From a virus: a stretch of 64,000 nt of DNA. Under the pieces are notes generated by a model. The model had not been told where the DNA came from. It did no database searches and worked only from the letters and a program-made list of their open reading frames with translations. Location: IMG/VR virus record IMGVR_UViG_3300009788_000087. One strand, written 5' to 3'. The position numbers were made by a program, and so were the translations under genes. Positions within the stretch are counted from its first letter, which is position 1. Each line of letters opens with the position of its first letter. Shown here piece by piece: positions 1 to 64,000 of the stretch.

Positions 1-176
1 CTTAGTTTGAACCAATAGTATACAGTGAACGGTGTGCCCAACACCAAGAACGTTCCTGTGTATCCGACAGTATCATATCGACTTGTCATGAAACCGATCA
101 CAACGAGCCATAGATTAAGAATAGACATGGACAGCCATATCCAGAACTTAAACTCTGTCCCGTCATACCACTTCAC
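1..176 (-). CDS. small membrane protein, 3' end runs off the window
   Basis: Manual translation from GTG at 176 (MKWYDGTEFKFWIWLSMSILNLWLVVIGF...) is open to the edge with two hydrophobic segments; it abuts the stop of the upstream gene. Confidence 0.5.
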   Translation of the reverse strand, partial: MKWYDGTEFKFWIWLSMSILNLWLVVIGFMTSRYDTVGYTGTFLVLGTPFTVYYWFKL

Positions 177-737
177 TTAATTTAAAGTCCTCATTCTTTT
201 TGCATCGAAGATTTCTTCTGAAAGTTTGATAGTTAGATCATCAAGCTTACGTTCTTCAAGTTTCACAAACACGTCATCACAACCATCATTAACTGTAGTT
301 TCAAACACGTCAAGTTGCTCTTTCCACTCAGCAAGACTATTAAACTCATGCCTATAGAAATATCCTTCAGCGATGCCTTCCTCAATGCTGATCTCATTCT
401 TTCTATTTACTTCGATAATCTCCTCAACGGTCATCTTCGGATAAGTTGTTGCCGGTGCAACACTCGTTTCCATTCGATCCATAACGAGCTTACATGTAGT
501 TGCTGCAATCTCAATGTCATACACAACTAGACGTGAGATTGCATCGATCTCTTCGATTGGAGTATCTGGATCTTCTAACTTCACATCGAGAATATCAAGA
601 GACTGATGCACGTTGTTACTTGCTTCCTCCATTGCGGGATTGTCATTTCTTGGTATTTGTTTGACGATAGCTTTCTGTTGATCAACCATTGCACGCATTG
701 ATTCTCTAAACTTTTCTGGGTCGACTATTTTTGTCAT
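177..737 (-). CDS. hypothetical protein (helical, acidic)
   Basis: 186-aa ORF co-oriented and tightly packed; AAGGA-like RBS upstream. Confidence 0.75.
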   Translation of the reverse strand: MTKIVDPEKFRESMRAMVDQQKAIVKQIPRNDNPAMEEASNNVHQSLDILDVKLEDPDTPIEEIDAISRLVVYDIEIAATTCKLVMDRMETSVAPATTYPKMTVEEIIEVNRKNEISIEEGIAEGYFYRHEFNSLAEWKEQLDVFETTVNDGCDDVFVKLEERKLDDLTIKLSEEIFDAKRMRTLN

Positions 738-739
738 GT

Positions 740-943
740 TTACTTTCCTTTTAATTGATCTCTGATGCGTGTAAAGTATCCTGCCAAGAAACCAAAGGCA
801 GAAGCTACAGCAACACTCGTCATATCATTATTTACGTAGATTGCAATACCTGCGCCGGCAGCTACAGTCACCATACGCAGTAATCCTATCTTTACAGCTA
901 TGTCCATACGGATAATTATCCGCTCAGGACAACCAAGGCACAC
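740..943 (-). CDS. small membrane protein
   Basis: Two hydrophobic segments; coupled to neighbours; true start may be the internal Met (MDIAVK). Confidence 0.55.
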   Translation of the reverse strand: MCLGCPERIIIRMDIAVKIGLLRMVTVAAGAGIAIYVNNDMTSVAVASAFGFLAGYFTRIRDQLKGK

Positions 944-1638
944 CGATACGCTTCCATCGCCAGTGCATCTCCCTTATCAAAATTAAGCTGACCGCGCACT
1001 TTTCCAAGATGGCGGCGGCGCGCCTCTTCCTCAGTGAGTGAGATGACAGCTTCATGCTCGATGCAGAACCCACTGAGATCTACGCGTCCACCCTTTATTG
1101 CGATGTACACAGTCTTTCCCTTCACAGAGCCTGTGATCTTGTAGAAGCTAGACTTTTCATCAACTGTCAGGTCTTTTGCTGCAGCAAGCATGTCATCCAA
1201 GAGGTGTGAACCCTTGACCTGACGCTGACGTCGCTCTTTACGTTGGCGTTCTACTTTTTTACCAGCAGCTACGAGTCTCTTGCTAAACTCAGCATTCTGC
1301 TCGTTAATATATTCTATGTCTTTTTCATTCACAGGCTTGCACTCTCTTCCCGTATACTTAATGAATTCACTGCTATTGAGCCAAACCCATACAGCACGTT
1401 CGTAAACACCATCAACCTCAGCAATTGCATAGTCAGCGACTATACCTGTACAGCAGCCAGGCCAAACGATAACTGTCTCTCCAATTCGAGGTAGCTTAAA
1501 GTCACCAGTCCACAGTTTCTTTTCTTGGCCAGATCGCTGACATGCTGCATCCATTCGTGCCCAATCACAACCTTGCTTGATCTCGCTTTCGTAGTCAACA
1601 AGTTGATCACGCAAATCTCTCTCATCTTGGGTAATCAT
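916..1638 (-). CDS. hypothetical protein; probable true start ATG at 1638 (leaderless)
   Basis: ORF 916..1674; the first 12 codons overlap a promoter and the ATG lies 6 nt after TATAAT. Confidence 0.7.
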   Translation of the reverse strand: MITQDERDLRDQLVDYESEIKQGCDWARMDAACQRSGQEKKLWTGDFKLPRIGETVIVWPGCCTGIVADYAIAEVDGVYERAVWVWLNSSEFIKYTGRECKPVNEKDIEYINEQNAEFSKRLVAAGKKVERQRKERRQRQVKGSHLLDDMLAAAKDLTVDEKSSFYKITGSVKGKTVYIAIKGGRVDLSGFCIEHEAVISLTEEEARRRHLGKVRGQLNFDKGDALAMEAYRCALVVLSG

Positions 1639-1644
1639 ATTCTC

Positions 1645-1673
1645 ATTATACCACGCGCATGTCTGAGTGTACA
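1645..1673 (-). promoter_or_regulatory. sigma70-like promoter with extended -10, leaderless
   Basis: TGTACA-N17-TATAAT with TG-n before the -10; ATG 6 nt downstream. Confidence 0.65.
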
Positions 1674-1692
1674 ATCATATTAGAATTTATTG

Positions 1693-2049
1693 TTAGCCGC
1701 ATTTCCTCTTCATATCTTCCATCATCATTAGATATCTTTTATCCGTTCGCTCATCGTAGATATCCCCCTCTCGAGAGAGTGTCAACATGTTTGACTTCGG
1801 CATGTTTGGCCATAGAATATTGATGACAGCTGGATATTCATCGATACTTTCCGTACGTGCGATATTACCTCGACTGATAGAGATATCGATAGTGAATTCG
1901 GAACCATCCTCTGTCTTGCCTGAGGCTAAGAACTTTACTCGACCATCGACTCGGCACCACTCAGGAATGTAGTAATCAAGTACATCGCTGACAGTGGTGC
2001 CGTCAAAGTCTTTCTGATGCCTATCGAAATGAAAAGTGCCTGTACTCAT
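1693..2049 (-). CDS. hypothetical protein
   Basis: 118-aa ORF with GAGGGA upstream of ATG. Confidence 0.75.
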   Translation of the reverse strand: MSTGTFHFDRHQKDFDGTTVSDVLDYYIPEWCRVDGRVKFLASGKTEDGSEFTIDISISRGNIARTESIDEYPAVINILWPNMPKSNMLTLSREGDIYDERTDKRYLMMMEDMKRKCG

Positions 2050-2168
2050 AATCCCTCAGAAAATGGGGACCACCAGAATTCTCGGTGACATGAGGAGGAA
2101 GGACTGGTTATCCAGCCCGGATCGAGAGAGAGTGCCACTGATCGTCTCTGGTGGTCCCGTATAGTGTG

Positions 2169-2354
2169 TTAGCTTGTCTTCGCGTCCTGGTCCCTAACCT
2201 TCTCGTCGAGCGTCGACTTAAGGAGATTGACAGCAATCTTCTTGCGGGGCTGCCATGAACACAAACCCTTGTAATCGCCCTTCGCAACTCGGGCAACCCA
2301 GTACTTCTTATCGTTGAAGTATGTGGTGATGACGTGATTTCTATAGACTTCCAT
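2169..2354 (-). CDS. small hypothetical protein
   Basis: 61-aa ORF with GGAG RBS, co-oriented. Confidence 0.55.
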   Translation of the reverse strand: MEVYRNHVITTYFNDKKYWVARVAKGDYKGLCSWQPRKKIAVNLLKSTLDEKVRDQDAKTS

Positions 2355-2363
2355 TATCTGCTC

Positions 2364-2552
2364 CTACAACCACGGGATTCCATTCTCGTCCAGCTCTTCC
2401 TTCTTCTCATCCTTGTCTTTATCTTTGTCCTTATCATCTTGTGCTAGTGGACCGCCTTTCGCATAGGGACCATAATTATACTTTGCAGCAAGTTTCATCC
2501 ACGGTGATCCACCGAACATATCTTCTACTTGTTGTGTAACTTTATTGCTCAT
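2364..2552 (-). CDS. small hypothetical protein with DK-repeat acidic tail
   Basis: Probable start MSNKVTQ at 2552 with GGAGAG RBS; DDKDKDKDKDEKKEE low-complexity run. Confidence 0.6.
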   Translation of the reverse strand: MSNKVTQQVEDMFGGSPWMKLAAKYNYGPYAKGGPLAQDDKDKDKDKDEKKEELDENGIPWL

Positions 2553-2778
2553 TGTTTCTCTCCTCTGTGATTGATGTTCGTCGTCCAACTTCAAAAGTCT
2601 TTGTGTTATTACGCGTCTCATCTTCATAACACACGTATTCAATATTCACAGACCCACATTTACTACACCACTGTATACGGTCTTCATAAATACCAAACAT
2701 ACAAACGAAAGCATACACTTCAATAAAGTCATGCTTATGTGGATTTACTTCTGGCACGTGAACACTCCTTGCAAACAT
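2542..2778 (-). CDS. small hypothetical protein with CxxC motif
   Basis: WCSKCGS motif; start uncertain. Confidence 0.45.
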   Translation of the reverse strand: MFARSVHVPEVNPHKHDFIEVYAFVCMFGIYEDRIQWCSKCGSVNIEYVCYEDETRNNTKTFEVGRRTSITEERNNEQ

Positions 2779-3095
2779 TAAACTCGAAACTAACAGCTGT
2801 CGAGCGCCATGCTTTGATTGAGTACGGTATGACAGACACTAAAGCCCAACACATAAACAGTGACACAAGCCAGTGCTCGTCCATGAATTCCCAGATATTC
2901 ATAACTTAATCTCTCATAAATAACCAAAACATAAATGCTAAAAATGACAATGACAATAATAATGCTAATACTTCTGCTGTGTTATCATCCATCGATCAGC
3001 CTATTCGAATCAGGACCATGACGCCATTCATCATATTTCTTGCGTGCTTTCCAGCCTCCGTATAGTCCTACTACAATGAGTATCGTTGTAATCAT
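2735..3095 (-). CDS. three tandem micro-ORFs encoding hydrophobic peptides (2985..3095, 36 aa; 2906..2992, 28 aa; 2735..2902, 55 aa)
   Basis: Manual translation; ATG starts, head-to-tail packing, one hydrophobic stretch each; below the ORF-track cutoff. Confidence 0.5.
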
Positions 3096-4087
3096 TAGTT
3101 ACATTCGACATATACATGTCGCCTTCTGTTGAGAGTCTCGAACCCGACAATCACATTGTTCTTCTTTAGGTCAGCCTCGGCACGACTGAGTACATCACGC
3201 CAGAAGTTACCGCTGCAGTTTCCACTCCACTCAGACGTGATCCATTCCACGACACCGTTATGTTCGTTGTAGGAGTAACCACTCAGTTTCTCACCTTGGA
3301 GTAGAAGCTCCTTCGCTTTCTCAACGAAGTCATCCTTCTTCCTGGCAGAACTGATTCGACTGACTGCTTCCTCTGCGTTTTCAATTAGGCGGAAGTCTAT
3401 TCCGTGTGCTGTCATTGGAAACTCGTACGGCATGTTTCCAGGACCGAATCGATTCTTGGTCAGCTCAAAGACACGGTTGCCCGTGTCTCTATTGATGTCA
3501 AGGCGTGCGTGTACATCGACAGCATGCTTCAGCACCATGGGACCAGCGAATGTGCCGCCCTTCGTGATGTGTCCGACAAGGACGATGGTGATGCCATGAT
3601 CATTAGCGAATCGTACCATCCTATTTCCAACGTCACGAATAAGACCTTGTCCATTTCGATCACCATATGTCAGCGTCTGAATGGAGTCTTGGAATAAGAT
3701 ATCTGTTCCGCTCTCAAGAACATGTGCTAGTAGATCATCAAGCTCTGAGAATTGAGAGATGTTGAAGTCTGCCTGAAGCTCAAGACGATTGGCACGCATC
3801 TTCACCATGTACTCATTCTCCTCTCCAACATTGAAGAGAATCTTGTGACCTGTGTGTCGGCTCATTAGATCAGCCAACTGCAGTGACATAGTGCTCTTGC
3901 CTGCACCTGGAAATCCAGTAAACAGAACTGTTGCACCAGGAAGAATCCCTGGCATGTCCTGTCCACCAAAGATCTCATCCAGGAGTGGGACACCCGTTGT
4001 AATCCTGTTGTAGTATTTCTCAGGAACCTCTACATCCCTGAGTTTATGTACGTTGCCGCTCACATACCCGAGCTTCATCGCTGTCAT
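3095..4087 (-). CDS. radA: RadA/Sms-like ATPase (RecA-fold core only)
   Basis: Walker A GFPGAGKST, Walker B-like FQDSIQ, signature KNRFGP, RITTG..LDEIFGG start; no N-terminal Zn finger or Lon domain. Confidence 0.85.
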   Translation of the reverse strand: MTAMKLGYVSGNVHKLRDVEVPEKYYNRITTGVPLLDEIFGGQDMPGILPGATVLFTGFPGAGKSTMSLQLADLMSRHTGHKILFNVGEENEYMVKMRANRLELQADFNISQFSELDDLLAHVLESGTDILFQDSIQTLTYGDRNGQGLIRDVGNRMVRFANDHGITIVLVGHITKGGTFAGPMVLKHAVDVHARLDINRDTGNRVFELTKNRFGPGNMPYEFPMTAHGIDFRLIENAEEAVSRISSARKKDDFVEKAKELLLQGEKLSGYSYNEHNGVVEWITSEWSGNCSGNFWRDVLSRAEADLKKNNVIVGFETLNRRRHVYVECN

Positions 4088-4126
4088 TCGCTCTCTCCTC
4101 CTTGTGGCTTTATTGATTGAGAGTCT

Positions 4127-4155
4127 AATATATCACAAGTGTGAGGGAGAGTAAA
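4127..4155 (-). promoter_or_regulatory. sigma70-like promoter upstream of radA-like gene
   Basis: TTTACT-N17-TATATT with TG-n extension, followed by AAGGAGGAG RBS. Confidence 0.6.
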
Positions 4156-4161
4156 GGTGTT

Positions 4162-4449
4162 TTAGTTTAGTCCTTCTCTTCCACCGCCTGGTTTTCCTGG
4201 GTTCGTGTCAGTGGATACCTCGACGAAATAGGACTCGTCATCATCGATCAGATCACCAGGTTCGATGTCATGCTCACACTCACACACGCCACACGCCACA
4301 CACTCATCACTGGTATCATCTAAGTCAGCGAAAATATCAGCAAGCATTTTCTTTCGAAACTGACGGTCACCCCATTTCATTCCACAAAGGAAGATTAAAG
4401 CCACAGCAATAAGAACAAGAAGCACAACAATCAAATTACTCACGATCAT
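4162..4449 (-). CDS. membrane-anchored small protein with Cys cluster
   Basis: N-terminal hydrophobic helix, CVACGVCEC, acidic tail. Confidence 0.65.
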   Translation of the reverse strand: MIVSNLIVVLLVLIAVALIFLCGMKWGDRQFRKKMLADIFADLDDTSDECVACGVCECEHDIEPGDLIDDDESYFVEVSTDTNPGKPGGGREGLN

Positions 4450-5086
4450 ATCTCCACCCAGTTTCTTGTTTTATCCACGTCAATCTCTCTGATGTCATGC
4501 ATTGTGTTTGCAATCTATAGTCTTCATCATTTTTATATCTTTCAATAAAATGTAAGAAGTCAAACCAGGATTCTACATGCACGTCAGCGCACTGCTCGCC
4601 CCTATTCCATGGTCTGTCTAGACAGACTGACGTGCCACGGAAATCACGTAGATTATGTGCTCCATCATCAAACAACATATCTCCATTGATTAGTTCCTTA
4701 CGATGGCAGACAATGAAATTACTAAGCTTGAACCACGGCATGTAATCACGAAGCCAGTCTTTCTTCTCTTCCACTGCAGTACTTGATCTAATCGGCGAAG
4801 CTGTAGCAATTACTATATCATTGCCATAAGATAATTTAACGGCTCCATCGAGGGCGCCGTCAACGGGTTCCATGTTGAAATAGAATCCAGGTTTACTGAG
4901 ATAATCATAGATTTTCATTCCACACTCAGGCTTTACCCAATAGTGTATGTTCCATCCTCTTATATCCTCGAGCGTGCGGTCATCATCATAGTCGATGTTG
5001 TATGCATCGAGCCACGCTTGATTTGTTTGAACGAGGATGTCATCCATGTCGAGGACGATTAGCATTAACGAGTACCATGTTTCCAT
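4436..5086 (-). CDS. 5'(3')-deoxyribonucleotidase, HAD superfamily (NT5C-like)
   Basis: DMDDIL motif I, IATA motif II, K..WL, FDDGAHN motif IV, PWN; true start probably a few codons in. Confidence 0.9.
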   Translation of the reverse strand: METWYSLMLIVLDMDDILVQTNQAWLDAYNIDYDDDRTLEDIRGWNIHYWVKPECGMKIYDYLSKPGFYFNMEPVDGALDGAVKLSYGNDIVIATASPIRSSTAVEEKKDWLRDYMPWFKLSNFIVCHRKELINGDMLFDDGAHNLRDFRGTSVCLDRPWNRGEQCADVHVESWFDFLHFIERYKNDEDYRLQTQCMTSERLTWIKQETGWRYDRE

Positions 5087-5499
5087 GCATCACGTTCAGA
5101 TATATCAAACTCATCTTTAGCAAGTGCAATATCTAGATTGACTTCGTTATCTAGAGTCGGACGCTGCAGTTTCTCACAATTCCGCCTCTCTTCCTTGGCA
5201 ATCTTATATGCAAGTAGAGAATACACGAGGTTGTCAAGCAGCTTCTCTTCAATGGGCTCACCTTTCAACGTTTCACCTCGCACCCACTTCTTAATAGACC
5301 TGAGGTGCTTATTCAGTCCGACACCGAGAGCCTGACGCATCGTAATCCCTAAGTCCTTAGCTGTCTCACGGAATTCAGCAAGTCTATCACCTTCTTCAGC
5401 GTAGTCGATTGACTTGGTCTTTAGAATACGAAGAGCCTTGTCGATTAACTCGTCAAAGTCTTCGTCATTAGTATATTTGCTGTGTCCTTTATCACTCAT
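5065..5499 (-). CDS. DUF1599-like, all-helical nucleotide-modification-associated protein
   Basis: K.K..DY near N-terminus and E.IEEKLLD..VY pattern, recognised by eye. Confidence 0.55.
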   Translation of the reverse strand: MSDKGHSKYTNDEDFDELIDKALRILKTKSIDYAEEGDRLAEFRETAKDLGITMRQALGVGLNKHLRSIKKWVRGETLKGEPIEEKLLDNLVYSLLAYKIAKEERRNCEKLQRPTLDNEVNLDIALAKDEFDISERDAWKHGTR

Positions 5500-6140
5500 A
5501 TCGTCACTTTCTTATAGAGCATCCCATGTTCTTTCATAGCATCATAGATCTGACGCTCGTACTCATTGATTGGTCCCCATACTTGAGCACGAAAAACTGC
5601 AGCCTCTAATCTATCTCTTATGTATTCCTTAAATGGCCACATGAAATAGTAGTTTAGGCCGGTAAAGTTACTCACATAGTAATCGTAATGCTTGTCTTCG
5701 ACCTTACCATATCTCCATTGTCTAAGGACTACTGAAAGCTGGTATGCTTCAAGCTCCTTCATCATCCTGAAGTATGCTGGAATCGGTAGAGCAAAGAGCA
5801 AGAATAATAGGAACCATGAGTTCCACAGTATTAGAGGTAGCACAATCCCCAACACTCCTAGAATTTGTGGCATCACATATAAGAGTGAGTGTATTATCCT
5901 CGTCTGTCTCTTAGCCTGAAGAATGTGTACGCCTTCATGTGCTAGCACGTTCCAGTTTGGAACGTGCTTTCTGGCTATAGCAATTGTCCATCCAATTGTA
6001 GTGGAGAAATCCATATACTTTGGAAAGATCTTGCCAAGCAATCTATGTTGCCACATCTTATTCTTTGATTTAAGTGTAGCCTTTGGCTGAAATCTCTTGA
6101 TTATTACCAAGACTTTGGTAAAGAAATCGAGGTCGTTCAT
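5496..6140 (-). CDS. membrane protein with HExxH metallopeptidase-like motif
   Basis: LAHEGVH, a later hydrophobic hairpin, downstream ELEAY glutamate. Confidence 0.6.
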   Translation of the reverse strand: MNDLDFFTKVLVIIKRFQPKATLKSKNKMWQHRLLGKIFPKYMDFSTTIGWTIAIARKHVPNWNVLAHEGVHILQAKRQTRIIHSLLYVMPQILGVLGIVLPLILWNSWFLLFLLFALPIPAYFRMMKELEAYQLSVVLRQWRYGKVEDKHYDYYVSNFTGLNYYFMWPFKEYIRDRLEAAVFRAQVWGPINEYERQIYDAMKEHGMLYKKVTI

Positions 6141-6892
6141 GATATATCCAACTCTATAATCTGCTTACCACATGCTGCATTCGAAAAGATCGTCGTACCG
6201 CCATCAGTTTCAAAACGACCACGTCCACCGTGTGCATGTCCGTAACAGAACAAGCGTGGCATACGTTTATCATCATCATACAGCCGTTCATTGATCCACT
6301 TAGTAAACTCGTGTGATCCAATATGTTTACTGTATCCCATGTCTAAAATACCATGTGGAGGCGAATGAGATATCACCACATCGAGATCGTCAGGCATCAT
6401 TTCGATGTCCATCCCAATACGTTCAGGATCCCGTTCTCCCCACCATTCATCGCTAAACCTATTCACGCCTCTGAATCCTCCGAATCGTAGTCCACAATAA
6501 TCTTGAAACCGTGTGGAATCGTCAGAGACTTCAAAGTGTTTGCCTCCAAACATTGGACCAAGGTCTGTAAAGTCATGGTTTCCCCGTACGATGACGACTG
6601 GGTTGTGTTTGCAGTTTTTAGGGAAGAAATGTCTGAGCCCGAGTGGTTTCTTCTTGTCTGTAAACTTCCGCTTGAACCAATCAAGCTGTAATCGTTCTTC
6701 TCTTTCATGAACTATCTCGCGCTGGACACAGAAAGGATCATACGGGATCCACCCTCCTTGCCGAGACCGTCGTGGTGACATGTCGACAATCGGATAGTTG
6801 TCTAACATATCTCCTGTTATGACATAAACATCAGCCTCAGGAAATTGACTCCATTGATTGTGCCAGTCTGATACATGTGCTAGCCGCACCAT
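6137..6892 (-). CDS. calcineurin-like metallophosphoesterase
   Basis: SDWH, GD, GNHD, SHSPP and GHAH motifs. Confidence 0.92.
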   Translation of the reverse strand: MVRLAHVSDWHNQWSQFPEADVYVITGDMLDNYPIVDMSPRRSRQGGWIPYDPFCVQREIVHEREERLQLDWFKRKFTDKKKPLGLRHFFPKNCKHNPVVIVRGNHDFTDLGPMFGGKHFEVSDDSTRFQDYCGLRFGGFRGVNRFSDEWWGERDPERIGMDIEMMPDDLDVVISHSPPHGILDMGYSKHIGSHEFTKWINERLYDDDKRMPRLFCYGHAHGGRGRFETDGGTTIFSNAACGKQIIELDIS

Positions 6893-6900
6893 TGTAATTG

Positions 6901-6929
6901 ATTATACACCATTATCCGCTGAGTGTACA
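6901..6929 (-). promoter_or_regulatory. sigma70-like promoter, leaderless, for the metallophosphoesterase operon
   Basis: TGTACA-N17-TATAAT, ATG 8 nt downstream, no SD; shares TGTACACTCAG with the promoter at 1645-1673. Confidence 0.65.
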
Positions 6930-7015
6930 CCTTTTCAGGTTGACTGTTAGACGCTGGATTCGCCGTCTCCATCTTCTTGCGGATACGGCGCTTCTCTTTC
7001 TTTGTCTTACGGCGC

Positions 7016-7237
7016 CTAGTCTCGTCTGTCGTAGCACTCTCTGAGGGCTTCGTTAATGTCTTGTTGCGATTCACTTTGAGCTTCAGTCTTTTCCCTAACT
7101 TCAATCGTGTTATCCTCCATGATATGTTCAACAAGTTTCTTGGTAGCTTCGTACCACCTGCAGTTCATCACATCGATATACACTTCATGAATGAAGTCCT
7201 CCAGCTTATCACAATCTTTGCATTTAACTCTACTCAT
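7016..7237 (-). CDS. small hypothetical protein (probable start MMSRVKCKDC)
   Basis: ATG overlaps the end of the upstream gene; CxxC motif. Confidence 0.5.
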   Translation of the reverse strand: MSRVKCKDCDKLEDFIHEVYIDVMNCRWYEATKKLVEHIMEDNTIEVREKTEAQSESQQDINEALRECYDRRD

Positions 7238-7526
7238 CATCCCAACTGAGGTCTTCAATATGCTCTTGAACCTGCTCAGGTGTTGCATCCTTCGCTTGCG
7301 TTGTCGTCTTGCACGCTTCCCACCATTCATTGAATGTGGGTCTGCGGCCGAGGATTGGTTTGCCACGTTCGCTATAACGTGCACGTCTACGTTCATTTAT
7401 CCTGAATCTGTTGCTTTGGTTGTCGAGCTCGTTCTGCTCTACTATAGTATTAGTCCAATTCTTACAGAATTCTTTGTACAGCTTTTTAGCTGCATCTCTC
7501 TTTATCTTCCTTAGATTACTAGCCAT
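7230..7526 (-). CDS. basic hypothetical protein
   Basis: 98-aa ORF coupled to upstream stop. Confidence 0.65.
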   Translation of the reverse strand: MASNLRKIKRDAAKKLYKEFCKNWTNTIVEQNELDNQSNRFRINERRRARYSERGKPILGRRPTFNEWWEACKTTTQAKDATPEQVQEHIEDLSWDDE

Positions 7527-7783
7527 TACTGCACGAACAACTTAACAAAAGCAAGACAACCGAGACCAGTTACAAGGTAAAGGAATAAAGCTATAGCTAA
7601 CTTCGCTACTTTTAATCCTAATGGTTTATCTTCATCATCTTCAAGTTCTTCTTGTTTTTCATCAATAAGAATGAAGGTCTTTTCAAGAACAGTACAAAAG
7701 AAAAAACCCATTGCGATTGCGAGTATAATAATCATATAATCTTTCCTAACGAGGTTCTTCGACTGGAACCGCTGTCGGTCCAT
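7526..7783 (-). CDS. two-TM membrane protein
   Basis: Two hydrophobic helices separated by an acidic loop. Confidence 0.65.
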   Translation of the reverse strand: MDRQRFQSKNLVRKDYMIIILAIAMGFFFCTVLEKTFILIDEKQEELEDDEDKPLGLKVAKLAIALFLYLVTGLGCLAFVKLFVQ

Positions 7784-8381
7784 AGTGTCGCTTGAACTCC
7801 TTTATTTCTACATCACACAGACTCTTCAATCCACCTTTGGAATTCATGAACCTATGCATAAGACAATCTTTATATGGAATATGGTGTAGACCTAATGCGT
7901 GTCCAACTTCATGTCTCGCAACGCTAAGCCTGAAATTCTTTCCGTCTATAAACCAGTGTTTCCAGAATCTAATCTTAACTGATCTCATGTGACGATCATC
8001 GATCGAGATGATGTCACGGTATGCTGTTCCTCGTACTGAGACACGATCCCCATCAGCATTTTTCTTTGACCAGGTTACTACAATCATTTGTTTTTCTGGC
8101 CAGACATCCTCAGTTTTCACACATTTTCTTTCATGGAAGAGATCTATATTCGTCATGTCATCCCACCACTGAAAGGAATCACGAACGTCTTGCTTAAACT
8201 TTTCAGGAAAATCACATGTAAATCCCCAAACAACGGGAACTTCAGTGATGTGCCAACTCCACGTTTCGAGCTGCATCGTCTCATTCTCATATTGAAGAAG
8301 ACGTCGTTTACCAACAAAACTACAGCTCATTAAAGCTACAGCAAATAGTATTAAAAGTGCACTTCGAAGTCTACATCGCAT
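7746..8381 (-). CDS. matrixin-like (M10/metzincin) metalloprotease, probable lipoprotein
   Basis: HEVGHALGLHH zinc motif, Met-turn CLMH, signal peptide ending ALMSC. Confidence 0.85.
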   Translation of the reverse strand: MRCRLRSALLILFAVALMSCSFVGKRRLLQYENETMQLETWSWHITEVPVVWGFTCDFPEKFKQDVRDSFQWWDDMTNIDLFHERKCVKTEDVWPEKQMIVVTWSKKNADGDRVSVRGTAYRDIISIDDRHMRSVKIRFWKHWFIDGKNFRLSVARHEVGHALGLHHIPYKDCLMHRFMNSKGGLKSLCDVEIKEFKRHYGPTAVPVEEPR

Positions 8382-8505
8382 TCCTTCTCTTCCTCGACAT
8401 GCTCAGGCTCAACAAGTGGCAGTCGTAGTTCACGTTGGTGTTCGGCTTCACGTTGGCGTCTAAGCTTTTCGAGTTCCTCCATAATTGGAAGGATGTTTGG
8501 TGTTG

Positions 8506-8802
8506 TCATTCATCATTTCCCTTTTCAACTACACTCTCAATCTCGTCAAGTATGTGTCCTTGCTCACGCCGAGACCAGCTTGCTTTCTTCTTATTGACAG
8601 TATTCATATCTTTGTGTGTTCTGGCAATCTTTCTGATATGATCATCACCATCTAAGTAGGCAAGGATGCATGCCTCCACCAATGTCTGAATCTTAATTCC
8701 CTCAAGCGCCGCCTTTGATTTCAGTGCTTTATGGTCATTCATGTGTAGACGGAAGGGTATCTGCTGTATATTCCGTTGTTTCTCAGTTAGTTTAATAGCC
8801 AT
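8506..8802 (-). CDS. small DNA-binding protein, ribbon-helix-helix-like
   Basis: IPFRLHMNDHKALKSKAALEGIKIQTLVEACI strand-helix-helix pattern. Confidence 0.55.
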   Translation of the reverse strand: MAIKLTEKQRNIQQIPFRLHMNDHKALKSKAALEGIKIQTLVEACILAYLDGDDHIRKIARTHKDMNTVNKKKASWSRREQGHILDEIESVVEKGNDE

Positions 8803-9019
8803 CGATTTCTAATCTTTCTTTTATTTCTTCGAGAGTATACCAATATTCCATCTTGCTTTGTGCCATACCAACACAGATACTCCAAACTACATCAAATGAT
8901 TCATTCGACTTAATCCAGAAACTAATAGATGCGAATGGAACAGGAACATAATATCTCATGCGCCATAGTTTTACGTACCACGATTGGTTCTGATACCTGT
9001 CTTCTAGATCACTGGACAT
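8792..9019 (-). CDS. hypothetical protein
   Basis: 75-aa ORF coupled to both neighbours. Confidence 0.6.
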   Translation of the reverse strand: MSSDLEDRYQNQSWYVKLWRMRYYVPVPFASISFWIKSNESFDVVWSICVGMAQSKMEYWYTLEEIKERLEIDGY

Positions 9020-9538
9020 CTATGACACGCATCGTGATGAATGATCTAGGATACACTCGTACGACACCATCCCACTCGAAGGTAATCCAGCTGTACCGTG
9101 CTCATCGACAGGAGTAGATAGCTGTAATGTATCATTCGTCAAGGGCACAAGAGTACCATCACATGTGAGTGTGGGTTCAGTCTGGCTAATATAAATCGTG
9201 TGATCCCATTGTGGTGCTGTGTTCGGAGTGCTCACGGTCGGAGCTGTTCCCCACCAATATTGTGGATAAGACGGAGGATAGACTGGCCAAGTCTGTTGTG
9301 GCCATGCATGTGGCTGCGTACGCTCATGGTTAGTGAGAGCGTCCTGAATCATGCGAGTGACACTCTCCTCGTTTAGAATCCGCTTACCAGTCTTGCTCGA
9401 CTCATTCTTCTTGTCGCCACTGGGCTTCTCGAGTTGAGCCAGTTCCTCAGCTGTGCCTTCAAATTCAATGACAGTGCCGTCAGGCTGTGTTATCTTCTTC
9501 TTCATTATCTGTAATCTCCATCTTCCATTGTGAACCAC
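9020..9538 (-). CDS. hypothetical protein with Pro/Trp/Tyr-rich low-complexity region
   Basis: WPQQTWPVYPPSYPQYWW; true start likely MKKKITQ. Confidence 0.6.
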   Translation of the reverse strand: MVHNGRWRLQIMKKKITQPDGTVIEFEGTAEELAQLEKPSGDKKNESSKTGKRILNEESVTRMIQDALTNHERTQPHAWPQQTWPVYPPSYPQYWWGTAPTVSTPNTAPQWDHTIYISQTEPTLTCDGTLVPLTNDTLQLSTPVDEHGTAGLPSSGMVSYECILDHSSRCVS

Positions 9539-10016
9539 GACCGAAATCTTTAAGATCCACGCCGTCTATATAGATATCATTCTGACATATAACTTCTACA
9601 GAATTATTCATCAGGAGCTCGATGCCTTCTGTATTCCTGTATAGTTCCGTGTACACGACTTGTTCAATTCCAGCATTTATGATTCGCTTAGAACACATCT
9701 TGCAGGGTGATGTCGTGGTATACAAGCGTTTAAATGAAGGATCATTGAAGTCTAACTTGATGATAGCATTCTCTTCCGCGTGCAAGCATCCACATTTTCC
9801 TGGTTCTTTCGAATCACAACCGTGTGGCCCGCCCTTGTAATTTCCATTGTAGCCGATGGCAAGAACACGATTGTAGTCCCACGATGTGATGACACATCCA
9901 ACTGAGGCTCGCAAACACATACTTCTCTTACTGAGAATATACGCGAATGTCAGATATACGTCAGCCCAGCGAGGACGTGAGACAATCGTTGAGCTCTCCT
10001 CGTATACGTAGCTCAC
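9480..10016 (-). CDS. dCMP deaminase (cytidine/deoxycytidylate deaminase family)
   Basis: S.C.R..VG, GYNG, HAEEN and PCKMC zinc motifs. Confidence 0.93.
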   Translation of the reverse strand: MSYVYEESSTIVSRPRWADVYLTFAYILSKRSMCLRASVGCVITSWDYNRVLAIGYNGNYKGGPHGCDSKEPGKCGCLHAEENAIIKLDFNDPSFKRLYTTTSPCKMCSKRIINAGIEQVVYTELYRNTEGIELLMNNSVEVICQNDIYIDGVDLKDFGRGSQWKMEITDNEEEDNTA

Positions 10017-10351
10017 ACTATCGTGAATACATCTTGATTAGATGTCAGTGCTACAACCACAGCGACAGTGCTACCACGATCGATGGGGATTGAGGCAGCT
10101 AAACACTTCACGTGTGCTTCAACCTCTTGTCCTGGAAGAACGAGTGTTGCTTTGTTGACTAGCTCTAACCCCTGACTGCGTGCATAGTCGCACTCTAACA
10201 ATAATACTGGTACGTTAAAGGTAACACCAAGCGGAACACGTTTAACTTCATCTTCTGCAAGATTAAAATCAAGTGGTGCGCCCAACCTAAGAACTGGTAG
10301 TTCTCCTTTTGGTGTTGTTCCATCGCCTAATTGACATTCTACTATAGCCAT
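10013..10351 (-). CDS. degenerate trimeric dUTPase-like protein
   Basis: Residual VPLG and I.RG..VA patterns; catalytic motifs not recognisable. Confidence 0.4.
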   Translation of the reverse strand: MAIVECQLGDGTTPKGELPVLRLGAPLDFNLAEDEVKRVPLGVTFNVPVLLLECDYARSQGLELVNKATLVLPGQEVEAHVKCLAASIPIDRGSTVAVVVALTSNQDVFTIV

Positions 10352-10362
10352 AATCTTTCCCT

Positions 10363-11490
10363 TTATCTATTCACTACGTTTTCAATCTTATCCACGAAAT
10401 TGGATACATCCATAAATCTTAGCTTCTCTATGTTCTTTGACCTGATGTCATCACGTTCTTTTACACTGATAGTTGCGAGGTTTTCAACGATGAAACACAG
10501 CTCATTAGGATCATCAGCTATGAACTCCACATAGTCTTCGATACCTAAGTGTGGTTTCAGGCCGACAGGTATCGTACCAAATAACAGCGCTTCCCATGGT
10601 CGAGGAGTAATGAACCCGCTCTCAAGGTATGACTGCTTACCAAGCAATGGACACGCAGCTGCAGTACCATACACACGTCTGAAATCTGATATCGTTATAC
10701 GTTCGTTATACAAGACATACGGCCATTTCAATCTGCATTCAGTAAGGTTCGGTTCGCGTGTCCAGTTGCCCCAAAACTCTACTTCAAACCTAAATGCCTC
10801 GCTGACAGGTGCTATCCACTTATCGATGACATCATCTCTTTCGTACCTTGATCCAATGTAAACGAGCTTTCTACTCTTACTAACGGGGAGTGTTGGGAAC
10901 TGGTATAGATCATCTACTACGATTGGCGGCTCCACTCTTGTTCTATAAAATCCGTAGTCCAACGGTTTGACTGACGTCTCAAAGATTGCATCGGGTGCCC
11001 ACTTCACCTCATCCTCTAGCGTTAGTTTATGATCTAGATCCCACAGTATAATCTTGGTGCTCTTACCTTTGAAGTATTCAAGTATCTGCGTCTGTCTATC
11101 AAGGTCTGACTGATAGCCCACATCATTAATATCTATGTCAATGTTCCTACCTGGAATTGGGAAGCGCCATTCAATGAGAAGCACGTCAAGTTCGGGTAGT
11201 TCATCCAATTCAGTCAATGAAATGTCTGCTGTTGTTAACGTCTTGAACGATCTACGCCATGCATTATATCGTTTTTCAGTAGAGAATGAAGAGAATGCAT
11301 TATGAAACTTACCACTCACATATTCAAAGTCACGATCACGTTGAAGTAAATACGTCTCCCATCCTCGCTTCTGTGCTTCATGAAGAATGGACCATGAGTA
11401 CGCTGCATTACCATCAGGGGTGGAAACTTCCTTGCCGAACTCGAATTTACGATCAGCGATGAATCCCCAGTATGCGTAACCTAATCTCAC
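10363..11490 (-). CDS. GT-B glycosyltransferase resembling T4 DNA beta-glucosyltransferase
   Basis: C-terminal LVYIGS...VEFWGN...LLGKQSYLESGFITPRPWEAL parallels BGT VIYGGS...IEFFGN...IIGDKNYNDNFITLRVWETM (BGT recalled from memory). Confidence 0.75.
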   Translation of the reverse strand: MRLGYAYWGFIADRKFEFGKEVSTPDGNAAYSWSILHEAQKRGWETYLLQRDRDFEYVSGKFHNAFSSFSTEKRYNAWRRSFKTLTTADISLTELDELPELDVLLIEWRFPIPGRNIDIDINDVGYQSDLDRQTQILEYFKGKSTKIILWDLDHKLTLEDEVKWAPDAIFETSVKPLDYGFYRTRVEPPIVVDDLYQFPTLPVSKSRKLVYIGSRYERDDVIDKWIAPVSEAFRFEVEFWGNWTREPNLTECRLKWPYVLYNERITISDFRRVYGTAAACPLLGKQSYLESGFITPRPWEALLFGTIPVGLKPHLGIEDYVEFIADDPNELCFIVENLATISVKERDDIRSKNIEKLRFMDVSNFVDKIENVVNR

Positions 11491-11759
11491 TTAGTTTGCT
11501 TGTGGGGATATGATGGAGAAGATGGGCGCCCACTTGGGTGAATGTCATATTCGATACTGCCATGTTTACTCGGGTGATATGCATCAGAAGCATTCGCTTG
11601 AGTTGCATATGGTATTAGCTTCTTAAATCTTTCAAGTTGTGTAACTTTAATTATAAGCTCGTTAATCTGTGCTTCACGTGTCTTACTTGGAACAACAGGA
11701 AGTAACCAAATCGAGAACCTAAAGAACTTTATCGATAGCCATTTTCTAAATCTTCTCAT
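11487..11759 (-). CDS. small hypothetical protein
   Basis: 90-aa ORF overlapping both neighbours by 4 nt. Confidence 0.55.
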   Translation of the reverse strand: MRRFRKWLSIKFFRFSIWLLPVVPSKTREAQINELIIKVTQLERFKKLIPYATQANASDAYHPSKHGSIEYDIHPSGRPSSPSYPHKQTK

Positions 11760-12301
11760 AACTCTACCTTTACACCGCTATCTGAATTTAGACTGCGTAT
11801 TAGGTTAATCTTTTCCGTGAGTTGCGGCAACTGTCGTTCAATGTCATCATCGTAGTCATCAACAAAGATCTTAATAACATGACAATTCGTCTGATGATAG
11901 AATCTCGTATATCTATTATGTAGTGCTTCTAATTTGTGTGATTCTACGAGCTCATCATTTACTACAGAATAATCATGACGCAGACACATTACGACAATAG
12001 CACCCATCTCGCTCCACTCACTATCAATTCGATTCAGTGGTTCAGAAAGTGTTGAGCGTCCATACACGTCTGAATACACGATCTCTGATATGTAGCATCT
12101 ATCTGACACAAACGCAGTGTCTGTCTGTCTCACAAACTCAGGTAACAGTATATCAAATGGAATAGAGCTTGTAAAACAATCATTGATCCAGTTTGATTTT
12201 TCAGTTGTTACCTTGAAATATGGGATCCCATAGTGATTAGAGAGAGCGTGGGAAATATGAGTTTTGCCGCATCCGTCTGGACCTTCTACAAAGATGATCA
12301 T
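11756..12301 (-). CDS. dNMP kinase (thymidylate-kinase-like P-loop)
   Basis: MIIFVEGPDGCGKT, SDR motif; ATG at 12301 overlaps upstream TGA. Confidence 0.85.
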   Translation of the reverse strand: MIIFVEGPDGCGKTHISHALSNHYGIPYFKVTTEKSNWINDCFTSSIPFDILLPEFVRQTDTAFVSDRCYISEIVYSDVYGRSTLSEPLNRIDSEWSEMGAIVVMCLRHDYSVVNDELVESHKLEALHNRYTRFYHQTNCHVIKIFVDDYDDDIERQLPQLTEKINLIRSLNSDSGVKVEL

Positions 12302-12996
12302 GGTTTTCTTACACACCAATAATCTGAGGGTGCTTGCCCTTCTTCGTTCGACCATCTTTCGTGCTCTATTGGAAGATCGTGTAGAGGACTATAAAACATA
12401 TCACCTACTGCAGCCATCACACCTTTCCAATATTCGCAGTAATCATCACCGAACATAATGCCACCAGCACGAAGTAGTGGCCAGTATGCTTCGAGATCTG
12501 CTAAGACATCTTCATACTCATGGCTACCATCAATGTAGATGAGGTCTGCTTGCACGTCTTTCTTTCGCAATAGACGAGCAGCATTTGTTGATGTCTGTGG
12601 AAATGGTGTGATTCGACCTTGGTTCCCAGTTATAATTACATTTGCAAGAAACTGATAGTATACTTGTGGATAACCATTACACAACTCGAGAGACTTGTAT
12701 CTCTTCTCGTCCTTGTGGTCCTCCCAAAATTCTGTCGCACCAAGCCATGTATCAACACATGTAATCTCAGTCTTACCTCTTAACTCTGGATCTGCGCCGC
12801 ATATATCTGCCATCGTGATCGCAGACTTACCTTTCCATGTACCAACCTCAATGATAAGTTCAGGTTTTACTTCATCGATCTTCTTCTTGAAATATTCATA
12901 ATGTCCGCCCCAACCTTGAGCATCGAATGAATATGCTACTAAAGGAAAATCCTTGTAGATGTCATGGTCGTAAAGAATATCATAGATTCTACTCAC
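12298..12996 (-). CDS. class I SAM-dependent methyltransferase (Methyltransf_24-like)
   Basis: IEVGTWKGKSA, VDTW, YIDGSHEYEDV..D, GGIMFGDDY; probable GTG start at 12996. Confidence 0.88.
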   Translation of the reverse strand: MSRIYDILYDHDIYKDFPLVAYSFDAQGWGGHYEYFKKKIDEVKPELIIEVGTWKGKSAITMADICGADPELRGKTEITCVDTWLGATEFWEDHKDEKRYKSLELCNGYPQVYYQFLANVIITGNQGRITPFPQTSTNAARLLRKKDVQADLIYIDGSHEYEDVLADLEAYWPLLRAGGIMFGDDYCEYWKGVMAAVGDMFYSPLHDLPIEHERWSNEEGQAPSDYWCVRKP

Positions 12997-14077
12997 TGCC
13001 AACCCCTTTGAATAATCCTGCCCAGATCTGCATGGCTTTGCCGAGCTTCTTGAAGTAGTCCGTATATTCGGGGAATTCATCATACTTGGTGATGTGTTTT
13101 CCGAGATGCATGTATATCGTATTAGCTTCTATATAACCTTCAACTATTCCAGGATGATCGAATGAGTCTACATACTCCCACAGCTTCTCATTCACCTCGA
13201 GACCATTTGCTTCCTTCTTTAGGTTGGTGAATGGATTGGATGCACGCTCGTGCCTGATGTATGGAATCCCGGTGCTGACAGTTTTACCTAGAATATCTGC
13301 GCACTTCTTCATAAAGATGCCGCACCATATGTCACCGAAGCGATCGAATGGAAGTTTTTTCAAAGTTGTATATGGTTTCAATTCAAAGTCTTCTGGCGTA
13401 ACTTTAGGTTTCAACTGTTGCCCCATCAGTAAGTGATACATCAGTACCGTGTACTCTGCTTTCCACATCACGTTCATCCCACACATGGGGAAGTATGAAC
13501 CATGGGGCACGATCTTATTGTCATAGGCAAACTTCTCTTCTACGGGATTGACGAGCTGAGTGGGCGCATCATAGTCTATTACATTCGTCCACAGCCCGTG
13601 ATTTACAATCGTATCGTTCCGTTCACCAAGATTGTAGAACGGTATTCCACGAGGTTTCACACAGTCGAGAGTATTGAACCATCTTGTGCGGCCACCATTG
13701 AGATATTTCTTGTGTTGCTCGACGAATCCTTTGCCATCATATATGTGATCCATCGGATAGCAGTCATCATCGAGTGTCATGATGTACCTATAGCCACATG
13801 AATGCGCATACCAATATGCAAAACTTCTGACAGTATCAGATCTTCGTGGGATTATCCACTCATCCTCACCAAGTCCATCCCGGATATTTTTCCAACACAA
13901 ATGTACGATATTATTTTTGGAACCATCAAAAACTTTGAATGTCTTTGTTGGATTGTCTTCCATAACAAACAGGTCTACATGATCGAATAGACCGATATCA
14001 TTCCACCTCTTATAAAAATCAGTGAAGCAATTCTCACGAATCGTAGGAACTATTAATGCGATTTCTTTAGCGATCAT
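12989..14077 (-). CDS. RGP / UDP-arabinopyranose mutase homolog (GT75)
   Basis: TLDDDC, RGIPF, HGLWTNVIDYDAPTQLVNP, FPMCGMN, TGIPYIRHERASNPFTNLKKE match conserved plant RGP/UAM blocks. Confidence 0.88.
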   Translation of the reverse strand: MIAKEIALIVPTIRENCFTDFYKRWNDIGLFDHVDLFVMEDNPTKTFKVFDGSKNNIVHLCWKNIRDGLGEDEWIIPRRSDTVRSFAYWYAHSCGYRYIMTLDDDCYPMDHIYDGKGFVEQHKKYLNGGRTRWFNTLDCVKPRGIPFYNLGERNDTIVNHGLWTNVIDYDAPTQLVNPVEEKFAYDNKIVPHGSYFPMCGMNVMWKAEYTVLMYHLLMGQQLKPKVTPEDFELKPYTTLKKLPFDRFGDIWCGIFMKKCADILGKTVSTGIPYIRHERASNPFTNLKKEANGLEVNEKLWEYVDSFDHPGIVEGYIEANTIYMHLGKHITKYDEFPEYTDYFKKLGKAMQIWAGLFKGVGSE

Positions 14078-14080
14078 CTT

Positions 14081-17000
14081 TTATCCCTCTACCTCATCCA
14101 CATTAATTAATGCACCATCTGCACTGTATTCACTGTGTGCCCATCCCGGTTTGCCAAGCACGAGATTCTGTGGTTCATCCAGCTTTCTATTGAAGGTGGC
14201 AAAGAATACATTACCCTTCACTGCTTTCTTCGCAATGTACCGCCAGATTGTTGCGAAGCACGGTGCGTCAAACTCAGTCCCATTTCTGTCACCGAACTTA
14301 ATGAATGCCATCATGCCACCACGAGACTGAGCACGTTCACGGACATCTTTAATGATTACAGGGATGACACCGATTTTATCCTCTGACTTCACAAACTCTT
14401 CAAAGTCTTGAACCATGCCTTCCTTAGCAAGTATCTCTATCTTCTTATCCCTATCGAATAGTTTGAATGGTGTACCAATAAGATTGAATCCAAGCAACTC
14501 ATTCTCATACTCTACAAGCTTAGCGATTGGATGCGGTTCACACTCAAGAGCAAAGTACTGCTCTTCAAATTCAGCTTTCTTTTTCTTGACGCGAAGCTTT
14601 GGATTGTCCTGCCACAATTCATACCTCAACTCAGTCAGCGCCATGTTCTCTTCCAATGAAGTAAACGCACCGACCTTGATAAGGGGAACCGTTGCAGTCT
14701 TACCACCGCCTGTCTTATAGAGATAATCACGTAGACTCTCATACGGTTGGCTCTTCTCAATCTTCTTAACAGCTGCGTCACCGACACCCAACGCAGAACC
14801 AAGTGCTAACCTGATCGCAACACCCTCAATCTTGTGAAAAGCACTCGATTTATTGATATCTACCGGCAGAATCTTAAATCCCTGACGCTTGATGTCGTCC
14901 ACATAAGATTGAAGATCATCTGCTTTACCATGAATTAGAAGTGCTGTAAAGAATTCAAGTGGATAGTATGTTCGAAGGAATGCAGTCTGCATGGAGATCA
15001 TAGCATAGCACTTGGCATGACTGGCATTGAAACCATATCCACCAAAGTGCTCGAACATATTCCATAGTTCAAGACCCTGCTTCTCAGTCAATCCATTCTC
15101 TACACATCCCTTAACGAATGGTTCTCTTAGCTCCTTCTTCTCGTTCTGAAGGAAGTCATCCTTCTTTGACTTGTCTTTCTTTAGGAACAGCTTCCTAAGT
15201 CTGTTGACATGTGTCATCGGTAGCTTACCGAGGTGGTGACCGATGTTTAACATCTGTTCCTGATATACAAGACAACCGTAAGTCTCCTTCATGATCTCTT
15301 CCATCATGGGATGCACATATTTGATCTTGTCAGGGTTGTGTTTGTTCTCAGCGTATAGCTTATGCATGCCTGAACCAAGTGGTCCCGGTCTATAGATCGC
15401 ACCGATCGCTGACACGTCATTGAAGCAGTCAGGTTTAATCCGTTGAGCTACTTTCCTGATACCTTTGTTTGTAAACTGAAATATGCCCGTGAAATTCCCG
15501 TCGATGAAGACTGTCTTGATTACTTTCTGATCATCGATGTCCATGTACGTTGGATCGACCATCTTATATGCTTCATCATAATTCATGTCATGTCGTTTAG
15601 ATATTAGCCTAAGTGCACGGTCGATGACCGATAGAGTTGAAAGCGACAGTATGTCAAACTTGACAAATCCCATCGCTGAACATTGCTTGTTAACAATCCC
15701 GTCAGTGAACGATGTTTGTAGAACTCCTTTATTCTGGAATAGAGCCATCTCTCGAGGTAGGTTGTCTCCGATAACGAGGCCACAAGCATGACGTCCCACG
15801 TGACGATTCTTCCCATACAACTTAGTGATATTTTCACCGATGACGGGATACTTCTCGACGAGAGCTCTGTAAGTAGGAGAGACTCTAACGACATCTTCGT
15901 ACTTGATGTCGATGGTGGACTTGTCTTGGCCTTTACCTCGCAAGACTCGAAGCTCGCCCTCGATTTTCTTGTTTGCCTTGTTGATCTCTCGATGGTCGAT
16001 ATCATAGACACGTGCTATATCCTTGAGTAGTCCCTTAATTTGGAATGTACCGTATGTGCTGATGCAAGCGACGTTGTCGTGACCGAACATCTCACGGAGC
16101 ATTTCGCGCGCTTGCTCGCTATCTTGAAAATCAGTATCAATGTCAGGAAGCTCGACACGGGAAGGGTTAATAAATCGCTCGAATAGAAGATTATGTTTAA
16201 TGGGATCGAGATCTGTGAGACCACTGAGGTAACAAACAAGAGAACCAGCAGCACTACCACGTCCCGGTCCCACGAGCATTTGCTCTTTGGCTTTGGTAAT
16301 GATGTCACGCATAATGAGGAAGTATGAGGCAAAACCCTTCTCCTTAATCAGCTTCATTTCATGCATGAAGCGTTTACGATACTGCTCATCATCAGTGAGG
16401 TTCAGCTCTTTCATCCTCGCAATGGCCACCTCACCCAGTTTCTTGAATGGATGCTCGAACCTACACGTTGGAAGCCTCTCTTCCGTATTAGGTTCATAGT
16501 CTTCAACCATCGAGTCAATGAGCAGTGTATTTTCAAATGCCTCACGAACAAGATTTGCATCTGCATCGCCACCAAAGCGCTCGAATGTTTCCCACATCTC
16601 TTGAGGTGACTTAATGTAGAGCTGCTTGATATTAAAATCCCAGTCATCTCCTCTTGTCGACATCGTCTTCTGACTGCGAAGCATGTAAAGAATTTCCTGC
16701 GCAGCCCACTCGTCTGAGTTCACGTAGTGTGAATCGCATGTTACATTGAGCGGGATTCCAGTCTCATGATGCACTTTGATAATAGACTCGTTGATAAATC
16801 GCTGAGAATCAGACTCGTTGAACTGCAGCTCAAGGAAGAATCTGTCACCGAAGATCTCCTTATATTCTTCAGCTTCACGAACGACATCACTCCACTCAGC
16901 GTCACCGTTCTTCCATGCCCAGCACCTATTAGCAATGACTCCGCCCATGCACGCTGAAGACGCGATGACTCCGTTACCGAAATCATTCATCATCCTCTTA

Positions 17001-17464
17001 TCGATCCTCGGCTTCATGTACATGCCCTCCTTGTGCGCAAGGTGTGTGAGGTTGTACAAGTTATCGAGACCCGCCTGATTCTGTGCTATGAGAACAAGGT
17101 GACCTTTCCTATAGAGAGACTTCTGTCTACTCTTCATATCGAGATTGGTAGCATCTTCATCTACCGCCTCAGACTTCTTTAGCTTCTTCAGTGACTCCTT
17201 GTCGGACTCTAACTTTGCTTTCTCTTCTGACCACTTCTTTAGATCATCAATCGCATATGCTTCAACACCGTAGATTGTGCGGACTCCATGTTTCTTTCCA
17301 TGCAGATAAAAATCTGCAATACCATGCATATGCCCATGATCAGTTAGTGCAATAGAGCAAAGACCTTTCTCCTTCGCTTTAAGGACCATGTCTTCAGGTC
17401 GAGACAGACCATCCATGAAACTGAAGTGGGAGTGATTGTGCAGACTAGCAAAATCTTTTATCAT
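14081..17464 (-). CDS. dnaE: DNA polymerase III alpha subunit
   Basis: PHP HNHSHFSFMDG, GPGRGSAAGSLV, PDIDTDF, KFDILSL, VYQEQ, YGFNASHA, C-terminal OB fold; no intein. Confidence 0.97.
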   Translation of the reverse strand: MIKDFASLHNHSHFSFMDGLSRPEDMVLKAKEKGLCSIALTDHGHMHGIADFYLHGKKHGVRTIYGVEAYAIDDLKKWSEEKAKLESDKESLKKLKKSEAVDEDATNLDMKSRQKSLYRKGHLVLIAQNQAGLDNLYNLTHLAHKEGMYMKPRIDKRMMNDFGNGVIASSACMGGVIANRCWAWKNGDAEWSDVVREAEEYKEIFGDRFFLELQFNESDSQRFINESIIKVHHETGIPLNVTCDSHYVNSDEWAAQEILYMLRSQKTMSTRGDDWDFNIKQLYIKSPQEMWETFERFGGDADANLVREAFENTLLIDSMVEDYEPNTEERLPTCRFEHPFKKLGEVAIARMKELNLTDDEQYRKRFMHEMKLIKEKGFASYFLIMRDIITKAKEQMLVGPGRGSAAGSLVCYLSGLTDLDPIKHNLLFERFINPSRVELPDIDTDFQDSEQAREMLREMFGHDNVACISTYGTFQIKGLLKDIARVYDIDHREINKANKKIEGELRVLRGKGQDKSTIDIKYEDVVRVSPTYRALVEKYPVIGENITKLYGKNRHVGRHACGLVIGDNLPREMALFQNKGVLQTSFTDGIVNKQCSAMGFVKFDILSLSTLSVIDRALRLISKRHDMNYDEAYKMVDPTYMDIDDQKVIKTVFIDGNFTGIFQFTNKGIRKVAQRIKPDCFNDVSAIGAIYRPGPLGSGMHKLYAENKHNPDKIKYVHPMMEEIMKETYGCLVYQEQMLNIGHHLGKLPMTHVNRLRKLFLKKDKSKKDDFLQNEKKELREPFVKGCVENGLTEKQGLELWNMFEHFGGYGFNASHAKCYAMISMQTAFLRTYYPLEFFTALLIHGKADDLQSYVDDIKRQGFKILPVDINKSSAFHKIEGVAIRLALGSALGVGDAAVKKIEKSQPYESLRDYLYKTGGGKTATVPLIKVGAFTSLEENMALTELRYELWQDNPKLRVKKKKAEFEEQYFALECEPHPIAKLVEYENELLGFNLIGTPFKLFDRDKKIEILAKEGMVQDFEEFVKSEDKIGVIPVIIKDVRERAQSRGGMMAFIKFGDRNGTEFDAPCFATIWRYIAKKAVKGNVFFATFNRKLDEPQNLVLGKPGWAHSEYSADGALINVDEVEG

Positions 17465-17474
17465 ATTCCGTATT

Positions 17475-17786
17475 CTAACTGATCGATTTCTTAGAAGACT
17501 TACTAATAGGTATTTCAGCGAGATATCCGCTTAAGACACTATCTCTAAGTCGTTCGTCAACGTAGGCTCTTTTTGCTTCTTCAAATGAACAACGACTCCA
17601 TCGTTCATTTCCAAGAGAATCTTTACTAAGAGACTCTGTAACGACATAAATCTCATATTGCTTGCCATTAATCCCTACATTTAGAAGATGATAAGGATCG
17701 TCTGCTCTCTCGGATGCAATGAAACGATAGTCCTTACATGATAACACAACTCTCGGTAGTTTTAGATTTTTAGTAACCACTTTCAA
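17475..17786 (-). CDS. hypothetical protein
   Basis: 103-aa ORF inside the coupled operon. Confidence 0.6.
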   Translation of the reverse strand: MKVVTKNLKLPRVVLSCKDYRFIASERADDPYHLLNVGINGKQYEIYVVTESLSKDSLGNERWSRCSFEEAKRAYVDERLRDSVLSGYLAEIPISKSSKKSIS

Positions 17787-18150
17787 ACCTTTCTTTTACA
17801 ACTCGGTTCTTACGACAGAACTCATTGTACATCTCTTGTGGTGAGATGCCGGACAGTATACAGATCTCCATGAAATACGCCAATGTATCTCCTAGCTCTT
17901 CAACATAGTGTGAACGATCGAATTCCCTATCATCAGTCACTTTATGTATCTTGTTCTTCAGAGTATACGTTGCCTCCCACAGTTCATTGTGACAGTCACT
18001 AACGATCTCCTTGATCATACGTTGACCCTGTTTAGTTGTCAAATCAATCGGCCAAGGAGGTAGGACATCACGTTCTTCCAATATCTGCATGTTCCCCTCT
18101 TGGCGATAGAACATGTCTTTCCATAAGTCAGTTGAAAGTGACATCGTCAC
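17770..18150 (-). CDS. all-alpha dNTP pyrophosphohydrolase (MazG / dimeric dUTPase / dCTPase-like)
   Basis: ELWEA...EELGD acidic helices and C-terminal KN......R...GY. Confidence 0.8.
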   Translation of the reverse strand: MTMSLSTDLWKDMFYRQEGNMQILEERDVLPPWPIDLTTKQGQRMIKEIVSDCHNELWEATYTLKNKIHKVTDDREFDRSHYVEELGDTLAYFMEICILSGISPQEMYNEFCRKNRVVKERFESGY

Positions 18151-18550
18151 TCCTTACCTTATAAGTCTGCGGACCGGACGCATCAGTTATCAGGCACTTA
18201 CCAACGTTAGACACGAGATCCCACGCGCATGATGGGTGCCAATAACTTTCAAGCAAACCCTGCACCTTTGATCGCATAAAATCATTCTCACTGAATAAGA
18301 TGATTGTCCCTACATTTATACAACATAGATGCCCGATGAGTTCGTCGGTCAACTCGACACCCCTTACAAAGATCTTATCGTAGACCTTCGAGTAGTTGAG
18401 ATCAGATACGTCTTCTACATGATCCAATTCAGCTACATACTTCTTCATGAACGACATTGGATCTGCACCAAGGAACAGCATCCTATCAGAAGACCTAACT
18501 CCTGTCACGTCAGAGACGTCATCACATTTGCTATACGGATTCTTTGTCAC
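18128..18550 (-). CDS. hypothetical protein
   Basis: 140-aa ORF overlapping both neighbours. Confidence 0.6.
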   Translation of the reverse strand: MTKNPYSKCDDVSDVTGVRSSDRMLFLGADPMSFMKKYVAELDHVEDVSDLNYSKVYDKIFVRGVELTDELIGHLCCINVGTIILFSENDFMRSKVQGLLESYWHPSCAWDLVSNVGKCLITDASGPQTYKVRSDDVTFN

Positions 18551-19511
18551 GTTTTTCCTTATGCTCCACTAGTTGTTGAAACATCCACAATAGAGTTTCA
18601 TTCTGTACTGGCAATGATTTTGGTAGTAGTGCACCAGTTCGAAGGCATTCCTCTGCCGTTATTAGAATATCTAGCTCCTCAAGATTACTCAGCGGTGCCA
18701 TCGGTTCAGTGAATTTACCTCGTTTTGGACTAGAATCTTTTATCCACTTCGCATACCTTTGCCTATGTTCATTCAACATCTTCTCTGATAATTCGTAGTG
18801 TCGATCATAGACATGGAGTGAACCAGTTGTGTGATAATACAGACCAAGCTCTAAGTCTGGATAGTGTTTCTTTAGCTCTAATAACATGCACTCTTGAAAG
18901 AGAGTGAACGAGAATAAATCATACGTCAGTCCCCAGTGTACATCATTTGAGCGCATATTGACATGGAGATGTAGCTTATTCTCTCGAATAAAGAATTGAA
19001 GAGAAAGCGTGCACGGTACATCTTTGGATCCTTCAGTATCTGCATTAAACTGATGTACTGGTTGGTGGATTTGCAACACTGCTCTTCTGCTATCTTTGTC
19101 AGATTTAAGCGTGTTAATACAGATTTTCCACTGGTCAACTTTTGCTGCTTTATCTGGTCCTGTTGGTGCCATCCCATGAATGATATGACCATACGCAGAT
19201 ACTACAGTCTTTCCGTCATCTGAAAACTGCGGCATCCTCTTGTTGTAGTACGTCATCTCCTCAAGAGAGTTCGAGCCGCGCCAATACCAAAGGAACTCAC
19301 CGACTGCAAACGCATATTTAGACTTACGGACTTTAGATGATAGTAGTCTGTTACGAGGATCACTGAGGATCAAGCGAGGTACTAAGACTTCTCTTACTTC
19401 AGTGCCACGTGGTTTGCAAACATAGTCAGGGAAAGACATCTCCATGAGGACATCGTACATCAACTCATCGAAGCTATCCTTGACAAACCTATATCCCACC
19501 ATTGGCTTCAT
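18531..19511 (-). CDS. thymidylate synthase homolog, predicted dCMP-modifying (hydroxymethylase-type)
   Basis: GEFLW, DSRRA, catalytic PCT, MRSNDVHWGLTYD with Asp at the Asn177 specificity position, LHVY. Confidence 0.85.
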   Translation of the reverse strand: MKPMVGYRFVKDSFDELMYDVLMEMSFPDYVCKPRGTEVREVLVPRLILSDPRNRLLSSKVRKSKYAFAVGEFLWYWRGSNSLEEMTYYNKRMPQFSDDGKTVVSAYGHIIHGMAPTGPDKAAKVDQWKICINTLKSDKDSRRAVLQIHQPVHQFNADTEGSKDVPCTLSLQFFIRENKLHLHVNMRSNDVHWGLTYDLFSFTLFQECMLLELKKHYPDLELGLYYHTTGSLHVYDRHYELSEKMLNEHRQRYAKWIKDSSPKRGKFTEPMAPLSNLEELDILITAEECLRTGALLPKSLPVQNETLLWMFQQLVEHKEKRDKESV

Positions 19512-20416
19512 GGGTGTATGACCTCAAGCAATTCTTCGATAGTCTTCCTATCAATCGGGTGTCCTGCGGCTCTAGCATGTCCGCCGCCTCCAAACTGTTT
19601 CGCTATCTCTGTTGCGTCCACTTTTTCTGTGCTCCTAATGCTCGCGACACCACCAAAGCTATTCAACTTAATTCCAATCGCCACATCACAATCATGTCGT
19701 TCCATGACACGCTGTAGAAGTTGTGATTGGTGATCGCTACAGAAAACATAGGCACACTTCACACCATCTAACTCTTTAAAGAATGGTTTCTCTGAGTGTT
19801 TCTCAATGTATTTATCTCTCTTGGATTCGAGGACCTTCACGACATTCAAGTCTGCGTCTGTCATTAGTGGATAACATTTCCTAATCCTGTATGTCATCAT
19901 GTCCACGAACTTTTCTTGACCGAAGAAGTTAGCAAAAAGACTGAGCTGATCAGATTTTGGATCCTTTCGTATCCACATGTCACGATCATTGATCATTTCA
20001 GCGAAGTTCCAAACTGCACCCCAATGATCATCAGGTTCACCATTTTCAAACAGATAGTCGTAGAGTAAGAATGTGCCACACTTCTCCATGTTGATGTGAC
20101 ACCAATCTCTGTCTTTAAGATCGAGTGCAGTCTTGTGGTGATCGATGATTGTTATGTCACCGTGGTACAGCTTCTCAAATAGATCAGCTGTCTCAGTATC
20201 ACATGCAACATCAGCTATGATTACACGATCATGTGTCTCAAATACGTCTTGGTTCTTCTTATAGAAATCTCTAACACCATTTCCCGCAGGAACGTAGTGG
20301 ATATTCTCTTTCTTGCCGCCAGCGAGGAGGAACACGACTGCACAACCTGAACCGTCGCTACAACCTTTATGAGTTATTAGTACTGAATTCTTTAGTTCAT
20401 CAGGTTTATATTTCAC
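19508..20416 (-). CDS. DHH/DHHA1 phosphoesterase
   Basis: H...SDG, ADV, DHH, GGGGHARAAG motifs. Confidence 0.9.
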   Translation of the reverse strand: MKYKPDELKNSVLITHKGCSDGSGCAVVFLLAGGKKENIHYVPAGNGVRDFYKKNQDVFETHDRVIIADVACDTETADLFEKLYHGDITIIDHHKTALDLKDRDWCHINMEKCGTFLLYDYLFENGEPDDHWGAVWNFAEMINDRDMWIRKDPKSDQLSLFANFFGQEKFVDMMTYRIRKCYPLMTDADLNVVKVLESKRDKYIEKHSEKPFFKELDGVKCAYVFCSDHQSQLLQRVMERHDCDVAIGIKLNSFGGVASIRSTEKVDATEIAKQFGGGGHARAAGHPIDRKTIEELLEVIHP

Positions 20417-22164
20417 AAATCACACGTGCCATTCTTGCATGAGTCGATTGCAGTGGCTTCTTCCTTTGCAGTCTGTGCATGCTCTACAGCCTTTTCAAGT
20501 GGGATGGGAGTGAGTGGCTGGTCCTCGCGACTCCCATCTGGATATACTGTCATGCCTTTTAATTCAGGCAGAAACTCCATATAAAGATCTGATAACTCCT
20601 CAGCAGATGTATCTGACATTAAGTTGATTGTCTTGCTAACCGCGTTGTCGACGTGTTGTTGGCATGCACGCTGCATTTCAAGATGATCCCGAATTGAGAG
20701 ATCATGCGCACCTTGGAAGTGTGAGACGTCCCTGCCCTCATCGAGGAATCTCTTAAGGAGAGGATGGACAACCACCTCAGTGTCATATTGATTTCCCTCG
20801 TCGACTCTGAAGCGTCTCTCGTATGCAGGGGCAAACATCGGCTCAATGCCAGACGTGACTCCACATACCATAGAAGTTGTGCCTGTCGGTGCGATCGTCA
20901 AGAGTGCAGCATTTCTAATTCCATGTTCTTTAATCTTCCTTCTAATCGTCGGTTTAAGAGTCTTAACAAAATTGGACTTCAAGAATAAGTCTGCTTTAAA
21001 AACTGGAAAACAACCCTTCTCTTTTGCCAACTCCACTGATGCTTCGTATGCATAATTCTTTATAGTCTTCATGAGCTTATCAACAAGCTCCAAACCCTCA
21101 GGACTATTATAACACAAGTCATTCATTAATAACACATCATGTAGTCCCATAATGCCAAGCCCTATCCTTCTAACTTTCTTACATGTTTCAGCAATTTCCG
21201 ATAGTGGATAGTTGTTTACGCTAAGGACGTTGTCAAGAAACCGGACGGCTTTAGATACTGTGTATTTTAAGAGTTTCCAATCTATTCCACCCGTGTCTTT
21301 TACAAAATTGGGTAAAACAAGTGATCCCAAATCACATGCGCCGTACTTAGAAAGCCAGAGCTCGCCGCAAGGATTCGTACTAATGAGTGGTTTCCAGTAC
21401 CAGATGTTGCTCATCCTATTTGCATACCATCCATTAAGAATGCCGGGCTCACCACTCTTCAATGCATTCTTAATGATACGATCCCACAGTTCACGTGCTG
21501 GGATAACGCCGATAGCTTTATCACGATGTTTAAACTCAAATGTGCCACCGTCTCGAACGAGCTTAAAGAAGTCTTCCGGATTCTGGTCAAACACGACTGA
21601 CACATTTGCATTCGTTAATTGATTAAGATCAAGTTTCTTATCAAGAAACTCAAGTAGATCACCGTGTCTAAGATTAAGACAGAGCATAAGCGCTGTTCGA
21701 CGGCCACCACCTGCTTTGATTACATTACCTGCTGCATCGACGATTTCCATAAGAGAAACTGCACCAGTCGCTTTACCACCTGATCCATTAATATCTGTGC
21801 CACGTGGTCTAATAGGCGAGCAGTTCATTCCTACGCCGCCGCCAACGCCTGAGATCACAATCATGTCACTGACAGTCTTTCCCCAGCCTTCGCGACTATC
21901 TTCTGTGGGTATTACAAAACAATTTAACAACTGTCCTTTAGCTCGACCAGATCCTGCCCAAATTCTACCGCCAGGCATGAATAAGTTCTTACTAAGAATA
22001 TCATATGAGTCATCTCTAAATTTTAGAATGTCATCACCCTTCTCAGCCATTGAGACATGAGTGGCAACTCGCATGCATGCATCATTCCATGACTCATCAT
22101 CATGAATCGTATATCTTAAGTTGAATATTTCTTTGGCAAGACCAGTAGGTTGGTAACATTCCAT
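20413..22164 (-). CDS. nrdJ: ribonucleotide reductase, probably class II (B12-dependent), no ATP cone
   Basis: PGGR, LLNCF, GGGVG, TNPCGE, RRIGLG, TIAPTGT, C-terminal Cys pair; no beta subunit nearby. Confidence 0.85.
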   Translation of the reverse strand: MECYQPTGLAKEIFNLRYTIHDDESWNDACMRVATHVSMAEKGDDILKFRDDSYDILSKNLFMPGGRIWAGSGRAKGQLLNCFVIPTEDSREGWGKTVSDMIVISGVGGGVGMNCSPIRPRGTDINGSGGKATGAVSLMEIVDAAGNVIKAGGGRRTALMLCLNLRHGDLLEFLDKKLDLNQLTNANVSVVFDQNPEDFFKLVRDGGTFEFKHRDKAIGVIPARELWDRIIKNALKSGEPGILNGWYANRMSNIWYWKPLISTNPCGELWLSKYGACDLGSLVLPNFVKDTGGIDWKLLKYTVSKAVRFLDNVLSVNNYPLSEIAETCKKVRRIGLGIMGLHDVLLMNDLCYNSPEGLELVDKLMKTIKNYAYEASVELAKEKGCFPVFKADLFLKSNFVKTLKPTIRRKIKEHGIRNAALLTIAPTGTTSMVCGVTSGIEPMFAPAYERRFRVDEGNQYDTEVVVHPLLKRFLDEGRDVSHFQGAHDLSIRDHLEMQRACQQHVDNAVSKTINLMSDTSAEELSDLYMEFLPELKGMTVYPDGSREDQPLTPIPLEKAVEHAQTAKEEATAIDSCKNGTCDL

Positions 22165-22188
22165 CTTCTCATCCTCCTTAACGGACTG

Positions 22189-23553
22189 TTACTTAGTATG
22201 TCCTGTTAACTGCTCGAATCTTCCTCTCAACATGCTTGCAACTTGATCTTGCGATGGAGGAAATGCTTCTTCAGGTAGTTCATGCTCAGCCAGAATCCTG
22301 ACCTTTACCGTCGCTGGATCCATTATGAATGGGAATACCATGCCATCAGGACCAAGCCTTGATTTCGCAACAAACAATCTACCAGTATTGTGTCTCTTAT
22401 CCTCTAACTTTCTGCTTACAGTCATGATGAGATCACAGACTGTAGCTTTTGCATACGATTCAGCAATCGCATCGAGTGTAACGATCTCTAAATTGAGACC
22501 ACTGCGATTCGTCTGGTCTGCAGTAACTACAACAATGTTTAATTCCTGTGCAAGACCACGAAGCTCCTCGTATACACCTTCAAGCTCATGTCTCTTTTCA
22601 CCGTAACTCTTACTTGGCTTAAGCAGATCCGCATAATCAATGACAAGCACATCAGGAGCAAAATTATGGAGTGTCTTCAGTCTATTCAGATAACTCCTAA
22701 TCGTCTGAACAGATGCCATCTTCGTTGGGAACTCCTTGATGAAGAGCCTGCCTTTGACAACTGTTCTGGCTTCTTTCTCAACGCGCTGCATCTCGTCAGG
22801 TACGTCATTGATCTTAACACCAGAGAAATACGCGTCATGTCGTAGTCCGACTTTGTAGTCAGCAATCTCCATAGAAACGTAGCATGCGTTGTAACCCTCA
22901 ATGATCGCGCCGGCTGTTACGTTACACAAGAAGTGCGTCTTACCAGCACCAGTAGGTGCGATGAACGTGCTAAGTGTCTTACGCTCCCAGCCTCCACCGA
23001 GAATACTGTTAAGAACAGGCCACGGCGTAGCAAGAGGTACTCGTACACTCTTCTCTGATCTATCCTTAAATCCATCCATGTACTCGTGACCAACGTCACG
23101 TGTAGTTCCTCTACTTGCAGCGTCTGTTATTGTCTTCCACACGCTATCAAACGTACCGGTCTCGATGTGTTCTAATGCTTTGTTAATCCCTTCCAACATC
23201 GCTTGACGTCTACAGAAATCAATTGACGTATCCTGAATGTAGCTCATGTCTCCATTCAAGGGTCTGTCTTTTACATTTTTTAAGAACAATCGAATCTGTG
23301 TTTGAATTACATCGCCAATATCATCATCTTTCTTGATGATGTCAAACAACACTTCATTAGATGGAAACGCGTTATACTTCTGTTTGTATCCAAATAGTAT
23401 GTTAACGATCTCACTAAGATGTTTGTTCTCCTTAAACATCTCAGGTTTAAGGATGTCACCTATCTGCTCAGCATAAAGGTGGTCCTGCATGAGAGCTTGG
23501 ACCACCTTCTCTTGATATCTTTGATCGCCAATTCCATGACGCTCTTCGCTCAT
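22189..23553 (-). CDS. replicative helicase, DnaB/T4 gp41-like
   Basis: APTGAGKT, SME, IDYADLL, QTNRSG, KSRLG. Confidence 0.92.
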   Translation of the reverse strand: MSEERHGIGDQRYQEKVVQALMQDHLYAEQIGDILKPEMFKENKHLSEIVNILFGYKQKYNAFPSNEVLFDIIKKDDDIGDVIQTQIRLFLKNVKDRPLNGDMSYIQDTSIDFCRRQAMLEGINKALEHIETGTFDSVWKTITDAASRGTTRDVGHEYMDGFKDRSEKSVRVPLATPWPVLNSILGGGWERKTLSTFIAPTGAGKTHFLCNVTAGAIIEGYNACYVSMEIADYKVGLRHDAYFSGVKINDVPDEMQRVEKEARTVVKGRLFIKEFPTKMASVQTIRSYLNRLKTLHNFAPDVLVIDYADLLKPSKSYGEKRHELEGVYEELRGLAQELNIVVVTADQTNRSGLNLEIVTLDAIAESYAKATVCDLIMTVSRKLEDKRHNTGRLFVAKSRLGPDGMVFPFIMDPATVKVRILAEHELPEEAFPPSQDQVASMLRGRFEQLTGHTK

Positions 23554-23562
23554 CGCATTACC

Positions 23563-24522
23563 TCAGCTTTTGCTTCTTGCACGAAAATATTGCTCCTTGA
23601 ACATGATAAAAAAATCAGTAGGTTTAAGCTGCAGTTGGTCTTTGAATAGCTGCAGCTTCATGTCCGTTGGTCTGTAGCTGTTTGTCGATTCATCTAATTT
23701 ATATCTTATCGACTTCGCTGCCATCGGATCCATCAGTGGACTTGATAGTTGCATCAAGCGCACATTATTCATAACTATCTCCCGATCTGCAAGGATGCGG
23801 TTGTATTTTGAATTCGCGTCTTTATTCTCCTCGGCGTGATCGAAGATATCATTTGTACATGCAAATCGCTCGGACAGAAATGGGAACAATTTCGTGACAG
23901 ATTTCGGCCCGATGCCTCTGATGCCATCGATATTATCACTCTTGTCTCCCATGAGTGCTTTCATTAGAATATAGTTCTCAGGCAGGATATCGAGTGTTTC
24001 TCTCAGATCACTGGAAGAGAAATATTTCTTCTTGGTAGGTACATAGATTACAGTTTTAGTATCCAACAACTGATAGAAATCCTTGTCACTGGACACGATT
24101 ACTTTCTGGTCATTCTTATCCAATAAGAAGCCCCAAAGATATGCAATCACGTCATCAGCTTCGACTCCCTTAATACGTATACTCGTCAGTGGCAAGAACT
24201 CGAGGTACTTATCAAGCATCTCAAGCTGTCTACGAAAGCTCTCCATCTGCTGATTGGGATCTTCAAAGCTATACTGTCTGTTTACTTTCGGTTTCCTGCC
24301 AGCTTTGTAATCCTTGAAGATTGAACGTCTCTTCAGTGAACCACCTTCTCCGTCCCACACGACGATGATGTGTGTTGGTCTCTGTTCACGTACAAGCTTG
24401 TTCAACCCGATGAGGAAACCTATTGTCCCACCGACATGCTCACCATTCATATCCATTGTAGGGTTAACAGTGAAAGAACGGATGAAAAAATTCAGTCCGT
24501 CTATTAATAGATAACGTCTCAC
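23563..24522 (-). CDS. 5'-3' exonuclease / flap endonuclease (Pol I N-terminal, T4 RNase H-like)
   Basis: IDGLN, WDG, EADD, SSDKDFYQL, GDKSDNIDGIRGIG. Confidence 0.93.
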   Translation of the reverse strand: MRRYLLIDGLNFFIRSFTVNPTMDMNGEHVGGTIGFLIGLNKLVREQRPTHIIVVWDGEGGSLKRRSIFKDYKAGRKPKVNRQYSFEDPNQQMESFRRQLEMLDKYLEFLPLTSIRIKGVEADDVIAYLWGFLLDKNDQKVIVSSDKDFYQLLDTKTVIYVPTKKKYFSSSDLRETLDILPENYILMKALMGDKSDNIDGIRGIGPKSVTKLFPFLSERFACTNDIFDHAEENKDANSKYNRILADREIVMNNVRLMQLSSPLMDPMAAKSIRYKLDESTNSYRPTDMKLQLFKDQLQLKPTDFFIMFKEQYFRARSKS

Positions 24523-24524
24523 AT

Positions 24525-24953
24525 CTAACTCCCAAATAGTGGTTTAGTGCCAGTAGAGAACACAGATGAGATCTTCTTGATGTCTATCCTCTGCACACCA
24601 CTCATTTTTCGTGAAAAGTATGTCCTATACACGTCTTTGTTCCTAATGAAAGGTTTCACAAACTGGATATAGAACTGAACTGGTTCGAGAATGAGAGTGG
24701 GAGGGTCCATCCGCGTTAGGATATCTGTAACCAGCGGAAATCTATGACCCTTTCCCTTTGATTCCGGATCCATAACAACCTTGATTGTTTCACGTTCTGC
24801 GGCTGTCAATCTCTTTAGATCAATAGCATGAACCTTGCCACCCCAATTTGTATGAAGGACAAGTATTTCTTTGTAGATCGATGTTGAACCAGCCCTTGAA
24901 GCAGAACCCATGTAAGTAAATCGTATTACGTCACCAATCTCAAATAGTGCCAT
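24525..24953 (-). CDS. hypothetical protein
   Basis: 142-aa ORF coupled in the replication operon. Confidence 0.65.
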   Translation of the reverse strand: MALFEIGDVIRFTYMGSASRAGSTSIYKEILVLHTNWGGKVHAIDLKRLTAAERETIKVVMDPESKGKGHRFPLVTDILTRMDPPTLILEPVQFYIQFVKPFIRNKDVYRTYFSRKMSGVQRIDIKKISSVFSTGTKPLFGS

Positions 24954-24957
24954 GATA

Positions 24958-25521
24958 TTATCCTGTTAGTTCAAGATCACACTCGACCTCATTGCCCCAT
25001 GAATCCCAACCGTCTGTTTTCTCTCGTGCAAACAGCTCGATGCGCGGTACATAGCTGACAATCTCTATCATCTCTCGCATCTCATCAGGTTTCTGCGAAT
25101 GTCTCTGACGTGGTGCTATGATCGCAGTTCTACCTTGCAGACGACCACCTTCTTCATTTCTTCGATAGGGTAGTCGACCCATGACACCGAACAGACATGA
25201 TTCAGACGCTCCTCTGAAATACTGTCCTAGCCCACACTGCAGTTTCTTGTTAACCTTGACCCAGTCTATCTTCGTAACATACCTGAATCCCCAAGACTGC
25301 ATAATCCTAAGACCGTGTGGCAAGAAGTTATTCGTCACCCACATGTAAAGATGAGAACCTTGTTCATCAGCTATATCACGAACAGGGAGTGCCTCGATCT
25401 CAGCAAGAGACATGACTGGATAGTGTCTATCAGAACCCCAACTTCTTCCTGTCTTATCTTTACCACCAACTTCTTTCCACGGAGGATCAACTAGTATTGT
25501 TCTATATCTCTGATCAGTCAT
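24958..25521 (-). CDS. MT-A70 family N6-adenine methyltransferase
   Basis: ILVDPPW, Y..M...EI..LPV, LYMWVTN, WGF.Y, HSQKP, RIELFAR..GWD.WGNE. Confidence 0.92.
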   Translation of the reverse strand: MTDQRYRTILVDPPWKEVGGKDKTGRSWGSDRHYPVMSLAEIEALPVRDIADEQGSHLYMWVTNNFLPHGLRIMQSWGFRYVTKIDWVKVNKKLQCGLGQYFRGASESCLFGVMGRLPYRRNEEGGRLQGRTAIIAPRQRHSQKPDEMREMIEIVSYVPRIELFAREKTDGWDSWGNEVECDLELTG

Positions 25522-25745
25522 ACAACCTCCGATGGTTTCTTAGGTCTATCTTCGCAGTAACCACAATACTGATCAGAACATTGTTTCTCACGCCATTCAT
25601 CACAGTCTTTGCAGAAATATGCATCATATCGTTCATGACGTATAAGCTTACCATGTTTTTCACACACTTGCTTCTTAAGCGTCAAGCGATTCCATTTCCA
25701 ATGCTGAGTCAGTGTCAATCTCCACTTCAGGAATATCCTGATCAT
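25518..25745 (-). CDS. small Cys-rich (Zn-binding-like) protein
   Basis: CEKH...CKDC...CSDQYCGYC; true start probably MEWNR-region internal codon. Confidence 0.5.
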   Translation of the reverse strand: MIRIFLKWRLTLTQHWKWNRLTLKKQVCEKHGKLIRHERYDAYFCKDCDEWREKQCSDQYCGYCEDRPKKPSEVV

Positions 25746-26841
25746 CGTATTTAATTACCAACAGCTCTTCAAGTTTGCTGTCAATGAATTTCTTAAACTC
25801 TCGATCTCTTAACATCTTGGCCCATTTAGCAGCCCTGAATTTTAATTCACCACTGATGATGCCCTCGTCGGGACCTTTCATGATCATGCAGCCATTTACT
25901 TTTTCAATGACACCGCGCTGCCATAAAAAGTCACGAATGCTATTAGCGTCATCAACACCTGAAGCAAAGAGAATATCGAACTCACACTTTCTCATGGGTG
26001 GACCGAGTCTATTCTTGAAGACCTTCGCATATGTATGGAAACCGAGAGTCTCCTTCAATGCTTTCGCGCCCTCTGCAATCTCCTTAGACTTTGTCAATCT
26101 AATCCTTACGTCGGCATGGTACGGGATCGCCTTGCCGCCAGGAGTTCCCATAGGATCACCAAACATCACACCGATCTTCACCTTGAGCTGGTTCGTAAAA
26201 ACCAGAGTGACCTTGTCATTCCCAATCATTCTCTGAATCTTACGTAGTCCTTTAGCATGTGCCTTGGCTGCGAGTCCAATTCGAGAGTTTGGGTCATAGT
26301 CACCATCAAGTTCTGCTTGAGGTGGTGTCGCAGCAATGGAGTCCCACACGATGCAAACAGGACACTCAACATTTCGTGTCTTTGCCATGAGTATAGTCTT
26401 CTCAATTGCTGCATAACAATCTTCAATAGAACCAGGGTTCATGTAGACAAGCTTATCAATGTCGATGCCCAGTCTTTTCATAAAGTCCGGGCTTGCTGCA
26501 TATTCAGTATCCATATAGATCGCTATGCCGCCTGCTTTCTGTGCATTGGCAAGAATCTGTGTAGCAAGAAGTGATTTACCTGATGCTTCTTCTCCTACGA
26601 TCTCTGTTAACTTGCCTTGCGGAATCCCAACATTTCCTGACTTGTTGGCTATCATCATATCAAGAACTGTAGAACCAGTTGAAATATAGTCCTTTACTTC
26701 TGTCGGGTTCGGATCATTCAGGCTCCACGCGATCGGAAGATCTTCTCCATTGTTCATCTGTTTGATGAGGAACTTCGTTATTGCTCTTTGGTCTTCCTTA
26801 GCTACTGTTACTTCAACAACTTCTTTCTTCTTACGTGCCAT
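25675..26841 (-). CDS. recA: RecA/UvsX recombinase
   Basis: ISTGS..LD, GEEASGKS, VWDSIAA, FTNQL, TPGGKA..Y, KNR..PP. Confidence 0.95.
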   Translation of the reverse strand: MARKKKEVVEVTVAKEDQRAITKFLIKQMNNGEDLPIAWSLNDPNPTEVKDYISTGSTVLDMMIANKSGNVGIPQGKLTEIVGEEASGKSLLATQILANAQKAGGIAIYMDTEYAASPDFMKRLGIDIDKLVYMNPGSIEDCYAAIEKTILMAKTRNVECPVCIVWDSIAATPPQAELDGDYDPNSRIGLAAKAHAKGLRKIQRMIGNDKVTLVFTNQLKVKIGVMFGDPMGTPGGKAIPYHADVRIRLTKSKEIAEGAKALKETLGFHTYAKVFKNRLGPPMRKCEFDILFASGVDDANSIRDFLWQRGVIEKVNGCMIMKGPDEGIISGELKFRAAKWAKMLRDREFKKFIDSKLEELLVIKYDDQDIPEVEIDTDSALEMESLDA

Positions 26842-27351
26842 CTATTCATTCACCACCTTGATCTCTCTTGCTTCCAAGTCCTGAAGATCAAATATAAGGT
26901 TGTCCCAGTCATATGCAATTAACCCAACACTAAGGAAATGCTGGACCGCTGCAGCTCGTTCTAATCCCATGAAGTTATGTGAATACAACAATAAATCTTC
27001 TTGTCTGACATTGATCGTCAAGGCATTCTCATATGCAGACCATCTCACGTCCAACTCGCCATTCGTGACATTACCTGATCTTAAGAAAACACCGAACGGG
27101 TTGTCTGTAAGTTGATCGTCATCATGTTCTTCAAACGGAATGAGACATGAAGCTTTTATGTAAAGACACTCGTCTTCAATTGGAAGTGAAAATGAACTAA
27201 ATAATGCATGATCACTCTGTACTCTACAAACAGATATTAATGTTCTACTTCCATCATCTAAGTCTTCGATTTCGCTACCCTTAGTGTCATCAAAATAAAC
27301 AACGAGTCCATCAAATGGCTTACCAAGATTCTTAATTATAAACTTCTTCAT
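26842..27351 (-). CDS. hypothetical protein
   Basis: ATG at 27351 with GAGGA RBS; acidic. Confidence 0.7.
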   Translation of the reverse strand: MKKFIIKNLGKPFDGLVVYFDDTKGSEIEDLDDGSRTLISVCRVQSDHALFSSFSLPIEDECLYIKASCLIPFEEHDDDQLTDNPFGVFLRSGNVTNGELDVRWSAYENALTINVRQEDLLLYSHNFMGLERAAAVQHFLSVGLIAYDWDNLIFDLQDLEAREIKVVNE

Positions 27352-27367
27352 GTGTTCCTCACGCAAC

Positions 27368-27426
27368 TCAGGTCTAGAGTGACCACTACATCACTAGGCT
27401 GTAGACTTACGCCACCCTAGACCTGA
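27368..27426 (-). other. long intergenic inverted repeat (RNA hairpin)
   Basis: TCAGGTCTAG / CTAGACCTGA perfect 10-bp arms, extendable by 6 bp with G-U pairs, plus inner CTACA/TGTAG stem. Confidence 0.7.
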
Positions 27427-27436
27427 ATATACTTTC

Positions 27437-28276
27437 TTAGCCGGCAGCTAAATCTTTGAACGCGTCATCAATGGATTGCCCACCTTCGACTGGCTTCTCA
27501 GCCGTGTTCGCTTTATACTCAGTACCGCTGTCTTCTACCTTCACATCAGTACCACCGCCACTGATGAAGTCCATGAAGATCTTGTTGACTTCTTCAGTCG
27601 AAACTTCCGGATACACCTCTGACATGTTTGGTACTTTGGCGATCAGTTCTTCTACTTCCTTCTTGCTCTTGGCGAGCTTAGATGGACGCATTTTATTTTC
27701 AACGACCGTGACAGGGAAAGTCTTGGTATTACCCTTCTTGTCTTCGTTCATCGCCTTCTTGAAATCGACAGTAAGATCAAAAGCACTATCGACGTCAGTA
27801 AGAACATCGGTACCTTCCTTCTTTGCGATCTCATTCATCTCTTCATTGAGACACATGTTCAACAGGCGCTCATAGATGGTCTTGCCAAACGCATAGAACT
27901 TAGGCGTCGGGTTATCGTCTTCCCTATCGATCATCGGAATATACCAACGCTCCCTGACCTGAATCTTCTTGAAGAGCTCGAAGTCTGCCTTACGAACTTC
28001 CTCTGGTTTATCGGCTCCCGACTCATCATTCCAGCTACGAAGCTTATCTGCTAGATTGCAGACTGCACATTCATTGCCAAAGTTGTGCTTCGGGCAGAGA
28101 AGGGACCTGACTGCTCCTAGTTCGTAGTGAAATCCAAGCTCAAGGATTGGCTCATCTCCGTGTGGGTAGGGAAGACAACGGATAACATGCTTATCCTTTG
28201 GTTTCCACATGTCGCGACGCTTCTGTGTCTTATTGGCTAGGCCTGCAAGTCGGTCGCGAATCTGCTTTAAATTCAT
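27437..28276 (-). CDS. single-stranded DNA-binding protein, T4 gp32-like
   Basis: WKP...IRCLP, H...CP...C.VC zinc site, acidic C-terminal tail ending F.DL. Confidence 0.85.
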   Translation of the reverse strand: MNLKQIRDRLAGLANKTQKRRDMWKPKDKHVIRCLPYPHGDEPILELGFHYELGAVRSLLCPKHNFGNECAVCNLADKLRSWNDESGADKPEEVRKADFELFKKIQVRERWYIPMIDREDDNPTPKFYAFGKTIYERLLNMCLNEEMNEIAKKEGTDVLTDVDSAFDLTVDFKKAMNEDKKGNTKTFPVTVVENKMRPSKLAKSKKEVEELIAKVPNMSEVYPEVSTEEVNKIFMDFISGGGTDVKVEDSGTEYKANTAEKPVEGGQSIDDAFKDLAAG

Positions 28277-28366
28277 ACTGTAATACTCCCTTTATTAGTG
28301 ATAGTGGTTAATCCACACCTCACCAATAAATAGGCTCCACGGCGGCACTAGACCAATCAATCGTCT

Positions 28367-28885
28367 TTATCTGTTAGTCTTTTTGTGGTGTAGTCTGTCT
28401 ATACAGGTCCATAGAAATGGGTGTGATTCGGACGTCATGTCGTTCCCTGTATAGTACTTCTCGAAACCTATTGCCCAGTACTCTGCAACATCGCTTTTGA
28501 TGCGTGCGTGTACCATAGATCCTGAGAGCATGACCCACTCTCCCACGAGTAGAGGGTCTCCCGAAAACCAGTCGGTTTCCTCATCCACGTGGTGTCCAAC
28601 CTCATGTATAAAAATCTGATCCAGTCGGTCACAATATTCTTTGTTGCAACCTACTCGGATCTTGCCATCACAATAGTCACCTTCAAGTTTTGACTTTAGG
28701 TATGTGAAGTAAATCTCTTTTAGGCCTGAGGTGTGTGAGAGCGGAAATTGAATCTCCTCCATCTTCGACATTAATACTGTCAGCAGGCCTTTAGGCACTT
28801 GTTTGTGGAACTTTATCAGCGTGTCCGACTTGTTTAAGAGAGTGAACGTCCCGTTCTTGTTCTCCACTGCGTTCCACGATTCCAT
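28367..28885 (-). CDS. HExxH metallopeptidase-like protein
   Basis: IFIHEVGHHVD and downstream AEYWA..FE. Confidence 0.6.
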   Translation of the reverse strand: MESWNAVENKNGTFTLLNKSDTLIKFHKQVPKGLLTVLMSKMEEIQFPLSHTSGLKEIYFTYLKSKLEGDYCDGKIRVGCNKEYCDRLDQIFIHEVGHHVDEETDWFSGDPLLVGEWVMLSGSMVHARIKSDVAEYWAIGFEKYYTGNDMTSESHPFLWTCIDRLHHKKTNR

Positions 28886-29714
28886 TAGATCCCTTTTTTA
28901 GAATAGGATCGACCCTAAACTGTACATCTCCTTTGAATGTTCCAATGAATTTAACGAGTCTATCGATGACCTCACGATCCATGACATAATATCCAAGCTC
29001 TTCATGCACGAATATGACAGAATCTGCCTTCTCAAATAAAATCTCTGATGGTTTGATTGAGTTCCATAGATTATCAAAAATGTCTGAATCGATGAATTCG
29101 TCATCAATCCTAGATAGAATATCATCAACAGAAGAGAACTTGATCCCTGGATCAATTCCCGCGACACGTGCAATCTTAATGAATTTCCTCAGCGGAAGTG
29201 CTACAACTTCGTTGCCAATCAACGCATCAATATTTGTCTCCCGGTCTGCCTTATTACGAAGCTCACTAAGGATTTGTTTCAATCCAAGGATTGGATCTCG
29301 CTTCTTCTTAAAAGTGCGCCCCAAGACAGAACCACGACCAATACCTTTCTCAGTCGCTTCAGCAATATCATTGACTCTATGACAAAGTTCCCAAATACCC
29401 TGCTCTTTAAGGTCCGAGATTAATTCAGAATTAAATGCATCTCTCAATTGTTGAGACACACGACAGATTTTTTCACGGAAGTTCGAAGAAAAAGTCCAAG
29501 GCTCAATGGTTGACCTGAATGCTCCAAGCTGCTTGACCTCAATCTTCTCGCCATCTGGACCGAGCACGTCGAAATCTTGTTTTTCAGCTACAGTTCCACC
29601 AATCTGATGTGCAAGCTTATGCTCACCATTACCTGTTTGTTTGCAGCTCACACCCATCGCAGCGGATGCATCGAACGGTATATCGTTAAGTTTATTCCAC
29701 TTGTGCCAATTCAT
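28791..29714 (-). CDS. putative PD-(D/E)xK endonuclease
   Basis: GE..LA..GG....QDFDV......IEVK. Confidence 0.5.
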   Translation of the reverse strand: MNWHKWNKLNDIPFDASAAMGVSCKQTGNGEHKLAHQIGGTVAEKQDFDVLGPDGEKIEVKQLGAFRSTIEPWTFSSNFREKICRVSQQLRDAFNSELISDLKEQGIWELCHRVNDIAEATEKGIGRGSVLGRTFKKKRDPILGLKQILSELRNKADRETNIDALIGNEVVALPLRKFIKIARVAGIDPGIKFSSVDDILSRIDDEFIDSDIFDNLWNSIKPSEILFEKADSVIFVHEELGYYVMDREVIDRLVKFIGTFKGDVQFRVDPILKKGSNGIVERSGEQERDVHSLKQVGHADKVPQTSA

Positions 29715-29764
29715 GCATATAAATATTTTCTCTCATACACACGATTGTAAGTAAAAAGAAAAGC

Positions 29765-32700
29765 TTATTTCTCTTCCTCATCCTCTGGCGGAATCTCTTT
29801 ATTATTGACACGATTAAACTGAGCAGTCGACCAAGGAGAAGACTGCGCGCCGCGGCCAGCAGCATAGTGACCCATGCCCGACATCGACATGCTAGTGCCT
29901 GGAGGGGCGCCAAGCTCAGCAATGAATCGTTCAGCGAGCTTTCTTGATGCATGCTCCAACACATCGGGCTCTGCACCAGGTGAATTAGATTTACCTAGAT
30001 CATTGATTATATAATGAGAACCCCGCTTCATCACATTACCACTGTGATAATCAGCGAATTCGATATTGTGTTGTCTCAATTCAGCATGCATTTCAGGAAT
30101 GTTGTATTTCTTTAAGAGATTTATATTGAACCCATACTGTCTCGTTGTAGCCTTTCTAATCTTATTTGCACCCTTGGGATCATTTGGATCTACACCAAGT
30201 TCTTTTGCAGCTTCCTCTTTATATTTTTCATAGAGAGCATTTTCAAACTCTTCCCATGATTTTGTTGCAACAATCTCGATAAGATCATCATGCTCTCCCA
30301 TAAAATCAGTTGCTCTATCAACATCACGTTTTTCAGTAGCGCTAAGTTCTGTCAACTTCTCTGTTACAATACCGTAGATTAATGGCTCCTCTCCAGGAAA
30401 TCTGAATACATCAAAGATCTTTACGACGTGTTGTAAAGCTGTTTTTCCTTTGAGCGAATTGCTGGTCACTGCTTCTCGTGCATCTGTCGTGACTTTAAGA
30501 ACTTTTCCTCCGCCTGCATCAAATGCAATACCCATCGCTCCATGACCAAGATATCCGAGTGATGACGCATTAATACCAGTTCTCTCTTTTAGTTTATCAG
30601 CGTTCACTATCACGATCTTTTCAAGATTATCAATGCCCACTGACTCTAGATCTGGGGATTTTTCTACTTCTGCTTCAGTGATTGCTTCCTGGATAGAGAT
30701 AACATCTTTCATCTCTTCACGCATGTCATCATAGATGTTATCAAACCCCTGTGGATCTGAGATAACGTGTGCGTCGAGCATCTTCTCAACGGTGTTCCTG
30801 TCATTCTTGGCAAGTGCGTCGCGAATTGCAGTGGATGATATTCTTTCCATGTCATCCATGTCATTCTTCACACCAGGAAGTTTCGTGACATTAACGAGTG
30901 CTGGATCGAAGTTGGGTAGATTCTCCCTGTTTGCAGCTGCATGCTGCATCTGTTTCTTCATGCTCTCGAATCTATCGGGACCGACAAGCACGTTGATAGC
31001 AATTTCGGGTTCAATGGATGAATTGTGATCGTTGATAATGTCAGACAACACGCCTGGAATGTAGCCGCTGGCTTTACCTTCCCACTCAGCCACATACACT
31101 TCAACCTTCGGCATGACATCAGGTAGAGATCTTTGCATCATCTCTACTCTTGTCTCGTATGACCACGGATTCTTCTTGTCTCTCTTGTTTCCTGCTACAA
31201 TGACCACGACCTTTGTGAACTTTGATGCTAGGTCACGGATGATCGCTGCATGTCCTTTATGGAAAGGCTGGAAGCGACCGATAGTCACGCCGATAGTGTC
31301 TGCTGGGTTGTAGTTTGGTTCTTCAAACATGCTCTTCACAACTTCAGACACTATGTTATCAACGGTATTCATTGATTCTGAAACTTGAACGCCTGGAACA
31401 TATTCCTTTACCCAATTCGCTGCCCCACGTGAACCGAAATCGTCGTTATCAGCATCCCAATCTTCGAAGTCATGAGAAAGAATCTTCGCATTCGGGGCAG
31501 CTTTCCTAAAGAAATCGACGAGCGCATTCCAATGTATATGAGACAAACCACCACTTTCCAGATCAGAAATATTATGCACTTCTTTCATGTCAGGTGTAAT
31601 TGTTACCATCGCTCCACGATTTTTTAAAACTGGATTATCTCCCTTGTGTAAGACCCATAAGTCTGCACGTTTTGCCAGCATGTCGGGATCATGACCCGTA
31701 TTGCGCCACTCATATCCACCATCTATTTTTACAGCGCTTCTTGAATCACCTCCAGTGATGAATCCAACAAATTTTTCATTTTCCTTAGAACGAAGAAGTT
31801 CCTCATCATTAAGTTCTGATTTTGTTTTGTTGAAGAACTCTTTCACATACTTCCAATATTTTTGATCAGGAGCTCTATTCTCTTTTCCTTTTATCTGAAG
31901 AACTGTTTTATTTGCTTCATTCCACGTCATCGTCACGTGTGGTTTATTGCTTGGATCACGAAGCGAAATTAAATTGCCACGTTCATCTTCACCACAGTGT
32001 CCCATTTTTTCAGCTTCATGAGGGCATGACGATTTCTTAAGATCAGTCCAATAAAAACCATCAGGAAATTCAATGATAGCATTGCTTTTATCTCGCTCTG
32101 CCGAAGCATCATCTGCAATCGTTTCAATTGTATTAAAGTCTTTTGCTGCCTGTATTTTCTTGGCTAGATGTGGTTTTTTCTTCAAAGTAGAAAGAAGATT
32201 TGAACCAAAATCCTCCATAAATTCATCGACTCTATCTTTTCTTTTTCCCAACTTAAAGCGCTGAATATTAGGTGGAAGCTGATCGTCGATGGTGAGAGAT
32301 TCGACAAAGTCGTCATCCCATTTTTCACCATAAAGTTTAAACGCTGTAGCAAGTGCAAAAGTATGTTTTTTATCTATCTCATAGAAATGATCAGCTGCCC
32401 ATTTTGGAAACTTAAGAAGCCTCGTAATATTTCCACGTGAGTCTTCATCGATCATGCCGACAGTGTCCGCCTCATTGGCGGTCTGATCACTACCGGCTTC
32501 TAGAAAAATAGAATAAACCTGTTCTCGAATGATTGACTCAAGCACATCGGGTTCTTCTCCACCTTGGACATCTGAAAGACCAATGTCAATCAAGACATAT
32601 TCGCCTCCCCTCTTCATGAGGTTTTCACCTCGATAATCAGAGAATGAAATGCCTTTTCCTTTCAATTCCTCCCATGAAGACTTTACTTTGTATTCATTTT

Positions 32701-35700
32701 CAAGCTTGTCAAGGATTTCAGTCGCCCAGTTTTTTGCAATCCTACCCTCTTTAGATGCAGGATCACCACCACCCTTCTTCTTTACAGCATGTCGTATTGA
32801 TTCCTTAACAGCTTCTTCCCATGTCTTAGCTCTTTTAAGCCAGATAGGAAGACCAGTAAAGACCAGCATGTTGTCAAATTTATCTGATTCTTCTTTTGAT
32901 AGTGGTTCAAGTTTTTCCTGTATGATCCCGTATGCTTGAAGATCTTTAAACCTGAAGACGTCGATTATTGCAGCGACATGTTTCATGGTCATGCCTTTGA
33001 TCTTGTTGGACGCTATAGCTTCTTTTGAGTCCTTCGTGACCTTAAGAACCTTGCGGCCACCAACATCAAAAGCAGTACCCTGTGTTCCTTTACCTAGTTC
33101 TTTTGCAGTGGAAACATCAATGAGCTTCTTTGTCTTGAGTAGATCAGCATTCCTCTCGAGGATCTTCTTTGCATCTGCTGGATTGGAAGGATCTAGTCCC
33201 ACAAGTCCAGTCTCTGGATCGTCCAATGGTTTTGAACCAGGTTCATCATCAGCTTTCGCACCTAGTTTATCTCCTTTGCGGCGACCGACGGCACTTGGTT
33301 CATCAGGAGGACCAAACAACTCATCACCCAAAGCTTCAGTTAATTTCTCTACTAAAGAATTGATACTATCTTTTTTCATCTCACCAAATGCCTCACAAAG
33401 CTTGAACCATCTCACCCTTCCAAGTGCAGTTCTAATCATGTTGAGAGGAGAGAAATCCTCAGTCATAACTTCTTCGCGGATCCATGTATCCACTGAGAAG
33501 AACTCATTATCTGTCCTCTCCACGATTATCGGATGCATTGCGATCTTGTAGATGTGGCTCTCAAATACCGGTAGAGGCTGCGTCTTCCACGCCTCAGCAA
33601 GCTTAGAAAACCTGTAGATTGTAGCATTTGCAGTCTCAAGATACCTCTCTTTGTATCCCTCACTGAAAAGCTTGTTGTCATTGCAGAACTTGCTGAGTGC
33701 CTCGCCGAGTGATAGATTTCCGTAGTGCCTCTTCATGTATCCCACAATTGCTGGAATCTTGAGAGTCTTGGATCCAATGACATGCTCCGCAACTTTGTTT
33801 CTAAACTCTTTGGTCAGACCTGGAGTCCAGACGCCATCTTCTTTCAATCCCTTACCGAGTTGCTCGCGGTGGCGCCACATGGTTTTGTTAAGTTCAGTGA
33901 AGAGATGGCGGTTGACAACTTTGACCATCTCATTTGTCAGCGTGTTTCGAATGACAATGCCCTCGACAATCTTCCCGCCAAAGTGTGGAAAGATCATGGC
34001 AACGTGTGTCATGAGATGTTCTTCAATTACATGTCGTTCTTTCACCACAGGAAGCATGAATTTTCCAACTGGAACACACTCAAACATCCAACCGTCAAGC
34101 TTGACAGCTTCCGTGAGACGCTTGAATTCCTCAGACGTGTTGTGCAACACGATGGCATTTGGCCCATACTCCAACACATTGGGTACAGGACCGTCTAGAA
34201 TCTCACAGGTGACGCTCAGTGCTCCTGCAGGCCAGTTTGATATGATGGCCTCAGCCTGAGATTCAAGAGCCTCATGCGCCCTCTGGAGAGACGAGATGGC
34301 ACGGCTATTTGGCCAGTCTCTCGAGTCCATGACGGGCCCATAGTTCTTTGACTTGGTCCACAGGGTTCCTTCCTTGACACCGAACTCCATGAAGGCTGAA
34401 CCGTCAAGCTTCTCGGTAATTTCAGCATTTCCTGCACGCCAGGCCTCGATGAACTCCCAGAATTTCTCTTCCTTTAGATTACCGATGTGCGGAATGCCTT
34501 TTCCCATAGTGCTAATTGTATAACACTCAGGACGCAAAGTATCTGCTTTTTTGCTTTCTGTAAATTCTTTTGGAAGAGTACCACGATCATTCCTCTTATC
34601 ATACCAATCTCCTTTATTGTTACCAGAACGATGAAGTTTTTCCATGTCCTCTTCTACTATAATTTTAACATTATTTGAACCATGGTTTATTACAATGTAT
34701 TCTTGCTCTTCGTCTCTATAGTCTGTAGATAATCTTCTCGTATAATAGTTTATCAAGTTATCAAACCATGAAACAGTATGTTTTGGACCAGATATTAATA
34801 TATCAGGTTTGTCTTTCAGTTCTAATATGTATCCAATACCTTCTTCGTTTCTATCAACACCGTATGCATTTGCTATATTTGCAAACCTGAGAGCCGCGTG
34901 TGGTTGTGTTGTCCAGCTACTAAATGCTCCAACTGTTGGTAATGCCAGCACAGAACCTTCACCATTTCCGATTCTTTTCTTTAACACTAATCCACGATAT
35001 AGTGGTGGTAGACTTGTGGTAGTAAAAATTTCTTTGCGCGCTTGTGGATTTTGATATAGGAATTTAACATTTTCGACTGTCGTTTTTTTACCTGCTTCTT
35101 TGATTGCCTCCTTGCCCCATACCCACATAACGACTTCATTTAACATACCAATAAGCGTCTTTTGCCCGTAGCGTGACATAAATGATTTAGCTTCTTTTAT
35201 CTCACTGTCATTTAATTTAGAAAACGCTTTTCCAAGCTGTTGTTTGCCAACGACGGCAGCGGCCTCATTGGTAATCTTTCCGCCTGGCTCCGCAAGTTTC
35301 TGCTTGAACTGGTCCACTGGCATCTGAGACATGCCGCCAAAGAAACCCTCATCATCATAGTGCTTGAGGTAGGCAGCTTTCGCTTCATCAGCACATCCAA
35401 AACCGAGCATGCACTTGTCTTCATCGTGTTCAATGAAGTCAGGCTTCGTCATCTGGTGCACGACATAGACCCACTCAGCATCCTCGTCATCACCGATATA
35501 GACATCTACTGGATCGTCATCGGTGCCCTCAGTTTCCTCGACATAGCCGTAGTCATGCTGCATCTTGGTCTTGCCAGTCTTGCCGTCACTGTCAGTCCAC
35601 TCACGTGAAGAACCCTTTGACTGCTCTATAGAGATTGGGATATCCTGAAATGTATACCTGTCATCGAGCTTGAAACCTTCTTCGTTGTAACCTAGATCTT

Positions 35701-37288
35701 CTACGCCACAACCCATCTGTTCTGCATAGCCATCGAGCTTCTCTACTTCAACGTCAGGTTCTGCGTGTTCTTTGAGAAAATCAAGGACATCAGGATCTGG
35801 ATCTGACATAAAGATCTTTTCAATGTAATTCATCGCGAGCTTGTCGTTCTTCTTTAATTTTTCGATGAATGACTTTGTCTTTTTGTAATCGAACCACTCT
35901 TCTCCACTGGGTTTTTCAAGACTCGACTTGTCAATTGAATCAATACGTTTTATACTAACGGCGGCATATGGGTTTGCAGAAACTTTCTTCAGTAGTTCTA
36001 TCGTTGCGCGTTCGATACCAAATGGATCATCTTCATTGTCGTCAAATTTCTTTCTAACCTTATCGACTTCAAACTGTATGGCACTCATGTCGATCTCATA
36101 ATTTGCATCATCTGTTACGACGATGTTAACCACGTGACCTGGTATACGCTTTACGTATGCTTCGAAACCGGACTCATTAGCTGCTTTTGCAAACGCTGGT
36201 GATATACCTGAACATACTTTAACGGCACGTGAACATACCATTAATTGAAAGACGACAACAGGGATTGCTTCCTTTAGCCACGATTTTAAATCAGATGTAC
36301 TCTTTCCTTCCTTGAGCCTAGGATTCTTTGCGATTTTTATACGTGGATCAATCTCACCAGTCCGTGTCATGAGCAACGGATCTTCAGGGTCTGCATCGTG
36401 GATAGGTTCTGTGAGTTGTGGGCCTATCGATACTTCATTGGTAGAATTTTCGATTGAAGATTGAGTCTTTTTAAGAAAAGCATTTATATATTTCCAGTAT
36501 TTTTTATCTGGATCTTTACTTTGCTTTCCTGCAATTTCTGTAACGAGTTTTGTTTTTTCATCCCATGTCATTGTAACATGTGGACTATCATTTTGATCGC
36601 GGAGTGAAAACATTTCACCCTTAGATTGAACCTGACCACAATGCTGCATGAGCCCGCCTTCTAATGAACATGCATCAAATCCACTCACGCTAGAAAGGTT
36701 TGACCAATAAAACCCATCTGGAAACTGCATAAAAATTTCATCTCTTATTGCTTTACTTCTTTTCTTGTCAAGAGATATATTGGTAAAAATCTGGTCTATT
36801 GTTTTTTCATCATTAGCGTTGTTTATTTTTTTTGCCACAGATGGATTCAATTCAAGCATCTCTATATATCTCTTTCCACCCTCATCGCCGTCGTCGTCAC
36901 TCCAATGTTCATATACTATTTCAATATCTTCTTCACTCATGTTATTACTAACATGTTTTATTTTAAAAATCTTTGCTAATGCAAAAGCTATCTTTGGATT
37001 AATCTCATTAAGATCATCAGCAATACTTCTTGGAAGCTTTAATAGCTTAACGATAGAACCACGAGAATCTTCTCTTAATTTATCAGAGAATGCCTCATCT
37101 TGCAACTCGGGTCTCTCATCGGGATCCTTAATCATACCTCCAAGTGGATATGACTTTGCAAACATACCCCTAGAACGCCCGCCGCCAGGACCTGATTTGT
37201 TTACAGTCTGTGTGGTAGCAGCATTTTTATGTCCAGTGAGCTCTAAGAGTTGCTCACGGATGATCTTGTCGAGATAACTGAGAGACAT
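29765..37288 (-). CDS. 2507-aa polyvalent multi-enzyme protein (2x PcfJ-like, transglutaminase-like, pyrophosphatase-like, ART, ligase-like, 2x kinase-like, HIGH nucleotidyltransferase)
   Basis: MQHCG/SLRD..PH (x2), VCSG..GHVV..IDMS, DYGYV..TEGTDDDPVDV, LYRG..SSWT..EQEY, EKLDGS..EGIV, G.G..G/LKVT/D.xxxN/D.G (x2), GRFQPFHKGH..SSTAIR. Confidence 0.85.
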   Translation of the reverse strand: MSLSYLDKIIREQLLELTGHKNAATTQTVNKSGPGGGRSRGMFAKSYPLGGMIKDPDERPELQDEAFSDKLREDSRGSIVKLLKLPRSIADDLNEINPKIAFALAKIFKIKHVSNNMSEEDIEIVYEHWSDDDGDEGGKRYIEMLELNPSVAKKINNANDEKTIDQIFTNISLDKKRSKAIRDEIFMQFPDGFYWSNLSSVSGFDACSLEGGLMQHCGQVQSKGEMFSLRDQNDSPHVTMTWDEKTKLVTEIAGKQSKDPDKKYWKYINAFLKKTQSSIENSTNEVSIGPQLTEPIHDADPEDPLLMTRTGEIDPRIKIAKNPRLKEGKSTSDLKSWLKEAIPVVVFQLMVCSRAVKVCSGISPAFAKAANESGFEAYVKRIPGHVVNIVVTDDANYEIDMSAIQFEVDKVRKKFDDNEDDPFGIERATIELLKKVSANPYAAVSIKRIDSIDKSSLEKPSGEEWFDYKKTKSFIEKLKKNDKLAMNYIEKIFMSDPDPDVLDFLKEHAEPDVEVEKLDGYAEQMGCGVEDLGYNEEGFKLDDRYTFQDIPISIEQSKGSSREWTDSDGKTGKTKMQHDYGYVEETEGTDDDPVDVYIGDDEDAEWVYVVHQMTKPDFIEHDEDKCMLGFGCADEAKAAYLKHYDDEGFFGGMSQMPVDQFKQKLAEPGGKITNEAAAVVGKQQLGKAFSKLNDSEIKEAKSFMSRYGQKTLIGMLNEVVMWVWGKEAIKEAGKKTTVENVKFLYQNPQARKEIFTTTSLPPLYRGLVLKKRIGNGEGSVLALPTVGAFSSWTTQPHAALRFANIANAYGVDRNEEGIGYILELKDKPDILISGPKHTVSWFDNLINYYTRRLSTDYRDEEQEYIVINHGSNNVKIIVEEDMEKLHRSGNNKGDWYDKRNDRGTLPKEFTESKKADTLRPECYTISTMGKGIPHIGNLKEEKFWEFIEAWRAGNAEITEKLDGSAFMEFGVKEGTLWTKSKNYGPVMDSRDWPNSRAISSLQRAHEALESQAEAIISNWPAGALSVTCEILDGPVPNVLEYGPNAIVLHNTSEEFKRLTEAVKLDGWMFECVPVGKFMLPVVKERHVIEEHLMTHVAMIFPHFGGKIVEGIVIRNTLTNEMVKVVNRHLFTELNKTMWRHREQLGKGLKEDGVWTPGLTKEFRNKVAEHVIGSKTLKIPAIVGYMKRHYGNLSLGEALSKFCNDNKLFSEGYKERYLETANATIYRFSKLAEAWKTQPLPVFESHIYKIAMHPIIVERTDNEFFSVDTWIREEVMTEDFSPLNMIRTALGRVRWFKLCEAFGEMKKDSINSLVEKLTEALGDELFGPPDEPSAVGRRKGDKLGAKADDEPGSKPLDDPETGLVGLDPSNPADAKKILERNADLLKTKKLIDVSTAKELGKGTQGTAFDVGGRKVLKVTKDSKEAIASNKIKGMTMKHVAAIIDVFRFKDLQAYGIIQEKLEPLSKEESDKFDNMLVFTGLPIWLKRAKTWEEAVKESIRHAVKKKGGGDPASKEGRIAKNWATEILDKLENEYKVKSSWEELKGKGISFSDYRGENLMKRGGEYVLIDIGLSDVQGGEEPDVLESIIREQVYSIFLEAGSDQTANEADTVGMIDEDSRGNITRLLKFPKWAADHFYEIDKKHTFALATAFKLYGEKWDDDFVESLTIDDQLPPNIQRFKLGKRKDRVDEFMEDFGSNLLSTLKKKPHLAKKIQAAKDFNTIETIADDASAERDKSNAIIEFPDGFYWTDLKKSSCPHEAEKMGHCGEDERGNLISLRDPSNKPHVTMTWNEANKTVLQIKGKENRAPDQKYWKYVKEFFNKTKSELNDEELLRSKENEKFVGFITGGDSRSAVKIDGGYEWRNTGHDPDMLAKRADLWVLHKGDNPVLKNRGAMVTITPDMKEVHNISDLESGGLSHIHWNALVDFFRKAAPNAKILSHDFEDWDADNDDFGSRGAANWVKEYVPGVQVSESMNTVDNIVSEVVKSMFEEPNYNPADTIGVTIGRFQPFHKGHAAIIRDLASKFTKVVVIVAGNKRDKKNPWSYETRVEMMQRSLPDVMPKVEVYVAEWEGKASGYIPGVLSDIINDHNSSIEPEIAINVLVGPDRFESMKKQMQHAAANRENLPNFDPALVNVTKLPGVKNDMDDMERISSTAIRDALAKNDRNTVEKMLDAHVISDPQGFDNIYDDMREEMKDVISIQEAITEAEVEKSPDLESVGIDNLEKIVIVNADKLKERTGINASSLGYLGHGAMGIAFDAGGGKVLKVTTDAREAVTSNSLKGKTALQHVVKIFDVFRFPGEEPLIYGIVTEKLTELSATEKRDVDRATDFMGEHDDLIEIVATKSWEEFENALYEKYKEEAAKELGVDPNDPKGANKIRKATTRQYGFNINLLKKYNIPEMHAELRQHNIEFADYHSGNVMKRGSHYIINDLGKSNSPGAEPDVLEHASRKLAERFIAELGAPPGTSMSMSGMGHYAAGRGAQSSPWSTAQFNRVNNKEIPPEDEEEK

Positions 37289-37291
37289 CTA

Positions 37292-37663
37292 TCACTCCAC
37301 TAGAGTCGGCACTCGGCGGCGAACTTCGTCTTCGATGTCTTGTCGACGATCGACTTTCTCAATGATTTCAAGAGTCTTTTCCTGTGTCTCAACAACTCGG
37401 TCAAGGTGTTTGGCTACACTTGCTAGGTGCTCAGCCATTTTCTCTTGGTGGTTTTTCATGTCACTAATATCCCTCTCAATCATGATATTGTTTGTATGAA
37501 CCTTTTCATAGGTTTCTCTAATCTGTCTTGAAACTTCAGGATGCAAGTGTATCGGCGACTTTCCGTTTTTCTTCGTATCCCATCTCTTAATAAAGAAATC
37601 GATTACTTTCGATAAAGCAATGATTACGGTAACGAGAGCAGCGACTGTTCCTGGGGAATCCAT
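37292..37663 (-). CDS. N-terminally anchored membrane protein with coiled coil (holin-like, uncertain)
   Basis: One TM helix then basic patch and long heptad-rich helix. Confidence 0.55.
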   Translation of the reverse strand: MDSPGTVAALVTVIIALSKVIDFFIKRWDTKKNGKSPIHLHPEVSRQIRETYEKVHTNNIMIERDISDMKNHQEKMAEHLASVAKHLDRVVETQEKTLEIIEKVDRRQDIEDEVRRRVPTLVE

Positions 37664-38325
37664 TAGTTTATTTCTCCGCTACCTGATTTTTTACGTGCAG
37701 CTTTCGCTTTATCAAGCTCACCTTTTGGAATATTTTTAAGCTCCGGATTAATTCCCGGATCATAGTCTTGTGTTGACGCGAGTGCTATAGCAATTTGTCG
37801 CATCGACGACGTCAATTTCTTCTGCGGAAACATTCTCTCATCATCACCATACCACTCATTTCCATCCCAATAATAGATGTGATCTGGGTTTTTTATTTTT
37901 CTCTTTTCTGGTTCACCTTGCGGATCAAACATCGCAAATCTATCATCCCACCAAAGCTTTGCTGCAATATCGCCATCAGTAAACCACTCTTCTTCACCAT
38001 TTTCAAAATAACTTTCACCTTTACTACTGATATCTTTAAAATGTTCTTCGCGCATGTCTGCAAACTTTTTATACGTTTCTCGAGCACTCTCTACATCATC
38101 TTCTGTTGCTGGCTTGCCGTCTGCTCGCTTAATACCTGCAGCTATATCTTCAGAATCTCTCTCTATAGCTGATCTATAAGCATCAGCCATACTCTTAAAA
38201 AATTCCTTCCACACATCTACAAACTTTCGCCTCGCGTCAGGTGGTAGTTCTTTAAACTTCACATATCTCGTTTCCTGACCACTATACATGGATTCGAACA
38301 GGAATATTCGTGCAAGAGAAATCAC
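37663..38325 (-). CDS. hypothetical protein, probable head-internal
   Basis: MISLARIFLFE N-terminal motif shared with neighbours. Confidence 0.65.
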   Translation of the reverse strand: MISLARIFLFESMYSGQETRYVKFKELPPDARRKFVDVWKEFFKSMADAYRSAIERDSEDIAAGIKRADGKPATEDDVESARETYKKFADMREEHFKDISSKGESYFENGEEEWFTDGDIAAKLWWDDRFAMFDPQGEPEKRKIKNPDHIYYWDGNEWYGDDERMFPQKKLTSSMRQIAIALASTQDYDPGINPELKNIPKGELDKAKAARKKSGSGEIN

Positions 38326-38330
38326 TATAT

Positions 38331-39527
38331 TTACTCTCCGTACAGACGGTGACCGTAGCTAGCCTTTGATGTCTTCTGTTCTTTTACTTTCTTACCACCA
38401 AGCTGCTGAAACTTGCTCAACTCCTTGATTCTACCATCCGGCCCCTTCATCCCACCAATAAGAGTATACACGTTTAAACGAGGTTTCTCATCTTCGTACA
38501 CACCACGGTGCATCATTGCGTCACCTGTCAACATAGCAAGAGTATCGAAACCTTCTTCGATTGCTGTGTTGTCTAATTCCTCGAGGATTGACGAACCGCC
38601 AAGAACAACGGCTGCAGCGTGTGATGCAGATGTTAGATCAAATCCACCTGCTAACAGAGTCTTGCTAAGATTGCTCTTCAGTGCAGCAGACACAGAACCG
38701 CTGTCGTCGAGATTCTTCACAGACGTGACACCCATGATCATGCAGCCGCCGCTGCGCATGACTGACATGTAATCTGCTGTGTCGAATGTTGTATATTCAG
38801 TCGGCTTCTTCGTGATGATATTGAACACGTGGAAGAGACCCGCCACTGTTGCATTGACAGTTGGCCAGAAACTCTTAACTGAGAGCTTCGGATACATCTT
38901 CTTTATCTTATCATTGTCGATGAATATAAGTGGACTAACGAGCTTCTTGTCTGCGTAGCCGACTAGTGTCTTTGAAAGCAGTTCGGCATTTTCAGCAACT
39001 GCCTTTGACGCTGACTCACCCGCAGTTGGAAGCGTCATGATTACACCGACACGCTGGTCTGCGTTTGGTTGTCCAATGTGAGTGAGATATAACTTAGCAG
39101 TCTCCACGAGAACAAGTGTTGAGCCGCCACCTGATCCACCACCAGCACCGACACAGATCATGATGTGATCGACTGGTCCAAACTTCTTCTTCATGAGGTC
39201 GAGTATCTGTTGCTGTGAACCAGCTGCTGCAGACTCTCCCTTCGCCATGTCTTTTCCAGCACCCTGCTCTCCTGCATTGAGAAGCACCTTCTGATCTTCT
39301 GGCACATCAACTTTGCTGAGATCTTGTATCGCAGTATTCACGCACAGTGTCTTCTTGTAGCCAAGTTTATAGAATGCCTGAGCTAGCCGACAGCCTCCCT
39401 GACCTGAACCGAGGAATGCATATGTCACAGCACCGCCGGACTCGTCTTCTAGGGACTCATCCTCATATTCTTCTAACTCTGCTTCTAATGGCAGATCAGG
39501 AATTTCGATGTCAAATTCTTCACTCAT
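38331..39527 (-). CDS. tubulin/FtsZ family GTPase (PhuZ/TubZ-like)
   Basis: GSGQGGCRL, VNT, GAGKD, GAGGGSGGG signature, IDND, TFDTADY T7-loop-like segment. Confidence 0.92.
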   Translation of the reverse strand: MSEEFDIEIPDLPLEAELEEYEDESLEDESGGAVTYAFLGSGQGGCRLAQAFYKLGYKKTLCVNTAIQDLSKVDVPEDQKVLLNAGEQGAGKDMAKGESAAAGSQQQILDLMKKKFGPVDHIMICVGAGGGSGGGSTLVLVETAKLYLTHIGQPNADQRVGVIMTLPTAGESASKAVAENAELLSKTLVGYADKKLVSPLIFIDNDKIKKMYPKLSVKSFWPTVNATVAGLFHVFNIITKKPTEYTTFDTADYMSVMRSGGCMIMGVTSVKNLDDSGSVSAALKSNLSKTLLAGGFDLTSASHAAAVVLGGSSILEELDNTAIEEGFDTLAMLTGDAMMHRGVYEDEKPRLNVYTLIGGMKGPDGRIKELSKFQQLGGKKVKEQKTSKASYGHRLYGE

Positions 39528-40171
39528 GTTCCACTTCCTCCAGTCGATGGGCCAAACTGAACATCTCCTCTCGTCCCGAACGGGTCAAACTCACCTATAC
39601 CGTGAGTCTTCTCTTTCTTATTATCTTTTGATTCCCATCTCTTTGTATGGAGCAATCGCACTTTATTTGGATCGATATGCCTGATTATTTTAGCAGAACC
39701 ATCAACAAGTACTTCGACCATGTCGGACGCGTCTCTTTTCTTTGACATACTTGATGGATCACCCTTCCAATATTCTTCTGCATATGCACGGGCTTCTTTT
39801 GATTTAAAGTCTGCTTCTGTCCAATATTCCATGTTTGTATAAAATACTTTACCAGTCACTTCAACCTGATAGACATCATTGAAATTATCTTCAGACCATA
39901 TGTCACTTGCCCATGATATTGCTGCGTATATACTTGGAAATACCAGTTTACTTCCTAATCGTGATGGTCGATCTGGCCATTTTTCTTTTCTCACTTGATC
40001 AAATAATTGTTCTTGTTCTTCCATGCCTCTAACACCATTGAATGTTGGAACTTGCATGCCTGGCTCAAATTTAGTAGAACCCTCCGCGGGGTTTGATACC
40101 CAAAAAAAACTCTTATTAGCTGAAACGTTTTCAAGTTTCTCTATAATATAAATTTCTTTAAGAGTGATCAT
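39524..40171 (-). CDS. DUF2441-like protein (ADP-ribosyltransferase-like fold)
   Basis: E.LF..VR..KWPDRPSR....F...AA..W...VY.VE; start MITLKEIY at 40171 coupled to upstream TAA. Confidence 0.55.
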   Translation of the reverse strand: MITLKEIYIIEKLENVSANKSFFWVSNPAEGSTKFEPGMQVPTFNGVRGMEEQEQLFDQVRKEKWPDRPSRLGSKLVFPSIYAAISWASDIWSEDNFNDVYQVEVTGKVFYTNMEYWTEADFKSKEARAYAEEYWKGDPSSMSKKRDASDMVEVLVDGSAKIIRHIDPNKVRLLHTKRWESKDNKKEKTHGIGEFDPFGTRGDVQFGPSTGGSGT

Positions 40172-40629
40172 TAACCCGATTCCCATGTTCCAGGAGGATA
40201 ATCATAATATACTTTTTTTTCTCCTGGACTATAGTTGGCTAATTCCCCTTGTCCGCCATCTGCTTTTGGATCCCAAATCCAAACAGGATCATCCTTAATT
40301 GGGCCAGCTTCAGCCCAAAGAGTCTCGTCTTTTTCAACAAAAACCCAATCTGACGGATCTGGATTAACTTCTTCATGCTCTATGGATGTCCAATACTTAG
40401 CAAAATCTGGAAATTTAGAAGTTACATCACCCCATGATAGTTTCTTTGCAGGAGAATTGTATACGTCATCTATTCCTTTCGGTGATGTCCTAGTAGACAC
40501 AGGTTGTGACCTCTTTGTCCAAGGATCTGCTTTGCCTGTCGGCTTCCTCTTTCCAGCTGGATCATCAAACTTACCCCAAGGGAAGTCAGCTTCCCAAAGA
40601 CGTCTGTATATTTTCTTTAGTCTTATCAT
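40171..40629 (-). CDS. hypothetical protein, paralogous N-terminus with 63383..63850
   Basis: MIRLKKIYRRLWEADFPWGKF.DP.GK. Confidence 0.7.
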   Translation of the reverse strand: MIRLKKIYRRLWEADFPWGKFDDPAGKRKPTGKADPWTKRSQPVSTRTSPKGIDDVYNSPAKKLSWGDVTSKFPDFAKYWTSIEHEEVNPDPSDWVFVEKDETLWAEAGPIKDDPVWIWDPKADGGQGELANYSPGEKKVYYDYPPGTWESG

Positions 40630-41187
40630 TTAGACTCCCACATTCGAGACTCGCATGCTCGAACCACCAAACTTCAGTGGTCGCTTGCTGTGGTTAATCC
40701 CAGTTCCAAGTGGGTCCAAGTCGTCATCGTCGATCAGATGTGCTTGCGTTTGACTTACTTCAACTTCTCCCAAAGCACCATTGTTAGAATCTGGAACATC
40801 ATCACGATCATGTCGAGGATCTACTGAGGAATAGAAACCTTCACTGAAGCGATAGATGCTCTCGAGTTTCGGCATCCTCGATTCTTCTTGGTGGTCATAG
40901 TACTGTGGATCATCGACAAGGTGATCCATCGCTATTTCCATTGCTGCTGCAACATCACTAGTGTGTTCAAGTTCGTGGTGCATACCTTGCATTAGCTGCA
41001 CTTGATCGAACTGCCCGGGATCATACTGTGATCCTTCTCCGCCTGGTAGACGTTCCATCGCGATGGGATTAGCATGTTCCTTCTTATCAGGCAGCTTGTC
41101 GTAATTAGTTCCTTTTCCTAACTTCTTTGCAAGCTTTGGATCATTAGCATAGGCCCACTTCTGTTGTTGTCTTGAACGAAATGGCAT
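40630..41187 (-). CDS. DUF5661-like protein
   Basis: G..HELEHT.D...A.EIAMDHL.DDP.YY; N-terminal MPFRSRQQQKWAYA. Confidence 0.7.
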   Translation of the reverse strand: MPFRSRQQQKWAYANDPKLAKKLGKGTNYDKLPDKKEHANPIAMERLPGGEGSQYDPGQFDQVQLMQGMHHELEHTSDVAAAMEIAMDHLVDDPQYYDHQEESRMPKLESIYRFSEGFYSSVDPRHDRDDVPDSNNGALGEVEVSQTQAHLIDDDDLDPLGTGINHSKRPLKFGGSSMRVSNVGV

Positions 41188-41191
41188 TATT

Positions 41192-41776
41192 CTACAGTTC
41201 GTTTCGAATCTGCCCCTTGAAGAAGAATTTTATCATCCCGGACTTTCCAAGCAAAATATGGAGAGGATGTGGGATTTCCTCGAATTGGATGACAACCTCA
41301 TGTGCACCACCCATCATCTTAGATTCAGGATTATATGCAATCGACTGAATCTGTCGACCGGTTATTTCTTTCGAAATAGCTCCGCCTTCTTTCTCTTCTT
41401 CATCTCCCTGATCCTCGACATCCTGCGACAGTTCTGTGTCTGATGGATCTGGATCTCCTGCTGGAACTTCCTCATCAGGAATGTCCTGGTCACCCGCTTC
41501 TGGATCAGCTGGCTGTTCCGGTGGCGATTCTTCTCCCGGAGGTGGTGCTTTTGGCTCATCACCCTCTGGAGCACCAGTCGCTATCTCAGCTCCCCGCTTT
41601 GGTGCCATGTCTGTGCCAGATTTCTCGGGTGCGACATTGTCATTGTCTTTATCAGCACCTTGGACGCCAGGCTCTTTATCTTCCTTATCGTCTGCTTCGA
41701 AGAACTCTCTTATTAGGAGCTCAAGCTCTTCGCGGACAATCTTCTCAACTCTAGATTTCTTAAACTTGATCGACAT
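41192..41776 (-). CDS. acidic Pro-rich disordered protein, probable head-internal or scaffold-like
   Basis: Start MSIKF at 41776 with GGGAAG RBS; long D/E/P-rich centre. Confidence 0.7.
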   Translation of the reverse strand: MSIKFKKSRVEKIVREELELLIREFFEADDKEDKEPGVQGADKDNDNVAPEKSGTDMAPKRGAEIATGAPEGDEPKAPPPGEESPPEQPADPEAGDQDIPDEEVPAGDPDPSDTELSQDVEDQGDEEEKEGGAISKEITGRQIQSIAYNPESKMMGGAHEVVIQFEEIPHPLHILLGKSGMIKFFFKGQIRNEL

Positions 41777-41838
41777 GGTATCTTCCCTTGTATTGAGATA
41801 CAACTGTTCGATCTAAGTATCTTTCTCAAGTATCTTTC

Positions 41839-42417
41839 CTAAGTTGCAGTTGACTTTTCGGTCTTGCAAGCGAACATATCTGCCCAGTGGACAAGAAGTG
41901 CCAACTCGGGCTCTTTCATCTTGTAATCTGAGTTAGCTGGATCATACTGTCCATCAGCAAGACGAAGTGCCAGATACTCATCATAGCCTATTTCGATACC
42001 ATACTTCTGAAGAATGAACAGACCACCGTCGGTGACTGTCATGTAGTTCATATCTGGGTTTATCGTGTACAGCTTTCCATATTCAGTTCGCTGAAAGCTG
42101 TTCCTGTTGGGAATGTATCTCTCCACGCTTCCATCACCAACTTTTCCAAGGTCATGGAAAAGCCCGACAAATGCAAGCTGGTCTTTAGCATAGCGGTCAG
42201 GACAAAGATCTTTAACCAGTCGCCAAAGGTTAGCGACCACGAGGAGACTATGGTAGCATAAGCCTCCAGGATACGCGCTATGGAAGCTTTCCCGTGACGA
42301 GGCGGGTGCAGTAAAATAACTCTCCCCGATCTTTCCATCCATCATCTCCTTAACTTTCGTACGTCTCGGCTCTGGAAATGCTTCAATGAGCGTCATTACT
42401 TTCTCGACATTCTCCAT
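41839..42417 (-). CDS. HD-domain phosphohydrolase (YhaM-like)
   Basis: TAPAS...HSAYPGGL..HSL.V, FHDLGK, LVHWAD; start uncertain. Confidence 0.88.
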   Translation of the reverse strand: MENVEKVMTLIEAFPEPRRTKVKEMMDGKIGESYFTAPASSRESFHSAYPGGLCYHSLLVVANLWRLVKDLCPDRYAKDQLAFVGLFHDLGKVGDGSVERYIPNRNSFQRTEYGKLYTINPDMNYMTVTDGGLFILQKYGIEIGYDEYLALRLADGQYDPANSDYKMKEPELALLVHWADMFACKTEKSTAT

Positions 42418-42427
42418 TTTCTGTAGT

Positions 42428-42727
42428 TCAGCTATCACGGCTTTCTCTTTCTTCGACAAGTTTCTGTGCAAAATACCTAATGAAGTCTGTCTCAAAGAAC
42501 TCCATGGCTGCTTCGAACACAAGCTCCTCAGACTGATCGACATATGATACATCTACCTGAGGATAGTGTAAACACCATAATGTTAGTGGGTTTCCTTCTG
42601 GATCCTTTGGATCCCTGACATCATCCTTGTGTAGACGATATTCTGCTTTTACCTCAGCACCCTTCACACACATTTTTGCTGAGTCTTGTCTAACCAAATT
42701 CTCGAGGTTTAGTTGAAAGTCAATCAT
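42428..42727 (-). CDS. hypothetical protein
   Basis: 99-aa ORF overlapping the polymerase stop. Confidence 0.6.
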   Translation of the reverse strand: MIDFQLNLENLVRQDSAKMCVKGAEVKAEYRLHKDDVRDPKDPEGNPLTLWCLHYPQVDVSYVDQSEELVFEAAMEFFETDFIRYFAQKLVEERESRDS

Positions 42728-44177
42728 TTTGATCCCAATAGTTTAGACCCGATTTTACCTTAACTTTCAGTCTCATTCCGAAAAGTCTAGCTGAACCGAG
42801 TTCCATTATGTCTCGCATCTCATCGAGGTACTCCATCTCGTCTGGATGCATATCGATAACTAGCTCATCATGCACAGTGAATAGCATCACTGATTTCTTG
42901 TCCTGAAGAAAATCATGTAGACTTACGATTGAATCCATGAACACATCACTTGTGCAAGTCTGTGCATAAAGAGCGAGCACTTTGCCTGGATGTTCTGATC
43001 CATTCAGATCAATTTTCATGTCATCTGGTGTAATTACATACCCTTGATTCATTGATTCAGAATACATCTTCTCTCTGAAGAACACGATTGGTGCGAATAG
43101 TTCATTGAGTTTCTCAACGAGAACTCCTACTTTCTCACTCGACAAACCAGTTGTCTTTGGCAGATTCTTCAATGATCCACCGTAAAGTCGTGTATACGTG
43201 ATTGTCTTTAGAACACGTCGTCTGATACCAGATGTGTCATGGAACTCGTTATCTCCAAAGATATACTCTACAGTTCTATCGTGAAAATCGTCGCATCCTT
43301 CATAGTATGCGTTAAGGTTCTCATCGTCAACTGATGCTACAATGCACCTATAATCCGCAGCGTTGAAATCGAAGGTTGCAATCTTGCCGCCATCAAATCT
43401 ACTGACGATACTCTGACGTACATGGTTTCTTGGTATATTCATGCATTTGAAAGAACCTTTCGCTGTATGGACTCTTCCGGTCTTGGTTCTTTGTGGTATG
43501 AACTTGTTATAGACATATGATCCAGACATCTTGTCTCTGATGTGTTGGATGAATGCCAAATCGTGTGTTGTCATGCCTGCATCAAGATCAATATTATCAG
43601 GGTCTACGTGCACACTATTTTCTTCCATGAGATATAGGACACGTGCTCTATCATAACCAAAAGATCGAAACTGTTCACTATCAAACTTCTTCACCAGTGT
43701 ATTGACCATCCAGTTTCTTAATCTATAGAATGATATTACCACCTTACTTGGGATTATATCAATGAGAGAGTGTTCGTCAAGATTAATCTTCGCTGTTTTA
43801 CATGCCTTGATATGTGAATTGTACTCATGTCTTCCTGCAAGATACTCAACGACATCAGCATCTTTGATATGCTTATTGACTGCTTTGTACAGGTTTTCCT
43901 CACCTGCCATCACTGACACATCTATCACATCACAGTATCTCTTGAAATTACAACCAAGCTTAAGCACATCACGCATGTCAAAACAGATCTTCTCATGCTT
44001 GTGAGAGAAGATCTCATGAATGAAACCATCGAATTCGTCCCAGTCGTTATTCAGGACAAAATAATGATCTGCACCAAAGGATAGAGAAATGCCTTTGACT
44101 CCGGTCGAGTCCTTCACTGCTTCGAAAGTGAACCCTTCATTCTGGGCTCTCTTCTTCAGAGTCTCCAAATGCGCCAT
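42720..44177 (-). CDS. family A DNA polymerase-like protein (polymerase domain, divergent)
   Basis: TGR, motif A FDFNAADYR, DFH, motif B RRVLKTITYTRLYG, motif C VHDEL; probable ATG at 44177. Confidence 0.85.
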   Translation of the reverse strand: MAHLETLKKRAQNEGFTFEAVKDSTGVKGISLSFGADHYFVLNNDWDEFDGFIHEIFSHKHEKICFDMRDVLKLGCNFKRYCDVIDVSVMAGEENLYKAVNKHIKDADVVEYLAGRHEYNSHIKACKTAKINLDEHSLIDIIPSKVVISFYRLRNWMVNTLVKKFDSEQFRSFGYDRARVLYLMEENSVHVDPDNIDLDAGMTTHDLAFIQHIRDKMSGSYVYNKFIPQRTKTGRVHTAKGSFKCMNIPRNHVRQSIVSRFDGGKIATFDFNAADYRCIVASVDDENLNAYYEGCDDFHDRTVEYIFGDNEFHDTSGIRRRVLKTITYTRLYGGSLKNLPKTTGLSSEKVGVLVEKLNELFAPIVFFREKMYSESMNQGYVITPDDMKIDLNGSEHPGKVLALYAQTCTSDVFMDSIVSLHDFLQDKKSVMLFTVHDELVIDMHPDEMEYLDEMRDIMELGSARLFGMRLKVKVKSGLNYWDQND

Positions 44178-44184
44178 CTCCTTT

Positions 44185-44193
44185 ATTATAACA
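44185..44193 (-). promoter_or_regulatory. extended -10 promoter, probable leaderless start of the PolA-like gene
   Basis: TGT-TATAAT then 7 nt to ATG 44177. Confidence 0.5.
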
Positions 44194-44233
44194 CATCTCT
44201 GTGCCAATTAATACTAAGTATGACACAAAAGTG

Positions 44234-44262
44234 TTTACAAGCCGAAGGTGAGATGGTATAAT
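44234..44262 (+). promoter_or_regulatory. sigma70-like promoter, leaderless
   Basis: TTTACA-N17-TATAAT with TGG extension; ATG at 44270 is 7 nt downstream. Confidence 0.7.
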
Positions 44263-44269
44263 GAGACAC

Positions 44270-44446
44270 ATGCTAACATGGTTTATTCTCACAATTCTCA
44301 TCAGTTGCCTTGGACTCGGATGGTTCGGCTACGATATGGTCACGAATTTCTGGGACTACTATAAGGAAGCACCAGTGTTCATTCAAATTCTTGGACCACT
44401 AGTGTTCCTCGGATCACTCAGTGGTGGACTAAAGCAGTACGAGTAG
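44270..44446 (+). CDS. small two-TM membrane protein, the only credible plus-strand gene
   Basis: Sits in an intergenic gap with its own promoter; two hydrophobic helices. Confidence 0.65.
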   Translation: MLTWFILTILISCLGLGWFGYDMVTNFWDYYKEAPVFIQILGPLVFLGSLSGGLKQYE

Positions 44447-44452
44447 AGAAAA

Positions 44453-46363
44453 TTATTTTCTTCTCTTCTTTCCTTTCTGCTTACCAGTCTTTCTACCAAG
44501 AGCTTCGTTAGCTTTATCAACACGGGCTTGAGCTCTATTCTTTGCTTTTTTCCGGGCGCGCTTGAGCTCGATCTTTGCAAGACGAAGTTCTTTTTCTTTT
44601 GCAAGTTGATCGGCACTCAGTAATGTCTTCGTATTAAGTGGATCACCACCCTCAGTATACACTTCGATTGAAGTTTCAAAACCATTAGCAGTAAGAACAT
44701 CAGATCTCTGTCTTATACTAAAGAGACCATTCCAGGTTGAGACACCAAAATCTATCCAAATATACGAGAACACATTGAAAACAAAATTACCGAGCATGTT
44801 GACATTTCCTTTCAACGTGCTTTGCCATATGTCATTGAAGTTCTCAGACATTGGTTTTTCTGTTTCAGCTTTCGTCTCGTGTGCTACTTCCTGACGTGTC
44901 TTAAGATGCTGCGCGTATCTCTCAATCATTGCTCGTTGGATTAAAGGATCCATTTCGACTTCAAATGATGCATCTTTTATGAAAGACAGCGCATTTCCAA
45001 ACGACACATAGGGAATTCCTTTCTCGATAACTTTCTTTCTAATTCTATCACGAGATATTCTACCTGTCTTTGCATCAGGTTCAAGTTGATCTGACGGATC
45101 AAATCTGATAAGTTCCTGACGAATATCAATAACCACAACTGAAAGAATCTGCTTTCCTTTCAGGCTCTTTTCTGAGACTCCGATCTTTATTGTCGGTCTA
45201 GACTGCGGGCGAGAAGTATCCTTGTTCGTTGCCCAAGAAGCTCCGCTTCCAGCTATGCTAGTCAGCGTTGTCATGAAGTTTCTCATCGTAACTTCAGACC
45301 CTTTTGCTGATAATCTTTTTGCAATATCTTTTAGTGTTGCGACTGGTATCTCAAAGCTGCCGATTGATTCACCACTCATGTTTCTACTATTATATTTCTT
45401 TGTCGTAGTTCCAACGTTGACATTGAAATTTCCAAGTAAAAGTTCGACATTGTCATAACCCCACTGCTTTGCTCTTCTAGCAATTGTAGGAGCAACCAGT
45501 TTATTCATGACATCGATCATTTTAACGTGTGTCGTTTTATTATTTTTCTTAATTGTCGAAGCTTCAATGAGATCTGTCATTTTCGCTTGGAGTAATTTTC
45601 GCAGTGGTTTCGCATTTTCACCAAATAGTGGACTCTGTTCAGGATTTAAAGCAAATTGGGAACGATCGAAATTCTCATTTTCATGAACTTCATCAATATC
45701 TGCCACTAACATTTTCCTAAGTGCAAAGTCACCGTTTTGTTTGCCTTTGATGTTAATTTCAAACTCACCATTCTCTCTAATCGTGAATGTATAATAGTAT
45801 GTCGTGAATAAGACTGATTTGATAGAATCAACAGCGACAGTTGTATTGCCTATCCTTTCACAAAAAACGTCACCATTTACCAACTCATTCTTTGATGACC
45901 CTGCCCAACCGTATCTCACTATGTGTGACTCACCAGGAGTAATGAGAGAGACCCATCCATTGTTTTCAGGATCATCAAAGAATGCATCTGGCCTATGGAC
46001 AACCAGATTAATTTCGACGTCTTGCAATACAAGCGGACCAAGGTCCTGTGTCGTGCCGATTTTAAACTCTCTGAGAGAGACTGGTGGCCTCTCACCGTGG
46101 CGTGTATGGTCTGCTATAGCCAAACCAAACTCAGGTGGTTTCTGAAAGAAGACGTTAAGTGATTCTGCGTCTTCCAATGGAGAACGTGTACCAGGATCAA
46201 CACGAACTATCTGAAGGAATGGTACAGCTTGTGCCATATCCGTAGCAGTAATGCTCTCAAGCATTTCCACCGCACCTTGAGATGCTTGTTGTATTGGTCT
46301 TAAATCCGGCCCAGTAACAAACTTTGCAGAATTTGATGCTGATTGTATGGTTACCAAACCCAT
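44453..46363 (-). CDS. putative baseplate hub protein
   Basis: Position after the LysM gene; C-terminal G...F.....I..GV..WNGLF.I....D..T.NGFET.I pattern typical of hub proteins; basic tail. Confidence 0.5.
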   Translation of the reverse strand: MGLVTIQSASNSAKFVTGPDLRPIQQASQGAVEMLESITATDMAQAVPFLQIVRVDPGTRSPLEDAESLNVFFQKPPEFGLAIADHTRHGERPPVSLREFKIGTTQDLGPLVLQDVEINLVVHRPDAFFDDPENNGWVSLITPGESHIVRYGWAGSSKNELVNGDVFCERIGNTTVAVDSIKSVLFTTYYYTFTIRENGEFEINIKGKQNGDFALRKMLVADIDEVHENENFDRSQFALNPEQSPLFGENAKPLRKLLQAKMTDLIEASTIKKNNKTTHVKMIDVMNKLVAPTIARRAKQWGYDNVELLLGNFNVNVGTTTKKYNSRNMSGESIGSFEIPVATLKDIAKRLSAKGSEVTMRNFMTTLTSIAGSGASWATNKDTSRPQSRPTIKIGVSEKSLKGKQILSVVVIDIRQELIRFDPSDQLEPDAKTGRISRDRIRKKVIEKGIPYVSFGNALSFIKDASFEVEMDPLIQRAMIERYAQHLKTRQEVAHETKAETEKPMSENFNDIWQSTLKGNVNMLGNFVFNVFSYIWIDFGVSTWNGLFSIRQRSDVLTANGFETSIEVYTEGGDPLNTKTLLSADQLAKEKELRLAKIELKRARKKAKNRAQARVDKANEALGRKTGKQKGKKRRK

Positions 46364-46368
46364 CTCTG

Positions 46369-46662
46369 TTACACCCTATCTAAGACACTTCTTGCGTTGA
46401 AAGGAATTCTCAATCTCTGACCTGGCGTTAGGAATGGTAATACAATGTTGTTGATAAGTGCGATGATCCACCAGTATCTATCTTCACTAAGATATCTCGC
46501 AGCGAGATGGTCGAGCCTATCACCACGCTTCACAGTATACTCGAATGTGTTAATTCCAGCAAAAGTATCAGGTTCTTTGATAGCATTGGTCTGTTCAAGA
46601 GTAAATGTCTCAAACTGATTGTCATTGATTGTTTCAAATCTATCGTATCTAGATCTTGCCAT
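46369..46662 (-). CDS. LysM-domain baseplate protein (gp53 / tail X-like)
   Basis: YTVKRGDRLDHLAARYL....WWIIALIN.I......GQRLRIP. Confidence 0.85.
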   Translation of the reverse strand: MARSRYDRFETINDNQFETFTLEQTNAIKEPDTFAGINTFEYTVKRGDRLDHLAARYLSEDRYWWIIALINNIVLPFLTPGQRLRIPFNARSVLDRV

Positions 46663-48634
46663 CTATGTTTCCAAATCCCCTGAATCCGTTGCTGGATTCC
46701 ACCTTGTTCTGTGTACTAACTTCATGTGTTCCTGTCTTGGTGACACGACTTGTCTTGCCAGTATCGTCAGCAACGATGTCAAATGTACTTTCAGATCTCG
46801 ATGTCCTGAATTTTCCATCCGGGCCGACGCGTCCAATTGTGCCAAACTTTCCATTCTCTCCGCGACCGATGATTGTATCGTGAAGTACGTGGAATGAAAT
46901 TGAAACTCTAATAGACCTAGGCACTTTAGATCCTTTCTTAAGTTCCCAAATTGAATCCGTGTAGTCAAAGCTGAGCGAGTCAATCACACCTGGTAATCCA
47001 AGCTGTCCGCTCTTTATGACATCACCTACTCTCATCCTACACACTGGACCTGCTTTCAATAATCTCTCTGAATCATATTCTGGGTAGACCATCGATGCAA
47101 GCCAGTTTAGTTTCTGATACATTACTTTGACATCTTCGGGCGCGAATGCATGCAGTTCAAGCCCTAGAAAGATTGTTCTAAGCGTAGACATGTATGTTAC
47201 GACTTGGTCGTGTCTACCATAGAATGTTTTCTTATCCCATTCTGGAGCAAAATCTTCTGTTAATGATGTAATGATCGGCCTGAAATACACAGTCCTAAAC
47301 TTACCATCATTGTTTCCGAATGGTCTAACATCTGTAAATGATACTGGCACGTACACTTGATCGTCGTAAAATCCATCTACATCTTGCGGTACGCCATCAT
47401 GTGTAATCGATCCGTCGTCGTCTTCACCAGAGAAATTCATTGGAATGATTCCTTCTGGGAATGCTGCAGCTGCAAGCGTACTATCTCTTACATATTTAGC
47501 AGTACGAATATCAGATCTTGAAGCTTGCGTCGGAGCCCATCCTAGATCAACACGGTTCTTTTCAAACACAGAGCTAAGATTGAATCTCTTTCGATCGATA
47601 TTCGTCTGACCCGGGATTGGTTTATTGACAATTAGATCTGAATCTGTCTCATCAATTATCGCATCGACAATCTCACCAACAGTCCACCTAGCATTAATTT
47701 CATATGCTGCTGTAGCACCAGGAGATTCTGCGCTTGGTGGAGTGTAAAGGTTTCTAATCTTTAATGCTAGATCGACAATGGGAATAGGAGTAAGACCTGC
47801 AAGACCTGAATCTGTCGCCATGTCACGTGGCAGCAGCGATCCATCTTGACTTGCTGCACCAGCTGAACGTGGGCTATTCATGTTCTTCTCTGCAAATGTC
47901 CCCGCGAATCCTATTCCAACCTCAAAATTATTAAACGGAGGATTATAGTCATTTGTTACACGCAAGTTAAATCTATCATTACTCTTAAGATAGTTAGTTA
48001 ACTGTGTTCCTTCAGAGATGTTGTTTTCTCGAGTTAATATCCTCTGCTCATATAATCCAGGCTTATCGTTGACGCCCGCTAGTGGATTATTTGGATCATG
48101 TGCAACTGGTATGAAGTTATTAATAATCGGTGCACGGTTTACAAAATATAAAGGATCCCAAATCTGTTGACCGTCATTATTCAATGCGAAGAGTGTTGCT
48201 TGCTGTACACCGAACAACGCAAGACCTGACTTTCCGAGAGCGTTTCCTATGTTGATTAACGACTTCGTGTATATCCTAGGATCAAGACCCAATGTACCCT
48301 GTGCACCGAACGGACTATGCGGTGCTATAGCGTTCGGTGCGAACTTTCCACCGATGCCAAGAACTTCAAATGCAGCGTTGTCAATGTTATTTAATAGATC
48401 TCTTATACGCTCATCAGCCTGACGCACTTGTGGATGCCACTCGGCGCGCTGGTTTGGATTCGCAGTTAGTGGATCAATTAAGGAACTAGGGCGATCATCA
48501 CGCTGACTTCTTGCACCCACAAGATCTTCGAGCTTATTCGGAGTCGGTCCAAGCTCAGGAAAGGTAGCATCAGGATCTGGAATATGGAATCTTTTACCCC
48601 CGATTGATAGTTTATTTCTTGGATCGTCTGCCAT
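46649..48634 (-). CDS. baseplate / tube-initiator protein with C-terminal tube-like domain
   Basis: F...ITSLTEDFAPEW....YGR....Y..T.R...LG; P.CRMRVGD; PG.I.SL.F.Y...WE. Confidence 0.6.
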   Translation of the reverse strand: MADDPRNKLSIGGKRFHIPDPDATFPELGPTPNKLEDLVGARSQRDDRPSSLIDPLTANPNQRAEWHPQVRQADERIRDLLNNIDNAAFEVLGIGGKFAPNAIAPHSPFGAQGTLGLDPRIYTKSLINIGNALGKSGLALFGVQQATLFALNNDGQQIWDPLYFVNRAPIINNFIPVAHDPNNPLAGVNDKPGLYEQRILTRENNISEGTQLTNYLKSNDRFNLRVTNDYNPPFNNFEVGIGFAGTFAEKNMNSPRSAGAASQDGSLLPRDMATDSGLAGLTPIPIVDLALKIRNLYTPPSAESPGATAAYEINARWTVGEIVDAIIDETDSDLIVNKPIPGQTNIDRKRFNLSSVFEKNRVDLGWAPTQASRSDIRTAKYVRDSTLAAAAFPEGIIPMNFSGEDDDGSITHDGVPQDVDGFYDDQVYVPVSFTDVRPFGNNDGKFRTVYFRPIITSLTEDFAPEWDKKTFYGRHDQVVTYMSTLRTIFLGLELHAFAPEDVKVMYQKLNWLASMVYPEYDSERLLKAGPVCRMRVGDVIKSGQLGLPGVIDSLSFDYTDSIWELKKGSKVPRSIRVSISFHVLHDTIIGRGENGKFGTIGRVGPDGKFRTSRSESTFDIVADDTGKTSRVTKTGTHEVSTQNKVESSNGFRGFGNIDGKI

Positions 48635-51600
48635 TATGTACTTGAGTTCTCAAGGATGCTATTAAGAAGGTGTCTTCCTACAAGTCTTCCATCTAAATAT
48701 ACAGGCCCTGCTGTTACGGTCGCAACAGCTTTATTATCTCCTGAAGAACCACCTGATGCATAGTTTACCAATTTCTTAGCAGCACCACCGCCAAATCTCG
48801 TAGGTTGTCTGCCCTTGCCGCGTGCCATTGTAGAAAGTGGAATGATTGCTTCAGGGCCTCTTTCACCGATTAACGACATCGTTGGACGTGTTACGATACC
48901 ACCGTCAGCTTTCCTAACAGCGCCGCTAACTTGGCCAGTTTCGATCATTGCTTTTAACAAGCCGCCGCCAATCCCTTGTTTTTTTGCTCCACCCTTGCGG
49001 AGGAACTGCGTGAGAATATCTTTCTCAGTGCCTCCTGCAAATTTCTCTTGTTGACTAAACTCTATGAATTCAGTAGATCTTTTTATGAGTCCTGCACGCT
49101 CGATCGCAATGACTTGTTTTGTATGTCCAATCTTAAGTCGAATCTCTTCGTTCTGTGCTGTCTTTAATTTCTTTTCTGCAGATCGAGACTCAATCTTCGT
49201 ACGATTTCTTTGTTCTTTTAAATCACGATAAAGCTTAAGTTCCGCTTGTCTTTGTGGTTTAAGTGTCGTATTATTGTATCTTGCTGCATCTTCCTGAAAT
49301 TCAAGATCCTTAAGGTGTCTTTCCTGTTCAGAACCAAATCTCTTCTTTGCAAGTTCTTCGGCGCGCTTGGCCTCATCACTCTGTAGTTTAAATTCCTCTA
49401 CTTCAGCAGTTTTTAATCTACGTTTTGCACCGATCCCTTCGATCTCAATCTTCTGAAGAGCTGCAGCTGTCGCTTTCTCTGTTGCTTCCTTAAGCTCACT
49501 GAGTTTTTCCTCATATTTTATGGATGCATTATAAATCGCTTTAAGTTGTTTTCCTGAGAGTTTTGCTGGACCTTCCCCAGCGCCTAATTCGTCAAGTGCA
49601 CTCGTAACTTTCTTATTTGCAAGCCCGAAGTCACCAAGGACATTTATCTTATCTCTAAGTGATGCCGCTTCTTGTCCTGAGAGGATTACTCCTTTTTTCG
49701 TAGCCTTGTCAGATAAGTCTTTTAGCTTTGCGTTATCTTTGGCACGAAATATAGCTTCTCGTCTTTCAACTATCTGATACTTTGTTGCTTGTATAGACCT
49801 TCGGCGCTCTTCCATATTGAGATCTTTAAGAAGACCAACACGTTCCTTCTCAAGTTTTACCATTTGCGCTTTATGAATATCTTCTGCAGATGGTGTTGTA
49901 AAATAATCGACAATACCTTGCAGTTCCTTTCCGACAAGACCACCTATAGCTCCACCAAGTGCAGAACCAAGCGGACCAAAGACCATTCCCAAAGCGCCGC
50001 CAGCGGCTCCACCGATTGTACCGCCAGTTGTTCCGCCACCAGTTAATTGACCAACACCGGCGCCGATACCAGCTCCCATTAGACCCTTGCCAGCAACCGA
50101 TGCGGCACCACCAACCCTGTGTTTAAATCTTCCCCATTTAATATTCGAACTTGGAGCACCACTACCACCTAGCCCAAGCTTCTTGCCGCCCCAACTTCCA
50201 GCAACACTACCAGCGCCAAGACCACCAACCGTGCTAGCCATTCTACCAAGATTTAGAAGCATAGCTGTAACTTTACCGCCGATCCAAAATGCAATAAGAA
50301 CTTGTGACCATTTTACGAATGATCGAATGCCACTGATCATCTTATCAAAGAAACCGGTAATGTCAGCTGACTTCAGGTTTGCTACCCACTTTGCGGCACC
50401 TTTAATGCTCCTGCCTAAACCTTGCATCATCTTTTTCCATTCATCAGACTTTGCAAGTGAATTGAACATTTTGACGAGCGTTGCAGTGACTCCCTTCATG
50501 ATACCACTGAAACCAGACCATGCATCACTACCCTTCTCAACGAGACCGATTTCTTCAAAGAGTGGTCGCAGTGCGTTTGCAATCGCAGTCGTTACCTTAT
50601 CCATTGCAGAACCGAAGTCGAATAAGGTCTGCACAGTTGCTTGCATTTGTTCCTGCATCATCTTCTGTGCATCACGCTCACTAATCTCTACTTTGGCTGC
50701 TTTGGCTTTGAAGTCAGCATAGGAAATGCCAGCTTTTTTACGATCAAGCATGAATGCGATTTCCTGCTCGCCGATCTTTAATGTATCTGCAAGAGTTTTC
50801 CTCTCGAAACGTGATAGATTCTCGAATGTCTTGCCCTGCGCAAGCAATTCTTGTCTAACAGTCTCAAATCTCTCAGCTGGATCTTGCTTGAGTAGCATGT
50901 CCATTGAGCTGATAGTTGTGCCAAAGATTGTATTCAATCTTCCAGTTGCTTCAGTCGCACTATCAAATGTGTCCCATACATCCATGAAACGTACAGTGTC
51001 TTTAAGTCCAATATTGAATTGTTTAAGATATACTGTTGACTGAATTAAAGCTTTCTGACCTGAGCGACCAAACTCAGACATGAAATCGCCTGCCTCAGCG
51101 AGATCTTTCATTACTTCTTGTACGTTTACATCAACTCCTTCTAATCCGGATATACCAATCATTTGTGCAAGTTCTTTTGTGGCTTCACCTGCTGAAAACC
51201 CCAGTGTTCTGAGTGTCTTGGTTAAGTTACCAGAACCCTTGGCACCAAGATCAAATCCGCGAGCTAGCTGTAGACCAAGCTTATTGAATTCCTGTACGTG
51301 CTTGCCAGTTGTCTCAAGCGTGGCAGCATACTCCGTGAACATCGCACCACCGAGTTTGAAATCACCTGTCAACCCTCGCATGGTTCCTCGCCAAGCATTA
51401 GCTGTCTTGGTTAAGTTCTTGATATTGGGAGTCAATGCTCCCATCTTCATATTCAATAGGCCTGTGGCTTCAGCCCATCTCTCTTTTAACTCGTAGACCC
51501 TTTGTACGGCAGTAATGAGAAGACCCACTCCTAAGCCAATGATCGATGCATTGAGACTGATGAGACTCCTACCAAGTTTGTCGAATACATTGAGAAGTCC

Positions 51601-51852
51601 ACGAGATCCTTTCTCAAGTTTGGACATCGATTTTGCAGCGCTATCAGTGCCCTTACTGATCTTGTCCATCGAGTTACCGATGTCAGCACTAGTCTTGGCT
51701 GCAGTCTCACCAGCGTTGCCCAGTTCCTTAACGAAACCAAGCATCTTGCTGCTCATTCCATCAATACGATTGGCGATATCATTAATACGACCACCTAAAC
51801 CTCTAAGTTGAGATTCAGTTGCGCCGAATATTGGATCTTTAGTTCCTGCCAT
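48634..51852 (-). CDS. tail tape measure protein
   Basis: 1072 aa, helical with Gly/Ala-rich segment, C-terminal GGIVTRPT..LIGE.GPEAIIPL, follows the chaperone genes. Confidence 0.85.
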   Translation of the reverse strand: MAGTKDPIFGATESQLRGLGGRINDIANRIDGMSSKMLGFVKELGNAGETAAKTSADIGNSMDKISKGTDSAAKSMSKLEKGSRGLLNVFDKLGRSLISLNASIIGLGVGLLITAVQRVYELKERWAEATGLLNMKMGALTPNIKNLTKTANAWRGTMRGLTGDFKLGGAMFTEYAATLETTGKHVQEFNKLGLQLARGFDLGAKGSGNLTKTLRTLGFSAGEATKELAQMIGISGLEGVDVNVQEVMKDLAEAGDFMSEFGRSGQKALIQSTVYLKQFNIGLKDTVRFMDVWDTFDSATEATGRLNTIFGTTISSMDMLLKQDPAERFETVRQELLAQGKTFENLSRFERKTLADTLKIGEQEIAFMLDRKKAGISYADFKAKAAKVEISERDAQKMMQEQMQATVQTLFDFGSAMDKVTTAIANALRPLFEEIGLVEKGSDAWSGFSGIMKGVTATLVKMFNSLAKSDEWKKMMQGLGRSIKGAAKWVANLKSADITGFFDKMISGIRSFVKWSQVLIAFWIGGKVTAMLLNLGRMASTVGGLGAGSVAGSWGGKKLGLGGSGAPSSNIKWGRFKHRVGGAASVAGKGLMGAGIGAGVGQLTGGGTTGGTIGGAAGGALGMVFGPLGSALGGAIGGLVGKELQGIVDYFTTPSAEDIHKAQMVKLEKERVGLLKDLNMEERRRSIQATKYQIVERREAIFRAKDNAKLKDLSDKATKKGVILSGQEAASLRDKINVLGDFGLANKKVTSALDELGAGEGPAKLSGKQLKAIYNASIKYEEKLSELKEATEKATAAALQKIEIEGIGAKRRLKTAEVEEFKLQSDEAKRAEELAKKRFGSEQERHLKDLEFQEDAARYNNTTLKPQRQAELKLYRDLKEQRNRTKIESRSAEKKLKTAQNEEIRLKIGHTKQVIAIERAGLIKRSTEFIEFSQQEKFAGGTEKDILTQFLRKGGAKKQGIGGGLLKAMIETGQVSGAVRKADGGIVTRPTMSLIGERGPEAIIPLSTMARGKGRQPTRFGGGAAKKLVNYASGGSSGDNKAVATVTAGPVYLDGRLVGRHLLNSILENSST

Positions 51853-51854
51853 TT

Positions 51855-52070
51855 CTAATCGTATTTCCTACCGTGTGGGTCTACGTGTCCTTCACCACTA
51901 CCTTCCGCTGCTTGTTCTTTCTTGATTGCTTTATTGGTTCTATCTATCCACCATTTTCTAACTTCTACAGGTAAATCCCATGCTTCAGAAAATGTTAACT
52001 TGCAGTGTCTAACACAGGTGAATATTTCTTCATAGATATATTTTTTGTTACTTGAGCTCAGGCCAAAAGA
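51855..52070 (-). CDS. tail assembly chaperone C-terminal part, probably reached by frameshift
   Basis: YEEIF....H....FSEAWDLPV..R.WWI.R; no good in-frame ATG/RBS; overlaps the upstream gene in the +1 frame. Confidence 0.6.
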   Translation of the reverse strand, partial: SFGLSSSNKKYIYEEIFTCVRHCKLTFSEAWDLPVEVRKWWIDRTNKAIKKEQAAEGSGEGHVDPHGRKYD

Positions 52071-52917
52071 AATCCGCGCCAAAAGGCACGTCCACCTCCG
52101 ATTCTTCACCACACGCAGGACATGTAACATTTCCCTTTAATTCTACACCGGGAGAAATCTCATCGATATATTTTCTCAACCCAAGTGAATCCCTTGCAGG
52201 AATATTCCTGATCATCTTAGCTAACTTCTGCCTGTCGTTAACAGCTCCGATTGAAACGACTTGGTGCAATAAGCGCATCGTTACGTTGCTTTCCTGTGCA
52301 CCCACGCCACGAGCTTTTCTCGAACGATCCTGAAGAGTGTTCAGTTCACGCTCTTCGGCACCGGTCAGCAACTTGAATACGACTCGTTTCTTTAGTACCG
52401 GTAATTCAAAGTAGAAGAGATTTCGCCCTTCTTCAACCGGCTCTACCTTGAGCTCTTTCATTGGAATATGCCCAAGGCTGAATACGTGATCGAAGGACTC
52501 AGTACACTCTGGGCAATCGAGCTTACCATCATACTCAGCACCGTAGCCTGATACTCTGATCGCAATCAACACAGCGTTCCTGTCACCCACCAGCATCTGC
52601 TCTGGATCAATTGACTTATCAATGATGCAGCTTCTAAGAAGAGCAGACATCGCTTTCCCTTGTTTAAGCAGAGGCATTGATGTGAGGATATCTTCCTCCT
52701 TTGCCGTCATTGACTTGATGTCAATCTCTCCCCTGTTGTGGAGCGGCGACTCAACTGGGTAAATCTTACCTCTACTTGGAATAGAAACAGATGCTACTGG
52801 CACCTGAATATCATCTTCTCCGCCTGCTGCAGCCTGTTCCATCTGTGTCTGATGTAGCGCTCGCTGCTCATTTACAGTCGGCGCAGCATTCGACAAATCA
52901 ATCTTATCCGTAGACAT
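52048..52917 (-). CDS. tail/baseplate assembly chaperone (T4 gp26-like)
   Basis: V.IPS.G..Y, MTAKEEDIL, GDRNAVLIAIR..GYG..Y, CP.C, F.LP, C-terminal CP.CG...FFWP. Confidence 0.8.
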   Translation of the reverse strand: MSTDKIDLSNAAPTVNEQRALHQTQMEQAAAGGEDDIQVPVASVSIPSRGKIYPVESPLHNRGEIDIKSMTAKEEDILTSMPLLKQGKAMSALLRSCIIDKSIDPEQMLVGDRNAVLIAIRVSGYGAEYDGKLDCPECTESFDHVFSLGHIPMKELKVEPVEEGRNLFYFELPVLKKRVVFKLLTGAEERELNTLQDRSRKARGVGAQESNVTMRLLHQVVSIGAVNDRQKLAKMIRNIPARDSLGLRKYIDEISPGVELKGNVTCPACGEESEVDVPFGADFFWPELK

Positions 52918-52948
52918 TCAAGCTCCTTTATTCTTGATATTGCTCCAC

Positions 52949-52956
52949 ATAAGTAT
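52949..52956 (-). promoter_or_regulatory. candidate late-promoter core ATACTTAT
   Basis: TA(C/T/A)TTA core recurs in several intergenic gaps upstream of structural genes. Confidence 0.4.
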
Positions 52957-52972
52957 GTCTCGGAGCATCTTT

Positions 52973-53674
52973 TTAAGACGTGATCTCTGAGAGAGATAGA
53001 TGTCTTCCTAAGTTCTTTTCTTCCATATGCAGAACCTCGTGACATTCTTGACAAAGTGTGATACCAGAGACACTTTCTTTTAAATGATATGCGATGACAT
53101 CTTCAACAACTTCAGTCTCTTCATCCCATGACATCTTAGGCCAATGTTCTGACATGAATCTTTGGATGATCTCAGCCATTCGTTCCTCATAGTGATGAAC
53201 AATAAGATTTTCTGTCGACTTGCATTGTGCACATTGGAAATTTGCTTCTTTAAGAATCGGTCGTTTCCAGTGTTTATAAAGTTGATGTGAGCCACGAATT
53301 CTCTGTGTGACTGCAGAACTTCCACCTTTCCACATGGGATGATCGGGACCTGTGAGAGGTAAGTTTATAGTTCCTTCTTTCCATCTCTTTTTGAGAGAAT
53401 TAGATCTTCGTAATTTTCCTTCTTCTGACTTTGCTTCAGTTATCAACCCTTGGATATTTTTCTTCACGCGCTCATCTGATTCTATAGTCTTTCCCTTATT
53501 CCAAACTTCAGGCATAATACCGTCTTTATGTCTTTTTTTCATAGATACGCGACGTCTTTCTCTGATGTCGGCACGTTTTGAAACGTTATTAACCCGTGAA
53601 TGGTGACCACGAACCCACTTATTCTTTACCTCTGCGCCGCAACCACACATACAATACTTCTTCTCTTCAGACAT
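52973..53674 (-). mobile_element. freestanding HNH homing endonuclease (NUMOD-type N-terminus)
   Basis: YCMCGCG, VWNKGK, G.DHPMWKGG, CAQC.....VHH...GITLCQECH; AT-richer than flanks. Confidence 0.85.
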
Positions 53675-53676
53675 AG

Positions 53677-53708
53677 AAAACCCCCTAGCAGTTTTAGCTA
53701 ACTAGGGG
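53677..53708 (-). terminator. intrinsic terminator after the tail tube gene
   Basis: CCCCCTAG-N13-CTAGGGGG followed by TTTT on the minus strand. Confidence 0.75.
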
Positions 53709-53746
53709 GTCATCGTGTTTGATTATGCTTTAATATAAAGCGTTAT

Positions 53747-54235
53747 CTAAAATTGCTGGATCGCGTTGTCAAATCTTATGCTCAAACTAATCTCTACGTT
53801 ATCTGAGCTAGCGTAGTCTAGGTCACCCCAGTTGATGTCCATCGGCCATGCGCCCTTTAAGTCCCATAGCTCAACAACTGCACCTTGTGGGTCAAGAAGC
53901 TTCAGTGTGATATCTTTCTTATACACTGTAGCATATCCCATCCTGCCTGTTAAGTTCTCGTAGTTCAATCGCATCCAGTCCATGATCTTCTGTGATGCAG
54001 ACGGAGCGATAGGATCATGGAGCGTAACAGCAATCGGGTTCCATGCTTGCTTACCAGAGATCCATCTCTTTGCATTGATATAGTCAATGACTGTCTCTTC
54101 GAATGTTGCCTGTGGACGTGCAGCTGTCTTCATAACAAATGCATCAACACCGTCGATCTCGAGCAACCAACGAAATTTTCTTTTCGGTTCGTATGTGTTA
54201 GCCAGTAACTGCCCAACTTCAAGTACTTCTGCCAT
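53747..54235 (-). CDS. tail tube protein (T4 gp19-like)
   Basis: YEPKRKFRW, W.PI.VTL.DPI.PS.SQ..M.W, YKKD..L..LDP.G.VVE.W.L.GA.P....GDLDY. Confidence 0.92.
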   Translation of the reverse strand: MAEVLEVGQLLANTYEPKRKFRWLLEIDGVDAFVMKTAARPQATFEETVIDYINAKRWISGKQAWNPIAVTLHDPIAPSASQKIMDWMRLNYENLTGRMGYATVYKKDITLKLLDPQGAVVELWDLKGAWPMDINWGDLDYASSDNVEISLSIRFDNAIQQF

Positions 54236-54424
54236 TTTATTATTCTCCCGCGCGCTTCTGCTGCGCCCGCTACTACTAAATAATGAAATGTGTCTGTTTT
54301 CACATAGTTTCTTATAAATCTATGATAATGTCACGTACTTCGAGCGACTCTAGACTTAGCATGTTAAATACTCCACGACCCCCTAGACTGAAAACAACAG
54401 AGAGGAGCTGGTGGCCACTGGCGC

Positions 54425-55069
54425 CTATGAGAATTGCTTATAGCCTACAATTCTCATTGTAAATTCCGTGAGAGATGTAAGATCATCCTTTATGACTACT
54501 ACGGCTTTATCTTCTGTGCCTCTACCTAGACGAATACCATTGGGAACAATGGCTGCGACATCAAGAACCATCATCAATGCATTGTCTGTAGAAGTCCAGT
54601 TAGTAATCTGATTAACTGCACTCGCGGTGCCCCAAGCAGCAGCCATTGCCGTTGAAGCTAAGAACTGACCGTTTGTTTGAACATCTTGTACAACAAACGT
54701 TTCAACTCCAGATTCTTCAATCTTTATATCAACACCGTTTGTTAAACCGCTAATGATATTTCCAAACCTATTTGTTGGAACGGCTGAATCTGCGACTATT
54801 ATTATGATTTTTCCGATGTGAATATCTGCATCGGCATCTGCAGCAATAAAGAATTCTTGATTAGTCGTGGATCCATCAACATTCATATTTCCATTTACAC
54901 GACCTGTAATACCACTCGACCCTATATACCCGCCGAAAAACCTAAGACGATTCGAAGTTCCAATAGCAGGAAGCTCATCGGGTACATTAGTAACTCTAAG
55001 AGCTCTCTGCTTAGTAACAATAGCCGCTGTTTCATCGTCAGGGTTTATTATAATATTCTTTATTGGCAT
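54425..55069 (-). CDS. hypothetical virion-associated protein
   Basis: 214-aa beta-rich ORF between sheath and tube. Confidence 0.65.
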   Translation of the reverse strand: MPIKNIIINPDDETAAIVTKQRALRVTNVPDELPAIGTSNRLRFFGGYIGSSGITGRVNGNMNVDGSTTNQEFFIAADADADIHIGKIIIIVADSAVPTNRFGNIISGLTNGVDIKIEESGVETFVVQDVQTNGQFLASTAMAAAWGTASAVNQITNWTSTDNALMMVLDVAAIVPNGIRLGRGTEDKAVVVIKDDLTSLTEFTMRIVGYKQFS

Positions 55070-55642
55070 TTATTCTTCTAAGAGATCAAAGAATCTAACA
55101 AATGGCGTAACTCTGAGAAATGTATTTCCTGGCGGAGGAGTTATTTGCATTCCTAATGATGATCCAGGAGGAAGAGTAATAGGTACAGTTCCAGTGACAG
55201 TCCTACCAGTTGGCACATATCCAGAAAAGAATATCTGACCATTGTCGAATGTCGTTCCTTCGCCGCCGAGTTGCGCTGAAACAACCGGTGCTTTCAATGA
55301 ACCAAAATTCATGTTGGGTGTTTCAACAATTGAACCCGACGATATTGAACCAGGGTTTCTAAAAAATTCAACTAATACAGATCCAGTACCAGGACCAATC
55401 GGTGTGTCTATTACGACGCCTTGAACTTTAGCTAAGTAATTAACTGTGCTGTTATTCATAAGAAACAACACTGCGCTAGGATTAGCAGAAGTCAAAGTTA
55501 TAGAGCCTGAGTTGAAATTATAAAGAGTTAATGTTTCAGATGCGTGAGCTTCATCTGATTCAGTTATTGCTCTTGTCTTTAAACGATTATCAAAGCTTAC
55601 TTCTGCTCTTCTTCCTGTTGATGGTGATTGGATTAATGCCAT
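55070..55642 (-). CDS. hypothetical virion-associated protein
   Basis: 190-aa Gly/Ser/Thr-rich ORF coupled to the next gene. Confidence 0.65.
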   Translation of the reverse strand: MALIQSPSTGRRAEVSFDNRLKTRAITESDEAHASETLTLYNFNSGSITLTSANPSAVLFLMNNSTVNYLAKVQGVVIDTPIGPGTGSVLVEFFRNPGSISSGSIVETPNMNFGSLKAPVVSAQLGGEGTTFDNGQIFFSGYVPTGRTVTGTVPITLPPGSSLGMQITPPPGNTFLRVTPFVRFFDLLEE

Positions 55643-55684
55643 TTCTCTTATTCCCTAACGCGTTGGTGGATCCTTACAATCATA

Positions 55685-55969
55685 CTAAATATCAATGTCT
55701 TCTTTCTCTATATTCTGGTCGTTAATCAGTGAGAAATGCGCATTCATAATTTTTAATTCACACAGAATATCTTCCAAAAGTGAAACCTGTGTCGGTTGTA
55801 ATCTGAGATTCATCAACGCAGATCCACTGATCGCAGATCCTGGCCCAAGACTGCCACTTATTGAATTTAAAGAACCTGTAGCTTCTGCAAACGAACCAGT
55901 AAGTTCATCTAACCTATAAAGATTCTCATCTGGGAAATAATCACCAGCTGGTGGACAACCATGAGTCAT
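55685..55969 (-). CDS. small hypothetical protein
   Basis: 94-aa ORF, co-oriented. Confidence 0.55.
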   Translation of the reverse strand: MTHGCPPAGDYFPDENLYRLDELTGSFAEATGSLNSISGSLGPGSAISGSALMNLRLQPTQVSLLEDILCELKIMNAHFSLINDQNIEKEDIDI

Positions 55970-55992
55970 ACATTATACTTAGATTACACAGT

Positions 55993-56568
55993 CTATGATG
56001 GAACCGCGAAGCTAGCAGATGGTTTCCAATGAACTTGAACTGTCAAATCTGCAGATTCACCACCTGTGACTTCATCAAGCACTACGCCGAGGAGTTCACC
56101 TGCCGCCCAACTACTTGAACCTGGTGCGAATGTAGATGTCTCAGCAACAGCTCCATCACCGTCAGAAGCAGAGAGATTGCACTTGAATACCAAGTCAGAG
56201 AAAATCGACTCATTTGTACCTGGAAGTGCACCGGCCGCAATCTTCTGAATATCGACTGTAGTCGTTCCGCCGGATCCGCTCATTCTCTGGAATGCAGTGA
56301 TCTTCGTGATGATTCTGTTAGACTGTGCATTGTAGCGTAGTCCACCGTAATACTCACCACCAACATCCTGACCTTGCCCCAAGTGCTCGGCGATTGTGCC
56401 GGACACATGCATTACCTCATTAAATGAAGCTGTCAAGTGTCCGACAAGTGAATCTATCTGATCACGATTGTAATTTTCGATTCTATCATCTTCAAGACGA
56501 GAGGTATAATGTAGCGGACGTGTTGCTAGTTCTGACCCGGATAATCCGAGAACATGAGTTATTGACAT
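55993..56568 (-). CDS. hypothetical virion-associated protein
   Basis: 191-aa ORF directly after the sheath gene. Confidence 0.65.
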   Translation of the reverse strand: MSITHVLGLSGSELATRPLHYTSRLEDDRIENYNRDQIDSLVGHLTASFNEVMHVSGTIAEHLGQGQDVGGEYYGGLRYNAQSNRIITKITAFQRMSGSGGTTTVDIQKIAAGALPGTNESIFSDLVFKCNLSASDGDGAVAETSTFAPGSSSWAAGELLGVVLDEVTGGESADLTVQVHWKPSASFAVPS

Positions 56569-56582
56569 TCTCTATTGTCTCC

Positions 56583-58946
56583 CTACGCAGTGAACTCAAC
56601 ACCAGATGCGGTGATAATGAACTGCAAGTCAATGAATTCAGCTGTCCTGGTTGGCTGCAAGAAGATCTTTCCGATCATGATGTTCCTGTCAACCACGTCA
56701 GGCGTGTTGAGGTTTGTGTCCATTACAACCTGGAATCTTTCAAGACCCTGTTTCTGCCTGATGTCTTCCAAGATTGGATTGACGAGGTTTGTGAACCTCT
56801 GGTATGTAGCAGGATTGTTCGGCTCGAAGACTAGGAACTTAGCTGCAGATGCAATCGTCTTCTTTGCGAAGATGAGAAGCCTACGCACATTCACTCTGTC
56901 GAGTGCCGATGCTGCAACTTGAAGAGTCTTCTGACCCCAGACCGTAATTCCCTCATTTGGGAACGACGCGATTGGATTGACCCTGTTGTCATACAGTGAA
57001 TCTCTATCAGAGAATGTCAATCTGTCGATTACATCAACGACACCAAACTGGTTGAGACCACCACGATTCAGACCTGCTGGAGCAAACCACTGCTGTCCGA
57101 CGCGGTCAGAGAATGCATACGCACCCAAAACCACAGTCGACGGCTTGACTCTAACAATCCTGTTATTGTCCCTATCATCGATCTTGACGTCTGGATAGTA
57201 TGTTGCAGTATAGTTGTCATCAATTTCACGAGACTTCAATCCATCAATTGCTTCAGTTGGCGTTGCGCCGGTGATGTCCATGATGTAGATTGCATCCATC
57301 CTATCATTTACAAGCAATCTCGCGTGATCAGTGACCTTAAGGTTCTCAACACCAGGTATTGCCAAGATGTTGATATCGATGAAGTCAGGATTCGCGATAG
57401 TATCGAGAGATCTCTTCATGGATGTAACAGCGAGGTTCGTGTCACTGGCATTGTTAGCGATATCAAGTGGATCTTCAACTCTAAGATCGAAACCATCGAA
57501 ACCACCCTGTATTGCAAACGTGAACTGCTGTAATGAAGCACTAATGAAGATTGGCGCATATGCCGTGATTGCCGTGTTGTACTCGTACCTCTCTCTGCCC
57601 GTTGCGAACGATGCACTGAGATGTTTAAGTGAGAAGTCAGTATCATCCTGACCGGCTATGCTTACTACATTATCAATTACCTCTTGGTCGGTAAGTGCAG
57701 GAAGTGACCTCATCCTGTCAGCAATTCCACCAGACACAAACTGGACTCCCCAGTAAATCTTGGAATTGAAGTTTCCATTTGTGTCAATTTGGTTCGGCTG
57801 GAACTTAAGTTCAGGAATCCTATTATCTCCGTCACCATCAAGCTCAGTATCATGACGAGAGTACGCCATCTTATCATATCCACGGAATCCCCATGGAAGT
57901 GCTTCCGACGGTGCACCATTGTTCTTTAAAGCTTCAACTCTGATTAGCTTGCTCTTTGTTGGGAAATCTCCGTGTGAAACAAACTTGCGCTCATTCGTAT
58001 CGAACTCTTCCCACATATCACCAATCCTACGACAAATGTAATTCCTATCATCAGGATCAAGAGAAAGACCGATAAACGTCTCGAAAACCTCAGGACGAAT
58101 GTCGGTATCATAGAAGTTTCTTACAACTAGATCAAAGCTTCCAAACGGAGTTGACAAGTCATTTACAGATGGTCGAATATTCTGGATTGAAATCTTTATT
58201 TCGTCATTTGTCGAACGACCATGGCCAAGTGTATGGAGCTTAAAGAGGTTAAACTCATTACCACCGAGTAATTGTGACTTAACGAATGTCGTAGAACCAG
58301 ATGTAAAGTTCTTTGCAAACGATGTAATTGTTCCTGAAACAGCTACTATATCCCATGAAGCTGATGCGGGAAGGTCTGCATACTTGAAAATCTGGTATAC
58401 GTAGTGATTATCTGTGCTATATCTTGTCGGGTCTGTATTAAGAACCTTTCCGATATATTCTGCAGATGACGTCAAGAATGACGCAGTTGCAGAAAATGTT
58501 CCAGCTGTAAACACAAACTTGTCAGCATCACCATCAACACCAACAACACTGATTTCGCTCACTGTACCGCTATGATGGATTACAGCAAGAATGCTACCTG
58601 TAGTTTCAATCGAACCACTGGTATCATAAATTCCACTAATTCCATCTACGGAATATCCAGCAGTTACATTAGCCAGACCATCATTATGGCCTAGAACTCT
58701 AACAAAATTCAGAGTTGAGTTGTTCGCAAGGTAATTCTGTGCGGCATAAGGTCCTTCCTTAAGCACGTCTAGACCACCCAGTCTCTCAAGGAATTCTTGG
58801 AAATTAGCTAGCGTAACTGGAACCATAGCTGGTCCCTTCTTGGAAGTACCGATAACTGCGGCGCCGATTCCAGCAACTCCCTGTGCTAAGAATGACTGGT
58901 CGATCTCGCTGGTAAAGACACCTGCGCTTAAAAACTTTGAAGCCAT
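56583..58946 (-). CDS. contractile tail sheath protein (T4 gp18-like)
   Basis: SAGVF..EIDQSF, G...KGPA..P, WFAPAGLNRG, LY...VNPIA.FP..G..VWGQKTLQ...SALDRVNVRRLL, AEFI. Confidence 0.97.
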   Translation of the reverse strand: MASKFLSAGVFTSEIDQSFLAQGVAGIGAAVIGTSKKGPAMVPVTLANFQEFLERLGGLDVLKEGPYAAQNYLANNSTLNFVRVLGHNDGLANVTAGYSVDGISGIYDTSGSIETTGSILAVIHHSGTVSEISVVGVDGDADKFVFTAGTFSATASFLTSSAEYIGKVLNTDPTRYSTDNHYVYQIFKYADLPASASWDIVAVSGTITSFAKNFTSGSTTFVKSQLLGGNEFNLFKLHTLGHGRSTNDEIKISIQNIRPSVNDLSTPFGSFDLVVRNFYDTDIRPEVFETFIGLSLDPDDRNYICRRIGDMWEEFDTNERKFVSHGDFPTKSKLIRVEALKNNGAPSEALPWGFRGYDKMAYSRHDTELDGDGDNRIPELKFQPNQIDTNGNFNSKIYWGVQFVSGGIADRMRSLPALTDQEVIDNVVSIAGQDDTDFSLKHLSASFATGRERYEYNTAITAYAPIFISASLQQFTFAIQGGFDGFDLRVEDPLDIANNASDTNLAVTSMKRSLDTIANPDFIDINILAIPGVENLKVTDHARLLVNDRMDAIYIMDITGATPTEAIDGLKSREIDDNYTATYYPDVKIDDRDNNRIVRVKPSTVVLGAYAFSDRVGQQWFAPAGLNRGGLNQFGVVDVIDRLTFSDRDSLYDNRVNPIASFPNEGITVWGQKTLQVAASALDRVNVRRLLIFAKKTIASAAKFLVFEPNNPATYQRFTNLVNPILEDIRQKQGLERFQVVMDTNLNTPDVVDRNIMIGKIFLQPTRTAEFIDLQFIITASGVEFTA

Positions 58947-59074
58947 CGATGATATCTCCTATTAATCTGGCCTAGGATTCAAGGTAAACGACCAGATATA
59001 GCTACCGTTAATTAGATTTGTTGACAGTCAAAGTCCCTTTTTTCTGGAAAGTTTTTTGGCAAAATATTCAAAAC

Positions 59075-59959
59075 CTAACTAGGGAGCGTATAGTATGTCT
59101 TAAGAATTGCTCCTGGAGAGAAAATCTCATCAAGTTCATCTTCACTATCCACAAAACAAACGTTTTCATCTGAGAACTTGATATCAAAAGCAGTTTTTTC
59201 AGTTTGAATAGCAGGACGTGTACCCTGCGGGTCAAGTTGAAGGTATGTCGGAACTGTCACGTTGAAAGAATATTTCACGATTCTCTCTTGATCTGTGAAT
59301 TCTTCGAAGTTCCCAGCGTCTGTGAGGCTAGTGTCGATTAATCCGATGAAGTAATAACCTTTGAGCGGATCTTTATTTTCGAATTCGACACCTTGACTCG
59401 ACTTATTCTCGAACTTACTCCTGTAAAGAGGTGCGACGAATTGGTTCTGTATATCAAGTGCATTGAAGATTTTCTCAACAATCTTATTCATCTGCAGGAT
59501 ATACTGAGCTTGGATTGTTACTTCGTATGTAGTCACGAACCAGTCTGGCATCGGTATCTTCGTTAGTTCATAGACGATTTTTCCACTTCTATCCTGGTTC
59601 GGCAACGTGCGTGAACTGATTGCATTCTGCACGACACTAGTCTTCTTGTCTACTCTCCTCGCAATTGTTAGGTTTGCTTGTTCAGTACCAAGAGCCATCA
59701 TCGACCTATCACGTTCCATGGAAGTGCGTCTAACACTAACGAGAGGGAGTATCAGAAGACCATTTTTGTCTCTCAGTCCGCGCTGATCTCGAGCTGTCGA
59801 CCATCTCTCACCTGATGCGAAGATAACAGGTACTTTCTTGAGTTCTCGAGTAGGCGTCTCAACGAATGCATCAACAGAACGATCGAACCAATCATAAATT
59901 GATTGATCGACATCTTCTATCGTAATGTCTTGATATTCTGTTCTCTCGTCAGTTGACAT
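59075..59959 (-). CDS. tail terminator / completion protein (gp15-like)
   Basis: VPVIFASGERW, G.LILPL.S..RT, P.PD...TYE, between neck and sheath genes. Confidence 0.65.
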   Translation of the reverse strand: MSTDERTEYQDITIEDVDQSIYDWFDRSVDAFVETPTRELKKVPVIFASGERWSTARDQRGLRDKNGLLILPLVSVRRTSMERDRSMMALGTEQANLTIARRVDKKTSVVQNAISSRTLPNQDRSGKIVYELTKIPMPDWFVTTYEVTIQAQYILQMNKIVEKIFNALDIQNQFVAPLYRSKFENKSSQGVEFENKDPLKGYYFIGLIDTSLTDAGNFEEFTDQERIVKYSFNVTVPTYLQLDPQGTRPAIQTEKTAFDIKFSDENVCFVDSEDELDEIFSPGAILKTYYTLPS

Positions 59960-60818
59960 CTTCTTCTAATCCCAAATTGACAGGATCCTTTTCATTCCAA
60001 TTTCGAAGTGCGTAATCAATGAATGGAGCTACTTTATCAATTCCAGGTCCCCAGCTGAGATGTGGATAATCCATGTTTGCTATTGTAAGTATAGCAACGA
60101 GCTTTCCTTTGTAGTAAACACCTGATCCACTCATACCAGATGTTACAGGAATAGAAGTGTGGTAAAACCCGCTATATCCAAGAATTGTGCTCTTGTTGAT
60201 ACCTGAAAAGAACCCATAGACGACATTTACATCATCTGCTCCCCAATTTCCCTTTGGAGCTCCAGCAGTCAATAGGTATGCTTGTCTTGGAGGGTGGGAC
60301 GTCGCCACGATAGCTGGTTCACCAGCGAGTCCTGTAGTTTCCATTGCACAGATATCATTTGCAATATCTCTATAAAGCACTCTTGCTTTCAGTTTTCTCC
60401 CATCAACAGTCACGATATATTTTGCTATAGAAAGCACAATTCCTTCATTAACCAGATCTCCAACACTGAATGCATTAACACATACGTGACTAGCGGTCAA
60501 TATTAGGCTCTCATTTACATCTTCATCAAGAGCAATAACTGTCCCCGTTCCTGACGATCCGACAATTGATTTATCTAGACCAAGTATGGTTAAGTCTTCT
60601 ATGATAAAAACCGCATGTGAAACAAGTGCTCGACGTTCTGCAGCATCTTTGTCAAACGATCCAATTGGATCTTCATGTGGCATCGTTATCGGCTGGATGT
60701 TTATCACATCCGGCTCGAATTCTATTGTAGCTTCTTCCTGTGTAGCTCGATACTCTCTAGAAGAGAGCAGAAATGCCACGCCACAAATAATAATCCAGTA
60801 TTTCAACCATCTAAGCAC
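59949..60818 (-). CDS. trypsin-like serine protease with N-terminal signal/anchor
   Basis: GTGTVI, LTASHVC (His), DIC (Asp), GMSGSG (Ser). Confidence 0.88.
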   Translation of the reverse strand: MLRWLKYWIIICGVAFLLSSREYRATQEEATIEFEPDVINIQPITMPHEDPIGSFDKDAAERRALVSHAVFIIEDLTILGLDKSIVGSSGTGTVIALDEDVNESLILTASHVCVNAFSVGDLVNEGIVLSIAKYIVTVDGRKLKARVLYRDIANDICAMETTGLAGEPAIVATSHPPRQAYLLTAGAPKGNWGADDVNVVYGFFSGINKSTILGYSGFYHTSIPVTSGMSGSGVYYKGKLVAILTIANMDYPHLSWGPGIDKVAPFIDYALRNWNEKDPVNLGLEEDVN

Positions 60819-60821
60819 CCA

Positions 60822-61331
60822 TTAACTCCCACAAGTTGACGGATCAACTGGGTGGGAATTATCAATGAATTGAGCGGAATCACTATGTATTTGCATTTGA
60901 CCCTCACGTGATGGTGTACACCTGCACTGAGTCATGATCTTCTCATTGACCTGACCAAATACAAGCTGTGGCTGCGTGACTGATGTTATCTCAAACACTA
61001 CTTGACCAAACTCAATGAAGTCACCTTCTTTTGGTGAAACATTCCTGCCGATAAGTTCATCTGTGTGGAAATAAACATCAAGACTGTATTTTGAATCTAG
61101 TGTAAACTGTGTCGTATCGACGCCTGGATTGTCATAATTGACCAAAGCATTGATTTTCACAGGACTAAACCATATCTTATTTATGCTTTCCTGATACAAC
61201 CTGTGTGAGACAGTGTGTTCTTCAGAGATTGCGTAGTAGATGACCTCTTGACCAACAAAGTTCTGGATGAGTTCTTTGTTTATCTTCGATATAAAATCGA
61301 GCTCTTTCGATGTTATGAATTTTCTAGAGAT
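60822..61331 (-). CDS. neck protein (gp14-like); frame is open upstream of the called TTG to an ATC at 61331
   Basis: SRKFITSKELDFI...E.I..FVGQ...YY...LY.E...K, P.EGDF..FG...FEI..V; GGAGG 8 nt upstream of ATC. Confidence 0.7.
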   Translation of the reverse strand: MSRKFITSKELDFISKINKELIQNFVGQEVIYYAISEEHTVSHRLYQESINKIWFSPVKINALVNYDNPGVDTTQFTLDSKYSLDVYFHTDELIGRNVSPKEGDFIEFGQVVFEITSVTQPQLVFGQVNEKIMTQCRCTPSREGQMQIHSDSAQFIDNSHPVDPSTCGS

Positions 61332-61705
61332 TGTTCTGGCCTCCGTATATCAAAAATTGATCCAGGTTCTTCAATATCGACATCAACGATTGTCGCTAAT
61401 TTATATGCAAGAGCTCCAATATCTTGCTGTGATATTTTCATTAACATGTGTGGTTTACCGGTTGCGCCAGCATCATAAAAGAAACCCTTAAGGCCTTTTT
61501 CGAGTTCATCAATAACAACATCAATATCATTATGCTCACGATGAATATCATTAATCAAATCTACTGTAGATTGCTTCAGATCATCTACTATCTCATGGTT
61601 AACATCACCTCGTCGATTTTTAACCCATGTATCGATCACGTCATCTACAATTGTAGATATTTCATCGTTTTCACAAAGTTTATATACTTCAGTAAGTCTA
61701 ATCAT
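61313..61705 (-). CDS. hypothetical protein with shared N-terminal motif
   Basis: MIRLTEVYKLCE start at 61705 with GGGAG RBS. Confidence 0.6.
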   Translation of the reverse strand: MIRLTEVYKLCENDEISTIVDDVIDTWVKNRRGDVNHEIVDDLKQSTVDLINDIHREHNDIDVVIDELEKGLKGFFYDAGATGKPHMLMKISQQDIGALAYKLATIVDVDIEEPGSIFDIRRPEQSLENS

Positions 61706-62234
61706 CACGCTCCCACCATCCAATGAGCTCGCCGCCCGCACCAGTATCTGGTGTATTGAATGCCGCAACTTCCATATCAAAACCTTCCAGCATTTCTTTT
61801 GTGACTGTCACTGCATGTTCTTCACGATCATTTCCATATGATGCCTTCTGCGGACATAAGCCCCACGGACATCCGTATATGATCCTCTTCACATTTTTCT
61901 TCAACATTTTGGTAACTTCACCGAGCCATTCTTCATTGAGAGCATGCTCAGGACCGTGATCCCAGTGTACAGTGTGCCACTCATCTTTCTCAAACATCTT
62001 ATGCAAGTCTGCGATGTCACCGAGATGTTTTTCAATACCTTCTACATCAAATTGAGCCAGATTAGGTTTGAATATCTCAAGTAGACCGATCCTCTCCGCA
62101 CCGAGCTTCTTTGCATAGTCTACCCAGTGGAGATATGATCCCTTTCTCCATCCGACATATAGGAATGAAGAAGTAGGAGTAAATTTTTCTACGCTATTGT
62201 CCAACCAATCGTATGCTGGTTTATTGTGTGGCAT
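61698..62234 (-). CDS. SAM methyltransferase-like protein (divergent)
   Basis: FLYVG, LEIF, GDI, EH, GCPWG...GN..EEH pattern. Confidence 0.5.
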   Translation of the reverse strand: MPHNKPAYDWLDNSVEKFTPTSSFLYVGWRKGSYLHWVDYAKKLGAERIGLLEIFKPNLAQFDVEGIEKHLGDIADLHKMFEKDEWHTVHWDHGPEHALNEEWLGEVTKMLKKNVKRIIYGCPWGLCPQKASYGNDREEHAVTVTKEMLEGFDMEVAAFNTPDTGAGGELIGWWERDD

Positions 62235-62239
62235 TATTT

Positions 62240-63382
62240 CTATCCTACGTAAATTCCTAATGGCACCTGAGCCAACTGCCTATTCAAGTTTTCTGCCACC
62301 TCTGCTTCACGTGCAGCTATATTTTGATATGTCGTATCTTCCAAGAACTCTCTTATCTCTGACCTAAGTCTTTCCTGTTCAGTCCTTGCATCTGAAATAA
62401 GCTCTGGACCGTTCAAAGTGAGGTCACCGTTTGGAATCGGGATCGTGGAAATCTTTGAACGAATCTCACCTAACACTTCTTTCGATAATGCGTGAGTCAT
62501 CTTCCAAATCCACGACCTTGAAATAGAATTCAAGTTGCAGTATTCAATGTTACTAAACGGTACATTCGATACGTTTGAAACCCCGTCGAGCTGTGCATCA
62601 TCATAGTCCGGAACATAAGGGTCTTTCGGCAACCAGTATGTAAAGTGGATTCGTGTTGCATTTGTCGGAGTCGGATACATCTTAATCACGTTGTTATTGA
62701 TATCGTAACTAAACTGTGATCTCCTAACTCTATTGGATGTTTCAAACTGCATTCCGCGAAGGATATCTTCCCAGACAGGAAGGAGATAGAATATAGTCTC
62801 AGGTGTGAATGACTCAAAGCTGAACTGATTATTCAGGAAGTTAACTGCAGACGTCGTACCGAAGAATCTATACTGCGTTAGTGGACTGAAGTGGAAGACT
62901 TCCTTAATCTGTGCTTTTCTTATTCGACCGTCTGATCCTGTGAGTGAGCCCGATATGATGACTTGAATGTCGTAGTCTTGCTGTCCGACCGTCGTTGTGA
63001 AAGAGCCACTGTGTAGCGTAAAAGAACCTCCGACACCAGCAAGCTCTCCGTACGGTTCTGCCTGTCGACGCTGGAATTCAAGAAGATTCTGTGAGTACCT
63101 ATTCTCTTGCCCGCCGCCAGCAACTGATCCAGTAAGAGAACCGGTTGGAGAACCGAGCACACTAGCTGCCACAGATTTATATTGGTACTGGTTAATGTAT
63201 GCACCGTACTCGATTGCTGCTTCTTCGAATGATGAATACACGTCAGACGCACTGAGTTCTACACAGATTTTTGATCCCCCAAGCTTCTTGCGAACCCAGT
63301 TCTCAACTTTGTCTGCGTCATCCTGGAAACAGACGTCACTATCAAAAATACCGAAAGGTGTTGCGCCTACTGTAAATGCCAT
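62240..63382 (-). CDS. neck protein (gp13-like)
   Basis: TPFG.FD.D, W...KLG.....VEL, AL.KE.LG.IRSK...IPIPNG..TLNG.EL...A..E. Confidence 0.8.
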   Translation of the reverse strand: MAFTVGATPFGIFDSDVCFQDDADKVENWVRKKLGGSKICVELSASDVYSSFEEAAIEYGAYINQYQYKSVAASVLGSPTGSLTGSVAGGGQENRYSQNLLEFQRRQAEPYGELAGVGGSFTLHSGSFTTTVGQQDYDIQVIISGSLTGSDGRIRKAQIKEVFHFSPLTQYRFFGTTSAVNFLNNQFSFESFTPETIFYLLPVWEDILRGMQFETSNRVRRSQFSYDINNNVIKMYPTPTNATRIHFTYWLPKDPYVPDYDDAQLDGVSNVSNVPFSNIEYCNLNSISRSWIWKMTHALSKEVLGEIRSKISTIPIPNGDLTLNGPELISDARTEQERLRSEIREFLEDTTYQNIAAREAEVAENLNRQLAQVPLGIYVG

Positions 63383-63850
63383 TTATTTTAATCTTCCACC
63401 AAATGGGTCATAACCAAAATCTTTAAGTATCTCAGGTTCTCTACCGAGATGTATGTGACGTTCCCAAGTTTTACCGCCATCAATATCTGGATGTGCTAAG
63501 AATACAAAAACTTCACCTGAGTCCGGGTCAATTACTTCAGTTCTAAACTTCTTTCCACCATGATCCCATAAAGTCACGTCTGTCAATTTTCCAAGATCTA
63601 TACCTTCTTCTTCAATTTTTTCTCCAAAAGCAGTATGTAGCTGATTGCCGACTGTGCGATAGAAGTCGACATTTTGAATCTGCTTACCGTCGGTGGTGGC
63701 ATCTGCATTCCCGACGCCGAGATCTTTTGATGTTAAACCAGCACTTGGAGGAGTCGGTCTTGCACGATGTTTTCCCTTTGGATCTTTAAACTTACCCCAA
63801 GGGAAGTTGGCTTCAAAAATTCGCTTGTATATCTCAGTGAGCTTGATCAT
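63383..63850 (-). CDS. hypothetical protein, paralogous N-terminus with 40171..40629
   Basis: MIKLTEIYKRIFEANFPWGKFKDPKGK; ATG overlaps upstream TGA. Confidence 0.7.
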   Translation of the reverse strand: MIKLTEIYKRIFEANFPWGKFKDPKGKHRARPTPPSAGLTSKDLGVGNADATTDGKQIQNVDFYRTVGNQLHTAFGEKIEEEGIDLGKLTDVTLWDHGGKKFRTEVIDPDSGEVFVFLAHPDIDGGKTWERHIHLGREPEILKDFGYDPFGGRLK

Positions 63851-64000
63851 GGTCCACCCTCCCAAACCTTGTTTCGTTCATCCCACCAAAGATAATCTTC
63901 TCCAATTTCAGATTTCAAATTATCGTTATATGCACGCCACTCACCTGAAAAATCTTCGAATTCCCATTTTGACGCATCTAAATCCATATTTGGATGGCCA
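63847..64000 (-). CDS. 3' end of a Trp-rich hypothetical protein entering from outside the window
   Basis: Manual translation WPSNMDLDASKWEFEDF...YLWWDERNKVWEGGP*. Confidence 0.55.
   Translation of the reverse strand, partial: GHPNMDLDASKWEFEDFSGEWRAYNDNLKSEIGEDYLWWDERNKVWEGGP

Follow-up and report, generated by a model that had tools for sequence, protein, structure and literature searches.

A candidate dCMP hydroxymethylase of the thymidylate synthase superfamily among the replication genes of an uncultured subsurface phage

RESULTS

Gene order around the thymidylate synthase homolog

The window, the whole 64-kb stretch of DNA that was analyzed, is part of the ∼196-kb genome of an uncultured subsurface phage. 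It carries a reading frame with a thymidylate synthase (TS) fold inside a run of minus-strand genes, which are given here from the head of the run downward.

20413..22164, minus strand: ribonucleotide reductase, head of the gene run (Pfam Ribonuc_red_lgC, barrel domain, E = 1.8e-102)
19508..20416, minus strand: DHH/DHHA1 phosphoesterase, directly upstream of the TS homolog (Pfam DHHA1, E = 6e-7; phrog_4771, E = 1.1e-40)
18531-19511, minus strand: intact TS-fold open reading frame of 326 aa with an ATG start, candidate dCMP hydroxymethylase (5hm-dCMP synthase)
18128..18550, minus strand: conserved 140-aa protein between the TS homolog and the MazG-like gene, overlapping both (syntenic in relatives L004 to L009)
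17770..18150, minus strand: MazG-like all-alpha NTP pyrophosphohydrolase, candidate dCTPase (phrog_12184, E = 3.4e-15)
14081..17464, minus strand: DnaE-type DNA polymerase III alpha, inside the run (syntenic; homologs annotated as DnaE-like polymerase III alpha)
12989..14077, minus strand: homolog of GT75/reversibly glycosylated polypeptide, a nucleotide-sugar pyranose-furanose mutase family (PF03214 over the full length, E = 4.1e-39)
12298..13083, minus strand: Methyltransf_24/CmcI-like SAM methyltransferase (Pfam PF13578, E = 1e-20)
11756..12355, minus strand: P-loop NMP kinase, thymidylate kinase-like, candidate 5hm-dCMP kinase (phrog_761 "thymidylate kinase," E = 2.4e-13; Pfam AAA_28 and dNK)
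10363..11490, minus strand: GT-B glycosyltransferase candidate of 375 aa, T4 beta-glucosyltransferase-like (Atlas features and hhalign)
9480..10016, minus strand: dCMP deaminase, dCMP to dUMP (Pfam dCMP_cyt_deam_1, E = 2.5e-17; NCBIfam ComEB-like model, E = 2.5e-19, below its cutoff)

Four nucleotides are shared between the start of the TS homolog and the stop of the DHH gene. The order of ribonucleotide reductase, DHH protein, TS homolog, 140-aa protein, MazG-like protein, DnaE, GT75 homolog, kinase, and glycosyltransferase is kept in IMG/VR relatives at 48 to 59% identity, the best relative being 59% identical, while a megablast search of 20 kb against phage records returned no match. Metagenome contigs searched for exact 48-mers gave no match either; among sequencing runs, one DNA data set, a subsurface metagenome and probably the source, was listed as containing the sequence, and no RNA data set was. 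Both the DHH/DHHA1 and the MazG-like genes are syntenic in all relatives compared, and the glycosyltransferase adjoins the kinase likewise in L004 and L010. Among phage records, one alone, that of an uncultured megaphage, contains a homolog of the GT75 protein, and the gene is kept in L004 and L010. The CmcI-like methyltransferase, absent from these two relatives, was present in this phage only among the loci compared. A weak match to a B12-type insertion was also seen in the ribonucleotide reductase. Scanning positions 8500 to 24000 for promoters and terminators gave nothing over the shuffled expectation.

Fold and family of the TS homolog

The 326-aa protein belongs to the TS superfamily, with a PF00303 score of 87.4 bits (E = 1.2e-24; cutoff, 24.3). 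Its homologs number 3964 in total, and the MilA-shaped clade to which it belongs is large, comprising 393 matching clusters (50% identity; E ≤ 1e-30). A chance origin of the assignment is rejected on the basis of the PF00303 score, the number of homologs, and the invariance of residue D198 described below. The AF2 model (pLDDT, 92.2) matched 396 PDB chains at an E value of ≤0.001, and those listed were TS-family enzymes throughout. The best fold match in Foldseek was MilA, aligned over the whole length (TM score, 0.79/0.80; 318 columns; 30% identity), and the TS homolog shares the long form of MilA, including its helical extension at the C terminus. In sequence, the query scored 114 bits against MilA (E = 6e-32), compared with 62 against Bacillus subtilis ThyA, 58 against T4 gp42, and 44 against 9iqu, a hydroxylase of the RB69 type. 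All eight NCBIfam ThyA equivalog models fell far under their cutoffs, the best of them (NF002497) scoring 64.8 bits against a cutoff of 327.

Identity to the nearest characterized enzymes (MilA, SPO1 gp29, and T4 gp42) is 26 to 33%, and in a phylogenetic tree that was taken without MilA, the clade of the query stands on a branch apart from the characterized enzymes. About 25 of the best 150 cluster representatives are longer forms of 427 to 639 aa, and a C-terminal thymidylate kinase-like domain was present in three of the six long-form representatives scanned. The separate kinase encoded in the window aligns to the kinase domains of these fusions (22 long forms align; best E = 1e-7).

Active-site residues and the predicted substrate

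Two segments of the protein carry most of the residues on which the functional prediction depends.

19011..19022, minus strand: D164-V-P-C167, the catalytic Cys with an Asp 3 residues upstream (codons read and aligned; signature according to PMC6400193)
18918..18953, minus strand: motif from R187 to D198, RSNDVHWGLTYD (residues 187 to 198, read directly from the sequence and aligned)

The aligned counterparts of the second segment are RSCDVFLGLPFN in Escherichia coli ThyA and RSNDVVFGFRND in T4 gp42. In a MAFFT alignment with ThyA, T4 gp42, and SPO1 gp29, D198 aligns with N177 of E. coli and D179 of T4, and it stands opposite Asp186 of MilA in the HMMER alignment. Together with the PF00303 match, this bears out an earlier note on the same DNA, which had described a TS homolog with Asp at the pyrimidine specificity position. 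The TS catalytic set (C167, R142/R143/R187, E72, Y107, and H233/Y235) lies in invariant columns, and T168 follows directly after C167 where ThyA has H147. The query is identical to T4 gp42 at sixteen of the sixteen positions compared (in E. coli numbering, E58, S92, Y94, R126, R127, D143, C146, T147, R166, S167, N168, D169, G173, D177, H207, and Y209). The compared signature positions are unchanged in 120 of the 120 closest homologs; among the best 150 representatives of the 50%-identity clusters, Asp177 is kept in all 150 and the full R-D-C-T-S-D-D pattern in 132.

Published residue rules, which derive from few characterized enzymes, connect such positions with substrate and product. Asp at position 177 indicates cytosine, and Ser plus Arg indicate deoxyribose (PMC5175136). 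An acidic residue, Asp or Glu, at the third position ahead of the catalytic Cys (Asp-x-x-Cys), together with Ser-x-Tyr, marks hydroxymethylation (PMC6400193), and positions 177 and 147 are associated with contigs of modified cytosine (PMC8670742). Residue L143 bears on methyl versus hydroxymethyl products, and the 5-hydroxy-dCMP synthases that use flavin are recognized by their D169N change (PMC13326640), although the converse reading of a retained D169 as no hydroxylation has been tested through known hydroxymethylases alone. The query combines the S105-A-Y107 pair and D164-V-P-C167, the hydroxymethylation signature, with a deoxyribose-type pocket formed by S188 (position 167) and R142 (position 126'). 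Given the observed fold, residues, conservation, and gene order, the product of 18531-19511 is, in all likelihood, a folate-dependent dCMP hydroxymethylase. The earlier note had likewise favored a TS homolog specific for dCMP, with dCMP hydroxymethylase as its likeliest function, and every signature that could be tested agrees. Its caveat that a methylase or hydroxylase was not excludable from sequence was too cautious, since the published diagnostic residues, here D164 and D190, separate these classes.

Two other members of the superfamily were rejected. A canonical ThyA does not fit Asp198 in place of Asn177, Asp164 in place of Leu143, Thr168 in place of His147, and the missed NCBIfam cutoffs, and a dUMP hydroxymethylase does not fit Asp, rather than Asn, at position 177.

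Among solved proteins, MilA comes closest in sequence and fold, C-terminal extension included, which would suit a MilA/BcmA-like hydroxymethylase of the ribonucleotide CMP that makes 5hm-CMP for a small molecule or RNA and not for DNA. However, the residues behind the ribose preference of MilA, Ala176 and Lys133, are replaced by Ser188 and Arg142 in the query, and the A176S/K133R double mutant of MilA switches to dCMP (PMC5175136). The gene also sits within a DNA replication and dNTP operon, and we give a CMP-specific enzyme almost no credence.

Asp177 by itself would also be compatible with a dCMP C5-methyltransferase like that of Xanthomonas phage Xp12, which has D177 and yields 5-methyl-dCMP by hydride transfer from folate; N177D mutants of ThyA make the same product (PMC8670742). 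The residue at position 143 argues against such an enzyme, being Asp (D164) in the query, Asn in the Xp12 enzyme, and Leu in E. coli ThyA (RB69 gp48 has Glu). So does the MilA-like helical extension that stands in place of a ThyA-like C-terminal tail, and the neighboring glycosyltransferase candidates need a hydroxyl acceptor. The Xp12 gene adjoins a dihydrofolate reductase (DHFR) gene, whereas no DHFR was seen in the scanned ORFs of this window, a comparison that is provisional since it covers 64 kb of the 196-kb genome. A methyltransferase is thus extremely unlikely.

The third possibility is a 5-hydroxy-dCMP synthase that depends on flavin and O2, as do those of the RB69 gp48/DLP3 gp80/HY126 type; the resulting 5-hydroxycytosine would be glycosylated directly by an ether bond. 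Like the query, such enzymes adopt the TS fold and combine Asp177 with an acidic side chain at position 143 (PMC13326640). The furanose mutase homolog nearby recalls the arabinosyl-5-hydroxycytosine systems of RB69, and a glycosyltransferase candidate also lies close by. Known 5-hydroxycytosine systems carry furanose sugars. The diagnostic D169N is nevertheless absent: D190, at the E. coli D169 position, is retained in the query, the 120 homologs, and the best 150 representatives, while RB69 gp48 has Asn in this column (and Glu at the Glu58 position). The solved RB69-type enzyme (9iqc/9iqu) is the weakest functional class against the query (44 bits versus 114 for MilA), and the candidate transferase resembles T4 beta-glucosyltransferase, an enzyme acting on hydroxymethylcytosine (hmC). 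On balance, a hydroxylase is very improbable, and the dCMP hydroxymethylase remains the preferred reading.

Searches for other thymidylate and folate genes

In a tblastn search of the window with five TS-family references, 18531-19511 was the sole locus matched, and the ThyX of a relative gave no match in the same window. Pfam scans of the larger ORFs in the window detected neither Thy1 nor DHFR. These results agree with the earlier note, which had reported no canonical ThyA or ThyX in the window despite a dCMP deaminase; the latter is confirmed at 9480-10016 by dCMP_cyt_deam_1. Its corollary, that the host or a further locus has to supply dTMP, also stands. In one related phage record, a ThyX gene and the TS homolog are about 13 kb apart, which makes a ThyX in the 132 kb of this genome outside the window plausible.

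Neighboring genes

The 140-aa protein that overlaps both the TS homolog and the MazG-like gene gave 5 homologs only when searched. It matched no Pfam or PHROG family, PDB profile matches were insignificant, and Atlas features reached at best 0.90, to unnamed clusters. Its AF2 model (pLDDT, 80) has a minimal class I methyltransferase-like fold, and all Foldseek matches were SAM methyltransferase-like folds (TM score, 0.4 to 0.6), with the methyltransferase-like domain of anamorsin first. This conserved, translationally overlapping partner, found in most relatives, could suggest that the exocyclic methylene formed by TS-type chemistry undergoes another final step, perhaps with the 140-aa protein, to leave a non-hydroxymethyl C5 substituent on the nucleotide; the methyltransferase-like model and the distance of the clade from characterized enzymes are in keeping with this. 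Yet the residues for water addition are all present and invariant, the fold match is weak, and the best match is a non-catalytic methyltransferase-like domain. Relative L010, moreover, keeps the TS homolog and has no BLAST match to the partner. We consider a different final step quite improbable and retain hydroxymethylation of dCMP.

The similarity behind the kinase, MazG-like, and glycosyltransferase assignments is weak or remote. The product of 17770..18150 gave weak Pfam matches to dUTPase_2, MazG, and PRA-PH, and its C terminus aligns with the T4 gp56 dCTPase (pairwise E = 5e-4). The 375-aa glycosyltransferase has Atlas features of 0.96 to 0.98 to the Glyco_trans_1_2 and T4-Gluco-transf clusters and aligns with T4 beta-glucosyltransferase in hhalign (probability, 63%; E = 7e-5; 135 columns). 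Judged by this similarity, it is probably a DNA hmC glycosyltransferase, and the GT75 homolog may supply its sugar donor. The DHH/DHHA1 protein may feed the dNMP pool by acting as a phosphoesterase on oligonucleotides or nucleotides.

DISCUSSION

Proposed reaction and pathway

The TS homolog is a new and distant representative of a known kind of enzyme, not a new kind. We infer its activity, its product, and the state of the phage DNA as follows. By analogy with T4 gp42 and MilA, the Cys167 nucleophile would attack C6 of dCMP, while Asp198 would read and protonate the N3/N4 edge of cytosine. Glu72 and Asp190 would handle methylene-tetrahydrofolate, and a water held by Ser105/Tyr107 would remove the C5 proton. 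An Asp164-activated water would then add to the exocyclic methylene, giving 5-hydroxymethyl-dCMP and tetrahydrofolate (THF). Such a reaction would proceed with no hydride transfer and no dihydrofolate, and the finding of no DHFR in the window fits a THF-producing reaction.

The formation of 5-hydroxymethyl-dCMP from dCMP is the first step of cytosine replacement in the DNA of T4-type phages, and the neighbors of the TS homolog fit a T4-style pathway. The adjoining MazG-like enzyme would convert dCTP to dCMP and so keep dCTP out of the DNA. The P-loop NMP kinase would phosphorylate 5hm-dCMP, and a host NDP kinase would complete 5hm-dCTP, to be incorporated by the DnaE replisome of the phage; DnaE would have to accept the modified dCTP. 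The dCMP deaminase could divert some dCMP to dUMP for dTMP, via the host or a ThyX elsewhere in the genome. After replication, the T4 beta-glucosyltransferase-like GT-B enzyme probably adds a sugar to the hydroxymethyl group, and the GT75 mutase homolog would shape the donor. A further and more tentative suggestion, which we consider possible but on the whole doubtful, is that 5hm-dC anchors an undescribed DNA hypermodification, in which a furanose sugar made by the GT75 homolog is transferred by the GT-B enzyme and then O-methylated by the CmcI-like protein, the last step in this phage only. If true, the long-form clade would be the entry point to a widespread and uncharacterized family of phage genomes with glycosylated hmC.

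Replacement of cytosine by 5-hydroxymethylcytosine is a classic phage escape from restriction and CRISPR cleavage. The gene described here places cytosine replacement chemistry in a lineage of subsurface phages that is itself uncultured and has no relative in culture. By itself, the enzyme is of an expected kind, with a product that already follows from the published residue rules. Its interest lies in anchoring the interpretation of the neighboring sugar modification genes and in offering a clean test case, on a distant branch, for the D143, D169, D177, S167, and R126 rules; it may also provide enzymologists with a new 5hm-dCMP synthase. Our literature search turned up no biochemical study of a deoxycytidylate enzyme from the MilA-shaped clade.

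Comparison with known systems

MilA, the CMP 5-hydroxymethylase of Streptomyces rimofaciens (PDB 5b6d, 5b6e, 5jnh, and 5jp9), is the best solved match in both sequence and fold, and it shares with the query the Asp at the 177 equivalent and the Asp three residues ahead of the catalytic Cys. It differs in Ala176 and Lys133, which confer CMP preference, where the query has the deoxyribose-type Ser188 and Arg142 (PMC5175136). MilA serves antibiotic biosynthesis in a bacterium, whereas the query is encoded in the replication operon of a phage. T4 gp42 (PDB 1b5e and 6a9a) agrees with the query at the sixteen active-site positions and in its dCTPase-, kinase-, and beta-glucosyltransferase-like and dCMP deaminase partners. 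The two are nevertheless 26% identical globally and 33% locally and occupy distant, separate branches of the tree; gp42, at 246 aa, lacks the C-terminal extension and has a fold TM score of 0.55 to the query. The query phage replicates with DnaE and T4 with a gp43-type polymerase.

The closest homologs in cultured phages (31 to 37% identity) are SPO1 gp29 and gp319 of Bacillus phage G, both of the long form, with the C-terminal extension and with Asp at the third position ahead of the Cys. The cytosine signature of the query recurs in the uncharacterized gp319 of phage G. SPO1 gp29, a dUMP hydroxymethylase, has Asn at positions 177 and 147 and therefore acts on uracil, unlike the query with Asp and Thr. 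The TS homolog of Xp12, the only one in the first 50 kb of its record and taken here to be its dCMP methyltransferase, has Asp177 and a deoxycytidylate substrate, as predicted for the query, but differs in Asn143, Pro147, and a DHFR gene next door, the query having Asp and Thr at these positions. The enzymes of the RB69 gp48/DLP3 gp80/HY126 type (PDB 9iqc and 9iqu) resemble the query in the TS fold, D177, an acidic residue at 143, and Thr147; they are set apart by D169N and the use of flavin and O2 (PMC13326640), whereas the query retains Asp190.

Thymidylate synthase homolog with Asp at the pyrimidine-specificity position

The minus strand of the window carries an intact 326-aa open reading frame (18531-19511) whose match to the thymidylate synthase (TS) family is far past chance level. 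Pfam Thymidylat_synt scored 87 bits (E 1.2e-24; cut-off 24.3), and four PHROG "thymidylate synthase" families matched, the best at E 1.6e-49. The segment RSNDVHWGLTYD, read directly from the sequence (residues 187 to 198; nt 18953-18918), contains D198, which shares a column with E. coli N177 and T4 D179 in multiple alignments with E. coli ThyA, T4 gp42, SPO1 gp29, RB69 gp48, and the Xp12 enzyme, and lies opposite Asp186 of MilA in a HMMER alignment. These results bear out the earlier note, which had described a TS homolog with Asp at the pyrimidine-specificity position.

Active-site residues and predicted activity

[quoted passage not shown] From the T4 dCH ternary complex, a hydroxymethylation signature was proposed that comprises Asp/Glu three residues before the catalytic Cys, where ThyA has Leu, and Ser/Thr-x-Tyr (PMC6400193). 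Independent support for these residue rules is added by the finding that modified-cytosine contigs show their strongest residue association at positions 177 and 147 (PMC8670742).

The compared residues of the homolog, in its own numbering, are E72, S105, Y107, R142, R143, D164, C167, T168, R187, S188, N189, D190, G194, D198, H233, and Y235, and T4 gp42 is the same at all 16 positions in the alignments. The other references depart from this set as follows.

Differences from the homolog at the compared positions (E. coli ThyA numbering)
E. coli ThyA: L143, H147, N177
Xp12 enzyme: N143, P147
SPO1 gp29: N147, N177
RB69 gp48: E143, N169

Since the signature equals that of T4 gp42 and is unlike those of the other classes, the sequence reads as deoxy, cytosine, and hydroxymethyl, and not as methyl, hydroxy, ribo, or uracil. 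The residues thus support the dCMP hydroxymethylase proposed earlier, and the enzyme is very probably a folate-dependent dCMP hydroxymethylase. In a T4-style route, dCTP would be converted to dCMP, dCMP to 5hm-dCMP by folate-dependent hydroxymethylation, and 5hm-dCMP to its di- and triphosphate, which would enter DNA and then be glycosylated.

A branch of TS homologs including RB69 gp48 and DLP3 gp80 uses flavin and O2 to make 5-hydroxy-dCMP and has D169N as its hallmark (PMC13326640, NAR 2026); a flavin-dependent 5-hydroxylase is improbable here, as D169 is kept. The chance of a methylase is slighter still, given that D143 is present and dihydrofolate reductase (DHFR) was not seen in the window, and a CMP-specific enzyme, against which the Ser and Arg pocket speaks, is the least probable of these. 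Canonical ThyA was ruled out by position 177, by positions 143 and 147, and by the NCBIfam cut-offs (ThyA equivalog, 64.8 bits against a cut-off of 327).

Family, phylogeny, and fold

The 90%-identity collection yielded 3,964 matches, the best 120 of which are all metagenomic, 46 to 66% identical to the query, and without exception (120/120) retain the active-site signature. At E <= 1e-3 the 50%-identity library contained 7,969 representatives, of which 393 passed E <= 1e-30. Asp at 177 occurs in all of the best 150 of the 7,969, the full R126-D143-C146-T147-S167-D169-D177 pattern in 132, and the MilA-like K…A pattern in a single one. About 25 of these 150 are 427 to 639 aa long. One long representative, the TS homolog P0211 (639 aa), has its match split in two by an HNH_3 endonuclease domain, which looks like an intein or homing-endonuclease insertion within the enzyme.

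A quick maximum likelihood tree placed the query in a 16-row clade (SH-aLRT 96) apart from T4 gp42, RB69 gp48, and the group of SPO1 gp29 and phage G gp319; deep placement is unsure because the reference branches are long. The nearest cultured-phage homologs are 31 to 40% identical, and the cytosine-hydroxymethyl signature is present in each of the three checked (Bacillus phage G gp319, AB434P2 gene 7, and RsoM2USA gene 10). The gene of Agathobaculum phage AB434P2 (L015:3838-4500) is annotated "deoxyuridylate hydroxymethyltransferase," yet it carries Asp at 177 together with D143, T147, and S167. Under the residue rules this set predicts dCMP as the substrate, and the annotation is therefore probably a mistake. 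In phage G, gp319 adjoins an annotated alpha-glucosyltransferase, a thymidylate kinase, and a putative dCMP deaminase (gp313-gp319; L014:1-4969), a module from which glucosyl-hmC would be expected in the DNA of this 498 kb phage.

An AlphaFold model built on 55 family sequences (pLDDT 92.2, pTM 0.91) found its best PDB matches in the structures of MilA, which align to it from end to end (318 columns, TM 0.79/0.80, 30% identity), while ThyA and T4 dCH matched the core only (TM about 0.55-0.60). Sequence scores were likewise highest for MilA (114 bits), followed by B. subtilis ThyA (62), T4 gp42 (58), and the RB69-type hydroxylase structure 9iqu (44), which is near-identical to RB69 gp48. The protein thus has the long form and the shape of MilA, with a pocket of the deoxy type.

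Gene neighborhood

The phage of the window is without a cultured relative. A 20 kb stretch matched none of the phage records at the nucleotide level, the identity of the phage's DnaE to such records does not exceed 33%, and the one sequencing run that matched is a subsurface metagenome. All genes of the window lie on the minus strand, tightly packed or overlapping.

Genes around the TS homolog, in order, and other genes of the window
20413-22164 (-), ribonucleotide reductase (RNR)
19508-20416 (-), DHH/DHHA1 phosphoesterase
18531-19511 (-), TS homolog
18128-18550 (-), 140-aa protein, overlapping the TS homolog on one side and the MazG-like gene on the other
17770-18150 (-), MazG-like pyrophosphohydrolase, PHROG 12184
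between the MazG-like gene and DnaE (-), 103-aa ORF
14081-17464 (-), full DnaE-type Pol III alpha
12989-14077 (-), GT75/RGP homolog
12298-13083 (-), Methyltransf_24 protein
11756-12355 (-), P-loop NMP kinase
10363-11490 (-), 375-aa protein
9480-10016 (-), dCMP deaminase, further along
24958-25521 (-), MT-A70 adenine methyltransferase
6137-6892 (-), calcineurin-like phosphoesterase
4436-5086 (-), NT5C-type deoxyribonucleotide 5'-nucleotidase

The order around the TS homolog is kept in IMG/VR relatives (TS homologs 48 to 59% identical), except for the Methyltransf_24 gene, which among those compared is specific to this phage. The GT75/RGP homolog is also kept in the relatives, and among 50,697 phage records just one, from an uncultured megaphage of 595 kb (LR756511), contains a homolog of it (38% identity). 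A second DNA polymerase, a 495-aa family-A domain protein, is encoded at 42720-44207 (-), and a phage tubulin (tubulin/FtsZ-family GTPase, TubZ-like C-terminal domain) lies amid structural genes at 38331-39527 (-).

Several neighbors tie to the predicted function: the kinase, through fusions, the 375-aa protein, through glycosyltransferase likeness, and the MazG-like protein, as a dCTPase candidate. A Pfam scan of six long TS homologs found a C-terminal thymidylate-kinase-like domain in three and an HNH insertion instead in one, and 22 of the long forms align through their C-terminal part with the separate kinase of the window (best E 1e-7). The kinase-bearing fusions (P0139, P0160, and P0177) are about 500 aa long. 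As Rosetta-stone evidence, such natural fusions indicate that an NMP kinase receives the product, and they suggest channelling of 5hm-dCMP to its kinase. The 375-aa protein (atlas features 0.96-0.98) moderately resembles T4 beta-glucosyltransferase, short of proof (hhalign probability 63%, E 7e-5, 135 columns). The MazG-like protein, a candidate dCTPase, aligns weakly with the C terminus of the T4 gp56 dCTPase (pairwise E 5e-4); PHROG 12184 agrees with this, as does the reported tendency of TS, PRA-PH, and dCMP deaminase to occur together on modified contigs (PMC8670742).

The conserved 140-aa partner falls outside any family, with only five homologs found. Its model (pLDDT 80) shows a Rossmann fold of minimal, methyltransferase-like form in which no clear glycine-rich SAM loop is present; it weakly matches SAM-methyltransferase-like folds, best a non-catalytic methyltransferase-like domain. 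A different terminal chemistry, perhaps with this partner, has a small chance, the largest among the alternatives to hydroxymethylation, and is opposed by the presence and invariance of every water-addition residue.

Thymidylate supply

The window encodes a single TS homolog; Pfam scans of its larger ORFs found no ThyX or DHFR, and a six-frame search with the ThyX of a relative gave no match, in agreement with the earlier claim that it holds no canonical ThyA or ThyX. That relative's 75.8 kb record (L010, IMG/VR 3300031902_000003) encodes a 209-aa ThyX (L017:1477-2106, E 3.5e-52), some 13 kb away from the TS homolog of the relative. This makes it plausible that the other 132 kb of the genome contains a ThyX. 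That DHFR is absent from the window fits a THF-producing hydroxymethylase but is not conclusive.

Relation to known systems

Asp-type TS homologs of phages are a known kind of enzyme, described in T4. MetaGPA found that TS homologs on modified-cytosine contigs carry mostly Asp at 177. We found no biochemical work in the literature on a deoxycytidylate member of the query's clade. More unusual than the enzyme are its neighbors, a GT75 mutase homolog, a beta-gt-like glycosyltransferase, and a sugar-type methyltransferase. The gene itself is a new, distant member of the known Asp-type TS homologs in the long MilA-like form: it shares that form with MilA and differs from it in its deoxy-type pocket.

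Follow-up and report, generated by a model that had tools for sequence, protein, structure and literature searches.

Among the closest described systems are the polyvalent proteins known from phages and from conjugative elements (Iyer, Burroughs, Anand, de Souza and Aravind 2017; PMC5512222), very large chains of 2-15 unrelated conflict-type domains, for which the type I pyrophosphatase InPase is a hallmark; this domain occurs in polyvalent proteins that are packaged. ADP-ribosyltransferases (ARTs) packaged in the phage head have also been linked to polyvalent effectors (PMC5512222), and Alt of phage T4 is packaged and then injected (PMC9503650). RNA ligase, kinase, pyrophosphatase and NAD+ have been linked in phage RNA repair (PMC9503650).

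The window analysed here, 64,000 nucleotides of the IMG/VR virus record IMGVR_UViG_3300009788_000087, contains at 29765..37288 one uninterrupted ORF on the minus strand, which starts with ATG, has no internal stops and encodes a protein of 2507 aa (P0001). About ten catalytic domains were found on this one chain, which confirms the multi-enzyme protein reported in a preliminary description. All nine domains called there were recovered, and their nucleotide ranges agree with the domain positions found by us. From the N- to the C-terminus, the gene and its parts are as follows.

29765..37288, minus strand: polyvalent protein P0001, whole gene (ORF call; DNA the same across three assemblies)
37241..37288, minus strand: N-terminal amphipathic helix (aa 1-16), a putative leader of capsid-targeting-like type, ending I-R-E / L-L-E
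37133..37207, minus strand: Gly/Arg-rich linker (aa 28-52) with S-Y-P-L-G; family-wide motif PGYP(V/L)P
36410..37108, minus strand: PcfJ-like domain 1 (aa 61-293), conserved E..M.HCG, HCG at 216-218
35765..36328, minus strand: transglutaminase/papain-like thiol enzyme domain (aa 321-508), triad C359-H385-D400
35264..35668, minus strand: InPase (type I pyrophosphatase, polyvalent-protein type; aa 541-675), D-D-D-P-V-D at 590
34634..35071, minus strand: R-S-E ADP-ribosyltransferase-like region (aa ~740-885), R765, S790, E861-Q-E863
33254..34546, minus strand: predicted Rnl1-like RNA ligase with helical C-terminal part (aa 915-1345), motifs I, IV and V
32477..33193, minus strand: kinase-like domain K1 (aa 1366-1604), GKGTQG 1399, KVLKVT 1413 (K), DYRGEN 1551, IDIG 1567; ligase-linked clade
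31748..32476, minus strand: PcfJ-like domain 2 (aa 1605-1847), HCG at 1764
31319..31747, minus strand: segment between PcfJ-like domain 2 and the nucleotidyltransferase (aa 1848-1990), no Pfam match
30656..31318, minus strand: predicted HIGH-motif nucleotidyltransferase, NMNAT-like (aa 1991-2211), GRFQPFHKGH 2004, ISSTAIR 2150
29903..30658, minus strand: kinase-like domain K2 (aa 2211-2462), GHGAMG 2248, KVLKVT 2262, DYHSGN 2413, NDLG 2429; post-nucleotidyltransferase clade
29768..29902, minus strand: C-terminal tail (aa 2463-2507) with the family-wide motif Q-S-S-P-W-S at 2482

The gene is not a chimera, since the same DNA was recovered in independent assemblies: a 9.5-kb stretch, comprising the gene and 1 kb on either side, does not differ between the ENA and JGI assemblies, which are independent of each other, and the protein is present on three contigs, the largest of 196 kb. 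An assembly chimera, which the preliminary description had named as grounds for abandoning its claim, was rejected on this basis. The wider suspicion of an artefact, through chimeric assembly or the fusion of successive pseudogenes, is prompted solely by the unusual length, and its probability is negligible, given that GC content and skew are uniform along the gene, the catalytic residues of all domains are intact and the orthologues are syntenic.

The gene belongs to an uncultured myophage of the T4 superfamily with a genome of ~190 kb, which encodes a T4 portal, a Gp23 capsid protein and an S77 (gp21-type) prohead protease (PF03420, PF07068 and PF07230 on its contigs). Its capsid protein is at most 45% identical to those of cultured phages, and it has no close cultured relative. 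A nucleotide search of cultured phages gave no match, and the matches of the protein in cultured phages were confined to the InPase and nucleotidyltransferase parts.

The term polyvalent protein, used in the preliminary description, fits P0001 because the chain carries about ten catalytic domains including the hallmark InPase. Like the proteins surveyed by Iyer et al., P0001 is very large, combines many unrelated catalytic domains, contains InPase, an ART-like region and kinases that appear to be without the C-terminal kinase lobe, and its domain content varies strongly among orthologues. Unlike them, it has no MuF, portal, DarB-helicase, ParB or LPD domains, its core appears to consist of an Rnl1-like ligase, an NMNAT-like nucleotidyltransferase and tandem kinases, its kinases match PF18762 unconvincingly, and the phage that carries it is T4-like. 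That the architecture had not been described before, as first supposed, holds as far as checked against the 2017 survey, because its text omits PcfJ, NMNAT and transglutaminase domains and states that 2H domains are never associated with RNA ligases (PMC5512222).

About 20 syntenic relatives were found in uncultured T4-superfamily phages of ~190 kb. The core common to them is ligase-kinase(1-4)-nucleotidyltransferase-kinase, and the position of the locus is also conserved, with a DNA_pol_A gene on one side and SSB/UvsX on the other. The PGYP(V/L)P motif near the N-terminus is present in at least 10 of 19 family members. Other slots are variable and hold InPase, SLT, 2H or the PcfJ/transglutaminase (TG)/ART domains, of which the last three were found, among the ~20 relatives, only in the phage of P0001. 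An SLT (lytic transglycosylase) domain lies inside the orthologue P0011, and in the relative P0013 a 2H (LigT-like) domain stands immediately N-terminal of the ligase. The ligase-kinase and nucleotidyltransferase-kinase core, with domain shuffling at fixed slots, appears to be newly recognised. The gene of P0001 sits at the edge of the replication module, a location in which cytoplasmic enzymes of the early or middle phase are also expected. Three neighbouring genes are conserved with it.

37292..37663, minus strand: upstream neighbour (123 aa), membrane helix at its N-terminus; homologues directly upstream of orthologues in loci L001, L004 and L005
28791..29714, minus strand: downstream neighbour of 307 aa without a family match, conserved in related loci
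28367..28885, minus strand: downstream neighbour of 172 aa, an ATLF-like HExxH zinc peptidase (HEVGH at 94), homologous to ATLF-annotated neighbours in five related loci

The two PcfJ-like domains, 37% identical to each other, are probable relatives of PcfJ (good confidence). PF14284 was matched by 14 of 27 aligned relatives (best E 3.6e-5), while neither copy of P0001 matched it directly in the Pfam scan; tblastn reached a plasmid 'PcfJ domain-containing protein' (E 3e-4). A literature search for PcfJ returned only C. elegans plasmid names. The thiol enzyme domain carries C359, H385 and D400, which are invariant across 33 sequences. In the AF2 model of this domain (pLDDT 84.5), the Cys stands at the start of a helix (75-88), and the strands 101-107 and 112-116 carry the His and the Asp. 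Fold matches of the model were N-acetyltransferases, transglutaminases, SseI and protein-glutaminase, at modest Z scores of 4-6.5, and its structure-atlas matches were Transglut_core clusters (TM 0.33-0.41). The profile of the domain found nothing in Pfam or among PDB sequences, and Foldseek searches of the model against PDB and BFVD gave no match at E <=0.001. The triad and the model together give good grounds to consider the domain transglutaminase-like.

The assignment of InPase is strong: aa 543-665 match PF18823 with E 2e-33 and 115.6 bits (cut-off 26.8), and the acidic metal site D-x-D-P-x-D is present as D-D-D-P-V-D. The domain also matches the C-terminus of the portal in PDB 9b41, and portal fusions of InPase occur in other phages.

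The following region shares with T4 ModA/ModB the R, S and E-Q-E motifs in the same register and with equal spacing (R765/S790/E861/E863 versus R72/S96/E163/E165), and its named language-model neighbours, among those listed, belong almost all to ART families (0.83-0.92). The probability of the hhalign comparison with ModA/ModB was only 14%. There was no match to Pfam at E up to 10 or to the Mod or Alt families at the HMM level, and homologues were found neither in word-based searches among proteins that are shorter or of similar length, nor in IMG/VR, nor among cultured phages at E up to 5. A single-sequence AF2 model was unusable (pLDDT 35). Thus, motifs, spacing and the language-model lead suggest, with moderate confidence, an R-S-E ADP-ribosyltransferase. 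Unlike Alt, ModA and ModB of T4, it would be one bead in a chain of 2,507 aa, and it has no family match at the HMM level.

The ligase domain contains motif I (EKLDGS at 959, lysine K960), motif IV (EGIV at 1109) and the motif V lysine (VKVVNR at 1122); the KxDG, the EG and the motif V lysine are invariant in an alignment of five ligase sequences. RNA_lig_T4_1 (PF09511) matched the P0001 domain at E 1.2e-5 and 25.7 bits, under the curated cut-off of 28.3, and matches below the threshold were obtained for four of the five ligase domains of the family. Against solved structures, the profile found no ligase, only spurious protein A repeats. The motifs indicate with good confidence that this is probably an Rnl1-like ligase.

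K1 and K2 are 38% identical, and both can be assigned as protein-kinase-like with good confidence. The G-x-G, the ATP-binding K, the catalytic D-x4-N and the D-x-G are invariant in 18 of 18 kinase copies of the family, and the weak profile matches of these copies point consistently to kinases. PF18762 (Kinase-PolyVal) was matched by one of the 18 copies at E 0.047, which is not convincing. The kinase profile aligned with T7 gp0.7 at an hhalign probability of 82% (E 1e-5) in the N-lobe alone, that is, in the Gly-loop, the lysine strand and the hinge. Unlike gp0.7, the domain has ~240 aa, ends ~35 aa past the DxG, as do its stand-alone forms, and occurs in two to five diverged copies per protein or in tandem gene arrays. 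In the tree, one clade unites the kinases located after the nucleotidyltransferase (17 tips, support 0.78), and another the ligase-linked kinases (nine tips, support 0.85). The motif EPDVLE was considered as a linker cleavage site and rejected, as stand-alone kinases bear the same terminal motif; the V-L-E after each kinase belongs to the kinase domain because stand-alone kinases end likewise.

The order of ligase then kinase, with Rnl1 motifs, is similar to that of T4 Rnl1 with Pnkp and of the fungal and plant Trl1 (ligase-kinase-2H), and the 2H domain directly before the ligase in P0013 adds to the likeness with Trl1. Unlike in these RNA healing-and-sealing enzymes, the kinase has a protein-kinase-like fold in place of a P-loop, a phosphatase domain was not observed, and RNA is a putative substrate of the ligase and kinase.

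The nucleotidyltransferase matched PF01467 (E 7e-14), and its profile found the archaeal NMNAT MJ0541 (2e-11) and NadM (1.5e-9), with the NMNAT alignment limited to the first ~60 residues; the best PHROG matches are annotated as 'cytidyltransferase' (E 1e-21). Both the HxGH and the ISSTxIR motifs are present, the best solved matches are of the NMNAT type, and GRFQPFHxGH with ISSTxIR we take to be typical of NMNAT and not of CCT or PPAT. The assignment as an NMNAT-like nucleotidyltransferase is strong, and NMN would be a candidate substrate. In the segment before this domain (aa 1848-1990), the last ~70 residues alone align with relatives, as a linker preceding the nucleotidyltransferase. Phages are known to encode NAD+ salvage enzymes, among them the NMNAT of vibriophage KVP40 and those of NARP2-type pathways. 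As in NadR, in which NMNAT is joined to ribosylnicotinamide kinase, the NMNAT-type nucleotidyltransferase of P0001 is paired with a kinase; unlike in NadR and NadM, this kinase has another fold, and the 64-kb window showed neither a Nudix nor a Nampt partner.

About 11 ORFs of the phage begin with a capsid-targeting-like leader, in which two hydrophobic residues are followed by Glu at the end. Five of these small ORFs are located directly past the capsid gene and three lie within 3.4 kb upstream of the P0001 gene.

37663..38325, minus strand: ORF of 220 aa, N-terminal leader M-I-S-L-A-R-I-F-L-F-E|S
39524..40171, minus strand: ORF with N-terminal leader M-I-T-L-K-E-I-Y-I-I-E|K
40171..40629, minus strand: ORF of 152 aa, N-terminal leader M-I-R-L-K-K-I-Y-R-R-L-W-E|A

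Among 149 stand-alone relatives of the PcfJ-like or TG-like kind, 29 carry this leader as well, whereas 0.9% would be expected to do so. With a relaxed pattern it was matched by three of 13 family N-termini (P0001, P0005 and P0013), compared with ~0.1 expected. N-termini resembling that of P0001 occur in P0010, P0012, L012 and L013. The T4-type prohead protease and the many short Glu-ending leaders of the phage are features shared with the internal proteins of T4; unlike T4 capsid-targeted internal proteins, P0001 itself matches the leader only loosely; the leader is clearer in P0005, P0010, P0012 and L012. No MuF, portal or other known virion-anchor or conjugation-linked domain was found in Pfam and PHROGs scans of the whole protein and its pieces. 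The T4 late promoter TATAAATA had one match, on the wrong strand and at chance level. Packaging of P0001 in the virion is plausible: the prohead protease, these leaders, the SLT domain in P0011 and an InPase typical of packaged polyvalent proteins speak for it indirectly, and the missing anchor domain and the linkers, in which protease-type sites are not enriched, speak against it.

Taken at a probability of roughly 0.6, P0001 is a polyvalent multi-enzyme protein that acts very early in infection, either entering the host from the capsid together with the DNA or being produced early by other means, and serves host takeover and counter-defence. The domains with their catalytic residues, the conserved core, the variable slots and the T4-type head machinery of the phage are observed; its substrates, timing and packaging are what we infer. 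Of the original interpretation as a packaged effector cassette, the polyvalent protein stands and the packaging is plausible. The core common to the clade comprises two enzyme pairs, the Rnl1-like ligase with a minimal kinase and the NMNAT-like nucleotidyltransferase with a second, orthologous minimal kinase, to which two PcfJ-like domains, the Cys-His-Asp thiol enzyme, InPase and a predicted T4 Mod-like ART have been added in the phage of P0001. The ligase and kinase might rejoin host or phage RNAs that defence nucleases have cleaved, a task to which a relative may add the 2H phosphoesterase. The other kinase and the nucleotidyltransferase might rebuild NAD+ or another nucleotide-activated compound, with the pyrophosphatase pulling the reaction forward. 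The ART, the kinases and the thiol enzyme may covalently modify host proteins, in a manner similar to T4 Alt/Mod and T7 gp0.7. A more specific version, a 'cargo train' of the T4 superfamily that would represent a new route to polyvalency, is unlikely: here, P0001 would be loaded into the head by its leader and the prohead protease instead of a MuF or portal anchor and would have arisen through the fusion of cargo genes with leaders (PcfJ-like, TG-like and kinase), and its core would be an injected machine for RNA repair and NAD+ rebuilding, in which minimal enzymes of the protein-kinase fold serve as polynucleotide and riboside kinases.

It is possible, although not probable, that P0001 is never packaged and works in the cytoplasm in early or mid infection as an enzyme factory for RNA repair, NAD+ and nucleotide metabolism and host protein modification, its domains being fused only for co-expression and channelling. 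This would agree with the SSB, UvsX, DnaB and RNR genes that adjoin the locus, with the lack of a MuF or portal anchor, with linkers that are not enriched in cleavage-type sites and with the stand-alone kinase genes of other phages, most of which have no leader. However, a peptidoglycan-cutting SLT domain, as in P0011, would hardly make sense in a purely cytoplasmic protein, this type of InPase typically occurs in proteins associated with virions, and leader-bearing ORFs lie immediately upstream of a gene whose family has leader-like N-termini. We are doubtful that P0001 is instead a polyprotein, cut into single domains or pairs either in the prohead, by the S77 protease, or in the cell, by the conserved HExxH peptidase whose gene is the second one downstream. 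The phage does encode the S77 protease, sites of two hydrophobic residues followed by Glu occur at some borders in P0001 (aa 877 at the ART end, 1582 and 1595 past K1, and 1987 ahead of the nucleotidyltransferase), all five matches of the leader PSSM within family proteins fall at domain borders, PcfJ-like, TG-like and kinase modules exist elsewhere as stand-alone genes, and in six loci the gene has the conserved ATLF-like peptidase as a neighbour. However, such sites are no more frequent than in shuffles or domain cores, as the PSSM matches number five versus 5.9 in shuffles and the two-hydrophobic-then-Glu sites 0.0063 per residue in linkers versus 0.0050 in cores; [LIF]-x-E sites (55 seen, 39 expected) were not informative. 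The V-L-E after the kinases is part of the domain, and the conserved neighbours might simply reflect the general synteny of related phages.

The chemistry of the core may also be read in another way. A kinase acting before a cytidylyl- or adenylyltransferase is known from choline kinase/CCT and from HldE, and the kinase and nucleotidyltransferase pairs might make a nucleotide-activated small molecule for modification of the phage DNA or surface, with no role in counter-defence. The 'cytidyltransferase' annotation of the best PHROG matches, the restriction of the NMNAT alignment to the HxGH region, the apparent absence of the kinase lobe that binds protein substrates, the conserved unit of nucleotidyltransferase then kinase and the pyrophosphatase often present in family proteins would all fit this. 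We nevertheless consider it very unlikely, as the GRFQPFHxGH and ISSTxIR motifs (by our typing) and the best solved matches are NMNAT-like and not of the CCT or PPAT type, and the fusion with an ART and an RNA ligase, and with SLT and 2H in relatives, suggests functions in conflict.

If the reading of P0001 as an early-acting polyvalent protein is true, one injected or early protein would answer several major classes of bacterial defence, with RNA ligation countering tRNA and anticodon nucleases and NAD+ resynthesis countering NAD+-depleting systems, and the same chain would also hold the two classical chemistries of host takeover, ADP-ribosylation as in T4 and phosphorylation as in T7. The family yields a compact, highly duplicated kinase of ~240 residues, while the PcfJ-like domain and the small Cys-His-Asp enzyme represent widespread families with many stand-alone members bearing a capsid-targeting-like leader. 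The shuffling of domains at fixed slots of one gene makes the family a natural experiment, and the concept of polyvalent proteins is extended to T4-like phages.

The gene of the polyvalent protein P0001 (29765-37288, minus strand) is one uninterrupted ORF of 2507 aa that starts with ATG, and its GC content and skew are even throughout. Three contigs, the longest of 196 kb, carry the identical protein, and the 9.5 kb spanning the gene are the same, base for base, in an ENA and a JGI assembly; within the limits of sequence data, this excludes an assembly chimera. The nine domains named in the preliminary description were all recovered at their coordinates, domain by domain, with graded strength.

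The window contains minus-strand genes only and has the look of a phage genome, encoding a tail sheath, DnaE-type and family-A polymerases, RNR, DnaB, UvsX and SSB. Judged by its genes, the source phage belongs to the T4 superfamily: Gp23, gp13, gp15, sheath, gp19, T4 baseplate, T4 portal, large terminase and S77 (gp21-type) prohead protease were identified. The capsid protein has at most 45% identity to any cultured phage. Orthologues of the P0001 gene occupy the same position in every long contig, following the baseplate genes and the family-A polymerase fragment and preceding SSB and UvsX. A tubulin/TubZ gene also precedes it in two phages, and a small membrane protein encoded upstream is conserved in related loci. 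Other genes of this phage and its relatives are as follows.

14081-17464, minus strand: DnaE-like polymerase, 1127 aa, in the same phage as the family-A fragment
28367-28885, minus strand: HExxH (HEVGH) ATLF-like zinc peptidase, two genes downstream of P0001, conserved in six related phages
38331-39527, minus strand: tubulin/TubZ homologue (Pfam Tubulin E 1e-10, TubZ-like_C E 1e-4), about 1 kb (two genes) upstream of P0001; its counterpart in one related phage is L003:8334-9524
42720-44207, minus strand: family-A DNA polymerase fragment, 495 aa, PF00476, palm/fingers only
59949-60818, minus strand: 289-aa protein with a precomputed Trypsin_2 match and an N-terminal membrane helix, between neck and sheath genes
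L007:4553-4774, about 4.6 kb past the window's end: ribosomal protein bS21 (PF01165), upstream of the capsid gene, with an unassigned head-module ORF on either side
L025:2517-5636: T4-type portal, 1039 aa, with an intein (PF14890); in related phage L003 the RNR large subunit also carries an intein

A search of 5.8 billion proteins gave twelve multidomain relatives of P0001, and IMG/VR added more. With profiles built here, about 20 proteins share a core of ligase, one to four kinases, nucleotidyltransferase and a further kinase. Of 55 kinase domains placed in a tree, those located after the nucleotidyltransferase group in a single clade (17 tips, support 0.78), and a clade of nine kinases, most of them linked to a ligase (support 0.85), includes the first kinase of P0001. 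The core thus consists of two conserved pairs, ligase-kinase and nucleotidyltransferase-kinase. Around this core the InPase (pyrophosphatase) varies in presence and position. In relative P0011 an SLT lytic transglycosylase separates the kinases from the nucleotidyltransferase, in the slot taken by the second PcfJ-like domain in P0001 and by the InPase in P0008, and in P0013 a 2H/LigT phosphoesterase lies immediately N-terminal to the ligase. PcfJ-like, transglutaminase-like (TG-like) and ADP-ribosyltransferase (ART) domains occur, within the family, in P0001 only. The family also has terminal features in common: a helix at the N-terminus, a Gly/Arg-rich stretch containing P-G-Y-P-V-P, and S-S-P-W-S at the C-terminus.

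The ligase (aa 915-1345) matches RNA_lig_T4_1 slightly under the cut-off, as do those of three of four relatives, and keeps motifs I, IV and V. The HIGH nucleotidyltransferase (aa 1991-2211, PF01467) has archaeal NMNAT and NadM as its best solved matches, and its motifs G-R-F-Q-P-F-H-K-G-H and I-S-S-T-A-I-R are of NMNAT type; the preceding segment (aa 1848-1990) has no family assignment. Across 18 aligned kinase-like copies from six proteins, G-x-G, the strand-3 lysine, D-x4-N and D-x-G are invariant. Database matches are weak and almost all to protein kinases, and the N-lobe aligns with T7 gp0.7 (hhalign 82%, E 1e-5). The domain ends about 35 residues past D-x-G and, since stand-alone family genes stop at the same point, appears to be without the usual C-terminal lobe, a loss described also for polyvalent-protein kinases by Iyer et al. 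(PMC5512222). Tandem paralogue arrays of this minimal kinase, with four or five adjacent stand-alone genes of about 210-300 aa each, were seen on viral contigs of other phages, at L018:1351-3994 and L019:26-8012.

Compared with itself, the protein shows two repeats: aa 73-281 and 1613-1828 are 37% identical, and aa 1358-1600 and 2212-2461 are 38% identical. The second repeat comprises the kinase-like domains. The first repeat is PcfJ-like and belongs to a large family, often stand-alone (about 240 aa), with 679 representative matches when counted together with the thiol-enzyme domain. Pfam PcfJ matched 14 of 27 aligned members, the window copy matched a plasmid 'PcfJ domain-containing protein' (tblastn E 3e-4), and the conserved signature is E..M.HCG ... 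SLRD ... GKQN. Elsewhere one chain often holds two or three of these domains, and in one case the partner is a kinase (P0161, a PcfJ-like and kinase fusion). The large proteins P0033, P0034, P0049, P0073 and P0098 have two or three in tandem, and their N-termini, M-x-K-(L/I)-x-R-L-Y-(K/R), resemble the leader described below.

The thiol-enzyme domain (aa 321-508) represents a second family, with stand-alone proteins of about 180 aa and invariant Cys, His and Asp. In its AF2 model, made from the family alignment (pLDDT 84.5), a helix starts at Cys, with His and Asp on the strands that come after it. Structural matches, weak in score (Z 4-6.5) and uniform in kind, were arylamine N-acetyltransferases, transglutaminases, TglA, SseI, Pasteurella toxin C3, protein-glutaminase, LapG and Cif; ESM atlas matches were Transglut_core clusters. 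The InPase (aa 543-665, PF18823, E 2e-33) has the D-x-D-P-x-D site, and elsewhere this domain forms the C-terminal end of the solved phage portal 9b41 and of Serratia phage portals.

The region of aa 740-885 is probably, though not provenly, an ART. Homologues were not detected among shorter or similar-length proteins, in IMG/VR or in cultured phages at E up to 5, and single-sequence fold prediction gave an unusable model. Among the named language-model neighbours listed, almost all are ADP-ribosyltransferases (DRAT, DUF4765/EspN, Mod_ADP_RT, ADPrib_exo_Tox, NarE, Lart1). Alignment to a profile of T4 ModA/ModB is weak (probability 14%) but in register, placing L-Y-R-G on P-L-W-R-G, F-S-S-W-T on V-S-A-S-Y and E-Q-E-Y-I-V opposite E-Q-E-V-M-I, with motif spacings of 25 and 71 residues against 24 and 67 in ModA/ModB.

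About 11 otherwise unrelated small ORFs carry M-(I/K)-x-L-x-E-(I/V)-(Y/F)-x(1-4)-E as a leader at the N-terminus. Of these, five follow the Gp23 capsid gene consecutively, two precede the portal, one is in the neck module, and three more lie within 3.4 kb upstream of P0001.

Regions with leader-bearing ORFs (N-terminal pattern)
Window: 37663-38325
Window: 39524-40171
Window: 40171-40629
Window: 63383-63850
Other contigs: L007:8068-10000
Other contigs: L007:11678-12070
Other contigs: L025:1563-2508

This leader resembles the T4 capsid targeting sequence, the sole conserved feature of the diverse, defence-countering T4 internal proteins (PMC3012670), and may be a capsid-targeting signal that the S77 protease cleaves. 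The same leader was found in 29 of 149 stand-alone relatives (expected 0.9%), nearly all PcfJ-like and two TG-like. Among family N-termini the fit is good in P0005, P0010, P0012 and L012 and loose in P0001. Leader-like N-termini, an orthologue bearing SLT and InPases fused to portals make delivery of P0001 from the phage head plausible, at near even odds.

Three results count against packaging: a MuF or portal anchor was not found in P0001 in Pfam and PHROGs scans, leader PSSM matches and protease-type sites were not enriched within or between domains, and the conserved V-L-E after each kinase is part of the kinase fold. A rival reading, a purely cytoplasmic enzyme factory, is rather unlikely in our estimate. 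The same lack of enrichment counts against a polyprotein processed by a protease, and we consider that reading a little more doubtful still; the HExxH peptidase may be the processor of the giant protein or a separate effector. Synthesis of a nucleotide-activated small molecule by the kinase/nucleotidyltransferase pairs agrees with the conserved pairing and seems improbable.

A mechanism is proposed for the combined activities. Ligase and kinase, with 2H in one relative, would follow a healing-and-sealing logic, as in T4 Rnl1/Pnkp and Trl1. Nucleotidyltransferase, kinase and pyrophosphatase might perform two NadR-like steps, a riboside kinase step followed by NMNAT, and removal of PPi would drive the reaction forward. 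Phage RNA-repair neighbourhoods are known to group RNA ligase, kinase, pyrophosphatase and NAD+, and head-packaged ARTs occur in polyvalent effectors (PMC9503650). Polyvalent proteins as a class are already known; the 2017 description (Iyer et al., PMC5512222) does not contain the P0001 core, its PcfJ-like and TG-like additions, its T4-like setting or the link to a leader. With the ART, kinases and thiol enzyme, this phage would have the reaction types of T4 Alt/Mod, of T7 gp0.7 and of deamidase or acyltransferase effectors from bacteria.
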